Source of the DNA: Obrimoposthia wandeli
Taxonomy: Eukaryota
DNA length: 64,000 nucleotides
NCBI GenBank assembly: GCA_977020255.1
Contig: CDROCS010003291.1
Span: 62,001-126,000 of the forward strand
Direction of reading: 5' to 3'
The position numbers and the translations under genes are program-made. Under the pieces are notes generated by a model. It worked only from the letters and a program-made list of their open reading frames with translations. It had not been told where the DNA came from and made no database searches. Of the stretch, positions 1 through 64,000 are shown in pieces (within the stretch, counting starts at the first letter, position 1; each line of letters opens with the position of its first letter).

Positions 1-1057
1 TTATAAATTACTTATTATGAAAAAGTGACTTTTGTAAACAGCATATAATTCTAAATCTCTTCAAAAACTTTTGATGTTTAACTCATGAAATGCTAGAAGG
101 CACTGTGAAAATTTCCACTGTTTCTCGTGACACCCACAATTTCTTAAATTACGCTCCTAGGGATCGCGATATATAATTTAGGAAACCCTGGGTTAGATTA
201 TTCTGATCAATACAGAAGAATTTCAACTTAAAAAAGAAAGTATTTTCAGGGTTTTCTGATATAGTTTTTGTTGTTGCTTTGATCACGAATTTGATTTTTA
301 TATTCTCATATGTCAGAAGGATTTTGGAATTTGGAATTTTACAAAGTTTTTAAATATAGAATTTTTCAATTTTTCTTTTCCTGGAATTCAATTAATTATA
401 ACTGAACAATTAATTTTACAGTAAAGTTCTATTATCAATTCACTGTTCCAAAGACAAAAATGAAACATGATTTACCCTTTTATAATCGAATGAGCATTGT
501 TATGAGCTTCAAGTCACTGCAGCCAAACTTTCTTAATATCAAAATTTCTTCCTAATTTCGTAAGTAAACCCGAATGATTTTGTGAATCTGATTTTTATTC
601 CAACATTTAACTTTTTCTCTGTCTCGTCTGCAATCGACTAAAATTTTGTATCTGTATCGCGTACTCTTAATTCATTCAACGTGGAACAAGTTACATATGC
701 ATCAGGTTTTGATAAAGATAGCGTTTTTAAAAACGTATCTAATCGATTGTGGCTTATCTGTTCCCCTTATTTCTATCATTTTCTCATTAACCTTCAGTTT
801 ATCTCCACAATTATCATCATCAGAAGTAGCCCAATGTTCGTTATTTTATTGTCGGCATTAACTTAAGATACTAATTTTAAACAATTAAAACAAAGCTGTT
901 ATAATTATACTTAAATAAAAGATTCAAGAAAAAGTTGAAAACTTCACTATTCAAAATATATATTATTTTTGAGCAATAAATCATAAATTTATTGTACTTT
1001 TACGTTATATTAAATATATTATTGTTTTATTATATTTATTGTGACTTCCAAAGAAAA

Positions 1058-1419
1058 TGTAACCCCACATAGCGGAACTGACAGAGCGAGTAGACAACAG
1101 ATCGAAGGCCTACTATGTACGCACGTTAGGAAATGACTAAGGAGCACGATCAAGAAATCATGGAAACAGCATTTTGTAAGAATAAGCCCTCAGACGCAAG
1201 AACAGCACTTGATATAGTTATCATTTCTATTTTGTAATATCCTAAAGATTTCGTTTATCGATACCACAATTAAATCTCGTTGTACAATACACATACCCAA
1301 ATAATAACAACTTATTATATTTTGTTGGGGATTTTGAGGCAAAGTAAACTGATTTATAAGAGGTCTGAGATCTGTAAATAGACGAGAATTGTAAAGATAG
1401 TTTTTTAGAAACCCCAACA
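1058..1419 (+). mobile_element. Diverged LTR relic related to the family
   Basis: Begins TGTAAC and ends tagaaaccccaaca, with an internal TGTTGGGG at 1323. No TSD. Confidence 0.5.
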
Positions 1420-3107
1420 TAGGAAATAGCTTATTTCTAGTCTAACTGTATTACTTTGTCATAAAAATGTTATTAGAGGATTTCCTCTCGTCAGGATTTT
1501 GAGATATCAACATGGTCAGCAAGCACAATTTTAGACACAGCATATTTAGTTACAACAGTTAATTATTCGATACGATCTGTTACGAAAACATGAAATGCTG
1601 GCAAACGTGGGCCAAGTATTTCAGCTCGCCATTTAGAAAGATTCAAATCTGTCGCTAAGTCATTTTCCCGACCCCGACTAATTATAAAGGTTCTCTACGC
1701 ATTGACATTTTATAATTGGTATCCGTAATATTATTTTCCCTAATAATCTCTTCAATATCTACCTTTAATTTAGAAAGTCTAAAATTACAGTGACAATTTA
1801 ATCAAATGACACAAAAAATTAAAATTGCTTGTTTAGACATCAAATCTTAACTATATTGGTTATAGAATTATTTTTGTCATAATCAGGTCGCAAAAATTTC
1901 CATTTTATGCAATGTTACATCTATTTAATTGTTTTCATAAAAACCAAGTTTATAGAGTAACTACGTGCATTGAGTAAATTTATAAAGTTTACATCTATTT
2001 TGGAATATTTCGTGCGTACATAGTAAAATGACAGTATGGTTATGCATATCATAGTGACCAATACAATCTCTAAGAGCACCATTTTCCCCCGATGGTCAAC
2101 ACTACTGAAATTTGAGACATGAACAAGATGAGTTAATTTAGTGACTCCGGTTGCTTAAGTTATTAATTATTCATGCATTTGTATTGTAAATCGAATATGG
2201 CAACAAAGATGCAACTTTAGACAGAAATAGTGCTTGTTTACTTGAGTATCTACATGATTACAAGAACAAATTTAACACCAGATTTAAGCAGCAAAATCAC
2301 ATCGATTTAGTTTAAAACTGGCATCAAAAATAACACCAAATATTTATTGAAAACCGCTTCCTAGTTATTTTACTGAATAACGAAAATATAACAATTTTGG
2401 CAATTCAAATTTCCAATGGAAATAGAAATAAATGTCACAAGCTAAAAGTTACAAATTGGTAACAACTTTATAATATCGTTTCTGATAACGTTACAAATTA
2501 CTGTTTTATTGCTATACGAATTAAAAAATTAATTTCTTTACTATTTACAAATTACGAGAAATATACCTACAATTAGTTTGTTAGGTAAATTTAAAAGTTT
2601 AAACAGAAACTGACAATGACTACACAGTTGAAGACTTTATTTTATGCTCTTTTACTACATTTGACTCTATACTGATAATTTATTCATTGAATATTTAATA
2701 TTCTTTTTAAAACTTTAATAAAATTAAACCAGGGCTACAAATTGTTGAGATAATTTACAATTTTAATCTGTTTCATATTAAAATAACAAAAATCTAACTC
2801 ATTCTTTAGAGGTAAAAATTATTGGGTTATATAACATTGCGACTAATCTCAATTTGTCTAATTAAACGATATAAAAACTTTCAAATATTTTTGTAGGTCA
2901 AGAATTCATTTTAAATTTCAATTTTTGCCTCCTTTTAAATTTTAAAGCATTTTCTTTGTTTAATTTTGTTAGTTTTTATTCATTTGGTAAATATTTTAAT
3001 AAGTCAAAAATTTTAAGATTAAAAGAAACTTTTATTAAGTAGAATTTCTTAAAATAGCTTTTTTCAGACTTGATAATTGTTCTAAAATAAATTGTATAAT
3101 TATAATA

Positions 3108-3800
3108 CAGTTAATCCTCGATATTCCAAACTTGTAAAAAATAATCAGTTTCGGATGGCAAGGTTTTTCTAAAAATTAACATAGATTCACATATGTACAT
3201 ATATTCATTCAATTATTTTCGACAAAATCATTCAATGTAGTTTGTCTCGGGTTTATCGATATTTTCTTTCATTTTGTTCAAATGGTTTCGTAGATCTGTA
3301 TGAAATTTTACAGCAATTTTTTTGATATAAATAATCGACAATAACTTCAATCGTATTGTACACATCTTTGACAGGAACTCCAGCTTCAACAATCATCAAC
3401 GTCATCATCACACATATTTCTAATTTTAATCGAAGAAATAAGTTGAATAATTTCTTTGTCAATGGATGTAGAATTTGCTTCACCATAAAGAATTATTTCC
3501 TTGAAGTTATGGTGACACTTAAAGCGATGTAGCCAGCCATTTGAATAGGCAAAATCACTAATACATAATTTTTTGGGAAACAAATTTGCCTTTTTAATGA
3601 TAATCTCGTCATTTATAAAGCCATTGTTAACATTCGTTAATCCAATCCAAGATGTGAGAGCAACTTCAAAACTTTCTTATAACTTGGATTTTGATTTTTA
3701 AAAAGTTATATTTCTCGTTTTTTAATATTTGATCTAACTTCTTTACAAATTCTTTGGATCATCAATGGTCGATCTTTCTTGAAAAAGTACAACCATTCTG
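3108..3800 (-). mobile_element. Tigger/pogo transposon relic (CENP-B HTH)
   Basis: FEVALTSW...IIKKANLFPKKL..DFAYSNGWLHRFKCHH; TA-CAGTTAATCCTCGATATTCC terminus at 3106. Confidence 0.8.
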
Positions 3801-4749
3801 CAGATAATATACGATATTCATAAATTACAGACTTTTGATAAGTAATTTAAATCATAATTTTATGTCAATGTTATTCGATATGTTTTATTTTAGAATAACC
3901 ATTTTTTTCATAATTAATTTATATGCAGTGCATTTTTAAAATATTTTTATAAACTGCATCTGAATATAATTTTCATTTTTACATTTTAATTTTAACTCAA
4001 TATCTGCTTTAAAATAATGTGAATAATTCATTAATTCATTGTTTAAAAGTATTTGTTAATTGATTTTTTAAAAAAAGATATGTCAAAACAGTTTGCTTAA
4101 TAATATTATATATATTTAGTAAATTAGACAAATTGAGATTAGTTGCAATGTGATTATTTCAAATAATCGTAGTTCTTATATACCTTACTAAACAATAACA
4201 ACGTAACTTCTTTCTTTGTAAATATTAGATAGAGCTATGAATTGTAGGAATTTATTTCTGATTTGGTGTTTACAAATTTTCATTTTAGTTTGAATTATTG
4301 TTTTAAAAATAATCAGTTTATCAGTTAGCCACACAAATTAATAAAGCATGGTGAAAACCTAATTTTTATGAAAAATTTGAAAATATTACTGGACATAATA
4401 TGTAAATCAAAGTTTAAACGAATTAAAAAAATTAATTGAGAAACAATAAACTGATTAAAACCCTAATTTATTTATTATACAATACTATTTTCTCCTTTAA
4501 TAAACGTGTTTGAACTGAAAAACTTCTTTTGATTAATAATAACTTTTATAATATCGCTCTATTTGCATTTAAGTGATTCTTAGTTTTCTAAGTTCAATTT
4601 AAAAAAAATTCACAGATATTCTCTATTGGATTTACGCCAGGAGAGTTTTCTGGACAGGAATCTAATTCATTATTAATGGTAAATTTACCCATGATCTTTT
4701 TCAAAAGTGAGATAATAAGTTACGATTTCCCTTCTTTAAGGTGTATAAT

Positions 4750-5330
4750 CAAGGTGATTCAAAATAGCTTTTACAACTTTAATTCCAAAAGAGAACGCAT
4801 GGTGAGAACATTGATCTATATTTTTATTTTAGAAAGAATCTAAAAGTAACAAAAATAATTTTATGTTTAGGACATAATTTAATCAGTTAAAACTGTCATA
4901 AGAGCCTTTTCTCCAATTTTAAAAAGTTACCAATACAAATGTAGCATGTAAGCGGAAACTTCAAAATATAAGAATTTCACAGTCTTTCAAAATCATATTA
5001 CAAAGATTAGAAAATAAAGTTGAAGACGTATTTTGGATAGAAAAAAATTGAACGATAGTGTAAGAACATTTATATGTTGAAGGTGGAGTTTTGGCCCTTA
5101 AGTTCTAAAAAAAAAATGTGTGGCTTTCAGTTTTTGTGACCGTCTGTATACATGACATATTCTCAGTGGGATTACAGTGATGCAACTCAGGTGTGTCTTT
5201 TGAAGAAATGACCATAACTGTGCTAGTTGCACGCTACTCTGCCTCAAATACGTTGGGTTCCTTTGAAAGGCAAAATATATTTCAACAAAGTTGATAAACC
5301 GTAGTCTACTACAAATTTGCAAACAGTCAA
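4750..5330 (-). mobile_element. Probable Tc1/mariner (rosa-like) relic
   Basis: AAGGTGATTCAAAAT terminus-like sequence and degenerate ...SKEPNVF..TVMV resembling the ENPH..KVTVW region; heavily decayed. Confidence 0.35.
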
Positions 5331-8300
5331 ATAAAAAATAACGTGTTTATGGATTTCTGTGACTAACACAATCTGCCTTTTCTCTTCTTCTCTCGCATGT
5401 TTTTATTGTTGAATACCTGTCGTGAGTCAATTAGATGAAACGACCTCTCTTCCTTTTGCTGATTCTCTGCTTCTCTTTAATTATTTTAACCATATTTTAA
5501 AACACAATCAATCTTAGGTCAGGATTATAAATAAAAGCCAATTTTATTTACATTTCTAAATTTTTTTTCCATATATGTAGCTCAAAATATTTATGATCGA
5601 TGTGACTAACTTGAATATATGGATCAACTGACTGTATTACAGTGTGTCACGATTTTTGGGATTCTCAAATTTAATCCACTTTTCATCTGATGTTACTATT
5701 CTGTATAAAATTCCCTCTCTTTTCAATTTAGATAAATATGCGCATGCGAAAGTGTCATACATCGTAATCCATCAATTATTCTCTTACCGCTATATGTATG
5801 TCACTATGTACTGCGAATTACATTTTTTCTAGGTCTACAATCTACTTAACCTGTAATCACATTAACACTGCACCTAAGTTTTTGGAACAATAGCGGTACC
5901 ACTTGACAACTGACTGGTTTTTCATCTATATAATCCATTTATTTTTTGGCCGCCACATAAGCACTTGCACCTGTTTTAAATCCATAGTGCATAATAGCCC
6001 TTAATCCGAGATTATCATTTTCCATTATCCAAATAACTAAAATATTATACTGTCTAGTCATAAATTTACTTTTAAAATGTAAATATAAATAAAAAAAGAG
6101 CGTAAAATAGAAAAAATTATCGAGTGAAATAGATTTCATTGGGGCCTACGGGAGCTAATGTACTCCGGAGCTTGTTTTAGGTCAAATTAGGCAAACCGAA
6201 ATAAAATAAAAAAAGGTACAAAAACATTTTATAGATTCATTTAAAGTTTATTGGATCATGAAGACGATAAATCGCGACCAAGCCCCAGTCAATTATAAAG
6301 GAGATATCAACATCTAGAGCGACACATCGCCACGAAAGGAAAGTGACCATTCAGTTGAAATTAAATGGAAAATAAATAGCGCGGATGATGAAGCGGGACC
6401 ATTTGCAGAAGTCTTTGGGGACTAATTGATCGATAAATCCAGAATGGGAGAATTAGAGCCTAACGAGGCCATAGTTTGCCTCGTGAAGTTATTAGAACTG
6501 CGTTTGATCGATAATTTCCCGATTAACATGATGAGGTCGAAGCGTATCCACCGTGATATGTGTGTGAAAAGAGAAATTATGGTATTGGGAGAAATGCAAA
6601 GATCACGAGCGATTGAGTGAGAACCAATTTGCACATTATTTGGTCGTGGGGCATCAAGTGTTGATCGGCGGAATGCTCGTTTGAGAGACTTCATTATGCG
6701 TTCAATTTTCGAGTCATTGATTTAACCATAATTGCCACTTTATGCATTAGTGTGATTGTAATGAAAAATGTGTCATAAATAAATATGCTGTCTTAAAATA
6801 CGGCTATGTGTGTTAATTAAATTATTACAATTTTCACATCTTTAAAATTTATTATTTCAGATAAAAATGTAAATATTTAAAATTATACTATATTGATTAC
6901 AACAACAAAAAAATTCAACTTCATTACCTAAACTACTCACAAATCTTTAAAAATCTTTTAATATTTTAAAATATTTCTTCACAATTTTTATTACAAAAGG
7001 TACAAAGTAAATTAAAATGCAAAGTAGCGTTGTTTTAATTTTAAATTTTGAAATCAAATTTCGAAATCAAATTGCAAAAAAAGAAATAATCAAAAATGTG
7101 TACTAAATATATAATTAAGATTGAAATGATAAGATCAGACGCTGTATATTGGGCTAAATATAGCATACACTATAATGAATACAAATTTAAAACTATTGTC
7201 CCCATCCATTCAATCGAAAAAATGAAAAAGATATTATCTTTACATATTGAAATATTTATTGAGTTTCACCAGAAATATATTTCTCAATCGACTCTGTAAT
7301 TTCTGATAATTTATTATTTATAAATTTCTTTTCAATAAAGAAACGATAAAATTTTCTTTACATATAGTTTATTTCGATATGCTTGTTTAATTTTTAGTTT
7401 CAGTATTCAATTATTAAAATTATCAAAATCAATAATAAATTACAATTTTATTGACAAATGAATAATTTATCTACTTATAAATTAAAAAATTCATCGGAGC
7501 TGTAGTTTTAAGTTTCTAATAACTGTATATTAGAGCTATTATTTATTTAAAATTTTGCGAAATAATTATTTTACACAATCTCACACGGATTTTAATTTAA
7601 TACTTCGACATACTTTTAAAAAGTGCTAAAAGTCAATGAGCAGTTCAGCATAATATTTATTCTGACGATTTCATAGTTTTTCACTATTCCTTGAAATGAA
7701 TTCCTTTTTTAATTTAAATTAACATATTTAAGTGCATTTAATGATTTCTATTTTCTATACAATATTAATTGAAGTTAATTTATTCAAATTATTTATTTGT
7801 ACTTTAATTTTATGCAAATAGACGACGATTTTATTTCAATATATCGAATTTAGTTCAATCAGCTATTAATCTTGTGTTTATATATTTTTTTCAAACGATA
7901 AATTCATCTTAAGCTGTTTTTAAATAGTTAAAATAATTATAAATCAATTTAAAGAATGTACAATTTTGTCAAATTTCTCAATTACGTTTTAATAACTATC
8001 CATTGCCATTAAGTGGTGTTTTCAATAAAGAACAAACGCCATAGCGTATATTTTAGGACGATTAATAGTTGCCACTTCAATTTGATACATAATGGTCAAA
8101 CATACTGATACTTTTAGATTATATATAAAATCACATTAGATTTTTATAGTCTAATTTAATTACAAGAGCATACATTTTTTAAATAAATATTTTCTCAAAC
8201 ATATACACATTTGCGTTATTTATACCATGGCATACGTCAATGCCGAATTTATTTTTCCTTTGGATGAATTTTCATAAATACATCGTAATCATAATTATAT

Positions 8301-10224
8301 CCAAAATATTACTTATTTAATTAGCTATAGTACCTACTGAAAATGATTTCAGGACCTGTTCATATACTTTATATTTTATGAAACGGACTGTTAACGAGCA
8401 ATCTTCCAACAGTCAATCGTCGATGAACTCATTTTGAAATTCTAAGACGGATTATAGCTTGAAATTGTATACTTTAATATGCATAATTTTTCGTCCTTAC
8501 ACAAATTCCGGTATATTTTTACAACTGTTGTTTAAAAACGTCGAAAATTTCTACAGCTTTCCTTTATCTAGGGATTGGATTATTTTTCTTCGAGTAGCAT
8601 TTAAGTTGAAAGTTTGATAATATAAATTGATTAAATTTAAAATGTCAATAAAATTATTTTAGTTATTCCAATTATTTTCTAATTGTTTTTCTTAATAATA
8701 TTATTAAGGTTAATTTTATTTTTGAATGTGATTAAATTTTTAAAATAAAATAAAAATCCTATTACTAAGAATGTTTAGAAAATTTAACTGATTATTCTTT
8801 ATTTATTCTGGTAATTGTATTATTAATTAAACCAGCAAAAAAGCGAAAGGTCTCACAACACGCAACGGTGTCAAATAAGTCTTCAGCCCCAAATTTTATC
8901 ATGTTTCTGCTCATGGCTGAGTACCCTTACTCTAATGATGATCATCTTCACCATTCACATCGCCGTCATTCTTCGATTAATGATGGCACACAAGAGCGCT
9001 TAGAAGAGCCTGTCACATCTCATTCAGAAATCAATTAGATCTCGTTATGATATTCTCCAACACCACCGCTGCTTCTCTCTTCTCCCTTTGCTCTTCTATT
9101 CTGTCCCTGTTTGACTCCCCTAATTTGACGGCTTACTACACCCCTCCGACGAAGTCTGGCTGTTACAGCCACCACAGTATTGTCAGCCTATTGCAGATTT
9201 CCCACTCTTTTTCTCCTTCTTCCTATTCTAATATTCGTTTCCCGTTTCCAATTCACACATCTTTTCTTATATATATATATATATCATAATTTCATTATTG
9301 AAATACCGCTTAATTGATTTCCCGACTAATTGGTGCCTGCAAAATCACTTTGAATTGTTTTAAAATTGTTAAAATTGATAAATTATAAATATGGGTAATG
9401 AACCTGTTGAGCATGTCTTGTTGTAAAGACGCTTAATTAAAAAATTCCATGTTTATATCTAATCCCAAATGTATCTAATAAAACAGAAAATTTCTATAAG
9501 GCATTCTTAAAAAGTTTGTTTTAAATATAACTTATTTTAAATTTAATTATAATTTAACGAATTAATAGTAATTCAGATAATAATTAGTAATTTAGAATTA
9601 CTGGATGATTTCATATAATTTATTCTCAATAATAAAACTTTCATTTTGAATTTTAAATCAAAAAACTCAAAAAACTCAAATGGTTCAGAATATTTATAAT
9701 TTACATTACGAAAATAATTTTCACAGAAAACATGTAACTAGTATTTAAAATATAAACTTTTTAAAATAGGGCGATACATTATTTAATTTCGGTATAAGAC
9801 GTAATACTCCCGCCTGGGTATCTCTGAATATTAAAAAGAAGAAGAAATGATTGTTTAAAATGATTATAAATAGTCAAAACTTTAAACGAAACACGATTTA
9901 AAGAATTATTTTTTACGGTATCTATAATAAATCTGTTATGCCAATTTGTTTGTGTAAATAAAACTAAAGTTAGTAATAATTCTGGACTGCCTTTGCTTCA
10001 GTTGAGGAATTGTAATTCACATAAGATTAATAAAATTATTTTTTCGTTAAAAATCTTTGATTACTCCTGTGCAACTAAATTTCCATATTGCTTAATTCTA
10101 TCGTATAGAACCGCTTTAATAACATCAAGATGCAGATCCTCTTCTCACTTCACAGATTCTTTTTTATTATCAACTTACATAAACTGCAATATAAATTAAA
10201 AAAACACCTAACAATTTACCACTG

Positions 10225-10415
10225 CAAACATCAAAATGAAGATAGACAACCAAACATCAAGATGAAGATAGACAAGTAAACATCAAGATGAAGATAGACA
10301 CCCAAATATCAAAATGAAGATAGACAAGTAAACATCAAAATGAAAATAGACAACCAAACATCAAAATGAAGATAGACAACCAAACATCAAGATGAAGATA
10401 GACACCCAAACATCA
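10225..10415 (+). repeat. Minisatellite, 26-bp unit x7
   Basis: CAAACATCAA(A/G)ATGAAGATAGACA(A/C)(C/G) repeated head to tail. Confidence 0.95.
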
Positions 10416-11319
10416 GGCACTTAAAGTGCAACAAATTCAACTTCTGGCATAACATTGACCCAATTAAATAAGAACTTGTTGTTAAGCAATTTTTCTGAAT
10501 CATATAATAATTTTGTTTTAAAGTACCTTTTAATTTGAACAAATAATTTTGATTTTCTTTATGTTTAAGTTTATTTTTCTAATATTTATTTATTTAACAA
10601 ATTTTATAACTTTGAAAATAGTTAATTTAATCTTTTAACTCAAAATTATATTTAACCTAATAAAAATCACATATTTTGAAATAATTTACATAAGCCTATA
10701 ACTTGAAATATTACAAACTTAAAACAAGTCTTGTGTTTATTTTAAATTACATATTTTTTTATATATATATTTAGTAATATTTAGCATATGTTCGACGTCA
10801 ATTTAATATTATTAAACTATAAATTTAATATGAATAAGATTGACCAATCCAGTTAGGCATTATTTCCTGTATAAACTAATGTTGAACTTTAAATATCCTT
10901 TAAAACATGAATGAGAATCTTGTTTGTTCAATTTCCACAATTATAAACTGTTCGAGAAAAAGTAATTTAAAAAATGTAAATAAAATTTTAATAATATTAG
11001 TTTAGTTAAACAAATTTAATGTTCAGCATTAAAAATAATTATATTTATTTACTTATCTATATACGGTATGCACATTTTATTTTTAGCAATACAGTTTTAA
11101 CCATAAACATTTGTCACTATACTTTTGCAACGCAGTATACGTTTATTAATTTATTATTTTATGAATAATATATAAATTGTTGCTATTTACAATTATCACC
11201 TAAATATGTTCCCTAAGAAATGCCTAAAGTATTAGGAAATTTATCAATTTCAGTTGAACAGAAATAATTGTTTAACATCTTAAAGGACGTATAATTATGT
11301 AATATTAGAAAAAAAAATT

Positions 11320-11770
11320 ATTCATAGAAAAAGAAAACAAGCACTGAGGTTCTGACAGTAAAGACTACTATTGAAATTACCCCATCTTTGTAGTAATGCA
11401 AGTGCGTTGATCCCATACTTTTTACTCGGTTTCTCAACCTATTCCTCAAACTCTTCATTTGATTCTTTAACCTCTTTGCTATAATATCCCAGTGATGCCT
11501 TCGCTTGTAGGGTAGTTTCATCGACAATAATATGGTTATTCCTAATTTGCTTGAACCAATCTAGCAAGCATTTGTTGACATCTTCAAGTATAGGTTTTTT
11601 AAACTGTTTATCATCAGATTAAGATTTGGATCAACGTCTCATTGAGTGAAACTTTTCTTTTGGTTGGCAAATATTAGACAATGTGGAAGGCGATATTGAA
11701 GGGGAGTAGCAGTACATCATCTTTAAATTATCATTTTTGTCAACATAGTCAAGTACTTATTCTGTGTTAA
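11320..11770 (-). mobile_element. Tigger/pogo transposase relic, internally deleted
   Basis: ISPSTLSNI...EDVNKCLLDWFKQIRNNHIIVDETTLQAKA (Tc5/CENP-B HTH) on the minus strand. Confidence 0.75.
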
Positions 11771-13449
11771 ATTATTTATAGAAAATCATTTAACAGTAAA
11801 TTAATATCAGAATTATATAGGAAAAATTCAGATCCTATCCAGGAAAGTGATGTAATTGGAATTTATTAGCACAACACTACCGTCAATTTAACTCCACAGC
11901 TGGTCTCCAGTGTCTGCCTAAAGCCCCCTCCCCTTTGAGTCTCGCACAACTTGAAGCAATAAATTTCCGTCTAGGCGCAACATCGCAAAGGCAGCAGTAG
12001 CAGCAGCAATATCGAAATTTATGTTGCCTCTTTGCTGTAAATTGGAATTCCCAACAAATTAAATTCACTGTAGCAGGACTCATGACGATGAGCTGAGCTT
12101 GAATCGGCTATCATTAGTGAACAGGTCTCCAGGGTCTTCCTTCTAACCAGGAGCGACTAAACTGGGAGAATTCTGGACAGGGCCGACCTCTGAATGACCT
12201 TGTATCAGCTGTGGTCTGATTAGCTAGCTGTTCAAAACTGGAATAACAGATTAAAACAGTTGTGCATATTCTATTTTTCATACTATTATACATACATATG
12301 CTCATTCATCTCTATTACAAATGAGTTTTACAGATTTTAATCTTTAGAATAGTCTCAAAAATAAACCAAAAACAAATTTGCAATCCTTATTTTATTTAGC
12401 AGTTTTTAGAAGATATTTTTAGACTTAAAATTCAAGTATGGTAAAGATAACATAAATGTAAATTTTTATAGAAAGACATATCTCTTTAAGGTTTTGTTTA
12501 ACTAGATTAATAAAATGGATTGTAAATTAAAAAAAATAAAATTGTCCTATAACATATTTTAATACAAAATAAATAAAAAACGAAGTCAAAAATGATCCAT
12601 TCCTTCCAAATACGTTCAATTTTTCTATGTAATTTCCCCATATTTGTTTTCATTCTTTAATAATTGCACGTTCGAGTCTTTTAACGTACTCACATTGAGA
12701 ATTATTCATGCAAATTATATTTGATAATATTAACCAATCTTTTTATAATATTCAAGTCTGTGGTCATAGACAAATATAGAAAAGTTATATTATTGTTATC
12801 TACTTAAATAGGGCATATTTAACAACATATAGCCAATCGTCATCTTCCTAGAGAAACATAAGCTCGATCGTTTGTGAACTTTATTCAAAGTTTGAGCTTT
12901 CAACATTGTACATATTTTAAAGAAACTACTTTTTAAACATAGCCAAAGTATTTACTAACCTGGACATCCATTATTATTAATATCTATCTAACAGACGAAT
13001 ACTTTATTTTTGGTTCTTTACAATACATCATTTTTTCAGACCTTTTTTATAATCAGTTGATGCATTCAGACCTGGAGTTTTTCCAGCACTTAGATATTTT
13101 TTCGTTTACACCGTAAAGTAATGATTGTTGGATTGAGAAATGTGAATTATCAGTACAACATTGAATTTAATTTACAAAAATATTTTCTTTTTATCGTTTT
13201 CTATGAGCTATAGACAAATCAAGTTTAACATTTTTTGTTGTTGCAAATTATTAATATTACAAAGACGAATAATGAGGTACAACATCTTTTCGATGAATCA
13301 TTTCAGGAAGGATTACAGGAAAACAATTTTATCTGAACAAAAATATAAAGATCTTACGAGAGACAATATTAAGATATTGGTAAGATACCATATTATTAGA
13401 ATAAAGAAATCGAAAACAAATAAATAAAATTTATAGCCAGATTTAGTAA

Positions 13450-14400
13450 ATATTTCTTTGTATTTCAACATTCAGTAGAGGAAACGAGATAATATTTCAT
13501 TCAAATCTTTGTAAATGCCTCTGGTAAAAAAGTAAAACTTTTATTTGCTGAAACAAGAACTAAATATGTACCAGAACTGTTTTTTCCGAGGGTTATAAAA
13601 TAGATAGTGAATATAATTTAGGTAAATTCATAATAAGGAAATTCAGTAAATATTTATATAAATGTGTTACATTAGAAAATAGAAAGCTGACGTTAACGGT
13701 AAAAAGTATAACACGAGTTTTCTTTGATGTTTAACACTTAAATCTCGGTTTATCAGGTCATGCTTTTGAAACCTATATAGTAAAAACTATAGAAGGTAAA
13801 AATCAAGGGAAACATTTAAATGCTATTAATCAGATATATATATTTATAGGAGTGTAAGTACAACTTTTGAAATCAATATGGATATCTGAAGGTCAGACCA
13901 AAATTGGCAATGTAATCGAAATTCGTATAAATCAGCTGATGTATCTTCTCGTTAGTTTGTCATCTACAAACAATTTTGAAGGAAATATTAGGGAAGATTT
14001 CAGTTAATTAATTAATTCCACATACAGAACCAAGACAATTTTAAAATAATAATAGAAGCTTATATAGTAGAAGCCAACAGGATGGTGACTACCATATTTT
14101 ACTGATAAACAATATGGATCTTGTTGAATTAGAACATTATCTAGATTTGACTTTCCTATATTGCAGACTCAGTCGATTTATCTCGAGGTTAAGGAAGGAC
14201 CACATATGATCTAATTATGCCAACTTTTAAGAAGCATGTACTTAATCAACTTGATATTGTTCTACCAGAAGTTACTGCTTGAATTAGAAAATGTAAATCT
14301 GGTAAAAGTCAAGAAAGTAGCAGATTCAAACGACAAAAAGCACAAATTTGCTATAAAGTTGAAAGAACAATATTTGAAAATTGAGTTGTGCCAAAACTGA
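13450..14400 (+). mobile_element. Degenerate Gypsy-like pol relic
   Basis: Stop-riddled frames, including HVLNQLDIVLPEVTA.IRKCKSG..RFKRQK, resembling an integrase zinc-binding region. Confidence 0.35.
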
Positions 14401-14849
14401 ATTGTGCATTTTTAATAAAGCTTCACTTGAAGAAATATTTATAGCTAATTTAATCAGAAACAACTTTAACCGATTAAGAATTGAATATTAATGGTTCCAA
14501 TAGTGATTATTTAGATTTTAATTATTGATAACGAATAAATCTATGTCTTCTTTATTCTAACACTTATAATATACAGACTATCACACTTCTACTACTGCAG
14601 CTTTGTCTGTCTATCATATAGCTAGACATTTACATGCACACGCAAGGTAGTTTAAAGTGCGTAACAATCTTCTAACTTGGTCTTCAATTTGTCCAATTCA
14701 AATCGACTAATTACTAATTGCTGATTAAGCAAATATTTATTAATCTTCAATTAGTCATCAACAAACCCCTACCATGATCAGACCTAATCATCAATCAAAT
14801 CAACATAATAAGACATAATTTGAAAAAAAACACTCATGTTCTCAACTAA

Positions 14850-16150
14850 GCAAAAAACTCAACACAGCCGCCAGACTCTGGTCTGTCCTGTATTACTTCC
14901 AAACCACAAACTATTTACCCATTCTGGTGAAACCTTCTTAGCTAAAACATAACTCAGTAGTTATTCCTTAATTAAGATACAGCTGCGATGATCGCGGTAG
15001 TGGAGGCCTAGTTTCAGTTCAGACAAAAACTCATCTTAGTTTACGTTGAATGAGGCCTGTTGCAGATTCTGGCTTGCTGATGCCGCAGTCTGAGGATAGG
15101 TATCAGTATCTTGCCATGCCCATATCGGGTTTTGGCTCAGAGTTGCTGGAGTGTCCATTAGCCACTGGCAGTGCTTGCTGTTTACGTCGTTGAGTCAGCG
15201 GGAAAAACAGCTCGACTGGGATCCTCTTGTATAAGATTGGCCTGTCATCCATTGGTTGAGGCATTTCCTTCTGCTTCACGATCGTCACCTTTGTTGTCAC
15301 AATCATATTCTTCTTCGCCTTCAGCTGTCTAATATGAAATTATTTACATATAACTTCTCTAAGTAAACCAAGTATCGCAGATGACTCCTTGGAAGTTTCT
15401 GACTAAATTGGCTCGCTATGATGTCCAGTTCAATCTGCCTCTCAATAGAAGTTACCGATGGTGCTATATCGGGGTGGAATTTCCGTAAAAATTAACTAAA
15501 AACATTTGATTTAAATAAATAATCCAATCTTATGCGTAGTTTTCATTTTCCTTGCCCGGCTTACACGTGTCCTAGGCCTTCAAACAACCGGTTCCGGCAC
15601 CAAAAATGTGTTTTTGATGATTGTAGCAGCAGTAGGTGATTGCGTGAGTCTGTTCCAGTCATCAGTGAAGTCCCGTCACTTATATTCATATAACTCGGCG
15701 AGATCTAAGTTAATCCAGGCAGACGATTCTCGGCCTGTGGGAGATCAGGAGTACATGGATTGACACCATCTAACTCATGGAGGAAAGAAGTCAAACCCCA
15801 TTCAAAATCATGTAGTATGCTGTCATTGGTTGATTTGTTGGGAGAGCCAGTGTTGTTGAGGGAGTAATATTGTCCCAATCTGGAACGGAGTCAAATCCTT
15901 CTTCTCTTCACCAGAACTTCCTGGCATGAAAGTGATGCCATCTTCAGGCTGTTTAGCTTCGTGAACGCTGAAGAGGCATTCATCAGAGTCTGGAGTCTGC
16001 GGTTGAGACAGTGGGATTAAACACATTGTAGAATTCAAAGATATTGCTTCTCTTCCTTGCTGGCAACCCTGATTTTGATAATCTGATCACTGCTTTTGAA
16101 GGGTAGGAAACTTAATCAGAATTCCATTTGGGAGACCATTCTTTTTAATC
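14850..16150 (-). mobile_element. Possible LTR-retroelement relic with a PBS-like site
   Basis: GC-richer block with ...AACACA-TTT-TGGTGCCGGAACCGG on the minus strand at 15588-15602. No recognisable gag or pol motif. Confidence 0.3.
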
Positions 16151-17229
16151 TTTTACCAACTCCTCACTAATCAGATATATGTATTTGGATCTGTGTACAT
16201 CTTATTATGTTGCTAGTGCTGCTACTGTTAGTGAAGTGGTGAGAGGTTTACCCAGGTCTATCGAGCCTTGCCTAACTAACTAAATGTACTGCCACAGTGG
16301 TGGATTTTATTGTTGCTCTGGATATAGGTATCCTTACAATTGCTCCTCGGGTTCGGCTTCTATATAAGCGTTGTTGTGAGGAAACAATATTAAATAATGA
16401 AAAATAATGATAAGAGCTCTCCTTATATACAGTGGCATCCGGATGAGAACGAATGAGAATTTAGATAGTAATTATTCATCATCAAATAGAAGCACAGCAT
16501 TCGAATATTTTTTTCAAAATTCATAGTTTATTGTTAAATGTTTGGTCCATGTATGTGTGTGTTATGGGATAGATTTTTTTTGCATTTGTAACAGTAGAGA
16601 AATAAATTTGTGTCATGAGATGTGAAAAATATTTAGAAAATTATAACAATTTTGTATATGTACAATTTATGTATTTAAAAAACTAAACGGGAATATCTTG
16701 AGCATCCAAAAGATTTCTCTACCCACCATGTATTTGGACCCGTGAGGGCTTTTAGGTCACGCAGAGTGCGCTTGAAGCTCTACAGTTTTGAAAGTATGTG
16801 GTACTCTCAAATGAGCTCATAATGCATTCCACGATCGGGGTGGTGGTGTGAGGAGGGTCAATGGTGTATTTAAGTATTTTAAAAACTCCTAGACTTTTCT
16901 TTTTGCATTTTAATAAAGTCTTGTCTAGTGCTTTAGGGGTTGTGATATGGTACTGTCGGTAAATGTGGTTATTTATACAGTGTCAACTAACATTTTCCAG
17001 AAGCTGTCTTAACCTAAATGGTATGCCAAGAATCGAGTCACCAGCTCAAATATGCGTTTGACATAATATACCAGTCCTATTCACTTAATCTTCAATTCTA
17101 GTCCGGGACCTTTGCCGCTGTACCAGCTGTCGCCGAAAAGCTGATCTAGAGTAATTTAAAAGGGAGTGTATGTCTAGACATATATAATAATACACAAGCA
17201 CCAAATTTCACTTCAGACAATCGTGCATG

Positions 17230-17700
17230 GCTTTAAACGACAGAGGCTTGGCTTGCTACCCTCCATAACTTACAAAAATATGGCGGAGCAATAATGGTTT
17301 GGGTGTTTTGATGCTAACGGAAATCATCGATTAGTCTTTTCATAAAAAATATTTAAAGCTGATAAATTTATCTATGTACTTAAGGATAACTTGATTTCAC
17401 CTCTTCGTAACGTTAATCCTGAAGAGATTTTTATACAGGATCACGATTCAATTCATAGTACAATTTCACAATAGTTTATTTTGGCCGGCTCATAGTCCTG
17501 ATTTGAATATCACAGAGAATCTATGAGGTAATAATATATAACGTGTAAAAAAATAAGAATTGAAAAATATGATTGAAGAATGAAAAAAATCTCAAATCTG
17601 CTTTAAATAATTTATGTCAAAGTATGCCTAAAAGATTGGTTGCTATTTTAAAAGAGAAAAGGGACATATACTAATTATTAGCTAAATTGTACAAGGTAAA
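17230..17700 (+). mobile_element. Tc1 (DD34E) transposase relic
   Basis: KYGGAIMVWGCF..G, FIQDHDSIH, WPAHSPDLNITENL and ..SMPKRLVAILK.KG motifs. Confidence 0.8.
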
Positions 17701-20082
17701 TTGTTTGTAAATTGAATTTTTTAGTGTTTTTTATCGATTTTTTCGACATTATTCCTAAGCTTTACACTTTGCTTATAGTTTCAATTAACAAAAATGTCCT
17801 ATAATTTTATAATATAATCATAAAACTATTTTAGATTCTTTATTTATAAAAATGCTCCTTCTAAGTTTATTTATTTACTTCAAATTTAATAATTATGTTG
17901 AGATGATACATTGAAATAATAAATAGTTCACATTATTATTTAACAGCCTTTAATGATACAAGAATCAAAATAAACGAGAATACATTATAATTCGGATCGA
18001 TCAATATAACAATCGATATCAATACATATATGGCGGATTTCTTTAAATTGCAAATTCGTAGATCCTTTAATATGGATATTTAGCGACATAGACTTTAAAA
18101 TATTTATAAATACTTGCGTTTAATAGTACCCACATGTTTGATGTGAAAAATAGACATTTCGATGAGTCTTATCTGCGATAAAATACGATATAATATTATG
18201 AAAACTTTCTAAAACAAGTACAAACCAAAATATAGAAAATAAAGCACAAAACATGAATAAGGCTGTGAATATAAATTCATTATTAAGAATTAATTATAAT
18301 TATCAATATCATTGCTGATTAACCAGAGATAAATTTGTAATTATAATCTTTCATTAAAATGAACATGATCGAACATGGTATAAATTATTTCATTATTCCG
18401 ACTCATCGCAATAATTCAATTTCAAACTCTATGCTCAAATTTTAACAAGTAACTGAAGGTTATTTATTTTGTTTACTCATTTTAAATATAAAATATTTTA
18501 TAAATATCCTATAACAGTGATTGGTCAAGTCATTCTTGGTGTAAAGAGTATACATGATTTTAGCCAGTTGTACCACGAATGTTTCCTTCATGAAAGTGTT
18601 TTTCAGTAAATTTTGGTGGATTAAAAGTTTCGAATTTTGCAAAAAGTTTAAAAGTTACAAAAATTTGAAATTACATTGTCTAATTAAATTATATTTACTG
18701 TACTTATTATTTTTCAAATGGTTTTCTTTATTCCTTTTAGGGTGATAAGTATTTAACATTGTTAAATTAAGAAGTCACATTCAAATGATTAATGAGAAGT
18801 GAATGAACAAGAAACTATTGCAATTTATATGGACTTATAAATAAATTCTACCAACTGAACATCTCTGAATTTTAAATAAAAGTAAATAATTATAAGATAT
18901 CATTTTTATCATTGTTTTATTTAAACTGAAAATGTTTGTACTAAACAGTCAAATTAATTTAGTTTTAATGTTGCTTTTGAACTGAAGTAACAAATTTTAA
19001 TGCTTTTGAATTATTTTGAGTTTCAAAATATTTTTTGTAACAATTATTTATTTAACAAATATTATAAGTAGTTTTTTTATAAGTTATAATCCAAATTATA
19101 TTTTACCTATTTAAAATTACATTTTAAAGTAACTAAAAGAAACATATGATTCGAAATATTACAAACTTAAAACAAAATTTTAATTAATTTTTTTATTACT
19201 GATTTTCTTGTTTCATAGTTATATTTAGAAAATGGTAAGAATTAGATTCAGCATCCTTTTTGAATTTTAAAATTTTCCGTTGATTTAACTTTAATGGATT
19301 ACATTTATATTCTATGTTTGGAGACGCATAGACTAAAATTTTACAAAATGTCAGGGATCTAAAATATGGAAATGTATAAATATATTATTTAAATTTTTGT
19401 GCATGAAATATTCTGTAATATTTTAGATTTCAACTTAACACTTATTAACACGTATTTTTGACTGAAATTAACATTTTAATATGTGAATAAATGTTTAAAG
19501 ATGTAAGTTTGAAAAAAATTCTATGTTTTAAATTCTATAAATCTTAAACTATTTTCTCTAATTTGAAAATCTCTTTAATATGGAATTTGCAATTTAGATA
19601 AAAATTTTGTTTCGTTTTGACTTTTAATATAATAAACAATAGATGTTCACAAAAAAAAATATAAAATTTCAAACGATATAATTTCGGAACTGTAAACTTA
19701 TCTGTAAAGAAATCATTCAAATACTGGAACATTGATTCATTAACCTATTTATATGACAGCAAAGATTCAAGTTTGACTGTACGAATAAAACTGCCAGCTG
19801 AAGTTAGCTGAAGTTGAATTAATAAATAATGAATATTCTTTGCTATTATAAACCGCTCAGCTGAAAGCGATACTTTGTATAGTTTGCCATCTCAACTGGT
19901 GATAAATGGTTATTGATTTCTGTGTCTAATAGGCTTGAAAAATTGAAATTAAATTATCGAGAATAAATCAAATTTTAGTTCTGACAAAAATTCACGCGAT
20001 TAAATAATTTTAAAACATTTTTCTGCTTAAGATGGTTTAGTGACATGAATTAAAAAATGATCAATCAAATCTAAACTACACA

Positions 20083-20391
20083 TTAAAAAAAAACAGAAGA
20101 TGAGTTACAAATAAGGTATTTGGCAATATAATACGTCCTTCGTGGACAGAAAATTGTAATGTATGTCATTAGTTTTTTGGAAGGTAAACCAAAGAATGGA
20201 ATCAGTTTATGTAATTTAATTTTTAGATTTTTATTATCCGAAAAATTATTTATGTATCTTTTTACAAAACAAAAAAGAAATAGCATTTTTTTATTTGAAG
20301 TACCAAACAATTTGCAAACGAAATTGTTTGCGTCTTTGGCAATATCAAACATTGGCGAGGCTAGTTTCAAATACAAAAATAAATTTAACAT
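20083..20391 (-). mobile_element. DNA-transposon protein relic (FVC.LFG...LP...R..Y motif, Academ/XPG-like by recollection)
   Basis: NNFVCKLFGTS...GLPSKKL..I..RRTYYIAKY. A second copy at 25800-25980 shares TTTGAAGTACCAAAC.ATTTGCAAAC. Confidence 0.4.
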
Positions 20392-21909
20392 CCTATCGAA
20401 TTTTAGTTATTATTCAAAATTCTCCAAACTACCATTGTAATTTTTAAAGTATAATGAAGTTCTTAAATCAAGTACAGTATACATATGGATGTTTTGACAC
20501 TAGATAAATACGATTTTCTTTAAAAGAGAACATTTTCAGCGTGATATGATGTTTTACAAGTTACAAATTTAAACATATCTTCATTGTTTCGTTCAATTCT
20601 TGCAGTTTTTGTCCTAACAAACCGATGAAATTTTCCGAATTGTTAGAGTCGGCAACAAAATTGACATTTCCTTAGTATGAGTTTGGTTAATTCCATTAGA
20701 AATCGTTTTTTATCCTTCAGCTTTTCAAAGGAAGTACTTGCCTTCTATCGTTTGGTTCTGCATGCCTTGACAATCGTAGAATGGACAAGTCACCGATGTG
20801 AAAAATGTTTTACTCACATAAATATCTCGGCTGAAGAAGGTTAGAAAGCCGTGATGTAAACTTTACTCGAAATCGTGTAACAGTTACTTGATTGGATTTG
20901 ACCAAGAACTAGAAACTCTCTCACGCAAACATGAGTGGGAAAATCAAATGATTTTCATATATTTAAATTGTAATTTGGGTTTAATTGAATATATATGAAA
21001 CAAAAAAATAATTTCAATTTTATTTAAAACATGTTTTTTTTAAAATAATTTAAATTAACGTTTTAAATTTAATTGTCAAATAATTGAACTAAAAATTTAT
21101 TTTATCAAATAAAAAAAGTTTTAAAATGTTTTTAAATACGCATTTGTTTTTCACAATTTTTTTCTCACACTTTTGTTGTTGTTATTATAGATGCAAAATA
21201 TCAAAAACAATAATAATGTATATTTTTTAAAATATCATGATTTAATTTAAACTCACTGAACTGCTTTTCATTTTTAAAATAAGTAAAATGGGATTTCTAG
21301 AGGTGTTAACACTCGAGGCAATGAACATGTCGATATATTTAAAACCTTTAACAAAAATAGAAAAATTAGGGACTTTTAACTAAGATAAGTAAAAATAGAT
21401 TCACTACATTTAAATTTGCTCATCTTGTATATTGGAAATTTTTGAATTTTGGTTATTTCCCACATTTATTTTTTATTGCAAATTTACACATCTTTGTTCA
21501 TAACAACTGGTAGGGTTTTCTCCCAATTATAATTCCCTTGTCTGTCGTCTACTTATGTGAGGATTCTCAGATCTAGTGACCATGAAGACATGTATAATGG
21601 CGTCTCATCTATAGTACCTCAGATTGATGCTCTTGTCAGTGACAAGCTGACATTTTATCACCCTCATGACGTTTTTTGAATTAACAATTTGTACATATAT
21701 ATGTATATTTGCAGTGTCGAATAATGGGGTTAACAGAGGAGAAATTATGATTTTTTGCTGATGTTAGGGTTAGGTTTTGTTAAAATTAAATAATTAGTTG
21801 AATTTATACTAAAATGAAAATCCTTAAAAGCAAGGTTGAAAATTAAATAAATTTTAATTTTAAAATCAAGTTAAATTATTAGGACTAAATTAGGAATAAA
21901 TATTAAGAG

Positions 21910-21945
21910 GACCACGAAGGTCGTGTATAATGTGTTGTATATAAG
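21910..21945 (+). promoter_or_regulatory. LTR promoter module 1 (GACCACGAAGGTCGTGT plus TATATAAG)
   Basis: Motif identical to that at 23121, with a TATA-like box about 15 bp downstream. Confidence 0.5.
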
Positions 21946-22250
21946 GTTAAAATTAACTAGTAAAAGTGCAAAAATAGCACTGTCAGAAAAAATTAATTAA
22001 CGAAGAAAATAGCAACGTCAGCGAAAAAAGAAAAACTAATTAAGAAGAAACTTGAGAAGAATTTAGCCAACGTAAAATACGCCAACGTCAGCAAAGGTAA
22101 GCACATTAGTGCGGTCGATTATTAATTACCTCTTATCTCCAGGTGCAACTTGCCTGTCCTATCCAGGTGAAAGCAGCGAGACTATTTAAGTCTGCTCACC
22201 AATTCAACAGGGTAGACGAAGAAAGTAAATTGCTAGTGACACGAGCAAAG

Positions 22251-22491
22251 TCTACATTAGAAGCAATCGGGAAAACAATCACGCGATCTCCAACAAGAGT
22301 AGATTCACTAGTCTACATTAGAAGCAATCGGGAAAACAATCACGCGATCTCCAACAAGAGTAGATTCACTAGTCTACATTAGAAGCAATCGGGAAAACAA
22401 TCACGCGATCTCCAACAAGAGTAGATTCTCTAGTCTACATTAGAAGCAATCGGGAAAACAATCACACGATCCCCAACAAGTGTAGATTCAC
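22251..22491 (+). repeat. Tandem repeat, 61-bp unit x ~4
   Basis: TCTACATTAGAAGCAATCGGGAAAACAATCAC... recurs at 22251, 22312, 22373 and 22434. Confidence 0.95.
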
Positions 22492-22736
22492 TGAGGAAAC
22501 TGCAAGGAAATCAGTGAGAAAAAAGAAATCTCAGAAGAAGAACCAAAAGTAAAATTTGGCGAACGAAACAATTTATTAATTCCAAGGAAGGAATCCAACG
22601 AGAACGTGAGCCGCATCTGACCGCGGAACCGAGAAACTACGAGACCGAATCGCAGTCGGACCAGAACCGGAACGGATACGGATCTTGACCGAACTCAGGC
22701 TTGGATTAGACGACTCCAGCACTATTGGTGAGAACG

Positions 22737-22850
22737 TAGACTCATTGAATAGAGTTTGATTTTAAAGTTATATCGTTGATAGACTCATTAATAGAGTTTG
22801 ATTTTTAAAGTTATATCGTTGATAGACTCATTTAATAGAGTTTGAATTTA
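22737..22850 (+). repeat. Tandem repeat, 43-bp unit x ~2.6
   Basis: TAGACTCATT(G)AATAGAGTTTGATTTTAAAGTTATATCGTTGA at 22737, 22780 and 22823. Confidence 0.9.
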
Positions 22851-23120
22851 AATAAAATTTCAATTTGCCTATTTTTAAGGAAGTTTTGAATCACCACCTT
22901 ATTGACATAAAATTAAAAGTTTACCCTCAAAAGTTAAAGTTTGACATTAGAATTAAATTGATTTGAAAAACCTGTTAGGTTTGAGAATTAAGAAAATTAA
23001 ATATTTTAGTCGATTAAATACTAAAATAAAAATCCTTGAAAGCAAGGTTGAAAATTAAATTAAAATATTAATTTTAGTTTTAGAATTAAAATTAGTGGAA
23101 TTTAGGGTAAAAATTAGGAG

Positions 23121-23158
23121 GACCACGAAGGTCGTGTATTATGCGAAAATGTATAAAA
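23121..23158 (+). promoter_or_regulatory. LTR promoter module 2 (GACCACGAAGGTCGTGT plus TATAAAA)
   Basis: Duplicate of module 1. A further strong TATATAAGG lies near 23350. Confidence 0.5.
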
Positions 23159-23493
23159 GTTAAATTAATTAACCCAAAAAGGACAATTTAGAATTAATTA
23201 AGAAAAGGGAAATCAATTAGGAACGTCAATCAAGAGACGTCAAGGTAAGCACATTGTAAGTGCAATAAGATTAATTGATTTTCAGAGACTCAGCAGAAGA
23301 AATTTTCAGACTATAAGTTCAGCTGTCATTTGATTGACAAGACTGCCCCTATATAAGGCAGAGTAAACCACAGAGAAAACAACAACGAAATCGACTACGA
23401 GTAATCAACTGGGCGGAGAACGACAGGTGAATTTTTGGTGGTTTTGGTCAGTATTGAAGTAATTTGTTTTTAGATCAATTGAATTAATTGAAA

Positions 23494-23880
23494 ATCCAAA
23501 GTCAAAGTGTATTCAAGGTGAATAAAAATAATTGCTGTGAATAAAAATAATTGCTTAATATCCAAAAAGTCAAAGTCAAAGTGTATTCAAGGTGAATAAA
23601 AATAATTGCTGTGAATAAAAATAATTGTTTAGTATCCAAAAAGTCAAAGTCAAAGTGTATTCAAGGTGAATAAAAATAATTGCTGTGAATAAAAATAATT
23701 GCTTAATATCCAAAAAGTCAAAGTCAAAGTGTATTCAAGGTGAATAAAAATAATTGCTGTGAATAAAAATAATTGCTTTAGTATCCAAAAAGTCAAAGTC
23801 AAAGTGTATTCAAGTGTCCAAAAAGTCAAAGTCAAAGTGTATTCAAGTGTCCAAAAAGTCAAAGTCAAAGTATATTCAAG
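23494..23880 (+). repeat. Higher-order tandem repeat: 74-bp unit x4 followed by 33-bp subunits
   Basis: GTGTATTCAAG anchor at 23507, 23581, 23655, 23729, 23804, 23837 and (variant) 23870. Confidence 0.92.
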
Positions 23881-24000
23881 CGTGTACTCAAACCTCCCAC
23901 AAGTAATAATCTCTGCTTCGAAGAAGATTCCGAAAGACCTACGGATCCTGCATCGGACGTCCCACTAGTCGCAGTAACTGGTAAGAACACCAACTAAACC

Positions 24001-24439
24001 ATTCATTGCCCCTAGTTGGCAATTAGGATAAATTCATTGCCCCTTGTTGGCAATTAGGTTGTTTAACATATTTTAAACATATTCATTGCCCCTAGCTGGC
24101 AATTAGGATTTCCGACTCTTTAACAAAATCATTGCCCCTAGTTGGTAATTAAGATCGGCCATTTATTCATTGTCCCCAGCGACAATTAGGAATCACACCC
24201 AGACTTTTTGCCCGTAAGATTCATTGTCCCTAGCTGACAATTAGGTTCCTTCATTGTCCCTAGTTGACAATTCGGATAAACACTCATTGTCCCTAGTTGA
24301 CAATTCGGTAAGACTCATTGTCCCTAGCTGACAATTCGGCTCGTTCATTGTCCATAGTTGACAATTAGGAGTAAGTTTTTCATTGTCATCTCGACAATTA
24401 GGTTTTTAGGAGACCCATTGTTCACAGTGGACAATTCGG
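24001..24439 (+). repeat. Array of 12 palindromic ~26-bp repeats (TTCATTGYCCCTAGYTGRCAATTMGG) separated by unique spacers of about 4-28 bp
   Basis: Read directly from the sequence. The dyad ATTGYC-N7-GRCAAT shows coordinated C-G versus T-A changes between copies. Confidence 0.92.
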
Positions 24440-25799
24440 GTCAAACACACACAGATAGAGTTAAGGAACCAAGAAACTTTAGCTAGAGATAAGAAGTAGG
24501 AGCGAAGAAATTTAAGAGAGTTGCGTTATAGATTAACCAACCTAAGTAAGAAGAACAAACCTAAAAGCTTAATCACCTGAACGTAAAATCGATACGTGGT
24601 TCATCCCCACTTCTTGTAGAGACTTACAGAAGTCCTTTAGGAATTTTATCATACTTTTTAGAAATACGTATATAAACGTATTGTTGTGTTAGTTACGTGA
24701 ATTACAAATAAACAATTTCCTACATTAGAACCAGTTGTTTTTACACCCTTCAGAATAAGAGGCATCGAATCAAATACCTTCAGATAGTACAAGAGATTAG
24801 GCAACCATAACACTAAGTAGGCCACGACCAACTTTAAGACCTGCTTCTATTCGAACTCACGTTGGGGCCCTCCGCACACAAGAGGATCTGTACAAGTCTC
24901 GTATAGAAACCCCAACACTGAAAAGGGATAGTTTCATAAATTAAGTTTGAGAAGCCCAGGCTTAGTTTAACCGAATACAATTACAGCGACATTGTCGATT
25001 CGATTCCGAATCTCTGATTGTTTATTAATGTAAAATTTCCATTATATTTTCTGCTATTTTAAAAAATTCGAAATTGTTACTGCCACGATTTAAGGTTAAT
25101 TCCATACAAACCAAACATTTCAATGTATTAAAATGTCTTTAGCATTTTAAAAATTAAATAAATCATACTTTAGAAATATGAAAATAAAAAGTTTTCAGTA
25201 AATTGTATTTTGATTAGGTAAAACATTTGAATCATTGGTAAATTTGTAAAAATATAGTCATTAAATCTGTTCACGTATAAGTCTCACTTTAAGCTTTTTT
25301 CAATTTAAAAGAGAAAGAGCTAAAATTAGAAACTGATAGAGTGCATATATCTTTGGATGTCAGTAATAATATAATCAGAGTAAAAAACATTAATTGGAAC
25401 ATAATATAATTTAAATTCAAATAGCACATCACCATGTAAATATCCTAAAACACTACTTTTCGCATTACCATCCAATAAAAATCATATTTAAACTAATAAA
25501 ACTGTAATGCTCTTAATTAACATAATAATTTAAAAAAAAACTCTATTGTTTATTATTATGTCCTAATTAATGGTTAATTATAGTCTTATTACAAACACAC
25601 TTCTTCACACAACAAATGGTCATCATCAAAGTGCATTTAAATAATTATAGGCACTGATTGGTTAATTTAAAATGAATTACTGTAATTTAAAATTTGCAGA
25701 ATCATAATACACTTTAAAGTACATTTGATCATAAATTATAGTTTGTGGTGGTTATCAATAGTGTGGCCTTATACATATATATGGTTCCAACCCATACGT

Positions 25800-25980
25800 C
25801 TTTTGGGGTGTATAATACGCCTTTCTTGTGCAGAAAATTAAAATGTACAACATACACCCGTCATTCAGAAATGTTTCTTATTATTTTTTGAATAAATATT
25901 AATATATCCTATGCAACAAAAATTAAGAAATTGTATTTTTTAAAATTTGAAGTACCAAACGATTTGCAAACAAAATTTTA
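25800..25980 (-). mobile_element. Second copy of the 20083-20391 relic
   Basis: NFVCKSFGTSN...IFCTRKAYY; nucleotide similarity to 20120-20330. Confidence 0.45.
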
Positions 25981-25992
25981 TAAGCCTTTGAG

Positions 25993-26198
25993 AATAAAGA
26001 TTTCCTACAACTAAACAGCGTTGTTACATTCCCACAACACCTAGACATAACAAACCTTCAGATAAGAATTGAGACAGGTGAGCACAACTTAAGTAGGTCA
26101 CAAACAACTGCAAGTCCTGCTGCTATAGAACTCATGTTGGGGGCCTCCGTCTGAAGATCTATATCTGAACCAGTAAGTTTCATATAGAAACCCCAACA
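25993..26198 (+). mobile_element. LTR 3' (U5) fragment of the same family
   Basis: AATAAAgatttcctaca...taagtagg...gaactcatgttggggg...tagaaaccccaaca matches 24700-24917 and 42364-42660. Confidence 0.75.
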
Positions 26199-26234
26199 CT
26201 ACATTGGCGGAAACCTTTTTAGTATATTGTGAAC

Positions 26235-26406
26235 AAAACTCTTTACACACCCCGCAATACATTAGCACAAAAAATATTCAGAACTGAAACTAAGTAAGTA
26301 AGATAAACCCAAAAAATAGGCCACATCCATCTGTAAGCCCTATTGCTACAGAACTCACGCTGGGGGCTTCCATACGAGAATATAGTTTCAAATAGAAAGC
26401 CCAACA
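26235..26406 (+). mobile_element. Second LTR 3' (U5) fragment
   Basis: tagcacaaaaaa..ttcaga..tgaaactaa..taggccacat.catctgtaagccctattg.tacagaactcac is nearly identical to 42515-42660. Confidence 0.8.
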
Positions 26407-27242
26407 TTTTAAAGATTAAGAAGAAACATAACCATATCGAAGGTCTCATTACTCATGAAATTCATGTCATACTTGCAAGCTACAATAAACGTAACTGAGA
26501 CGTTTTTATCATTAACTTAAAGAACGTTAGCAAGAGATTTCTAGAAGTAATATATACAAAGTTTTACATTTACTGTTCTAGGAATAATCAATGTCTTTAT
26601 TCCCTAGAAAATCTTTGCCTGTGGAACAAGATCGTTAGAAACGTGGAAAGTAACAACAAAACTGCACATTTCTGTATGTTAATTTAATGTAAATATGTGT
26701 ATATAATATCACAATTGTTTACAATTTAAAGTGAGCCTTCGTTGAATTGAATGCAATAGTTGAGTTGAATATATAAGAAATCAAAATGATATATAAAATT
26801 TGTTAATACTGTACAACGAAAAAGTTTAACTCTATAATGTCATCCATGCGTAACGATTCCAAAGTGGATATCCTCCCGAGTGTTGGTTTAAATATATAAG
26901 CAAGGTCAACGTCTGCGTGTTCGAAAAGTGTTGATAAATAATGTTTGAAGTTTAAACTAGGAATGTACTTATTGCATAGTTCAAAAACTAACTTATACGC
27001 GTAACCAAGTGGCGTGTGTGTGTCTATAAATTGTTTGCCATGAAGCGTATAGACCACCCCATTAAGGCATAAATATTCATTAGCAGAAAGCGATTCCAGT
27101 ATTTATCAACTTGATCTGTGATGGTTCAGGCTTGTGTGTGTCAACTACAGCTGATTTCAGACATCATTGTGGCGGGCTCACGAAGCATTGTTGAAATTTG
27201 TCAATTAGTCCATCTGGTCTCTCTCCCATTTCTCTAGCTTTA

Positions 27243-27350
27243 ATCCCCGGACCGGGAGAAAACCCCCAATCCATTGTGTATTGTCCATTACTGACCTAAC
27301 CTAATTTTAGTCCAGGGAACAGCCAATTACCGGTCGGGGATTTGATATTT
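27243..27350. mobile_element. MITE-like element
   Basis: Inverted ends ATCCCCG(G)ACCGG / CCGGTCGGGGAT around a core containing CCTAACCTAA. Confidence 0.45.
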
Positions 27351-30348
27351 GCATTTGCAAACTTTATGGCGCATTGCAATTGACTTCACATTCTACCATA
27401 ATAACCATTTTTAATACAACATCCAATCATCACATCTTGAAAACTAAACATTCTACTTTTAAGCGGATTTCATTGTGAAAATTGATATCAAAAAGTATCT
27501 TACATTCAGTTTTACTTTTATTCACAAAAAAAGTCATTTATGATTGTTAATTTACCATTTAACCGTTATTTTTGAAATGTATCGTATTATGAATAATAAC
27601 CATTTTTGGTACTTTTGCGACTTCAGTTTTAAAAAGACAATAAATATAAAAAATAAAGATGTAAAAATTGATGTTAGTTGGGACAAAATTATTTTCAAAT
27701 AGGTTCATAATGTTAAACGGAAATTATACATCATCATTATAAAGATCCACTGATATTTCATTCAATAGATTACATATCAAATACTTTTACTTATTAAATT
27801 GTTATGAAATGATGTAAATAAATTGAAAAATAATTTAAATATATTATATTTCAAATTTATTTAAAAACAGTGTTATTAATTATTACTAATATTCATAATA
27901 AGGCATATGACTAATTTTAATATATCTTGTTCTTTAATGATATATTTCAAATAATTAGTGAATTTACTTTGTAGAAAAATATCAGAAATAATATAATTAA
28001 TTAGTTTAACTTAATTGTATTTATGGATGAATATAATTTATTTTTAAAAATGGTATATACGACAATAATTGTCAATTGGAATTCTTATGAAACTATATTT
28101 GAAATATTAGAAAGTTCAATTTAATTAATAAAAATGATATAAAAAAATTACAATTTTATTTTTTAAACTTAATATAGATGGGCCAATAAATTTCTTATAA
28201 AGTTAAATATTTTTTTTCTATGATATCAGAATAAATTGATCATTTCAATTCAAAAACATTTCCTTGTAAATTGTTACTTTATGAAAGAAAAATAAGTAAA
28301 ATTAGATAACATTTATCAAGGGAAACAACTACACTATTTATAAATAATATTGTCTCTTTTAGACTTGACTTCCTCAACTTATTATTGCACAATCTTCCAC
28401 AATTACATCTAACCATACAACTAATTAGGAACAAAGCAGTGAGTAAATACACACCTGAGCTAGCAATATAGAGTATAGAGCATAAAATATTTTTAGACTT
28501 AAAAATGTTTTGTTTTAAATCAAATTCATATTTGTATAAATGTTTATAAATTTATATTCCAAGTTCAATCATTTCGAGAAGAAATAACGACAAAAGAAGA
28601 CAGGAAATTCAAAGATCTAAACTGTCCGGGTGTATGTATACAAGCTTTGCAAGAGTTTGTCGTTAACAGTAAAAAAGTTTAATAATATTGAAGAATTGAA
28701 AAGACAGATAAAGATGTTCCGGTTTAAAAAATACTAAAGGTAACTGATCAAAATTTATTTGTAGCACACATTTGAATAGTAATTCAAAGATTTAAGAAAT
28801 TGGCACTATTTTAAATTTATGTTATGCTACTTATACTAATTTTATAACAACTAAAACGAATCAATTTCGTTTCCTATTCATCATTTAAATTGTGTGCAAT
28901 TTTATTCATGTAAGAAGACTATTGAACATTTTTTATAAAATAAGGGAATAATCTCAACTGGCAACATATGAATATTAAAATAATCCGTTTTAATTTATCA
29001 TTCATAACGTTTTATTGACACATGAAAAAAACTGAGCTTTTTTTTTGAACAGAACAATCAAATTAAACTGTTTTAAAAGCTCTTAAATAGTCAAAATTTC
29101 TAACGAAACTGGAGTAGAAAGAACTATTTTCTAGAGTCATGTATTTTAATTTCCTATTTTTTTATATAAATTAAACTAATGTTAATAATAATAAAGCGTT
29201 TAAATTATTTTGAAGTTCAGATTAATTTTTGAAGCGTTTTTATTTTACAAATATTATGACTTTCAACATAGTTATATTTATAAGTTAAATATAAAAGGTT
29301 ATAAGTTTTAATCAAAGTTTTATTTGACCTATTTGAAACCACATTTTTAAAATAACTTTAATGAGCATATAATTTAAAGTAGTTATAATTTAAAACAAAG
29401 CTTTTAATCCTTTTCATTACTTATTTCTCTTTTAATATATATATTTAGCTAATATTATACTATCTTTGTCCATTTAATAGTATTAACTTAAAAGCGATTT
29501 TTAATAAGATTGTCATTATTCCCTTAATTTAACTCAAAATATCTTTCTTTATGTAGTCAGAGCAGAATTCATATAATCAATAATCTGCAGTCTATATAAA
29601 AAGATAATTCGAGTATCAGGTGGTCAACTGAGAAACCATAAAACGCTCACAAGTCGGTCCCTACTTTACGACACTGTCATAATATGTCATATCGTACTGT
29701 TTATGGAGCTTGGATTCACCATTTCATTTTTATTATTAATTTAAAATATTAAATAAACACTGACTGATTTAAGAGCAAATAATGAAGTAGTACAAATGAA
29801 TATTTTCCCCTCAATCTCTTCTCATGTGTCCTCGAAGCCCACAAAGTCGCACTAAGTGATGCCAATATTGACAGAGGCAATGGATTTATCGGCGATTTCT
29901 ATTCCTACTAATGATAAGTCCCAGTTTGGTTGTTTATGTGGATCTCCCTGTGGTACAGTATCCGGCTAATAGAACAGGGATGCGACAGTCACTTCCAAGA
30001 GCAGTTAGTTTTACTTGTGCGCTGGAAAACAGATAAATTGAAACTTCTAATGGTAGCTGGATCAACGTTTTATGGACACGTTTTGTATCAGATTAGATAG
30101 CTGTGTACTCTGGATTTTCTGTTTTAAAGCGAGTTTAACTTGATTGATAAAACATACGTACAATTCGTGATATTGTTCAATTGTATCGTTCAATAATATA
30201 GTATGAAACAATTTATTTTACTTTATGAGATATATGCTTATTAAATTACAGTAGTAAATGGTTTTAAAATGTCAAATAATTCCTTGGCTTCGAAAATAAA
30301 TATTAAATACTTTTACTGACATACAAAATAGCTTGCAACATAAAGGTA

Positions 30349-30668
30349 CAATTTAACTTAATAATAAAACCCTTTTAAATTATATTTTAAAAGTATTTTA
30401 CAATTTAAGAATCCACTGATTAATTAGAAAGTGATTTGTTAGTTCATTATATTTTTGTTTGTATTTATTTCAGTTTCATTGTATTTCTTAACTATATAAT
30501 TAATTTAATTAACTATTCAATTTAACTTAATAATAAAACCCTTTTAAATTATATTTTAAAACTATTTTACAATTTAAGAATCCACTGATTAATTAGAAAG
30601 TGATTTGTTAGTTCATTATATTTTTGTTTGTATTTATTTCAGTTTCATTGTATTTGTTAACTATATAA
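30349..30668 (+). repeat. Recent direct duplication (~150 bp, period 169 bp)
   Basis: Near-identical copies starting CAATTTAACTTAATAATAAAACCC at 30349 and 30518. Confidence 0.92.
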
Positions 30669-32667
30669 ACTTTCAAATGATTAATGCAAATACGCAATGA
30701 CATTAATTTGACTGGAGAGTCTTGAGAGTTGTTAGGTTGTAGTTGACAATTAAAATCGACAGATTTGGTGGGTATGTAAGTCAATACGACAACGAGTCAC
30801 AGGATTTTGATTCGATAGAGTAAATCAATTAATTTTGGCAGGGAAATGTAAGAAAAACAAGTTTAAATAGTTTCAAATTTGCCTAATAAATTCGATACAA
30901 TGACAAAATTAACACATAATTAACTGTTATCTTTACATTTTTTACATAATGCTTGTTCCCATTAGTTTTTAGGAATTATTTATAAAAATGTTTATAAAAC
31001 ATTTATGTACAAATATTTATATCAAATAGCATGTTCAGGAAAGGATTTTTTTATACAAATTTATTTTTTAACATAACCTAATTTAAATGGAAGCTTCCAA
31101 TTTTTCTTATAGGATAAGCGAAACAACACTGCTTTTTATTCTATTTACTCGCTAAAGATGCAAACTCTGTTAACTATAAAAAAAGTAATAATTTTATTTT
31201 CCCCAATTATTATTTTAATATATATATATATATTAAATATAAATTAAAATATTGTCATCGATATTTCATGTTAAGAATAAATTCACAACCTTCTGTTTTA
31301 TTAAATTTTCGTTAAGTTCTGAATCCAGAAATTTACATTCCACACTAAATAAAATCGACCACCAATGGCAAATCGGCTGACAGTGAAGTGAAATATTCAA
31401 ACGAAAATTTTTTCACTACATCATTAAAAAACGATTTCTTTGTTTCATTGAAATAGAATGACAGGAAATTAAAAGAAATTATCTTCATCAATTTTATCTA
31501 AACAGTTCATCTCAGTCTCTTTCTTTCAGGCATGAATGGGTTTTCTTCTAATCATTGTCAATTGGCTTTGTGTCAAATCATTCTGAAAAGTAGACCTACC
31601 ATGTTACTCTGGATCTTCTAGAAGATATGTTACTTTCACTCCATTGAGTTCTGTGTCACTTTGTCAGTTGGCTAGTATACTTTGAAGTGTTTATTCTCCA
31701 ATTATTTCAACTGCTTACGAAACAGAGATGATCAGATTGAACAAAAACCGTTCATAATTATGGATACCACTGGACACCATATTTTCATTTCATAGAATTT
31801 TGATAATGAAGTCTTGATGTAATAATCGCATGCGTGAGCATTGTAGTTATCTCAGTAGCAAGGTATTTTCTTATTCGATAAACCCTTTGATACAACTGTT
31901 GCATGTTCTTATCACTTTATTATTTGACCATTGGTTGTGATGTTTTTATCGGGACACCACTAATGTTCTTTTTTATTAAAAATATTTTAATTGACACATA
32001 TGAAACTTTTTTCTTCTTTAATACGGTTTATATTATTCTTAGATTCGAAAATCGGTATTTGGATATCACTAGTCTTTAGATATAAAATGACCCACAAAAA
32101 CCTAATAGAATGAACATAAAAAGCTAACATAAAAAGCTAAGTACGATAAAAGCTACGTCCTACATTCGTTGGGAACAAGCATTTTCATTTAACTGAAACA
32201 GTATTTTCTGAAACGTTAATTTTGATACTTTAAGCAGTTTAATTGCATTTAATCTATTTGATGCTTTAGATACAGATAATCATGGCATTTCACTTGAGAT
32301 GTTGGAGAGGATTCATTCTTGCCATTATTGGAAAACTATATATTGAGAAATATTTTATCCCATCGGGATCACTTGAAATGATTGATCGGCCTGTAAATAT
32401 TTACTACATTTATTTTTTCGAATTTTTTTAATATCAGACTTTTTGGATTTTTAAATTAAACTGTTAAGTTAAAATAAAAAAAATCGATCATCGTTTCTAA
32501 ACATTAAATACGCACACAAACGCTGTTTTCCTCTTTCAGTAACCGATTATGTTGCGTAATGTGTACATTCAGTGAAATTGTCAATTCGATCTGGGACCAG
32601 TTGGGCATTAACATGGTTTCGATTGATTACATCTAATAGCCAGACATTTTGATGAGTACTGTTTGTG

Positions 32668-33200
32668 TGTAACAGATGTAGTAACGGGATATTGGGTTAC
32701 ACAGTATGTTAGTCACGAAGAACTATTTCATAGTTACTGTAAAGAAGAACAATATGATTATGTTAGTGAAGAATATGATGTAGAATTTGAAACCCTTGAA
32801 GCTAAAACCGGTTTTAGTTTAAATGAAGATATTGTGATGTGTGTTGTAATTAGAAATATTATTTTATGTTTATTTGAGTTGACTGTAAATTCAGGAGAAG
32901 CCGATTCGAGAGTTTGTGTTTGTGAGATGTTCTTAGTATTCTCGAGACCTCGCCACAGTCACTACAAAGCCAAGCCGCAGAGATTCAAGGATGGCCTGGA
33001 AGGGACAAAGACTCAACGAGTGACAGTTGATGAGTTTCATGTGACATTGATGCATTAGTTGGCTGCTGAATTATGCATCTATAAGATCGACTTTTCCGCC
33101 GCTCCTTGCTGGCCAATGATGCATCGAGATTCTCAGATACTCATCTACGAATTCAAGGCTGAATATTTGTATCAGTCATTTCACACAAAAATCACTGCCA
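32668..33200 (-). mobile_element. Possible LTR relic (different subfamily)
   Basis: Minus strand has an aaataaac..tttcta..aca poly(A) context followed by a CA-rich U5-like tract ending GTTACA. Boundaries are uncertain. Confidence 0.3.
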
Positions 33201-33839
33201 AAACCAAAATAAAAAGGTATATGTATTTGATCGTGATAAAATTATTTTTTAATTGTTCAGTTTAGAATGATGTGGAATCTTGATTTAATGCTTATGATAA
33301 GCAGATAGAAGATAAAATTAAGTGACCAAAAAGAGAGAAATCTGTAGTTACACTTTTGGGAATGACTTATATTACATCCAGGGCGATGTTTCACGCATAA
33401 TTCCTGTCAAGAATACATTTAGGAATATCAAAGGGGAAGAACTTGAATGTTTGTTCATCCTCCATCGCCAGTTCTGCCTACCAATAATGGCCGACTAGCC
33501 ATTCGTAATAAATCAATGAAGAAAGTACACATATTGTATTCATTTAAAATTCGAGAATAAGTTGAGGACGTTACATCTTCGGTGCTTCTAATTATCCACT
33601 CCAAAAGATACAAATACACTCCAAATGTCAGTTACTTCGAGCTAAATTTCGGTGTTGCTTTCAATAGATAGAGATAATTTTGTTTATTCAATATTTTTAT
33701 AATCACACTTTTTGAAATACCTATTAATTCGGGTTTACTTTTATTGTCAAGATCATATAATATTATAGATATAAAAATAAAATTAAAAATTATACATAGA
33801 CACATATATACTTCGATGTAGTTGTACAATTACTCCATT

Positions 33840-34150
33840 CCGTGTTCCTGTGTTTTTCGGTTCTGTATCTGAAATAACTATATCTGGTTCTATATCAAAT
33901 TTGTTAAAGTCTCAAGTAATAAGTTATTGTACCTGAATTGTCATTTTGGTACTTCTTTTAAAGTTAACTTATCGCCGTACGCAATGGCGACCAATTTATG
34001 ATTACGACTATATAAATTTATGTACGTCTTTCCATCGAAAATGAGTATATTATTAGTATTACTTGACAGTGTATTGAAACTAGAAGATGATGCTAAATGA
34101 TTTGATGCTTTGTCAGGGCACTCCAACTTGGTGATAAATCAAATTGATCT
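33840..34150 (-). mobile_element. Possible MULE transposase relic
   Basis: ILIFDGKTYINLY...LVAIAY...E...Y..LL resembles the first catalytic-D region of MULE DDE transposases. Confidence 0.35.
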
Positions 34151-37100
34151 TTACAATTTTCAAATAAAACATTTGATACCTATATTGTCTGTGAAAGCGA
34201 CAAATTAGCACAACGAAGTTTTTTGATACCGACATTTTATTTATAGAGATACTATAATGTGTAATACACATTGTGTATCATCATCATTTTTATTACTAGA
34301 TCCCTTGTCAGGAAAGATTAAATATAATTGTCAATTGTTATCGCTTTTACTTTTCATGGATGCTCTTTAAAGTTGACAGTTGATGTAGAACAATATCCAA
34401 TACCGTTTAGTCGCTTAAGATAAATAACACGATCTACTGGGGTTTTGAACTGTTTCTGGTGTTGTTCGTATAACGTCTATCCTATCTTTTTTCTTTGTCA
34501 TCGCTTTTTTATTCTTTTGTTAATAGCGTTACATGATTGAACTGGCATGTCTTGTATTTTCCAACATTATTCAATCTCTTTAGACAGCATAATATTTTTT
34601 TTATTTGACAAAATTCCGTTGTGAATCTGTTGTAAGACCTTGACTCGTTCTAGCACCGGTTTCTTTGTATTTATCGGAATTATTAATAATAAAAAAAATC
34701 AAAGTTTTCACAAATATTATTAATGCATACTTCTTTTATTCCTCAAAGCTCGTATAACACCATTGGCTCCAGTTTCAAATTCGACAATAAACACAGCTAT
34801 TAATTAATATAACATACATGAAGTATTGTTTAAAACAATTTATTGAAATCAGGGTTTGTTTGACATTTTCGTTATTTAAGAGCATTTAAATCGAATTCAT
34901 TTTATCATTTAATTCAAAGTTTTTCGGTTTTCTCAGGTTTTTTGCAGTGGAAAAATGCATTTAACAGAACTTACTCAACCAAGTCCAAAACACGACAATC
35001 GTAATTATTTGGAAATATATTGGCAAAGCAGTAAAAGCAATTTTAAAAAGTACGACATCATACCGCAGTGCATCATAATAAAATTGTAAGTTTATGAGTA
35101 TCAATTTAAAATTTTCAATTTAATTTAATATCTTGCAGTTTGGTCGTAAATAAAATTCCAAAAACCTCCTTTAGTATACCAGTCCATAGCTGATGGCCAT
35201 GTCTTGTTTCTGCCCAACAACGTCTTCCAGAAAGGTGGGGCTTGTATGGCTGAGTAGCTACATTACAATAATCATCGTGTTCCCAATAAAGAAAGACGTG
35301 GACTACTGTAGCCTCTTATGAATTATTTATCAAATCATTTGTCTTGTGGCCTAATTCTCGATTCTAGAATAATTGATTAGCTCAATTGAGCTAATTTCCC
35401 TTTGCTTTCTCCTTCATCGAAGAAAAGCTGTAGGGAGAATCAGAAAATTTTATCAATCTTTTTTCTAATTATTTTTCATATTTATTTATGATCTTATTTT
35501 TCTCTGTTTCTCAGTCGAAAATTCTCCATGTTTACTGTGCAGAGACTATTTCTGGATAAAGACGTCTGTACACGTGTATATCAGACTTCATGAGATTTTT
35601 CCATACACACACTGAATTTTACACAAAAAGTCAGCTTATAGTAGAAATAATTAGAATTCAACTTAAATATTAAAAAGCGAATAATTGTTATGGATGGCGT
35701 TGTACAAGGGGCATTTTTAATCTGGGCAAATTTAACATTTAATAACCGAAATGTCAAAATATCCCTAATTGTTTTCCAGGTCCATTTCAGACCATCAAGG
35801 GATGAGAATCTTTTCGTTGGAATAAAGATCTTATCTTTGAGAGATCTCATAATCCCAACGGATCTAATACAATGAATTTTCAAATAAATATAACAGCCAT
35901 ATCAAAAAGAAATATATAATAAAAAATAATTTACTATACAATGTTACAGATGCGATTATTACATCGAGACTAGTTTTTCCAGTGTATTTATACAATTAAA
36001 TACGAAGCCGCAAGAATTATTTTCAAATTAAAGAAAAATACTTAAACAAATGAGCATATAATGAAAATACATTATATATCGATCAATGGCTGAATTGGAT
36101 TTAAAATTCTACTTATCAAACATGCATTATCTCACAAAAATATTTGTATATGGTCTCCTTGAACCGGGTTATGACTAAAACAGTTTTTTTAAATAGCAGG
36201 TATGTGTATCAGAGGAGAATTTTTAAGCTGAATACGAATATCACATTCTTTTAAAGCATTTCGATAAAAACGTTCCACGCAGGTTCATTTAAATAAATTA
36301 ATTTTTAAATAATTCTATAATCTAATCAATACTATTATACCATGAATGACAAAATCAGAAATATTAAAGCACAGCAAAGAAAGGTAAAAGAAAATAATTT
36401 ATATTCCCAATATGTCAAGATTTATCAGATTTCAACAAGATGGCAAATAATAAATTAATAATGAATCGTTTTGCTGATCTATTTGATATTGAAAATAATT
36501 GAAGAACAAGAATTTCAATCGTTTCAAAATACGTTACAAATCTATAGAATGTAATTCGTTTTCTCGTGATCACACTCCCATCCAATACAGAAAGAGTAAT
36601 TAAATTAATTTATATATAATCTTACAACTGAGAAATGGACAAACTTTAATAGTTAAAAAAACTATGCATAAAAATCTTTTTAAAAATAATTATTCGTATG
36701 CTTGCCAGCAGACTATTAATTTGTTATATAATTTTTTAATACAATTCATAAAGTGTTAATTCAGAGGTTAATAAGACCTCAAACAACAAACAGAGTGAGG
36801 GAATATTTAAAATTTATGCTCCAAATCTTTACAACAGTCTACCGATGAATATATGAACTGTAAAAATGTAAAAAAAATCAAAATGTACCCTAAGACTTTT
36901 CTATTCAGAAAACAGGAGAAGAAAATGGGAAACAAGGAAGTGCTCTTTATTAATAAATCACAGATTTATTAGATATTATCGCTATATTATTGTTATAAAA
37001 ATTCTGTAAATCTCTACCTAACTTTGAAAAAGTGTATTGTAATACTCATGGGAAAATACTGAGGAAAATTAATCTGCAATGATATATGTAATCACGTCAT

Positions 37101-37473
37101 TCTTTAGTTGTCAATAAGTCATATTAGTTAGATCATCTTTCAACAGGGCGGAGCACCAATTCTTTCAATCAAGTCAAAAAATGTCTTTTGGTAACAAATG
37201 AATTATTGGTCAGGGTTATGACAATCACCGACATACACGATCATCGAACCTGACTCATATTGACTTTTACGTTTGAGGCACATTGAAGTTACGTATGTAT
37301 TGGAGGTGGAAGCCGAGCACAATAGGATAAGATGTATCATAAGTCAAACGTATCAGAGTAAATTACACTAATTGTGATGTTCTGATCAGTCGGACTGACA
37401 AAATGAATTAATTTAATTTAAAATATATCTAATAGTCAGATTTTGGAGTTTACAACTGCAGGTTGTTTCAAAC

Positions 37474-37845
37474 CTGTTGCACGAAGGCGGCAATGGAGAA
37501 CCAGACGCAGTTGAAGAAGGTGAAGTCGCGCGTGACAGCAGCAGAATGGCCTGCAGATGGACCCGATGTCGAGGAGAAATGCTCATTGGCGGGTTGGCCG
37601 GAAGAGGCGGCTGAGTTGGCGCAAGTGCTGCCAGTCGTATCAGCAGCGGTACTCCACTCATAGGGACTGAGACGCGCGATTACGTAGAGGCCGCAGCTGA
37701 CGACGAGACAGGCTGCGATGTAGCAACTCCAAACGGGATATGAGAGTGGCCTCAGGAAGCTGAAGATCCCCCCCTTTTTGGGACCCGGTTTCTTGATCAT
37801 TACGCTGAGACCGAACATCACAAATGGCTCTGAGAAGTGCACTAC
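37474..37845 (-). CDS. iGluR exon (S1 end, M1, intracellular loop, M2 up to the Q/R site, 124 codons)
   Basis: Acceptor ctctcag|GTA, donor CAG|gtttga. Encodes FSEPFVMFGLSVMIKKP, the hydrophobic M1, RLSPYEW and FNCVWFSIAAFVQQ. Confidence 0.93.
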
Positions 37846-40800
37846 CTGAGAGTGCATGATATCGTCAGAGCACACATTTCCTCTAATCATTTCGTACCAA
37901 TATGAAATTAATTAAAATATAAAAACAAAAATTTCTCTAAAATATGAATAAATTTTTACTAAATATTGCTTCAAGGGAGGCCTGCAACTTTAACGCTCGG
38001 AATTGAATAAAACTTTGAGTATAGATAGATAAAAGTAAAATATTATAATTTCTCGAGACTTTACCGTGAAAGCTCAAAAGAAGTCTGTATTTCAATAAAT
38101 GAAACGCTAGGAAATCGTTTGGACTAAATATAATTATTTAATTGAAAAGAAAAGAAATGATAAATTATTTTAAGTATAATAATTCTGAAGTATATATTAG
38201 AATATATAATTTAACTTGTAACTTATGAAAAATCTAATATTTATAGAAAATTAAATTCATCTTATTACACAATTTATAATAAAATATAAAAACTTTGTTT
38301 TAAATTTGCTCTAAATGACAAAAATTAGAAAATGTCTTTGTCAGAATTTAAGATTTTCAAAAGTTAAAAGTTTAACGCTCTTATACTGAATTTAAAATCC
38401 AAATAAAATAAAGTGAAACTACAAAAATTCTAAAGGAATCCTGTTTTAATATTTCACAAACAACATGGGGGAGGACCTCCAATAGATTGGCATATAAATG
38501 TAGTTGTAAGAAATAATATGAAACATTCCGAAAAGTACAAAATAATTCTTAATTGGAAGAGTTTGTCTAAGACCATCTTCAGTTATGAAAAGATCCTATA
38601 ACTCGATTGTTTAGATTGTTAGTACACCTATACAATCAATAAAGAAAGATTAACGAGAGAGTTCAGACAGTGTAGTAGGGAAGGTGATTTTGTATGGATT
38701 ATTTCTCTTTCAAGAGGCTTTTATCCCATAAACTTATTAAAAAAAATTATATCAGAAATTAGTTTGAATTGACTCAGTGAATCAGTTGTTACATTTATGG
38801 AAATTAATTAATTATAAGTATGAAATATAAAGAGTAAACTGCTCCAAAACACAAGTGAAATATTATGTAAGATATTTCCATACCAAGTGAAATTAACATC
38901 GTAAAATATATTGGGATGCTTAAATCGTGCAAAATGGACCACACAATCATAACACAATGTGTGATCAAAGATAAAAACAATTTAAATTTAATGTCACAAG
39001 CGCTATGCTTTGTACTATGTTTCTTCACGTATTGGAAGGTAGTAAAATGTTGGCTTAAAATTATTTAAAAAAAAAGATTTTCAATATACATTTTTCTATA
39101 ATTCAATCCTTTGTAATTTAAAAAAGACTGTCTGAATTTTTTAATGTCTTTGTGTTCAAGTTTATACTATTTTTGAAGTGAAGTTAATAAAATATATACG
39201 TTTAATAAATTAACGTTTGAAATAAACTTCAGTATCATATACGTATAAATGAAAAAACAAAAGTACTTTAATTCCGAGAAATATTCTTAAAGTAAAGATA
39301 TGTGGTGTGTAAAAATACGAAAAGAAGTTTAACTATCGGTTGCAAATTGAAGTTATTGGAGATTGTTAAATTCAAGGTGAAACCAAATTTACAATTTATA
39401 GGGATTAATGATTGAAACTAAAAAAAATCTTCATAGTAGTTATTTTATGTGTCAAGAATTTAAAAAAAGTAAATTTACTATAAGCTAACCTGATATTTAT
39501 GATTTGCTTCATAATCGTTTAAAAGTGTACAAAAACACTTAGGTCATGCGAGGGGTTTTTTAGAAAGTTTTCCTATAAGTAAATTTAAAATTTTAAACAC
39601 GGGGTCATTGTTAATTAACTAAAATATTTGGAGGACGCCATTAACAATCAACGCTCAATTGTTTACTTTCTTCACAATTATTGCATTGTCACTGCTAAAT
39701 AACCTGCAGACTTGAAGCTGTATTTGGAGAGAAGGCAATAAAGAGAACCGCGGTCTATGACTGGGTGAGCCGAATAAAGGAAGGGTGTGAACCTTCATCG
39801 TCTTTGACAAATCGAAATGTTGAATCAGTCAAGGCTATGGAGGATGACAGAACATAGTTGTGAAACAGGCCTTGGTGTTGCAACAGTACACAAGATTTTA
39901 TACGAATATCTCGTGATGGGCAAATTAACTGATAACTACGGATGGAACCTGGCTGCTATATTACAATCCCAGGCCAAAAGACAAGTTACAGATGGCTTCG
40001 AAATGGAGACTCTGCCCTTGTCAAGATTATGGAAGTACCAAGTGCTGGGAAAGTAATAATATCAGTGTTTTGCGACTATTCTATCTACCAATGTAAGCTT
40101 TTAGGAGAGGTCCTAAGAAGACGATATGTGGAAAGCCTTCATACATCCCAATACTGAACAATGAACAGTAGCGTCTGTGGGAAGGAATATTGTCTCATCC
40201 TGCGTATTCCCCTGACTTAGTACTTTTTTCTCATTTGAAATATCCACTGTGAGAAATACGTTTTCCAGATCCGTAGAGGTTTGACGGAGATTTGCAAACT
40301 CCCGCACGAAGGTGTGAAAACTTTGAGGTATGTAAAGTGAATACATTGAACAGTTTACTCTTATAGACTTTTAACATAATATATTTTCAATGGGATTTTA
40401 CTATTAATAATACATTGCAATATTTAGAGTGGATACATAATTCTGTAATATAATACAGATTTTATTAATACCAGAAACTAAATTAGACGATTAAATATAA
40501 GTAAATTAGAGAGATCTAGAAAGATAATTCGGACATTTATTTACTGTACATGTTCTGAGACTGTTTTAAAATCTGACACGTGTTGTAGTCATTCACACAA
40601 AGATTAAGTTTGTATGATAAGAAACTGAATCACTAGTTGGTAAGTAGTCTAAAAGAAATTGAATAGAAATGCTTCCATAAGACTTATTTTCAATATGAAT
40701 TTTCCTGATTTTAATATTGTGACTTTTTACTGATTAATGTTTTCTAATTAAATACTGTAAAATTTCTTTATATACACTCAAGATACTAAAATATTTGAGG

Positions 40801-43800
40801 ATTATGACCAATGTCCCTTCTGTTCAGAGAAGCTTACTTAAGAACTTTGGAAAAATAACGTAAAACAAATCTGAATGAATCTGCAAATAATAACTGAGGA
40901 ATAAATGTCTAAGTCTACAATGTATACATAGCAAATATGCTTTTAAAACCGTGAATTAAGTATTATATTAATATTAACTTATGTGTTGTTTATAGACGAC
41001 GAAGAAATCGGCAAGTTCATTGAATGATTAAATTAGAACATGTATAATATCTCCGGGCTTTTATGCTTTTCTTGTTGTATCCAAATGGACTTAAACAAAG
41101 GCACACGAATAGCACCAAGAATTATAGGTTCTATTAAACTCGTGTATGTGTAAATTTCATTGCATGTGTTAGAATTGGAATTGTATAATTATTAAAATAG
41201 AATTAATTATAAATAGAGGAAATAAAACTTTGAAATAAGGTTAAAAAGGAATGAATAAATTAATAATTTTTTAAAATTAAAACAAAATGGAAATTGATAA
41301 GATCGGAATAAGTTAAGGACCTTGAGAGGTCGTGTGTTGTGTAAGTATATAAGATAATTTATATTATTAAGAAGGCCCTAAAAATATATATAATTTGAAG
41401 AAGTATTCGCAACTGGTAAAACTCAATTAAGGATAGCAAAAGTGATTTAATTTCTTGAGAACGAGACAGCAGTCTACCGACTAGAAAACTGAAGGTATAA
41501 TTAATTGAAAAATTCCATTTACTAATTACTTACCAGAACGGCGAGCGAAATTTATTCATTCTCAGGAATTTTGCATCAATCGAAAACAAGTTATAACAGC
41601 ATACATAACATGAGAGTATAAAAAGAGAAAACAAAAAGCTCAAAAAGGAAAAAAAAAAGAAGAAAGTCTTACAATCGTTAGATGAACAACCCAGGCCAAA
41701 ATTAGAAGATCGACCAGTGTTTGAATTGACCGAGGTAAGGCACGAAAACGACGTTAGAGAATTTAAGATAATTACTGATTATCCAGGAAGATTGACCAGA
41801 TCGAACAAGCGAGGACCACCAGATATTGGAGGAAATCGCTGGACAGAGATAGATCCAACTAAGCGGATCTTTTGAGGACGGAAGCTTGTGACAGCCGGAC
41901 TACGAGAATCGATCGGACGGAAGCGAGTATCAATAACCGCAGATAAATCTAGGTAAGTAAATTAGAAACATTGAAAAAGAAAGTTATATACTTTGTCAGC
42001 TTAAAGTAAAAGAAAGTTACATACTTTGTTAGTTTAAAGTAAAAGAAAGTTATATCCTTTATTAGTTTAAAGTAAAAGAAAGCTACATACTTTATTAGTT
42101 TAAAGTAAAGAAAGTAAACATATTTTATCAATTGAAATTAGCAAACATTGGAAAAGAAAGTAAATTTATCTTAAATCATTTGGGGTTTGACGAGTCAAAG
42201 TTAAATAGGAAACTAACAACTAGACAAGAGCGTAAAACTCGATCTCTAACCTACTAGACAGAAAATTAAAATCGATACGTTAAGGACATCCTGATTTATG
42301 TGAAATTGATTAAGTGTCATAGGATTAGTTGTCTGTAATTTTTAGCAACATAGTTTAGTGTGAAATAAAGAATAAACGTTTTCTACAAACAAGTAGCGTT
42401 ACCTTGAATTAACCCACCACGAATCAGGACGATATCAACTCCATTGTACGCCACACTACAATAAGGACACCTTGTAATACCTTGTGCACACAACTATGTA
42501 CACAATCCACCATACACTAGCACAAAAAACCTTCAGACTTGAAACTAAATTAAGTAGGATAAAACCTAATTAGGCCACATACATCTGTAAGCCCTATTGT
42601 TACAGAACTCACATTGGGGGCCTCCATACAAGGATCTAGTTTCAAATAGAAACCCCAACACATGCATTTGACAATGTTGGAGTATTAGATGCCTTAAACA
42701 CTTGTTTTTTTTATTTTCAAAATCATCTTTTGCAAACCCGATAATTGTGGCTAGTGATTTATCTAAGATAACTTTAACAATATTTTGTTTCAATTTGAAT
42801 TGAATCAATTTATTAACTAGTTTAAAATTTTCAAATACATTTGGTAACATTGTTTTAAAAGTTTTTCAGATGCTTTCACTATCTGGAAAAAGAAAATCAT
42901 TGGGTATTGAATATATTTTCCGCTCACTTTTAAAGAATCTGTTTTCTATCTTGAATGTAATTATTAGATACTTAATTTGTTTATCCATAATTCCTGAAAC
43001 CACATATTTTCCTTTATTAGGTTCAGTCGGAAATCCACATTGTTCTGCAATAATCTAATCATTAAAAACTATTTCAAAATTATCCCCTTGTCCTGCAATT
43101 TGAATTCGATTCTCTTTATTTAAAAAGATTGTGAAATTATTCCCTGGCTTAATACGCGCCAAATCTAATTATCCCATATAAAATTGTAAAGTTACAGCAG
43201 CTACTTTATCAACTTCTTGTTGAGTAATATATTCAATTTTAGTTCCACTTTGAATTGATAGATGATAGTTATTGAAAGCAAATTCAGTTAATTTAGCTTC
43301 CCAATTTCCAGGAAGAAGTATTGGATTTTCTAAATAAAATATAAATTTGCTAGCATCATTATCAGGTCTTGTTTTTGGACAGATATTGCTAGGTAATACC
43401 ATATAAAAATCCTTCCTTCTATTTGCGTTGCTAAAATTCAACTAGGTTTAGAATATCCATGCCATTTTACTAAATATTGTTTATTCATTCAACGACCTTT
43501 AGTTTCTAAAATTTTTGTATTCTATACATTTCAGGTTTATCAACCACTTGTAATTCTTGATGATAAAATTTACCTTGTAAAACCTCTTCATTTTTATCTT
43601 TCAAAATACACATTATCGGATTTTGACTATTGCTGATATCATGAATTTGAAAAACTTACTATTTTTTTTAATATTCTCACATAATCACTAATCTTATACT
43701 TTGGTTTACTCTTTTTTTTCCTTTTTATTTCTACTCATCCAAATTTCCTTTGCATTTTTATTTGAAACTTCAAAGGTCTTTTGCCATCTAAACTAGAATA

Positions 43801-46800
43801 TTCAGAATGGTTGTTTGCAGTAATAATTTTTGGTAAAACATCAATCAATTTTTATTACCTTGTATTGTAAAGTAATTTTTTATTCTTTCTCTTAAAGTTC
43901 GGGTAAATCTTTCAAATAAAGCTGCCTTGCATTGAGAATATACAGAATAGTGATTAATATTGTTTGATTTAAATAAAGATTTAACATGTTTGTCGTAAAA
44001 TTCTTTACCTTCATCAGTTTGTATATTTTCCGGTAATACATCAAGCATGTTATTTATTGCTTTACTCATTTCAATGCCTGTTTTATTTTTTACACCTTCT
44101 GCTCTTGAAAATCTACTAAAAACATATATGCAAGTTAAAATATACTTACAATTATTATTTGTTGATGAATATGGAATCATTTCCATCAAATCCAATTGCT
44201 ATAATGCATTATGGCCGTTTGTTTTATATGATTTTGTTGAAAATATCTTTTTCATCGGTTAGTTTAAGCTGTAAGCTAATTGATTTTTCAACCATTTCTG
44301 AGTCTCTTGTTTGCTGATTTTTATTTTCTTTGCTAATTTTGATACACCAGCATAACCAGTCGAATGTTTTGGGTCGAACCATATCAACAGCATCTTTTCC
44401 ATTACAACACGTTGAATTAAACAACAAAAAAGCTTTTTGTTGAGAACAACGAAGAAATAAAGTATACAATGCTACAATATACTTTGAATTGTTTTATTTT
44501 GTTTATATTGATTGATATTAAAATAATGAACTTCTCTTTCCAATTATGCTAGAATTGGGGCTATAATTGATAAAATACCACCAGATTGCTGAATAAATAT
44601 TTTACGTTTACCTAAATTAGATTTGGTATTTATTAAACGAGAAAACTGTCGTTCATACTTTTACAAAGACTTTGCTTTATCGCCATCATTAAGTTCACCA
44701 AATATTATTTTTATCAATACTCTAACCATATCATCAAATACAAAGGTTGGAAAAGATTTTAAAATTCAGATTCTACGATTGTTAGGCGACTTTAACAATA
44801 CATTAATATGTGGATTTGATTTTCTTTGAAACAAAACATTGGAAATAAATCTATTAACTTCTCTTCTTTCATGTGGAACAACAACCATTTTAAAAGCCAT
44901 TTTTGATTTACCTTTTTGAAACATTTGTTTATAAACAGTATAACCAATTGAGTTAAATAAATCTATAGATAAAATCATCATTACATTCTTGTGTAAAATC
45001 AATGAATAAATAACCATGTGTTTTCTTTCTAGCAACAAAATCAATAATGGTTTGATCACGTGGATTTTTAAATAATACCAAATATTGTACATTGATATTA
45101 CGTGTTCTATGAGCTCCTCCTCGATAAAATAAATTTAGTATGATAAATTTAACAGTGACTTTCCCACGACGAGCAATTTTAGTAAAAAGACTGTTAAAAT
45201 CTGCTTATTTATTAGCTTCCTGATACAAATCATCAACCACAATTACATAACCCTTTTTCAATCTGCTTGACCAATTCTGATCAAAACCATCAATTACTTT
45301 AATATTTTTTAATTTACAAAATGTTTGTTGAGTCAAACCTGCTTCTCCACTACCTCCTTGGTGCCAATAAATCCTTTTAAAAGATTGTTTAAATAATTTA
45401 CTTTTTAACAAATTACAAACAAAGAGTGTTTTTCCACTACCAGAAGGTCCTACCATCTGGTAAACTGCACTATTTTTTCAAAAGTATAATAATCTATTTA
45501 TGAAAAATATATTGTTTATGCTTCTTTCATATTTAACAATATATTAAATAATTTTGTTTTTTCTTCTTGTATAATATTTTAAAGTAAAACAAGAATATCA
45601 GTAAGTTAAAGAAAAATATAAGAAAAAGTCATAAAAATATATTAAAAAAACATTGGTGAGCAGACATTAATTTCCAGATTGTGCTGATTTGGGCTTCTTC
45701 ATTCTATTTGAATCCTTGTATTGATAATTCAACCAATCATTCTTGACCATCTTTAAAGTCTACTTTCTTTCCAAAACAGTTGAAAAAGTCTTCGCATTTT
45801 TTAAACTAGAGGGGTTTCTCCACTGTATACTTTGTAATCATTTTTTTAAAACATTTAGTTCAAATCATCTACATCTGATATTGCAATATCAGAAAGCTTG
45901 TAATTGAATTTGGCCACACTTATAGATACTGGTAGTGAATAGGTAAATATCCAACTGTTTTTTAATGTATTCATTCTATAATTAAAACATTCAAATGACT
46001 TTTTGTATTACATTTTGAGAAATGAAATGAATTTCTTTATATTAGGTTTATATATATTTAACTTCAACCAATCATATACATTCTTCAATATATATTATTT
46101 TAGATTTTAATTGATTTTAATTGAAGTTTGTCATTTAATGATTTAATACCTAAAATGATAGTCTTTCCAGTAGAGAAAAGATTTACACATAATGGGTTAA
46201 ACTTAATTAATTGAAGAGCAGGAAATAATTCTGGTTTGTACATACATGCTACTTTACGTGATAGCTTATGTAAATTTATTGATTTTCTAAGATTTATAGC
46301 TATTGTGATATATTGAATTTTATCAATAATAATCTTCAATGGTGTTGTTATAAATAACAATGGTGTCTTGCACCCCATAATTCTGCATCTACCAGTCTTG
46401 AATATCATAATAGTATAATCTGTAGTTTTGATTATATAATGTTTAGGTTTCCATGTGAAACATCTTGGAAAACAGTTCCTTTATAATTGATGTTGGTAAT
46501 CATTATTAACAGAAATAGATTGTAATCATAATCTTGTATCTATATATTCAGATAACTAAATCAATGAAACTTCCATTTATTGGCTCTATCTCCATGGTTA
46601 ATGATATACTGGTTCCATCAACAACGAAACAACAGTCTACGCCATCACAGTTAACATTACAACATCGATCAGAACAGTCGGGTTCTTTTGTTTTATGTAA
46701 ACTATACCTATTTTACCGTTTAAATGTAACTCATAATAATTGTCATATTATCATGAAACTATATTATAGGCTTAGACATAATGGCACTAATTACTATGTA

Positions 46801-49800
46801 TGTCCTCATTGTAATATATTTACAATTGTTAATTATGAAAATTTTTATAAGCTACATAAGAATCATTTATGTGATTTTAAAAGAAAAAAGTGTTCATATG
46901 CTCCGATTGGTAAGCCATCACTTAAGCGTAAAAATATATATCCAGCACTAATATGCCTACTAAATACGTATGTCAGGTTGGTTTTGGAGTAAGGATTGAT
47001 TTACATAATAGTCATATCATAATCACACATGATTTTATTGATAATGATGTGACTAAATTTTTTGTTCCTGATAGTATTAAACAGGAAATTGAGAATGTTG
47101 TTGATAGGATGGGTAAAGCTAAATTACAATATGGAGCGATTGTTTTATTTTAAAAGGATAATGGCGAAATGGAACAATGGTATTTTTCGTATAAAACTAT
47201 TGAGTATAATAATGATAGTTTGACTGACATATCTCAAACGTTAGACGAGAAAATTTCCATCTATAGTGAATTGAGTAGTGGATGACGAGTGTTGCGTATA
47301 TTGCTAATAACATTTACTTTAACAAAATATTGAGTGATAGTAGTTATATATATATATTCCTCTTGCACTATCTCGCACAAAATCAGTTGTAAACGTACGA
47401 AACTATGATTCATTCGGGTTTTTCTTTGCAATTCTCACATAACGTAATGAAATAATTGAGCGTTGTTATCGTGTTTCACATTATATTCCATATTTGAAAA
47501 TCTTCACGTATGATCCTAGTCAAATGCCAATGAATCTAATGGGATTTTGCCTACATTCGAAAAGCAAAAATACTTTCGATAAATGTTTTTAGTTATAATA
47601 TTGATGATGATTTTCAATGTAACAATGAAGATATTTTTAAACATCCTTTTGTTTATATTATATTTAAAAATGGTAATCAATTTGATGAAACTATTAATTT
47701 GCTACTGATAGAAAATGATAGCACATTTCCTTACTTATGAGTGATAAACTTAGATCATTCATTAAATATTGATTGTGATAACATTCCAATACGAATTCAG
47801 AGTAAGTGGTGTTCTTAATGCTTGCATGGTTTTATGAAGCAGAGTGCATATGATAAACATATTTAATTATATGCATTATATTTATTATCCGGATTTGTCA
47901 AAAACTATTGCTGTACAGTTTTTAGTATATGCAGATTTTGAATCATTGTTAGCACCGCATCATTTACATAAGCAGATTCATTTACCACCTGTTTAAAACA
48001 CCAACAATTAATAATTATTATCAGTTTGTAAGTAAAACATATATCCAGGATTTTCTGCAAAAATTACAAGATTTGTTAGAGGATAACGTTAAACGTTGGT
48101 TTGATGCTAATGCTCGTAGAAATATGCAAATAGTTAATGCTAATTGGCGTGCATATAATACATAAAAAACGTGTTATTTATGTAAAAAGGTGAATGAAAA
48201 ACTTATTCGTGATCATGATCTACATATAGCACATGTAATCTTTATCGTAGAGTGAGCAAAATTCCAACTTTACCAGTATTATTCCATATGTGCATGCCAG
48301 TATTATTCTATATTCCAGTACATGCCACATCTAAATTTAAATCATGGAATATATCATGTGTGCCATTATCGACAGAGAAGTTCATGGCTCTTATTGTAAG
48401 AACAAAATTCGGCATTTTACGATTTATTGATTCATATCAATTTATGAGTGATAGCTTGGCTCTTTTAGTTAAGATGATGCCTGATCTACTTTTATAGAGC
48501 CAAGAATTTCCAACTAGTCAATTGAAATCAAAAGGAATATTTCCATATAACTATCCTACCTCAGAAAACATTTTGAATGGTATTCTACCCCTGTGACTGA
48601 TTTAGACATGGAAATGTTTGATACATTAAATTGTAAAACTTTGTGTGATTATATGTTAGTTTATTTAAAATTAGATTTATGTTTGCTTGCAGATGTTTTT
48701 GAAGCATTTAGACAAAAAGAATTAGAAGAAGACGGTTTAGATCCTGTTCATTTCTTTTCTGCTCCTGGCTTATCATGGGCTAGTGCTTTGAAAACATTAG
48801 ATTATGATGTAAAATTGCTGAAAGATCCTGAAATGTATATATTTTTTAAGAGTGGTATTCGTTTGTAAATAAGCATCATGTATAGTCTTCTGAAACTGTA
48901 GATTTATTGTACATAGATGTAAATAACTTATATGGTTGGGCTCTTTCGCAACAACTACCACATAGTAGCTTTAAATGGATTGATGATGAATATTATCTTA
49001 TGTGCTTGCTGTTTGAGATTGATGAGGATGATGATGAATATGATTATGTATTGGAAGTAGATATGGATATAACTGCAGATATTCATGATAAATTGGATGA
49101 TTTAACTATAGCTTCAATTAAACAGTGTCCATCAAATAGTAAAGTAGAAAAGTTACTCCTTACTCATGAACCAAAGAAGAATTATATTATTCATTTACGT
49201 ATCCTTCATTTTTATGCTTATCTTGGAGTAAATGTTGTTGTGTACATCGAGCTATTCAGTTTAAACAAGCTAGTGTTTTTAAGAAGTATATAGACTACAA
49301 TACGGAAAAATGATCAGAGGCTGTTAAATCAAAAAATTCTTTTTAAAATAATTTTTATAAACTTAAAAACTGTAGTTTGTTTGCAAAAACAATAGAAAAT
49401 TTGAGGAAGCGGTTAAATGTAAGAATTTGTAACAACTCAAAGAAATTAGCATGTTTAAGTTCTAAACCTATATTCAAGAGATCTCGTGTTGTAGTTGATG
49501 ATTTGGTTGTTGTTTTAATGAATAAATAAATGGTTTATCTTGATAGACCAATCTATATAGGACAGGCAATTCTTGATTTATCTAAATTGCGTATGTATCA
49601 GTTGAAATATGAAGAACTGAAGAGATATCAAAGAATGTTTAATTGCAGTATTAAAATAGTAGCTGATGATACTGACTCATTTTTTCCAGAATGTGTTCGT
49701 GTTAACTTAGATAATCAATTGCTACCTAAAATGATCTCTGATGATTTGTTGGATACATCAAATTATCCAGATTGCCATCCTTTATATATATATTTTTTAA

Positions 49801-52800
49801 AATAGCATGGTAGGTTAATTTAAGGATTAAAGCGAAGGTTGTAAATATAAAGAAGGAGTGTTTTTGAGACCTAAATTATACTGATTGAAATTTAATGATG
49901 ATACAGAAAATCATAAAGCGAATTGAATATCGAAAAATACTAAAATTCCTCATTCTGCCTATGTAAATACGTTTAATAGTGGTGAAATATTTAAATTAAA
50001 ACAAGAAAACTTTAAAAGCATAAATAATCAGATTTTCACTATTGTAAATAACAAAGTAGTCTTAGGTTCAAGTGATGATAAGCGGAAGTGGATAAGCTTT
50101 AACGAATCAAAGACATATGGTCACTATTCTCTCTTATGATTACAATATGTTTTTTGTTGTTTTATTGTATATATATTTATGGAATTTTTAATGTGATTTA
50201 TCTATCTCTTTTTTATTGTAATATATTAGAGAAAACTTTTGATTTTAATAATGCAGTTTTAATAATTGAATTATATGTAAAATTAAAATTAATTAAAAAA
50301 TAAAAAAATAAAAAAAATTACCAGTTCAAATTTTATAAATTCATTGACAAAGTTTTTAAATGAGGATTCCTTGCTACTCTCCATGAATATTTTCTGCTTT
50401 GTGGATTTATGACTATATTTGTCATCTAACTCCCGTATAAGGCCATTATATCATATATGTCAGTTGTCTTCTTCAATATCTGATGCATTTTTACTGCGAT
50501 GATCCAAATAAAGGCATTCTTCAATCCTTTTGTATTCTTCAACCATTTCTTCTAAATCTCTGAAGTTATATTTAGATATTTTATCAATAATGTTTTCTTC
50601 GAGAGGACCATGTTTATGTTCGAATATCGATAGCCCGTAAGCTTCAGTTATGTTGAATTCAGTATAAAGTTGCTTGAAAACTGATATTTGAAACTTATTC
50701 ATAGGCATAATTTCTTTTTTCATCATCTGAAATTTCAATTGTTTTCATACTGGAGATTTGTGTACCATATGTGATTTCCTGTGCATCTTCATCCTGACAA
50801 ACGGTATCATACATTCGACATATTTCTTCATATGTAGGTTCCTATTCTTCTTGATCTCCAAAAAGACTAATGTTCTTCTTGTAAAGTTCTTTTTTTACCT
50901 TTAAAAAGCTTCAAATTCTTCTTATCGAGGAGTTGTTGTGCCATTGTGATTATGAAAATGTTTAAAATTGATAATGTTTAAATAGTTGAATAGTTATATT
51001 ATGTAATAATGATTCAGTAAAGAGATTAGTAAACTTAGAGCTGTTTGTCATACTGATATCTACTCATCGGGCGATGATATGTGATGCATAAAATGATGTT
51101 ATCATACGTATGACATCGTATTGTTAATATATCAATATCATTGATATATGTGAGAGTGATTGACGTGTGAGTCATCGGAAGGTGGGGGTGGGAGTAGTGA
51201 CCTAGAACCCTCACATCTATCTACTAATGTATTTATAAATAAAATGTAAGTCATTAAAATATTTAAAGTCACAAAAATTAACATTATTAACTTAATCGTT
51301 TATTTATTAGAAAAAAAATTAATTAAAAAATAATACATTGTTTTACTGTCCCAAAATTAAATAACCACCAATTTAAAATCGAGGAAATTTTAACTATTTT
51401 ATATAATTTATAGTTTTTTCGTAATTTCTGTATAAATATACATTAAATTGCCCAAAAACAATATATATTTGTAGAAGAAAAAGAGGTAATTCTTGATTCA
51501 GATACAGATGGAAAAGGTGCACGAGAAATAGGAAGAAATATCGGTAGATCGCACAATACTATTTCAATTTTTTCAAAGCACCATTCCAATATGGTAAAAA
51601 AAATTAAAACCAGGCAGAAAGTAGAAATTATCATAAAGTCCAAAAAGAACTCTTATTCATGACGTAGGAGTTCAAAAGTGATATTTGTGTCAAGCTGCCA
51701 ATGCACATTTTGACGATATTAGTAAATCAACTGTTCAACGTATAATGAAGAAGTCGTACTATACAACAGTAAAATTAATGAAGCGACTAAGTCTTTCTAA
51801 AGTGCAAAAATATATATTAATAGTGACAAATATCAAAATATGTTGGCTAATCATTTAATTCCCGTTTTTATCAATCAAATTCAGTGGTTTCAACAAAATA
51901 ACGCAACCCCACACGTCAGTAAATCAACTAAGCAATGGTTAATATCTCAAAATGTAAATGATTGGCCTGCGAATTCCCCAGATTTGAATCTTTATAGAAA
52001 ACATTTGGGAGATATTAATTCGATGTATCTATTTTTTTTAATAATTTAAACACTTTGGAAAATGATATTTTAAAGAACTGGAACGAATTGGATTCTGAAC
52101 TGTTTAATAAATTATATAAATCTTTGTCTTTTTAAAATTATTAAATGTGAAACTAACACTGTTTAATAAATATACGTATTTGATGTAATGCTGTATTTTT
52201 TTTGATACATTTAGTAACTTTTTTAATGAGTAGTTCTAAAATTTTGGGACAGGAAATTTTGTTTTTCTCTCATATTGTATTTTTTAAGAAATTTTTAAAG
52301 ATTAATGGGTTTGAAAAATTACTTAACTTTATTATTAAATAATATTTCCATAATATTTTTGTTAAAAAAGTAATTCTCGATATAAAACATATAAGTATAA
52401 TTGTGGTTTCAAAATTTTGGGACACAGTGTATGTATCAATAAGCTATTAATCTCAAATATGAAAATATTACAAATACTAACCTTGGCTCTTGCGAGATTG
52501 ATGGTGAGAGGAGCCACTGCCATATCAGCGTTACCGCTGAGAAGCTCACCAATCATACCATTCCAGATCTCAGATCCGTTGGCGTAGGTGCTGATCTTTG
52601 CACCGAAATTGTTATCGCGTACCAGATGGATTTCGTACTTGAAGCCGAGGATCTCTGCTGTGAAGTTCAGTAGATCCACACAGAATCCCTGACCAGATGA
52701 AATTTTATTAATACTGACAAATTATCTTTTTAGAAATTAATAGTCTTTATATTAGGTTGTACAATAAAAATGTTCGTTCTTAACAAAATCTAACATAAAT

Positions 52801-55800
52801 TATTAGATTATCACCAAAATAAAATCCCTCGTACTCGATCGTAACCACCCATCTTCTTGCAAGTTGCTCAATTCCCGATAGGGGCTATTTCTTGGGCTGA
52901 GAGTTAAAATTTTCGACAATCCTCGATTTGATACCTCTAGCTTTAACTCTGACTGCAATAAGAGCTGAGGCATCAAGAGCATCAACAATAAATACCAATT
53001 CGTTTATCAGCCGCCTAAACTCCATATGTTGTGCCACTATGGTCCGAAGCTTCTGATTTCTTAGTTTTATGCATGATCGACATGATTAGAACTCTTATTT
53101 TTGTTCAGACATTTCTCTCAGATTTTCTAGTACAACATTTGCATTTAGTAACTGACATTACTACCGAAATCTTTGATGGTTTCTGGTAATTTCTTCAGAA
53201 CATCTCTAACGAATGAATAAAGTAGCCACTGCCTTAGAGAAGTGTGGCCGAGTAAAATTAAAATTTAATAAATTCCTCATTCTTCTCGTGACGCTTCATT
53301 TTATAAGGTCCACTTTAGTGCCTTGTGTTGAAATATCATTTCGCACAGAAGCAAATGCAGAAGTACGCTATCTGAAGTCTGCAACATTTTATGATTGAAA
53401 AAAATATAAAGCAAATATGCTTAAATAGATTTTAAAATTCAAACGACTTCACAAACATTTTCAACTTTCTAGTGTTTTCTGAAATATTTTCAAGGTTTAC
53501 TGGAGCAGTCTTTTGCGCATATCAGATATGATTTTAGAATTAATTTAATATGTAAGCGACACAGAGAAATATTTTAATATTAAACAAGTAAAACATTTTT
53601 CAGATTTTATTGTTCTGGATTTCGATTAGTTCTAGTTAGATCATTAATTTACAAAAACGTTCTATTTTCGATTTACTGTCACACAAATAAAACAACAAAA
53701 TTTAGTTGTAACCTTCAATGAAATGTATTACCTTTATGTAGGAGAACTGCCTTAACACTTGATACATTAACAACCAATCATTTTTAACACCAGACTTTAT
53801 TCTTAATTTCGTAAGTAAATCTGAAATGTTCCAGCAATATAAAATATTGCGACTGATATTATTTAAATATAATCACTACCTTGTCTGTAATATGTAAAGA
53901 TTTTTGGATCTGGAACCAGCTATATATGCATCATATTTTTTTTTAAATGAAGAGTTTGCAAACTTAACTAATGGATGTTGGCTTATCTTTTGCACTTTCC
54001 TACACATTTTTCAATAAATCTTCTGTTTGTTAAACAAATTGGTAGATCATGAAATGAGTCCTCTGTTTCATAGGGTTGTGGTCTGTTGTCGATATTAAAT
54101 TAGGATACTCAATATGCTTAGCTGTTTTCTTGTTGTAGTGTTTGTCAAAGAGAAATAACCGTATGTGAGATGGTCTTCTAATCACGCCAAGCCCGTTGTC
54201 CACATCTTTTGAATATCGTGTAATAAGCCAATGATTTATTTTGATCTACTAATCTCATCTTGTGGCGATACACTCTTTGTTGTTGCAATTTGACAACATT
54301 TACATTTCCTTCTTTCTTTATAATTGAGAAAAATTAAAACTTTATAATTTTGTTTGCCTATTAACATTTTATAAATATTTGTTAAAAATCTAGAAAAATT
54401 TCTCTTACATGCAGAGTGATTCTAGTCAAATTAGTTATTAATTAAAAGTTTTGTTATTAATTTATATTGTGACATTTTTTGAAACTTTAATTTTTGCTAT
54501 TGTAAAATTAATTAATATCTTAACTTTATAATATTTACAATCTAAAGTTAATAAATTTTGATATTTTAGATGCGTTCTCAAGCTGAGCACGAACTATGGC
54601 CAGAATTTAAACAAGCTAAATTTATTATCAAGATTTTACTGATTTGATGAACATTTCAAAAAATTCAGCTCAAGATGTTTATAAGAATTTAAAAGAGAAG
54701 AAAAAGAAGACGGTATTAAAAGAAATAATCAGTATACGAAAATAATTTGTTATAAAAAAGAAATTTCTGTTTTAAAATGTCAATGTAAGAAAGTTAATTC
54801 AACTAAATCGAAAATAAATTGTAGTACTTTTTTTAAAGAAAATGATATTAAAGTACTAAAGTGGAGCTCTTAAAGCCCTGGTTTATATATTGTAGTATAT
54901 TTTTAGTCAATTATATCTAGTATAGTATATGATGGAGCCTTTACTAGCTAGTTGCTTAGCTAAACGCATTTTACATAAATATTTTAAAAAACATTAAGAA
55001 AACGTGTTTTAGATGAACAAAAGAATGATAAAATGATTCAAGTTGTTCAAAATAGTATATGATGGAGCCAAATTTCAATCCTATAAATATTTAAGAAAAT
55101 CTATTAACAAAGGCAAAGTTGATTAAAAAAACGAAGAGTTGAATTCAAAGAGTATAGTATTGAATAAAAATAAGAATTACAAAGTTATTACTAAATTATA
55201 CGAAAATTTTAATTAATGTATGTGTCAAAACTGTTTCCATCTGTTTATTATGAATTGTGAATGTTTATGTCATTTTGATTTAAGCAGTTTTTTTGTTGAA
55301 AATTGTGGTAAAAATATAACGTTTGTATGTATAAAAATACCAATATTTACTTAATAAATTATAATATGTAAGGCTTTTAAAAAAAATGTTCAATAATATA
55401 CTTTATTTGACCAATTATAGAAATTACGCCTGGATTTGGTCGAAAAAATTGTATGAATTTCAGAAAAATATGTCAACCCTACAAATATTTACCTCAAATC
55501 TCTCATTTCCCTCAAGATGTTCATTGGGTTTCTGTTTCCTGAGTTGCATAAACGGTTTGGCCTCAATTGTCACCACCCTAACTGTCTTGTTTCGGATAAG
55601 GTCAAGGCTCAACGGATTCACGTACTGCTTCTTCATGCGCAAACCTCCGCCCCCCTGTGACCACTCCCCAATAAGACGAGGACCTTTGTTCACTTTCATC
55701 TTCATCACTCCCACAGAGAAGTTGGTGCGCAAGCCATTCCTCTCGAACTTGAGTGGTCCCGTCAGTGCAGTCTGAATAAGATCCTCCTTCACGATTTCGG

Positions 55801-58800
55801 CGACGATCAGCTCCCCGAAACTCGAATTTCGAACCTGAATTATTTTCATCCAATTCAAATATGTTCGATACATTGATTTTTAACCGCTTTTAACAATTAC
55901 TTAAATCGGTCGAATAAAAGGTTTAAAGGTTTTCAAAAGGTTTTAACCTATATGTGTGACACAATATTTTATTTTAGTTTATTATAACCCTTAGTCGTCA
56001 GGCAGATATACAGCTATGAAAGTTAACGTTCTTTTGCAGCTTGAAGGTAATTTTAATTTAATTTAATTGAGTTAAGGTAAGTCATCGACGATTAAGTTAA
56101 CAATTATATTAAAACAATTCAACCAAAAGCTAATATTTTATTACTCTGCATTTTTCTTTTTGTCAACTGATTTGAAAAGTTTGAATATATTATTCGGAGT
56201 GTATTAGTTAGTTTAGTTTCATCACTGATCTGTTAGATAATTAGTTGTAAATAAATAATAATTTATTCAACTTTTACTTTTTCTAAATTTACCTATTTAT
56301 GAAATTTAACTTTTTCAGTGTGGTTTATACAATGCTGTTTATGGAAAATAAATCTAACTAAAATGTAATTAAAACATTTATGGAAGATATAAAAGCAATT
56401 ACTGGTGTTATTAATGCAAAAATCTAAATTAAAACTTAAACTATCGTTTCATTTATATAAATATCATTTTTTAAATAATTTTCCTCTACTTATCTGTGCA
56501 CAAAATATTTAATTTATTTATTGTTTGTTTTCTGGTGTATGCTTATTTCAATTTTTTGTTTGTAGTTGATATAGTATTTATTTGCTTAAGAAGTCAGAAT
56601 AATTCGTTTATTTGAATGTTAAACTACATAAACCTAGAAACTTAAGATTTTTAATAATACAAATAAGACCATATAATAATAATAATATTTTAGAAATTAT
56701 ATAATTTTATTTTAAAGTAATAATAAATATATTTTGTTTAATTATATAACTTTATGTTAACTCTCAAAAACTTGATTTTACGTATATAAGGGTTTATTTT
56801 CTTTTCAGACTTGTTTTCAAATTTGCGTGATTCTTTTGTTATGATTACAAAATTTCAAAACGGACACACCTAAAAGCCAGTCCTAATTTTGGTACACTTT
56901 GTGTGTTCATGTCGACTGTAAATTAACCATACCGCATTTTCTTATTCAAAACCCATTGATAAATATCACAAAATTGTTAAATCAACCGAAATGCAAATTA
57001 TACAATATATATGGTCTTACAATTTAAAAATGTGGCACAATATTTTTTTTGCATAAATATTTTTTCCGAATTTGCCAATTTGAATATCTGTAGTTCCGAT
57101 TTTGCTAATTTGAATATCTGTAGTTCCAATTTTTTTTGCTATTCTGATATTTTTCTGATATAGCCGAGAATTAATTTCTCATTATATATTATTTTGTACT
57201 CACATCTCACTTCTCGCTTCTTGCGGCCTCTGAAGATGGTAGATGCTGGCTGCGACTCGAAGTATTCCTGTCTGAGTGCTTCTTCACAAACTAATGTAGT
57301 CTGAGTTCCACGACTAATAAGTTCCAGTCCTTCTTACCTAACTAAATCTGAACTTCTTTTTCAAAATCCATTCATCCTCCCCACTAGATTTATCTTCCTT
57401 GGCTCCTTCTCGCTCTGTTCTACTCATTCCACATACATTTCCTCACGACCTTTTCAAGGTCCTAATTTATTTTAATTCGATATTTTATTTTAAAATCAAT
57501 TTATTTTTAATTTTCTATTTAAATTCATTCTGACCTTTGATTTTAAATTTAAATTTTTTTAATATAAATAATTTTTTTATTTATCTTATTCAATGTTCCT
57601 TAATCTAACAGCATTTTAAATTAGATTACAAGACTGTATTATAGATGTGTTTACTTTTTAAAATGATTTTTTAAATAAATGTTTGATGTTTCTATTTCAA
57701 TGTTCAAAATTTGTTTCTTTTTCTATTTGTAAGAACATTTATTAAAGACTGAAATGAAGTTAAGAGTACTTAAAATTTTGTATTTCTCCTCAGAAAATCT
57801 AAAATGTCAACTTTTACAAAGCTGGAAGGCCTGTAGGTGGGTCTGAAAGTAATAAGAACAAAATCCTAACTTTTTGTCAATTTGATTGAAAATATATTTG
57901 TACTCCTTGCGATTCTTTATTATATATGTTTTAAAAAGAGGATTTTATCTTTAAATCAAATGGGATCTCTTTTTGCTGGAGTACCAAACCCTTGCTGAAA
58001 CATGAAACTGACGTCACAGTAAAATAAAGAAGACTTTAATCTATTTTTTGTTGTTAAAATAATAAGATGTTTTCAAACAAATTTATAATTTTAAAAAAAT
58101 GTTACCAGTGTATGGTAATTCATCTTAAAACCGTAATATCTATTTGCTCGGCAGGTCTTCAAGAACTTGAAGCATGTTCTGTTGTATCCCTCTGCTTATG
58201 ACGATTGAGGATATCGCACGCGTTTGGTTTGCAATGCCCAATCTGAAGAATATTTGAATATTTGAGTGTTCCGGATAATTTATTTGATACTCTACAATGA
58301 TATCTCTTTTTGCTTATCTGAGAGCAAGTATCCGAACTTGAAAAAAAATCCGATTTCCGTGCAAGGTCTCTAAAACTCCAGTTATTGCCAAAGATTCGTC
58401 AAAGATTATAATATCAGTCCTATGATTCGAAACAAAAACTCAAAAGTTGTCCACATTTCCACACATTCTAACCAATGTTTTGTTCACATTTGAAAGCTTT
58501 CCAAGTTTAGAACTTTTTTGAAAGAGTCAAAAACACAACATCAAAAACGTGACCTGAAATCTTTTTATCTCTCTATATATAATGTACAGATATAATACTT
58601 AAACTATCTCTACAGGGCTTTATTCGTGTGTGTATAGTTGTTTGACCATTTGGGCATTGTGAAATTAGCCAGATATGTTGACATCGATTTATTGAAGTTA
58701 TGTGTTGCTGTTGAAGTGAATGAGTAGTGAAACATCATGAAAAACGCTTATGAAGTAAATGACTTTCTATAATTTATGCTAAAGGTTTCATAATAAACAT

Positions 58801-59250
58801 AATCAGAATATCTTCCGATGTGCCACTTTCTGGGGCATTTTTCTGTCAATATTTTTTTTATCAATATTTTTTATGCTACAGTCAAAAATCAGGAGATGTC
58901 TTATCGGGGGACCGTAAATACCAACCAAGTAGCCAACTTCGACCTTCGGCTATTAAATGAAATCTGAGCGTTCTGTTTCGAATACTTACCGTGACTGTGA
59001 TAAGACTTTCCATACCAACCTCGTACTGCCGGTTCTGGTATCCTATCAGTCGCCGGCGGTTGGGGGACCTCACAGTGTAGCAGTTGACGTTGTTTCGCTC
59101 CTCTAGGTACCGGATGAAGCGTTGTCTGGACCGTGGCTGCTCCAGAATTCGGTCTACTGCCCGCGTGAAAACACTCACTGCGTCGAGCATCAATGCAGCT
59201 TCCAGTGGCAACAGAGGCATATCCACTCCGGATTCGACACCGGCAGCGGT
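37474..59250 (-). CDS. Ionotropic glutamate receptor, AMPA/kainate-like; partial multi-exon gene (4 exons visible: ATD end, S1, M1, M2)
   Basis: Four GC-richer exons with GT-AG boundaries splice in frame (all phase 0) into ...ERFE|GFCVDLL...[48 protein letters not shown]...FSFLRPL...PYEW...FTFFNCVWFSIAAFVQQ. This is the typical iGluR S1-M1-M2 sequence. Confidence 0.95.
39680..40340 (+). mobile_element. Mariner (DD34D) transposase relic, internally deleted
   Basis: WVSRIKEG, GLGVATVHKIL, YITIPGQK..W..G...K..PSAGKVIISVFCD, and a degenerate PPYSPDL..FFSHLK region. Confidence 0.8.
40960..41166 (-). pseudogene. Polinton minor capsid gene, 3' part beyond the LTR insertion
   Basis: Removing the LTR and one CATG rejoins ...ASNTPTLSNA|CNEIYTYTSLIEPIILGAIRVPLFKSIW, matching the family motif (L/I)YVY.DIIEP..VGD...PLLR. 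The end coordinate is approximate. Confidence 0.75.
41318..41353 (+). promoter_or_regulatory. LTR promoter: GACC-N6-GGTCGTGT motif followed by a TATA box
   Basis: The same arrangement recurs at 21910-21945 and 23121-23158, and the motif also occurs at 57447-57461 (minus strand). Confidence 0.55.
41975..42130 (+). repeat. Tandem repeat, 33-bp unit x ~5, inside the solo LTR
   Basis: AGTTTAAAGTAAAAGAAAGTTATATCCTTTATT-like units. These explain the repetitive ORF 41949-42131. Confidence 0.88.
42661..43441 (-). pseudogene. Polinton minor capsid (penton-like) gene, 5' part
   Basis: DFYMVLPSN..PDN..SKF..L..PI.L.G.WE..L.E is the conserved N-terminus of the Polinton/adintovirus minor capsid protein. 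SLATIIGF follows further on. The gene is interrupted by a solo LTR at 42660. Confidence 0.8.
43430..44402 (-). pseudogene. Polinton retroviral-like (rve) integrase with C-terminal chromodomain
   Basis: WFDPKHSTGYAG..KWL, QLDLMEM, KYILTC, IQTDEGKEF, AALFERFTRTLR, WIDVLPKI, KPKYKI and YLVKWHGY across frameshifted segments. Confidence 0.9.
44540..44900 (-). pseudogene. Small conserved Polinton protein with Q(S/T)GG-hydrophobic motif
   Basis: MAFKMVVVP...KRKIFIQQSGGILSIIAPILA, lying between the ATPase and integrase as is commonly seen in Mavericks; internal stops. Confidence 0.55.
44920..45530 (-). pseudogene. Packaging ATPase (A32/FtsK-HerA type) of the Polinton
   Basis: Walker A GPSGSGKT, Walker B VIVVDDL, downstream YLVLFKNPRD and GYLFIDF; internal stop after EANK. 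Confidence 0.9.
46100..46503 (-). pseudogene. TATA-binding-protein (TBP)-like gene inside the Polinton; one frameshift near the 5' end
   Basis: Two TBP-like repeats: ITNINYKG...TIMIFKTGRCRIMGCK and KIQYITIAINL...MYKPELFPALQLIKFNPLCVNLFSTGKTIILGIKS. Compare TBP LIFSSGKMVCTGAKS and SYEPELFPGLIYRM.KP..VLLIFVSGKVVLTGAK. Confidence 0.8.
46753..46992 (+). CDS. Small putative zinc-finger protein (79 aa) of the Polinton
   Basis: Open ATG-initiated frame MKLYYRLRHNG..YVCPHC-x14-HKNHLC with a basic C-terminus. It is divergent from the TBP-like gene and overlaps the pPolB start. Confidence 0.5.
   Translation: MKLYYRLRHNGTNYYVCPHCNIFTIVNYENFYKLHKNHLCDFKRKKCSYAPIGKPSLKRKNIYPALICLLNTYVRLVLE
46953..50139 (+). 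pseudogene. Protein-primed family B DNA polymerase (pPolB) with N-terminal region and endonuclease VII-like domain; many stops and frameshifts
   Basis: Fragments include CYLC..IRDHD, LRFIDSYQFM, KGIFPY, LKLDLCLLADVFEAFR, LDPVHFFSAPGLSW, YIDVNNLYGWALSQQLP, PIYIGQAILDLSKLRMY, DTDS, and DDKR..TYGHY* ending at 50139. Confidence 0.93.
50460..50950 (-). pseudogene. Polinton accessory ORF of unknown function, disrupted
   Basis: 92-aa charged open frame (50460-50738) with an upstream frameshifted segment; convergent with pPolB and next to the terminus. Confidence 0.4.
51060..51225 (-). repeat. Right terminal (TIR) region of the Polinton
   Basis: Ends in ...ctatctact, which is AGTAGATAG on the minus strand. 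Contains a G-rich tract and several palindromes. No matching left TIR was found. Confidence 0.6.
51335..52431 (+). mobile_element. Tc1 (DD34E) element with TIRs
   Basis: TIRs (C)TGTCCCAAAATT / AATTTTGGGACACAGTG-TA; ISKSTVQRIM HTH; FQQNNATPHVSKSTKQWL..DWPANSPDLN. Confidence 0.85.
52482..52688 (-). CDS. iGluR exon (S1 ligand-binding lobe, 69 codons)
   Basis: Acceptor ggtcag|GGA, donor AAG|gttagt. Encodes GFCVDLL...YEIHLVRDNNFGA...WNGMIGEL...[16 protein letters not shown]. Confidence 0.95.
52820..53400 (-). mobile_element. Gypsy-type integrase relic
   Basis: LGHTSLRQ..YSFVRDV..TIKDF...CLNKNKSSNH..FGP.WH resembles the HHCC zinc domain and start of the rve core. Confidence 0.5.
54050..54310 (-). 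mobile_element. DNA transposon relic with WRE.KDH..DCYFC / IEYPNL motifs (probably CMC-Chapaev3-like)
   Basis: Frameshifted WRD.K/DHLTYGYFSLT followed by KTAKHIEYPNLIS...P. The superfamily name is from recollection. Confidence 0.5.
55493..55834 (-). CDS. iGluR exon (ATD end to start of S1, 114 codons)
   Basis: Acceptor attcag|GTT, donor GAG|gtaaat. Contains LTGPLKFERNGLRTNF, IGEW and RVVTIEAKPFMQLRK...GNERFE. Confidence 0.93.
57190..57610 (-). mobile_element. LTR 5' (U3) fragment of the same family
   Basis: Minus strand starts TGTTAGATTAAGG at 57610, followed by an AT-rich block and GGACCTTGAAAAGGTCGTG (compare GGACCTTGAGAGGTCGTG at 41317). Confidence 0.65.
58990..59250 (-). CDS. iGluR exon (amino-terminal domain, 87 codons)
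   Basis: Acceptor ttttccag|ACC, donor ACG|gtaagt. LEAALMLDAVSVFTRAV resembles the GluA ATD segment SALTYDAVQVMTEAF. Confidence 0.85.
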
Positions 59251-59479
59251 CTGGAAAATTAAAAAAAGGTAAAAATAACCCTTAATTATTTTTTTCAATT
59301 CTAAAAAAACAGAAAAATTTACCCCGACATTGACAGGTTTGCTATCTTTCAAAGTTCATGAAATCTACGTTAGACTCTCGTATATTGCGTCCTAATATAA
59401 ATAAATTTAATTTTAGGTTAAAGAAATTAGGCGACTTGAATTATTTTTCCTACATTTGTTTTATACAAAACATAAGTTT

Positions 59480-60140
59480 GAAATGGAGTTAGATGAGCTA
59501 TTTAAAGAAGTGTTAAAAATTATTGGAAGATCTTACAGTAATGATCAGAATGTAATTAACTTTTTCTGACATAATCTTATACAGTATAGAAGCAAAACAT
59601 TACAAGCCAATTTATTCCCAAGAACTTGTAGAAGGTGACACTGATAGACTACTGCAGTTTGTTGAACAGTTGAAAACAAGATTTGATCATGGTCATCCAT
59701 TCCTCCGGAAACTAACATCAAGTGATGAGTTCATCTCAACAGCAATGTAAATAAGCACAATGTAAATCACTGAGCTTTTGAAAATCCAAACATAAGACAC
59801 TGCACCAAAGGTGGTAAAACGTCAAGTGTTACAGTTTGAGCATTAACTGGCTGAAGGGGTTTATTCGACTTTTATTTATTGGACAAGATGGGGCTCTACT
59901 GCAGTATGCACTTGCTGCAAGGGACCTTTTGAACTTTAAGCTACCCAACCGATGAACTGGCCGATACAGAGGACCGATAAGGCGATCAAATTTACACTCC
60001 AGGTAGAATATTTCAGTCGCTGAAAGATAAAATCGCTGCTGAAATACAAATAATTTCATCTAGTTTGTTTGCTAATGCTTTTCAAAGTATACCTGAAAGA
60101 TTAGATCTATGATATGAAAATAATGGGTTTCATTTTGAAT
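59480..60140 (+). mobile_element. Tc1/mariner rosa/maT-like transposase relic
   Basis: YK...QEL...D.DRL.F, SSDEFHLN.NVNKHN...ENP, QDGA..YA..ARDLLN.K.PNR..GR, and PERLDL.YENNG.HFE. Confidence 0.8.
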
Positions 60141-61659
60141 AAATTTATATCTTATGAATGTTATTTTTATGCAATATATATATATGTATATATTTAAAAG
60201 AATTTTAGTAATTTTATCCTTTTTCAGTCAAAAGACTTTAGACTCCCATGGGCAAGTACACGTAATATCAAAATAATATCTGTATTTTTCATAACAGTTG
60301 AATTTTATTAAATAAGTTTCTGACTTGGCATTTGAATTATAGACTTGATGTTTGCTTCACTTAACCTGTATTAGAAAAAATTTCGGGGAAATAAAACAAT
60401 TCCATTTAATATTAATTACAAGTAAATTTTATTATTAATCTGTGTATTAATGTCTTCAAAGTCAAAAAGGCTAAAATTATTTTTCACAACATTTTCTTAT
60501 TAATTTTATTTTACGAAAAATAAATTTTTTTAGATCAAGCAATAAAATACTGATATTCGTTTACTGATACTTCCCATTAAGTTAATTGAAAGAGAATATA
60601 CTAAAATAACATACATGCAAAATATTATTGTACAATTTTTTTATAATTGTACAAATTTAATACCCTTATAATAATACTATTTTAATCTTATATTCAATTT
60701 TGTATATTTTTCAAGGAATTATCTGCAATTCTCACAAGAAAATAGAGAAAATATTATAAAAAGAATGCTGGATTACTGATCATACTGACATATTTTGCAT
60801 ATAAAAAGATAATGGTAAACTATTATACTCTTTCAAAGCTTTTCTGTGCGAGCCAAAATAAGTTAATATTTCGACAAATGAAACATGAGAAAAGCATGAG
60901 ACTTAATATAAATATTTTATCGAAAAGATTAGAAATTATAAAGGATTTTCAGTAAAAAAAAATCCAAAATATACATAAGCATATATAATTAAATATATCT
61001 TGTGAAAAATCTGAAATTTTGAGAAAAAATTGTTCTTACCATATAATTTATAATAAAATTTAAAATATTTTGTTTTAAATGAGTTCTAAATTATATAAAT
61101 CCAAAATTTATATGTAAGAATTTAAAATTACTAAATTTATTTTAAATAACACGTGAAATTTCACTTGAATTTCTATAAACGATTTCTATTTATTATTTCA
61201 GTTTTTACAATGTACTTTATTATATATTTTATTTTTTGAATTTTAAATGTATTCGAGATCAAATTTTTATAATAAATTTATAGATATTTTAAGTTTTTTT
61301 AGAATTTTAGAATCAGTCAAACAAAATAGAAAATAACACTCAACATTTATTATAAAACATAATAAGTGAAAATGTCTCTCAGGAAACAATACATTTTGAA
61401 CAAAATATAAATCAAGTTGTCCTCACCCAGATATCAAGCTCTCTATATTAAGATACGTTATTTTCAAACCAAAGCATCCATATGTTTTCTATACGATTTT
61501 GGAAGGGAAATAAGCCGGTCAGTCTAATGTACATGTTTATCATTACACACTGTTTTGACGAATCAAAAACATGCCAGGTGGGATTATCTTACTCCTAAAT
61601 ATATCGATTAGTTTGAATTTTTAGAGCTAACTCTGTCATAATATCTTTATACTTTTTGC

Positions 61660-61910
61660 TGTCTAAAGTACCTTGAACAAAACTGTAGTTCCAGGGGCAC
61701 ACTTTTGCTAAGAAAAGTAATGCGATTCTTTACAGACTTTGTCCTTATCCTCTATCTGGACCATATAATGTAAATATTTCTTTATCAGAAAATAACAAAC
61801 AATCCTTTTAATTATATTTTTTGAAAGTTTTTCTCTTTTTTTTTTATATTTGATAAGTCTTGGACTCCTTTTTAAGTTTTCAAATTGACAATAAGTATTT
61901 TCCACCACTC
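61660..61910 (-). mobile_element. Possible piggyBac C-terminal cysteine-rich domain relic
   Basis: KDKVCKESHYF..KC.P...FK, similar in pattern to the piggyBac CRD; degenerate. Confidence 0.35.
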
Positions 61911-63329
61911 TACAAATAGTTAACAGACTAATTTTTCCAAGTATTTATTCGATGACTCTCGTAGACATTTGCTTTGAGCTGACTAATTTCTTAATAGCTC
62001 AAACGTCTCTGATAGATTTTTCTAGACCAACATTTAGCTTTTTTTACTGTACATATGACGACCTTAAAGGTCTTTAGACCTTTGAAACTTCTACTTATCG
62101 AGCTGGCGATTTGATGAATACTTCTAAGGATGAACACTGATGAACATGTTTTTTTGTAAAGCGTAAAATTTGGTGTGGAATTTAAATATACAGTCCGTTT
62201 TACTATCACATACGATGAAAATTACATTCATTATTTGTATTTACTTTTAATCCTATTTCCAATTACATTTACCAATACATTTTTAGAAGTTATTTTCTGT
62301 GATCACGAAAAGTGATGGGCTCTAATATGACTTCAAAGTTGTTCAAATCGGTTAATATGCAATAGGATGCTCTTTTTTGTTTAAAGGATGAAATTCAATA
62401 ATCAAATTCAATATCCAGATTTAGAAACAGCCATAGACCACAGCCATATGGGTCTGAAACTCCTGTACCATTGTATCAGACATTTGCATATCAAAATGAT
62501 TGTACAGTAATAGCCCCCAAGCAATCACAACGAACCAGAAAGTGTGCTTTAACTTATCCAGCAAAGCTGTCTCGATGATTTAGAGCGTGTCTTGGGGTTG
62601 TCTACAGTAAAATCTCAGATTATAAGATCTAAATTTATACTAGATAAACCTAAATTCTATTATTCAAAAGTGTATCCAATTATTTTTCGTAATATTTTAT
62701 TAATATTAAAGTCTGTAGCGTCTTCCTGAATCTTTCATAATTCTTAGAGTTTCTTATATCCATCAGTAAAATGTTGTAAAGATTCGGAGCATAAATTTTC
62801 AAATATTCCATCACTTTGTCTGTTATTTGAGAATTGCTTGATCAATCTGCAGTCATCATCGTTGCTCCTAAGATGCATATACATACTCACTGTACCAGGC
62901 TCGAGAAGGCTGTATAAATATTTTGGCTTTTAGAGGATAATAAAATTTTCATAATATGAAAGTTCCTGTATTTAATTTTAGAACTGATCGGTAGCTTCAT
63001 TAAATGTTAACTTGAACTAGCAATTTTTAAAACTTGCATATAAGGATTAAATTGATAGATCAGAATATATACAAAAAGAATTTTGAATTTTTTTTATTTA
63101 TTTCAGTAGTCTGATATTTTTATCAGTTTTTTGGAATTATGTCTCATGTTCTTATCAATTTATTAATTTAACAATTCATTTTTATGTCCTTCATAATACT
63201 TTTTAAATGACCGAAAATTCTGGATAAAAAGTTTGATATTATGGTTTCTAAATACAATGAACAATAACAAAGGGAACATAACCAAACGTTAATTATACAT
63301 TAAATTTACATAAAATTATGATTCAGTTT

Positions 63330-63720
63330 CATAGGTAAAATCATGGAAGTTTTCGTCTTTTGTGTCTGAATGAAACCCCCAACCAGATTATGTGGAATTG
63401 AGTCAACTATCTTGGTATCAGCTTCAATCTCACTACTCTCCATTTGAATTTATTCGGCAATAACTCCTGTCTTCTTAAACCCGTTTTCTATATATGGAGT
63501 TTCATGCCCTCCTTACTTATAACATCCATTTTATGACCTCCGTTTTTGTTGGAGTTAAACTGTGTTCACCAATCATAATCCAGTACTCCTAGATATTTCT
63601 TAAAGGTGCTTTCAATGTCTTATTCACGGATTTTTCTGACTACAGCACTTTTGTTATACCTCCCAGCATTAAAGCTAGAATATATTTCTCAAATTTGGTC
63701 TTTCTTTGACTGGTTGGGTT
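63330..63720 (-). mobile_element. Reverse-transcriptase relic (Gypsy-like)
   Basis: Degenerate frame containing KYLG, with many stops. Confidence 0.3.
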
Positions 63721-64000
63721 AAATGTGATTTATCCTATAACAACTGTCAAACAACTGACAGAAACTTTGACCTATTTTATCTAAAGTAATACTCAATTCG
63801 TTTGGGGTGAGCTAGGCTGCCTAATCTAATTTAGAGACCTTGCTATTTATTAAAAAATGAGTTAAAATTTGGCATACTAAAATTCACACATTGAAATTTG
63901 ATGTTCTCGGGCTAAGATATCGTGCAAAATATTGTTTAATATATATGATAACCCATGTTTTGCCATTTCTGTTTGTAAATGTTCAGTTTTGCGAATGATA

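What the first reader, a model, noticed from the sequence alone, without database searches (positions are those of the whole stretch)
24001..24439. CRISPR-like array of palindromic repeats with unique spacers inside an animal LTR
Seen: 12 copies of TTCATTGYCCCTAGYTGRCAATTMGG separated by non-repeating spacers of about 4-28 bp, which differs from the head-to-tail minisatellites nearby. The dyad ATTGYC-N7-GRCAAT co-varies: copies 1-3 have ATTGCC/GGCAAT and most of copies 5-12 have ATTGTC/GACAAT. A second overlapping dyad, CCTAGTTG-R-CAATTAGG, is also present. Repeats decay toward the distal end. The array lies between the LTR TATA boxes and the AATAAA near 24707, so it should be transcribed. Inference: it is either a multi-hairpin RNA scaffold (packaging, export, small-RNA processing or protein sponge) or a DNA array for a dimeric factor, since it contains Sox-like CATTGT/ACAAT and homeodomain-like TAATTG cores. 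The co-variation could also simply reflect descent from two variant units.
Basis: partly seen in the sequence, partly recalled or inferred. Interest (0 to 1): 0.75.

Follow-up and report, generated by a model that had tools for sequence, protein, structure and literature searches.

The report
Palindromic repeat array in solo LTR
Twelve copies of a 26-base palindromic motif with unrelated spacers really do sit in the variable part of a retrotransposon long terminal repeat, and they are most likely a cluster of binding sites for a host regulatory protein, so this is an ordinary kind of feature in an unusual form and is not CRISPR-like.

Summary
There are 12 copies of ATTGYC-loop(5-7)-GRCAAT at 24001-24440 and none elsewhere in the 64 kb. 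All 72 arm-pair cells are complementary: one double change (C-G in copies 1-4, T-A in copies 5-12) and two G·T cells. The arms are more conserved than the loops. The long spacers are no more alike than shuffled sequence. Copies 6-11 form a head-to-tail array with a 30-33 bp period and a 94-bp higher-order duplication.

The array lies in the unit-specific, minisatellite-filled middle of an LTR-like unit (22973-24917). The unit has TG...CA ends and perfect 4-bp target-site duplications, carries no coding sequence, and lies antisense to a glutamate-receptor gene. "CRISPR-like" is only a visual analogy. "Should be transcribed" is not secure: eight AATAAA hexamers precede the array, and a TATA box sits 38 nt before the terminal AATAAA, which would place the array in U3.

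Best reading (0.4): a homotypic cluster of dyad-symmetric protein-binding sites (enhancer or insulator type) that grew by tandem duplication. Published analogues are the Sirevirus palindromic LTR motifs and the 12 Su(Hw) sites of gypsy. An RNA-hairpin array and a neutral minisatellite remain open.

The parts
24001..24440 (+). Array of 12 copies of a ~26-nt unit (TC + 6-nt arm + 5-7-nt loop + 6-nt arm + TMGG), all in the same orientation
   Evidence: start-to-start spacings 31,49,46,38,54,30,33,31,30,35,35
24001..24154 (+). Block 1: copies 1-4, C-G-type arms (ATTGCC/GGCAAT; copy 4 has GGTAAT); spacers 5, 23, 20 nt
   Evidence: TRF period 49, 78% matches
24165..24440 (+). Block 2: copies 5-12, T-A-type arms (ATTGTC/GACAAT; copy 12 has ATTGTT)
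24214..24403 (+). Tight head-to-tail sub-array (copies 6-11), period 30-33 bp, with a 94-bp three-unit higher-order duplication (63 nt at 90% identity)
   Evidence: periods 30 and 94; family D4
22973..24917 (+). LTR-like unit B, which holds the array: TGTTAGG...CCCCAACA termini, shared 5' and 3' modules, and a unit-specific middle filled with minisatellites (74 bp x4.3, 33 bp x3, then the array)
21762..22972 (+). LTR-like unit A. It has the 5' module (79% identical to B over 185 bp) and its own minisatellites (61 bp x4, 43 bp x2.7) but lacks the 3' module. It abuts B and shares one target-site duplication with it.
21758..21761 (.). Left copy of the 4-bp target-site duplication CTGA flanking A+B
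24918..24921 (.). Right copy of the 4-bp target-site duplication CTGA flanking A+B
23497..23880 (+). Minisatellites of 74 bp and 33 bp upstream of the array. They carry eight AATAAA hexamers (23521-23762).
24586..24917 (+). Conserved 3' module of the LTR family: shared AAAATCGATACGT segment, TATA-like string at 24669, AATAAA at 24707, and the terminal GTTGGGG...CCCCAACA inverted repeat. Candidate promoter/R/U5.
41167..42660 (+). Comparator LTR-like unit C. It has the same termini and modules, its own ~31-bp minisatellite (41965-42110), no palindromic array, and a perfect 4-bp duplication CATG (41163-41166 / 42661-42664).
25980..26406 (+). Two 5'-truncated pieces of the same LTR family's 3' module in tandem (about 25980-26200 and 26196-26406)

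Best explanation
What it is (about 0.85 confidence). The array is a lineage-specific expansion of a 26-nt dyad-symmetric motif in the hypervariable, tandem-repeat-prone middle of a long terminal repeat. The LTR is a solo or compound LTR of an unclassified retrotransposon family. It has no coding sequence and lies antisense to an ionotropic glutamate receptor gene of an AT-rich animal genome.

How it most likely worked (0.4, inferred). In the active element the units were DNA recognition sites for a host sequence-specific protein. That protein would either bind as a dimer across the two arms or recognise the whole 26-nt unit. Tandem duplication of one to three units multiplied the sites into a homotypic cluster lying about 230-670 bp upstream of the TATA (24669) and AATAAA (24707) pair. 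The cluster would then act as a U3 enhancer or insulator-type module for the element's promoter. Selection kept the arms while the loops and spacers drifted.

Shown: the anatomy, the complementarity of the arms, arms more conserved than loops and spacers, and the LTR setting. Inferred: protein binding, U3 position and regulatory role.
For: - The array is real and clustered: 10 hits against 0.7 expected.
- Arm columns are invariant in 8 of 12 cases, loop columns in 0 of 7 (Fisher p = 0.013).
- The 28-column units average 78% pairwise identity. The long spacers are no more alike than shuffles (0.38 against 0.40) and match nothing else in the window. The units were therefore kept while the spacing sequence was free.
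- The only two columns that differ consistently between copies 1-4 and 5-12 are the two partners of one arm pair. Selection for two-fold symmetry predicts this.
- LTR identity rests on TGTTAG...CCCCAACA termini and perfect 4-bp duplications at two independent insertions. The 5' and 3' modules are shared by units A, B, C and two fragments.
- Each unit fills its middle with its own tandem repeats. U3 is known as the variable, regulatory part of LTRs (PMC10794571).
- A TATA box at 24669, 38 nt before the AATAAA at 24707, together with eight earlier AATAAA hexamers, favours a short R with the array in U3.
- Published analogues: plant Sirevirus LTRs carry 8-14 copies of element-specific palindromic motifs clustered upstream of the TATA box (PMC2829016). 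The gypsy element carries 12 Su(Hw) sites in 340 bp (PMC2374998).
Against: - No binding protein is identified. The Su(Hw) consensus is absent. A strict HMG-type consensus hits the array once (memory-based). The C/T difference between the blocks falls in the arm core, so one factor may not read both blocks.
- Two copies keep perfect arms but have loops of 5 and 6 nt instead of 7. A rigid dimer would tolerate that poorly and a hairpin would tolerate it well.
- Both single-arm changes are G·T on the + strand, which is compatible with RNA pairing.
- The U3/R/U5 bounds are not mapped. Conserved TATA-like strings also lie far upstream (23152, 23350).
- Only one copy of the array was available, and the co-variation is a single event.
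Confidence: 0.4

Rival explanations
1. Neutral minisatellite with a palindromic core. The LTR's middle is simply prone to slippage and template switching, and a unit that happens to be a palindrome was duplicated. The arms stay complementary because mutations in quasi-palindromes are copied from one arm to the other by intrastrand template switching. Loops mutate faster because they are single-stranded in such intermediates. The array has no function.
For: - All three LTR units carry different, apparently arbitrary tandem repeats in the same region.
- Copies 6-11 are plain head-to-tail duplicates with a 94-bp higher-order unit.
- The double change is one event.
- LTRs and UTRs of transposable elements are well-known seedbeds of tandem repeats (PMC9659126).
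Against: - Templated correction explains complementarity within a copy. It does not explain why 8 of 12 arm columns are identical across all 12 copies while the long spacers are as dissimilar as shuffled sequence.
- Under neutral decay of a 46-49-bp period, units and spacers should diverge alike.
Confidence: 0.3
2. RNA hairpin array. The array is transcribed, either in a long R/leader or as U3 in the 3' end of the genomic RNA, and folds into up to 12 small stem-loops. These bind a protein (packaging, export or stability) or are processed into small RNAs.
For: - Every copy folds on its own into the 6-bp stem, at -3.6 to -5.7 kcal/mol (-9.1 for copy 12).
- All 72 of 72 cells are paired, and the only single-arm changes are G·U on the + strand.
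- Loop length varies (5-7 nt) while the stems stay intact.
- U3 of a 3' LTR is part of the genomic RNA under either layout.
- The + strand is A-rich, as sense strands of retroelements usually are.
Against: - The stems are short and AU-rich. The whole-array fold pairs different copies with each other and is even more stable on the minus strand (z = -3.8 on +, -5.3 on -), which any palindromic repeat would give.
- No Rfam family matches, even at E = 1.
- Eight AATAAA hexamers lie between the upstream TATA boxes and the array.
- Two G·U cells are expected by chance about 6% of the time (my estimate).
- The second dyad shows no covariation.
Confidence: 0.2
3. A CRISPR-like adaptive array whose spacers record foreign sequence.
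For: Only the visual pattern of repeat, spacer, repeat.
Against: - The setting is a eukaryotic gene, with no cas-like ORFs and no ORF longer than 150 aa within 10-40 kb.
- Spacers are 4-29 nt and variable in length. Half the array is head-to-tail duplication with a higher-order repeat.
- The long spacers match nothing else in the window.
Confidence: 0.01

Closest known systems
Palindromic repeated motifs (RMs) of plant Sirevirus (Ty1/copia) LTRs (Bousios et al. 2010, PMC2829016)
   Same: - An element-specific short palindrome with dyad symmetry.
- 8-14 copies clustered over 300-500 bp inside the LTR, upstream of a TATA box.
- High identity among copies, with varying intervening sequence.
- Proposed, but not proven, to be cis-regulatory.
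   Different: - Sirevirus RMs are 10-20 nt with 0-5 intervening bases, are mostly built on a CGG-CCG signature, and mark CpG islands. Here the arms are AT-rich, the loop is 5-7 nt, and the conserved unit is 26 nt with asymmetric flanks.
- The host here is an animal.
- The element's superfamily is unknown because no coding region is present.
Su(Hw) insulator of the Drosophila gypsy element (PMC2374998)
   Same: - Twelve degenerate copies of one protein-binding motif packed into 340 bp (here 440 bp).
- The copies are separated by variable AT-rich spacers, in non-coding sequence of an insect-type LTR element.
- It is a model for how such an array can work as a homotypic binding-site cluster.
   Different: - The Su(Hw) consensus quoted in that paper is absent from the array. 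The window holds 17 hits with at most 1 mismatch against 17 expected, and none lies in the array.
- The gypsy sites are not palindromes.
- They lie in the 5' untranslated region downstream of the LTR, not inside the LTR.
Tandem repeats and minisatellites seeded in LTRs and UTRs of retrotransposons (reviewed in PMC9659126; PMC7004042)
   Same: Variable, lineage-specific tandem arrays in the non-coding parts of LTR elements. Units A, B and C here each carry different ones.
   Different: Ordinary arrays duplicate the whole period. Here a conserved 26-nt unit is separated in half of the array by unrelated spacers of 10-29 nt.
CRISPR arrays
   Same: Partly palindromic repeats alternating with non-repeating spacers, to the eye.
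   Different: - The host is eukaryotic and there are no cas genes.
- Spacers are far too short and irregular.
- There is internal higher-order duplication.
- The array sits inside a mobile-element LTR.

Membership tests
LTR of an LTR retrotransposon (solo LTR) | Termini 5'-TG...CA-3' with a short terminal inverted repeat | tested here: met
   The A+B compound and unit C start with TGTTAG and end with CCCCAACA. Two further fragments end the same way.
LTR of an LTR retrotransposon (solo LTR) | Short (4-6 bp) target-site duplication directly flanking the unit | tested here: met
   CATG flanks unit C on both sides and CTGA flanks A+B on both sides. B alone has none.
LTR of an LTR retrotransposon (solo LTR) | A second identical LTR, with PBS, PPT and gag-pol between them, in at least some copies of the family | not testable with these tools
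   The window has no paired LTR longer than 150 nt, no ORF longer than 150 aa within 10-40 kb, and no reverse-transcriptase piece was seen. Other genomic copies were not fetched.
LTR of an LTR retrotransposon (solo LTR) | Promoter and polyadenylation signals defining U3/R/U5 | tested here: inconclusive
   TATA-like strings lie at 23152, 23350 and 24669 and AATAAA at 24707, but eight more AATAAA hexamers lie at 23521-23762. Such strings occur about 2.6-2.8 times per kb in this AT-rich window.
CRISPR array | Repeats of fixed length separated by unique spacers of similar length, next to cas genes in a prokaryotic or viral genome | tested here: not met
   Spacers are 4-29 nt and periods 30-54 bp, with a 94-bp higher-order duplication. 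The neighbours are animal glutamate-receptor exons and eukaryotic transposon remnants.
gypsy-type Su(Hw) insulator | Cluster of sites matching the Su(Hw) consensus given in PMC2374998 | tested here: not met
   The array has no match with at most 1 mismatch. The window total equals the chance expectation.
gypsy-type Su(Hw) insulator | Location in the 5' untranslated region downstream of the 5' LTR | tested here: not met
   The array lies inside the TG...CA-bounded unit, 477 bp before its 3' end.
Sirevirus-type palindromic repeated motifs | At least 8 copies of an element-specific palindrome clustered within the LTR upstream of a TATA box | tested here: met
   There are 12 copies in 440 bp, ending 229 bp before the TATA-like string at 24669. 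Whether that TATA is the promoter is unproven.
Sirevirus-type palindromic repeated motifs | CGG-CCG core signature; the element is a plant Ty1/copia Sirevirus | tested here: not met
   The arms are ATTGYC/GRCAAT. The host gene is an animal-type ionotropic glutamate receptor. The element's superfamily is unknown.
Structured RNA family (Rfam) | Match to a curated covariance model | tested here: not met
   No hit at gathering score over the whole window and no hit at E up to 1 over 21700-25000.
Plain minisatellite | Head-to-tail copies in which the whole period is repeated | tested here: inconclusive
   This is met for copies 6-11 (period 30-33, 81% matches). It is not met for copies 1-6, whose spacers are unrelated.

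The most novel reading that the evidence does not exclude
The array is a transcribed module of up to twelve small stem-loops, with conserved stems that tolerate G·U pairs and variable loop length, carried in the RNA of an animal LTR retroelement. It would serve as a multivalent protein-binding scaffold, for example for packaging, export or stability. No described retroelement RNA element has this form.
Probability: 0.15. Interest if true: 0.7.

Novelty: new member of a known kind. Interest (0 to 1): 0.3.

Why it matters
If the units are binding sites, this would be an animal counterpart of the palindromic motif clusters so far described in plant Sirevirus LTRs. It would also be a second architecture, beside the gypsy Su(Hw) cluster, by which a retroelement builds a dense homotypic site array through tandem duplication. 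Dispersed as solo LTRs in introns, such arrays could hand ready-made enhancer or insulator modules to host genes; here the host gene is a glutamate receptor. If the array is neutral, it is still a clear example of a palindrome-cored minisatellite arising in the hypervariable part of an LTR. On the evidence in hand it is a curiosity, not a surprise.

Tried and rejected
- **CRISPR reading:** rejected on anatomy and context.
- **Su(Hw) sites:** the consensus from PMC2374998 is absent.
- **Known RNA families and tRNAs:** none found.
- **Second overlapping dyad:** 76.6% paired and no covariation, so dropped.
- **Spacers derived from elsewhere:** the four inter-dyad intervals of 19 nt or more have no match in the window at 20% or fewer mismatches. 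Long spacers are no more alike than shuffles.
- **Foldback or MITE insertion:** rejected, because the asymmetric flanks (TC...TMGG) show that all 12 units have the same orientation.
- **HMG/Sox-type sites:** a strict 7-letter consensus hit the array once and is not enriched in any LTR unit. By eye I also compared the units with remembered consensus sites of NFI, RFX, C/EBP and TALE/homeodomain factors. None fits all 12 copies with the right spacing. These comparisons are memory-based and untested, and I write out no letters.
- **Similar GC-containing palindromic repeats in units A and C:** only AT-rich low-complexity palindromes were found.
- **Conserved splice-donor-like GGTRAG before each unit's last tandem array:** the motif is enriched in the LTR units, but the three mid-regions did not align in register, so no intron model is claimed.
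- **Host species:** one exact-protein look-up with a receptor exon ORF found nothing. The large protein searches were not spent on this.
- **Literature search for the unit's letters:** 0 papers.

Full report
**1. The observation**

Reading 23400-25100 and locating the dyads by script gives 12 units. Their left arms start at 24005, 24036, 24085, 24131, 24169, 24223, 24253, 24286, 24317, 24347, 24382 and 24417. Each unit is TC, a 6-nt arm, a loop of 7 nt (6 nt in copy 5, 5 nt in copy 11), the complementary 6-nt arm, and TAGG or TCGG.

The pattern ATTGYC-N7-GRCAAT with at most 1 mismatch occurs 10 times in the window against 0.7 expected. No shuffle out of 100 reaches 10. All hits lie in this 435-bp stretch. 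Spacers outside the conserved unit are 5, 23, 20, 12, 29, 4, 7, 5, 4, 9 and 11 nt. The array is therefore real and far beyond chance.

**2. Internal anatomy**

On the alignment of the 12 units (A3), all 72 arm-pair cells are standard pairs.
- Three pairs never vary.
- One pair is C-G in copies 1-4 and T-A in copies 5-12.
- Two cells are G·T, in copy 4 and copy 12.
- The two partner columns of the changed pair are the only columns that differ consistently between the two contiguous blocks. By my estimate, the chance that two fixed changes fall on partner positions and stay complementary is about 1-2%. It is a single event and counts once.

Arm columns are invariant in 8 of 12 cases, loop columns in 0 of 7 (Fisher p = 0.013). 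The 28-column units average 78% pairwise identity. The five long spacers are no more alike than shuffled versions (0.38 against 0.40), and none matches anything else in the window.

Copies 6-11, by contrast, form a head-to-tail array of period 30-33 bp with a 94-bp three-unit higher-order duplication, 63 nt of it at 90% identity. The array therefore grew by tandem duplication. Its older half has kept the units while losing any likeness between the spacers.

**3. Context**

The window is 72% A+T, has no ORF above 157 aa, and carries exons of an ionotropic glutamate receptor on the minus strand. Pfam gives Lig_chan-Glu_bd at E = 3e-21 (52365-52721) and Lig_chan at E = 7e-9 (37471-37911). The channel's M3 signature was not found in the window. 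The array may therefore lie in a long intron or beyond a truncated gene, and I cannot tell which.

The array lies in an LTR-like unit, B (22973-24917).
- B starts TGTTAGG and ends CCCCAACA.
- A related unit A (21762-22972) abuts it. A shares the first ~200 bp with B (79% over 185 bp) but lacks the 3' module.
- The compound A+B is flanked by a perfect CTGA duplication.
- A third unit, C (41167-42660), has the same termini and is flanked by a perfect CATG duplication.
- Two 5'-truncated pieces of the 3' module lie at about 25980-26200 and 26196-26406.
- All five pieces are on the + strand, antisense to the receptor gene.

TG...CA ends, 4-bp duplications at two independent insertions, and shared terminal modules make the LTR reading sound. 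There is no paired LTR and no gag-pol in the window. These are therefore solo or compound LTRs of an unclassified family. How A and B came to share one duplication is unexplained. Possible origins are an LTR with an old internal duplication or a rearranged nested insertion.

Each unit fills its middle with its own tandem repeats:
- A: 61 bp x4 and 43 bp x2.7.
- B: 74 bp x4.3, 33 bp x3, and the palindromic array.
- C: about 31 bp x5.

The array thus occupies the family's hypervariable, repeat-prone segment.

**4. Is it transcribed?**

TATA-like strings do lie at 23152 and 23350. However, eight AATAAA hexamers (23521-23762, inside the 74-bp repeats) come before the array, and another TATA-like string lies at 24669, 38 nt before the AATAAA at 24707. 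Such strings occur 2.6-2.8 times per kb in this window.

A short R starting near 24700 is the usual retroelement layout. That is general knowledge, not something tested here. It would put the array in U3, 229-668 bp upstream of that TATA. It would also fit the pattern of conserved ends and a variable middle (U3 is the variable, regulatory part; PMC10794571). The other layout needs an R of more than 1.3 kb. I favour U3 at roughly 60:40, but this is inference. Even then, the U3 of a 3' LTR is part of the genomic RNA.

**5. Folding**

Each unit folds alone into its 6-bp stem, at -3.6 to -5.7 kcal/mol as RNA (-9.1 for copy 12) and -0.7 to -4.7 with DNA parameters. The whole array folds better than shuffles on both strands (z = -3.8 on +, -5.3 on -), but it does so by pairing different copies with each other, as any palindromic repeat must. 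This says little. No Rfam family matches.

**6. Mechanism**

Three readings survive.

(a) DNA binding-site cluster (0.4). Conserved symmetric arms, free spacers, multiplication by duplication, the position in the LTR's regulatory segment, and two published precedents all point this way.

(b) Neutral palindrome-cored minisatellite (0.3). This is the base rate for this LTR segment, and templated correction within quasi-palindromes could explain the coupled change. It does not explain why the arms are the same across all copies while the long spacers are unrelated.

(c) RNA hairpin array (0.2). Intact stems with loops of 5-7 nt, and the two G·U cells on the + strand, are friendlier to a hairpin than to a rigid dimer site. 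By my estimate the two G·U cells have about a 6% chance expectation, and transcription is unproven.

The CRISPR analogy is rejected (0.01). The remaining 0.09 is left for readings not considered here.

**7. Comparison with what is known**

The nearest published thing is the palindromic 'repeated motif' of plant Sirevirus LTRs. There, 8-14 copies per LTR of an element-specific dyad-symmetric motif are clustered over 300-500 bp upstream of a conserved TATA box. They were proposed to be cis-regulatory but remain untested (PMC2829016). The array here shares that architecture. It does not share the CGG-CCG signature, the short spacing, the plant host, or any demonstrable superfamily.

The gypsy insulator, with 12 Su(Hw) sites in 340 bp (PMC2374998), is a working model for such a cluster. 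Its consensus is absent here, and it lies outside the LTR.

My searches found no animal LTR with a comparable palindromic array. These were few, word-based searches, so absence is weak evidence.

**8. Limits, steps left out, and a slip**

Only one copy of the array exists in the data I could use. I did not scan the public contig collections with the array's or the LTR's letters. The step is referred. The host species was not identified (one search found nothing, and the large protein searches were not spent on it).

I used the consensus lines printed by TRF and MAFFT for nothing.

Searches used generic TATA-like and splice-like patterns from general knowledge. My working notes recalled some factor consensus strings. 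The results that depend on them are marked as such and carry little weight.

**9. Verdict**

This is a real, well-defined array and an unusual-looking member of an ordinary class: repeated cis motifs or minisatellites in the variable part of an LTR. Novelty: new member of a known kind. Interest: 0.3.

Noticed in passing
window 43172-49802: A Polinton/Maverick-like stretch, fragmentary. Pfam gives an integrase-core hit (rve, E = 9e-5, below the cutoff) and an A32-like P-loop ATPase hit (weak). By eye only, with no Pfam hit, there are protein-primed family-B polymerase motifs. All of these genes exist only as stop-bounded pieces of about 80-160 aa. The polymerase-like frame is in at least four pieces. 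The kinds of break were not resolved or counted further.
   Followed up: partly
window 46103-46480 (-): A stop-bounded ORF of 126 aa inside the Polinton-like stretch matches the TATA-binding-protein domain (Pfam PF00352, E = 1.6e-13, 50.7 bits against a cutoff of 22.9). A TBP-like gene carried by, or captured next to, a virus-like element would merit a look of its own.
   Followed up: no
window 37471-37911, 52365-52721, 55463-55879, 58885-59355 (all -): Exons of an ionotropic glutamate receptor (kainate/AMPA-like by eye); Pfam supports the first two. All five LTR-like pieces in the window are on the + strand, antisense to this gene.
   Followed up: partly
window 22096, 22727, 23244, 23980, 41734, 41952: GGTRAG strings, which resemble 5' splice sites, occur twice in each of LTR units A, B and C. 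The units hold 7 of the window's 19 matches in 4.65 kb, where about 1.4 would be expected. In B and C a TTTTTAG lies about 25-50 nt before the terminal AATAAA. This may mean that LTR transcripts are spliced, with the unit-specific tandem arrays in an intron. The mid-regions did not align in register, so this is only a lead.
   Followed up: partly
window 21909-21925 and 23120-23136 (variant near 41318-41334): A conserved GC-containing palindrome (GGACC-N4-5-GGTC, followed by GTGT) lies about 150 bp into each LTR unit, just before a conserved TATA-like string at about +178. Its function is unknown.
   Followed up: no
window 21762-24917: Units A and B share one 4-bp target-site duplication, yet their common 5' modules are only 79% identical and A lacks the 3' module. 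This is either a compound or rearranged LTR or an LTR with an old internal duplication. Unexplained.
   Followed up: partly
window 25980-26406: Two 5'-truncated copies of the LTR family's 3' module lie head to tail. The second is 81% identical to the end of unit C.
   Followed up: no
window 30349-30668: Two tandem copies of a 151-nt segment, 99% identical, with a 169-bp period.
   Followed up: no
window 3389-3676 (-); 39808-40053 (+); 51801-52046 (+): Remnants of DNA transposons. One is a Tc5/pogo-type HTH domain (Pfam E = 1e-10). Two pieces look mariner-like by eye, but Pfam did not confirm them.
   Followed up: partly
window 41965-42110: The ~31-bp minisatellite of unit C also has a small AT-rich quasi-palindromic core (10 nt, 90% complementary) in each copy. 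This hints that palindromic cores may recur in this LTR family's tandem arrays.
   Followed up: no

Follow-up and report, generated by a model that had tools for sequence, protein, structure and literature searches.

The locus analysed here raises the question of whether a Polinton carries a TATA-binding protein (TBP) of its own and, if so, what such a protein would do for the element. The window, i.e., the whole stretch of 64,000 nucleotides studied (Obrimoposthia wandeli, assembly GCA_977020255.1, contig CDROCS010003291.1, positions 62,001 to 126,000), contained a decayed Polinton copy with a TBP-like gene. The question bears on the activation of capsid genes in Polintons and on whether these elements act as independent viruses. 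The analysis indicated that TBP is a real, conserved, and widespread gene of Polinton-type elements. Judged from sequence, this shortened Polinton TBP likely binds the element's own [T/C]ATAAAC box and is predicted to recruit the host TFIIB and RNA polymerase II (Pol II), and would thereby serve as a single-protein switch for late genes.

The Polinton copy in the window and its TBP gene

The Polinton copy of the window (Table 1) was located inside an ionotropic glutamate receptor gene, among its exons, with Lig_chan matches at 37.5 and 52.4 kb. Its left part was lost and the copy broke off past the box at 40988-40994, no major capsid or protease gene being present there. Both members of the hallmark Polinton pair, pPolB and integrase, were retrieved in a decayed state, as was the ATPase of the Polinton set, and the major capsid and protease genes were found in sister copies. 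Of the inverted repeats in the window, the 25 longest did not include a terminal pair, the copy searched being left-truncated. In 12 kb, [T/C]ATAAAC occurred seven times on the minus strand of this copy and twice on the plus strand.

The first-pass annotation had described a TBP-like gene of approximately 134 codons with one frameshift, situated between the packaging ATPase and pPolB. This position was correct (Table 1), but the family gene counts 144 codons and the window copy carries two frameshifts. Indeed, unbroken natural copies of the gene encode a 144-aa protein, and a tblastn comparison with one of them retrieved the window copy as three pieces (frames -2, -1, and -2), indicating a span from 46503 to approximately 46072 with frameshifts near 46455 and near 46115. 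An open frame of 126 aa (46103-46480, minus strand) matched the TBP profile PF00352 (E 1.6e-13; 50.7 bits, with a cut-off of 22.9). The TBP copy of the window is a dead fossil.

Table 1. Features of the Polinton copy in the window (positions counted from the first nucleotide of the window)
Feature	Position	Strand	Basis
Truncated Polinton copy, approximate extent	40900..51250		covered by 20 sister-copy stretches
[T/C]ATAAAC box after minor capsid 3' part	40988-40994	-	box search
Probable minor capsid gene, 3' part	40994..41161	-	tblastn; approximately 1.1 kb of non-family DNA between the two parts
Probable minor capsid gene, 5' part	42692..43411	-	tblastn; label inferred from position
rve integrase, decayed	43420..44438	-	PF00665 E 9e-05; tblastn E 1e-55
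[T/C]ATAAAC box ahead of integrase	44501..44507	-	box search
postATP, small conserved gene after ATPase, decayed	44553..44825	-	tblastn E 3e-22
[T/C]ATAAAC box at ATPase end, ahead of next small gene	44927..44933	-	box search
A32-like packaging ATPase, decayed	44962..45477	-	weak Pox_A32 match; tblastn 61% to metagenomic Polinton ATPase
[T/C]ATAAAC box, ~35-40 nt ahead of ATPase start region	45514..45520	-	box search
orfA, small conserved gene, decayed	~45660..45990	-	position from synteny with other copies alone; no direct tblastn match in the window
[T/C]ATAAAC box after TBP gene, ahead of small orfA gene	46046..46052	-	box search
Polinton TBP gene, decayed copy, 144 codons	46072..46503 (3' end approximate)	-	PF00352 match and three tblastn pieces
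Cys/His-rich open frame, divergent from TBP	46519..46992	+	common to most sister copies; no Pfam match
pPolB, decayed	47085..50133	+	tblastn to metagenomic pPolB E 7e-144; relatives match PF03175

Copies in the genome and relatives elsewhere

A search of the 1.35-Gb genome yielded 150 TBP candidates that were scored, all of which (150/150) matched, so that the genome contains at least 150 TBP copies, a lower bound that extends across several Polinton families. As to whether these copies are flanked by Polinton genes, which had been put forward as a check, the ATPase side was found within 1.5 kb in 28/29 of the other copies fetched and the polymerase side in 24/29, at least one of both being kept in all 29. 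Conversely, when elements of the genome were selected by capsid gene, a TBP was found close by in 5/5 cases. The label of the major capsid protein was confirmed by fold on a metagenomic relative, which resembled the capsid proteins of iridovirus, PBCV-1, and mavirus (best E 8.5e-16); searching PDB sequences with the capsid profile yielded no match.

Outside this genome, a protein search with the unbroken TBP copy recovered 73 proteins among 81 candidates. In a profile search, nearly all of the best 150 matches listed scored above the first cellular TBP (19 inspected), and eight metagenomic relatives matched PF00352 with 41-65 bits. In metagenome contigs, 135 TBP stretches were confirmed, the best 80 of which were kept. 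A Polinton core gene accompanied TBP in 40 of these 80 loci and in 28/36 loci of at least 3 kb, with core-gene queries that were taken from the same loci, such that a few matches are self-matches. Gene order varied among these metagenomic TBP-bearing Polintons. Two TBP scans of a viral contig collection gave zero loci and one locus, respectively, the single match being a full-length TBP whose contig carried no Polinton genes, and capsid and ATPase scans of the same collection returned no Polinton relatives.

Selection and phylogeny

Within the window's own subfamily, dN/dS of the TBP gene amounted to 0.83, as expected for decay after insertion. Between subfamilies it was 0.16 (48 pairs) and among metagenomic TBP genes 0.23 (83 usable of 1596 pairs), indicating that purifying selection acted on the encoded protein for as long as the elements remained active. 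In a midpoint-rooted tree, for which 45 of the 170 family rows were drawn at random and only 15 references were used and whose bootstrap had not fully settled, 46 family rows formed one side of a long branch (support 100/99), apart from these references (cellular or other viral-type TBPs). In this tree, the family did not cluster with the viral-type references.

Predicted fold and residues of the Polinton TBP

The AlphaFold2 model of an unbroken copy (61 rows; pLDDT 94) displayed the TBP saddle, its first lobe being without both helices. All 144 residues could be aligned with yeast TBP (Z 13.9, rmsd 2.4), the next non-TBP fold reaching Z 6.6, and in a Foldseek search all of the matches listed with E <= 0.001 (44 matches) were TBP-containing entries. 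The profile match and the predicted fold, both of which had been proposed as checks, bear out the TBP-like identity of the gene and reject a chance match as the explanation of the similarity. Structure alignments with cellular TBPs gave 22-30% identity. With the cellular TBPs of yeast (7o4i_O), human (5fur_A), and Sulfolobus (1mp9_B), the Polinton protein shares the full-length two-lobed saddle, N69, F116, F190, P191, F207, and the E186/E188 stirrup. It differs from them in its length of 144-180 aa, in the absence of an N-terminal tail, as stated in the first-pass annotation, in the shortened H1 and H2 of the first lobe, which are without helix in the model, and in the near-invariant replacement of F99, V122, T124, N159, and L205.

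Residues were counted on the yeast numbering in 171 homologues of 135-230 aa, most of which are without known genomic context. N69 was kept in 149 and P191 in 153 of these homologues, and F116, F190, and F207 occurred together in 164/171. Hence, three of the four Phe residues that intercalate into the TATA box are retained, as had been claimed; at the fourth position, F99, Pro was found in 157/171 and Phe in 1/171, meaning that the four-Phe feature of canonical TBP is absent. The DNA face was changed in a nearly uniform way, namely by V122R (165/171), T124M (170/171), L205N (170/171), N159S/T (171/171), V161T/S (167/171), I194R (128/171), and V71N (125/171). As a result, the canonical minor-groove set (N69, N159, T124, T215, L114, L205, V71, and V122) is not preserved, N159, T124, L205, and V122 being replaced in all 171 homologues. 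Residues at both positions of the acidic pair in the C-lobe stirrup, which we take to be 186 and 188 in the yeast numbering, were acidic in 162/171. This acidic pair of TBP binds TFIIB (PMC7221094). Most of the changed positions are DNA contacts according to the table in PMC12529657, and I194 and L205 are, together with V203, the positions of the altered-specificity mutant TBPm3 (PMC1636458). This mutant selects against C at positions 6-8 of the box, the N-lobe of TBP touching the 3' half of the box (PMC1636458). Since the N159, T124, and F99 contacts are lost, DNA binding by the Polinton TBP may be weak or different.

The two repeats had been described as shortened, which holds clearly for the first repeat of the 144-aa protein, with an H1 region of 15 versus 25 residues and an H2 region of 18 versus 31, but not clearly for the second. 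Across the homologues, the H2 region mostly counted 16-29 residues versus 31, indicating that the basic H2 surface of the N-lobe is not preserved. Similarly, gaps occurred at positions 133, 138, and 145 in 86, 110, and 168 of the 171 homologues, respectively, and longer family members retain part of the N-lobe helix. The basic N-lobe patch of TBP binds TFIIA, TAF1, Mot1, and Brf1/2 (PMC7221094). As for the earlier suggestion that the protein redirects host Pol II or Pol III, the Pol II part gains indirect, sequence-based support from the box and the acidic pair; Pol III was rejected as the main target, being less likely in view of the reduced H2 surface of the N-lobe, which Brf1/Brf2 use (PMC7221094). 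The Polinton TBP is, in short, a member of the TBP family that lacks several canonical TBP features.

The [T/C]ATAAAC box

In the metagenomic loci, for which de-duplicated upstream windows were used and expectations were derived from dinucleotide shuffles, the [T/C]ATAAAC box preceded 68/81 starts of virion and packaging genes, versus 2.8 expected. It was present before ATPase (22/24), postATP (17/17), major capsid (8/10), minor capsid (7/13), protease (4/5), and PLA2 (10/12) starts. Of the other genes, orfPY (17/21), orfC (5/5), and integrase (4/9) carried it too, and it was scarce before preMCP (1/6), orfA (3/16), and the TBP gene itself (1/56). A canonical TATA box preceded the TBP start in 29/56 cases, with 8.4 expected. 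The distance from box to ATG amounted to 30-54 nt in 78/104 sites, the following C defines the motif, and 253 sites were located on the TBP/coding strand versus 37 on the other strand.

In the window's genome, the box was found before 28/29 ATPase, 8/10 major capsid, and 12/15 orfA starts, some copies being fetched twice. It was missing or degenerate before the protease gene (present in 1/7 and 0/10 starts in two samplings) and the minor capsid gene (0/10 and 3/9). Before postATP, it was retrieved in 1/35 cases and, with a wider window, in 5/8; the former count seems to reflect an offset of the upstream window, as the box of the copy under study lies approximately 100 nt before the aligned start. 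A literature search on TATAAAC combined with Hoogsteen, TBP, and TATA returned nothing, and a term check of PMC11296320, PMC11161782, 10.1101/2023.08.22.554363, and 10.64898/2026.06.19.733378 retrieved no mention of TATA.

Proposed mechanism and alternative explanations

In the mechanism that we consider most likely, the TBP gene, often provided with an ordinary TATA box, would be read early by host TBP. The rewired DNA face of its product (V71N, F99P, V122R, T124M, N159S/T, I194R, and L205N) would accept C at position 7 of the box, the base against which yeast TBP variants select, and the viral TBP would accordingly prefer [T/C]ATAAAC above TATAAAAG or scrambled DNA. The retained E186/E188 pair would then dock host TFIIB, and the trimmed N-lobe would free the viral TBP from control by TFIIA, TAF1, Mot1, and Brf. 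In this way, it could start Pol II on the genes for virion and packaging functions without being subject to TFIID and Mot1. Such a two-stage programme, in which host TBP acts on TATA and a single protein of 144-180 aa then acts on a private box before all virion genes, with TFIIB and Pol II borrowed from the host and no sensitivity to TFIID or Mot1, across a widespread lineage of animal Polintons, has in our estimation an even chance of being correct in full. The presence of the box before some integrase and unnamed genes, and its loss or degeneration before some virion genes of this genome, speak against the mechanism. No transactivator partner was found, and a TFIIB-family search of the genome gave exon-sized pieces only.

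If true, this would be the smallest viral late-transcription system and a natural TBP of altered specificity, and it would support a view of these elements as autonomous nuclear viruses rather than mere transposons; according to PMC8097293, no virions of vertebrate Mavericks have been seen. As the mechanism names one protein and one 7-base box, it can be tested in the tube or on a reporter. Furthermore, a natural TBP that combines a retained TFIIB contact with a new DNA face and is devoid of the regulatory N-lobe helix would offer a test of the rules of TBP specificity, and it could yield a compact orthogonal pair of promoter and factor.

A first alternative, which we consider unlikely, is that the box is a core promoter element read by the host, either as a weak TATA for host TBP or by a factor such as Forkhead, the viral TBP acting otherwise, for instance by sequestering TFIIB and so dampening transcription of the host, or by binding the element ends. 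This would agree with a protein that keeps its TFIIB-binding pair while losing several canonical DNA contacts, and the sequence ATAAACA fits the Forkhead consensus RYAAAYA. However, GTAAAC variants were hardly enriched (3 versus 1.2 expected), which argues against a Forkhead factor, and TATAAAA and TATAAAG occurred in 0/114 windows, which makes a weak TATA for host TBP somewhat less probable. In addition, the box is strand-specific and fixed in its distance, and a TFIIB decoy would need no near-invariant new residues in its DNA face. In the same host, a second Polinton family (PF21738) had the box before 0/54 gene starts. For that family, 9/10 pairs of stretches, which may not cover whole elements, gave no TBP match, and the TBP match of the tenth pair adjoined an ATPase of the TBP-bearing family. 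As box and TBP co-occur in one related group, set against one distant TBP-negative family, this amounts to a single contrast and not to a test of co-evolution.

It is improbable, secondly, that the viral TBP reads the box only within a larger complex encoded by the element, together with small neighbours (orfA or the Cys/His-rich protein, for instance). Small unnamed genes do lie beside TBP in many elements, and ORF24 of herpesviruses needs partners, acting in a six-protein late complex (PMC6541308, PMC12529657). Yet no neighbour is common to all TBP loci, orfA, orfE, orfPY, or PLA2 alternating beside TBP, and among the 75 proteins scanned from TBP-bearing loci none had a TFIIB-like Pfam match. 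Moreover, the Polinton protein keeps the host-type acidic pair, which is lost in ORF24 and in many large-virus TBPs.

Very little probability, thirdly, is left for the view that the box is unrelated to TBP and serves the upstream gene as a variant signal for polyadenylation or termination. TATAAA and CATAAA are minor variants of the poly(A) signal, and many sites do lie near an upstream stop codon, 46/290 being located within 10 nt before it. However, the box occurred after 4/32 convergent gene ends versus 78/235 tandem ends, three of the four looking like spurious antisense frames, some of which are included in the orientation count as a whole. In addition, the box preceded 7/36 divergent starts, at which the strand in question carries no end of a neighbouring gene, 78/104 sites were placed 30-54 nt from an ATG, and the motif is defined by a following C. 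Lastly, passive cargo in the form of a host TBP copy captured recently, or of a processed pseudogene, would suit the broken window copy and the near-neutral decay of its subfamily, but is refuted, with next to no probability left, by the selection between subfamilies, the long branch that separates the family from other TBPs, and the occurrence of the gene in Polintons of different gene orders.

Comparison with known systems

The Polinton TBP probably works like the herpesvirus late-gene TBP in minimal form, by analogy, and the mechanism would parallel late transcription in herpesviruses along a route that appears to be independent. Indeed, ORF24 of KSHV, representing the beta/gamma-herpesviruses, likewise is a viral TBP with a polar DNA face and a modified TATA box before structural genes (PMC12529657, PMC6541308). 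It carries polar changes at V122, T124, V161, and L205 (PMC12529657, Table 1) and reads TATT late promoters (PMC12529657, PMC6541308). However, ORF24 is a multidomain protein of 752 aa that is part of a six-protein complex, is devoid of the TFIIB glutamates, and makes its own contact with Pol II (PMC12529657), whereas the Polinton protein is a bare saddle with the acidic pair kept, three Phe rather than four, and [T/C]ATAAAC as its presumed box. By fold, herpesvirus proteins were weak matches to the Polinton TBP (E >= 0.0036).

The TBPs of the Nucleocytoviricota are also virus-encoded and have a diverged N-lobe that would escape control of the Mot1 type (PMC7221094); they too were weaker fold matches. 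In these large viruses, the TFIIB-binding positions of TBP are diverged and TFIIB homologues are encoded by the virus (PMC7221094). In contrast, the Polinton TBP keeps the acidic pair and, with regard to transcription, no polymerase or TFIIB was found among the elements scanned. Four supplementary files of PMC7221094 contain none of the terms 'polinton', 'maverick', and 'adintovirus'.

A literature search, with subscription journals and Repbase outside its scope, found no study of a Polinton TBP. The nearest precedent is the gene label 'TBP' in MELD viruses with an adintovirus-like PolB, in the legend of Figure 5 of PMC8502044 (Starrett et al. 2021; preprint 10.1101/697771), which likewise places a TBP-like gene in a DNA virus of medium size related to Polintons and may refer to this family. 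This legend is the only mention in the text of that paper; an analysis of distribution, residues, or promoter was not found there, nor was a TBP label found in the text of its Supplementary Fig. S2, on animal adintoviruses.

Apart from TBP, the elements agree with Polintons/Mavericks (adintoviruses) in their pPolB, rve-chromo integrase, A32 ATPase, adenovirus-type protease, and double jelly-roll capsid, and in the PLA2 present in some. Vertebrate Mavericks are described in PMC8097293 with eight core genes that do not include TBP, and no introns are reported there. In contrast, the TBP gene of two sister families was inferred to contain short GT-AG introns, which fits transcription by Pol II in the nucleus.

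Size gradient and putative introns of the TBP gene

The longer members of the family of shortened TATA-binding proteins (TBPs) encoded by Polintons, of 165 to 190 amino acids (proteins P0239, P0243, and P0068; loci L084, L095, L100, and L106), retained both helices of the first lobe in part. This shows that the loss of these helices is graded across the family, ending at the 144-amino acid form. In the O. wandeli genome, the TBP gene of two other TBP-bearing families contained putative GT-AG introns of 36 and 38 nucleotides, both located at the same position in the gene, directly 3' of the Phe codon of the first lobe (Table). Judged from the sequence, the TBP transcripts of these two sister families would be spliced. 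In the protease gene (L145, L147, L148, and L161 - L179), the apparent ATG start codon was immediately followed by a short GT-AG stretch, which is possibly a mini-intron.

Table. Features of the window, putative introns of O. wandeli Polintons, and cargo genes of metagenomic TBP-bearing loci
Feature	Location	Strand or borders
Second Polinton fragment, more decayed, with capsid gene pieces	window, 13789-14522	+
Ionotropic glutamate receptor exons, either side of the element	window, 37471-37911 and 52365-52721	-
Stretch (~1.1 kb) interrupting the probable minor capsid gene; DNA absent from sister copies	window, 41250-42350	
Putative TBP-gene intron	L175 and L177, 122-157	GT-AG
Putative TBP-gene intron	L160, 4592-4629	GT-AG
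Putative TBP-gene intron	L164, 6298-6335	GT-AG
Dual-specificity phosphatase (cargo)	L035, 4008-4316	
Ubiquitin-conjugating enzyme (cargo)	L050, 225-719	
Leucine-rich repeat protein (cargo)	L063, 1918-3327	
KilA-N (cargo)	L084, 7142-7999	
RING finger (cargo)	L095, 13315-13893	

Genomic context and a second Polinton family

The Polinton copy of the window is probably located inside an intron of an ionotropic glutamate receptor gene, as exons of this gene were found on both flanks. At least four further TBP-bearing families were present in the O. wandeli genome, some of them with dozens of near-equal scores, which suggests their recent spread. TBP-bearing Polintons often occurred within or adjoining other Polintons (L123, L127, L141, L151, L163, and L165), either of their own family or of a second, distant one, the latter represented by 91 capsid matches (PF21738). 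In the PF21738 stretches of this genome (L112 - L131), no TBP match belonged to the second family. Its gene starts displayed a T-rich run followed by an A-rich run, ending in AAAAATG, unlike the (T/C)ATAAAC box of the TBP-bearing family. Given this difference, the second family may use another transcription route.
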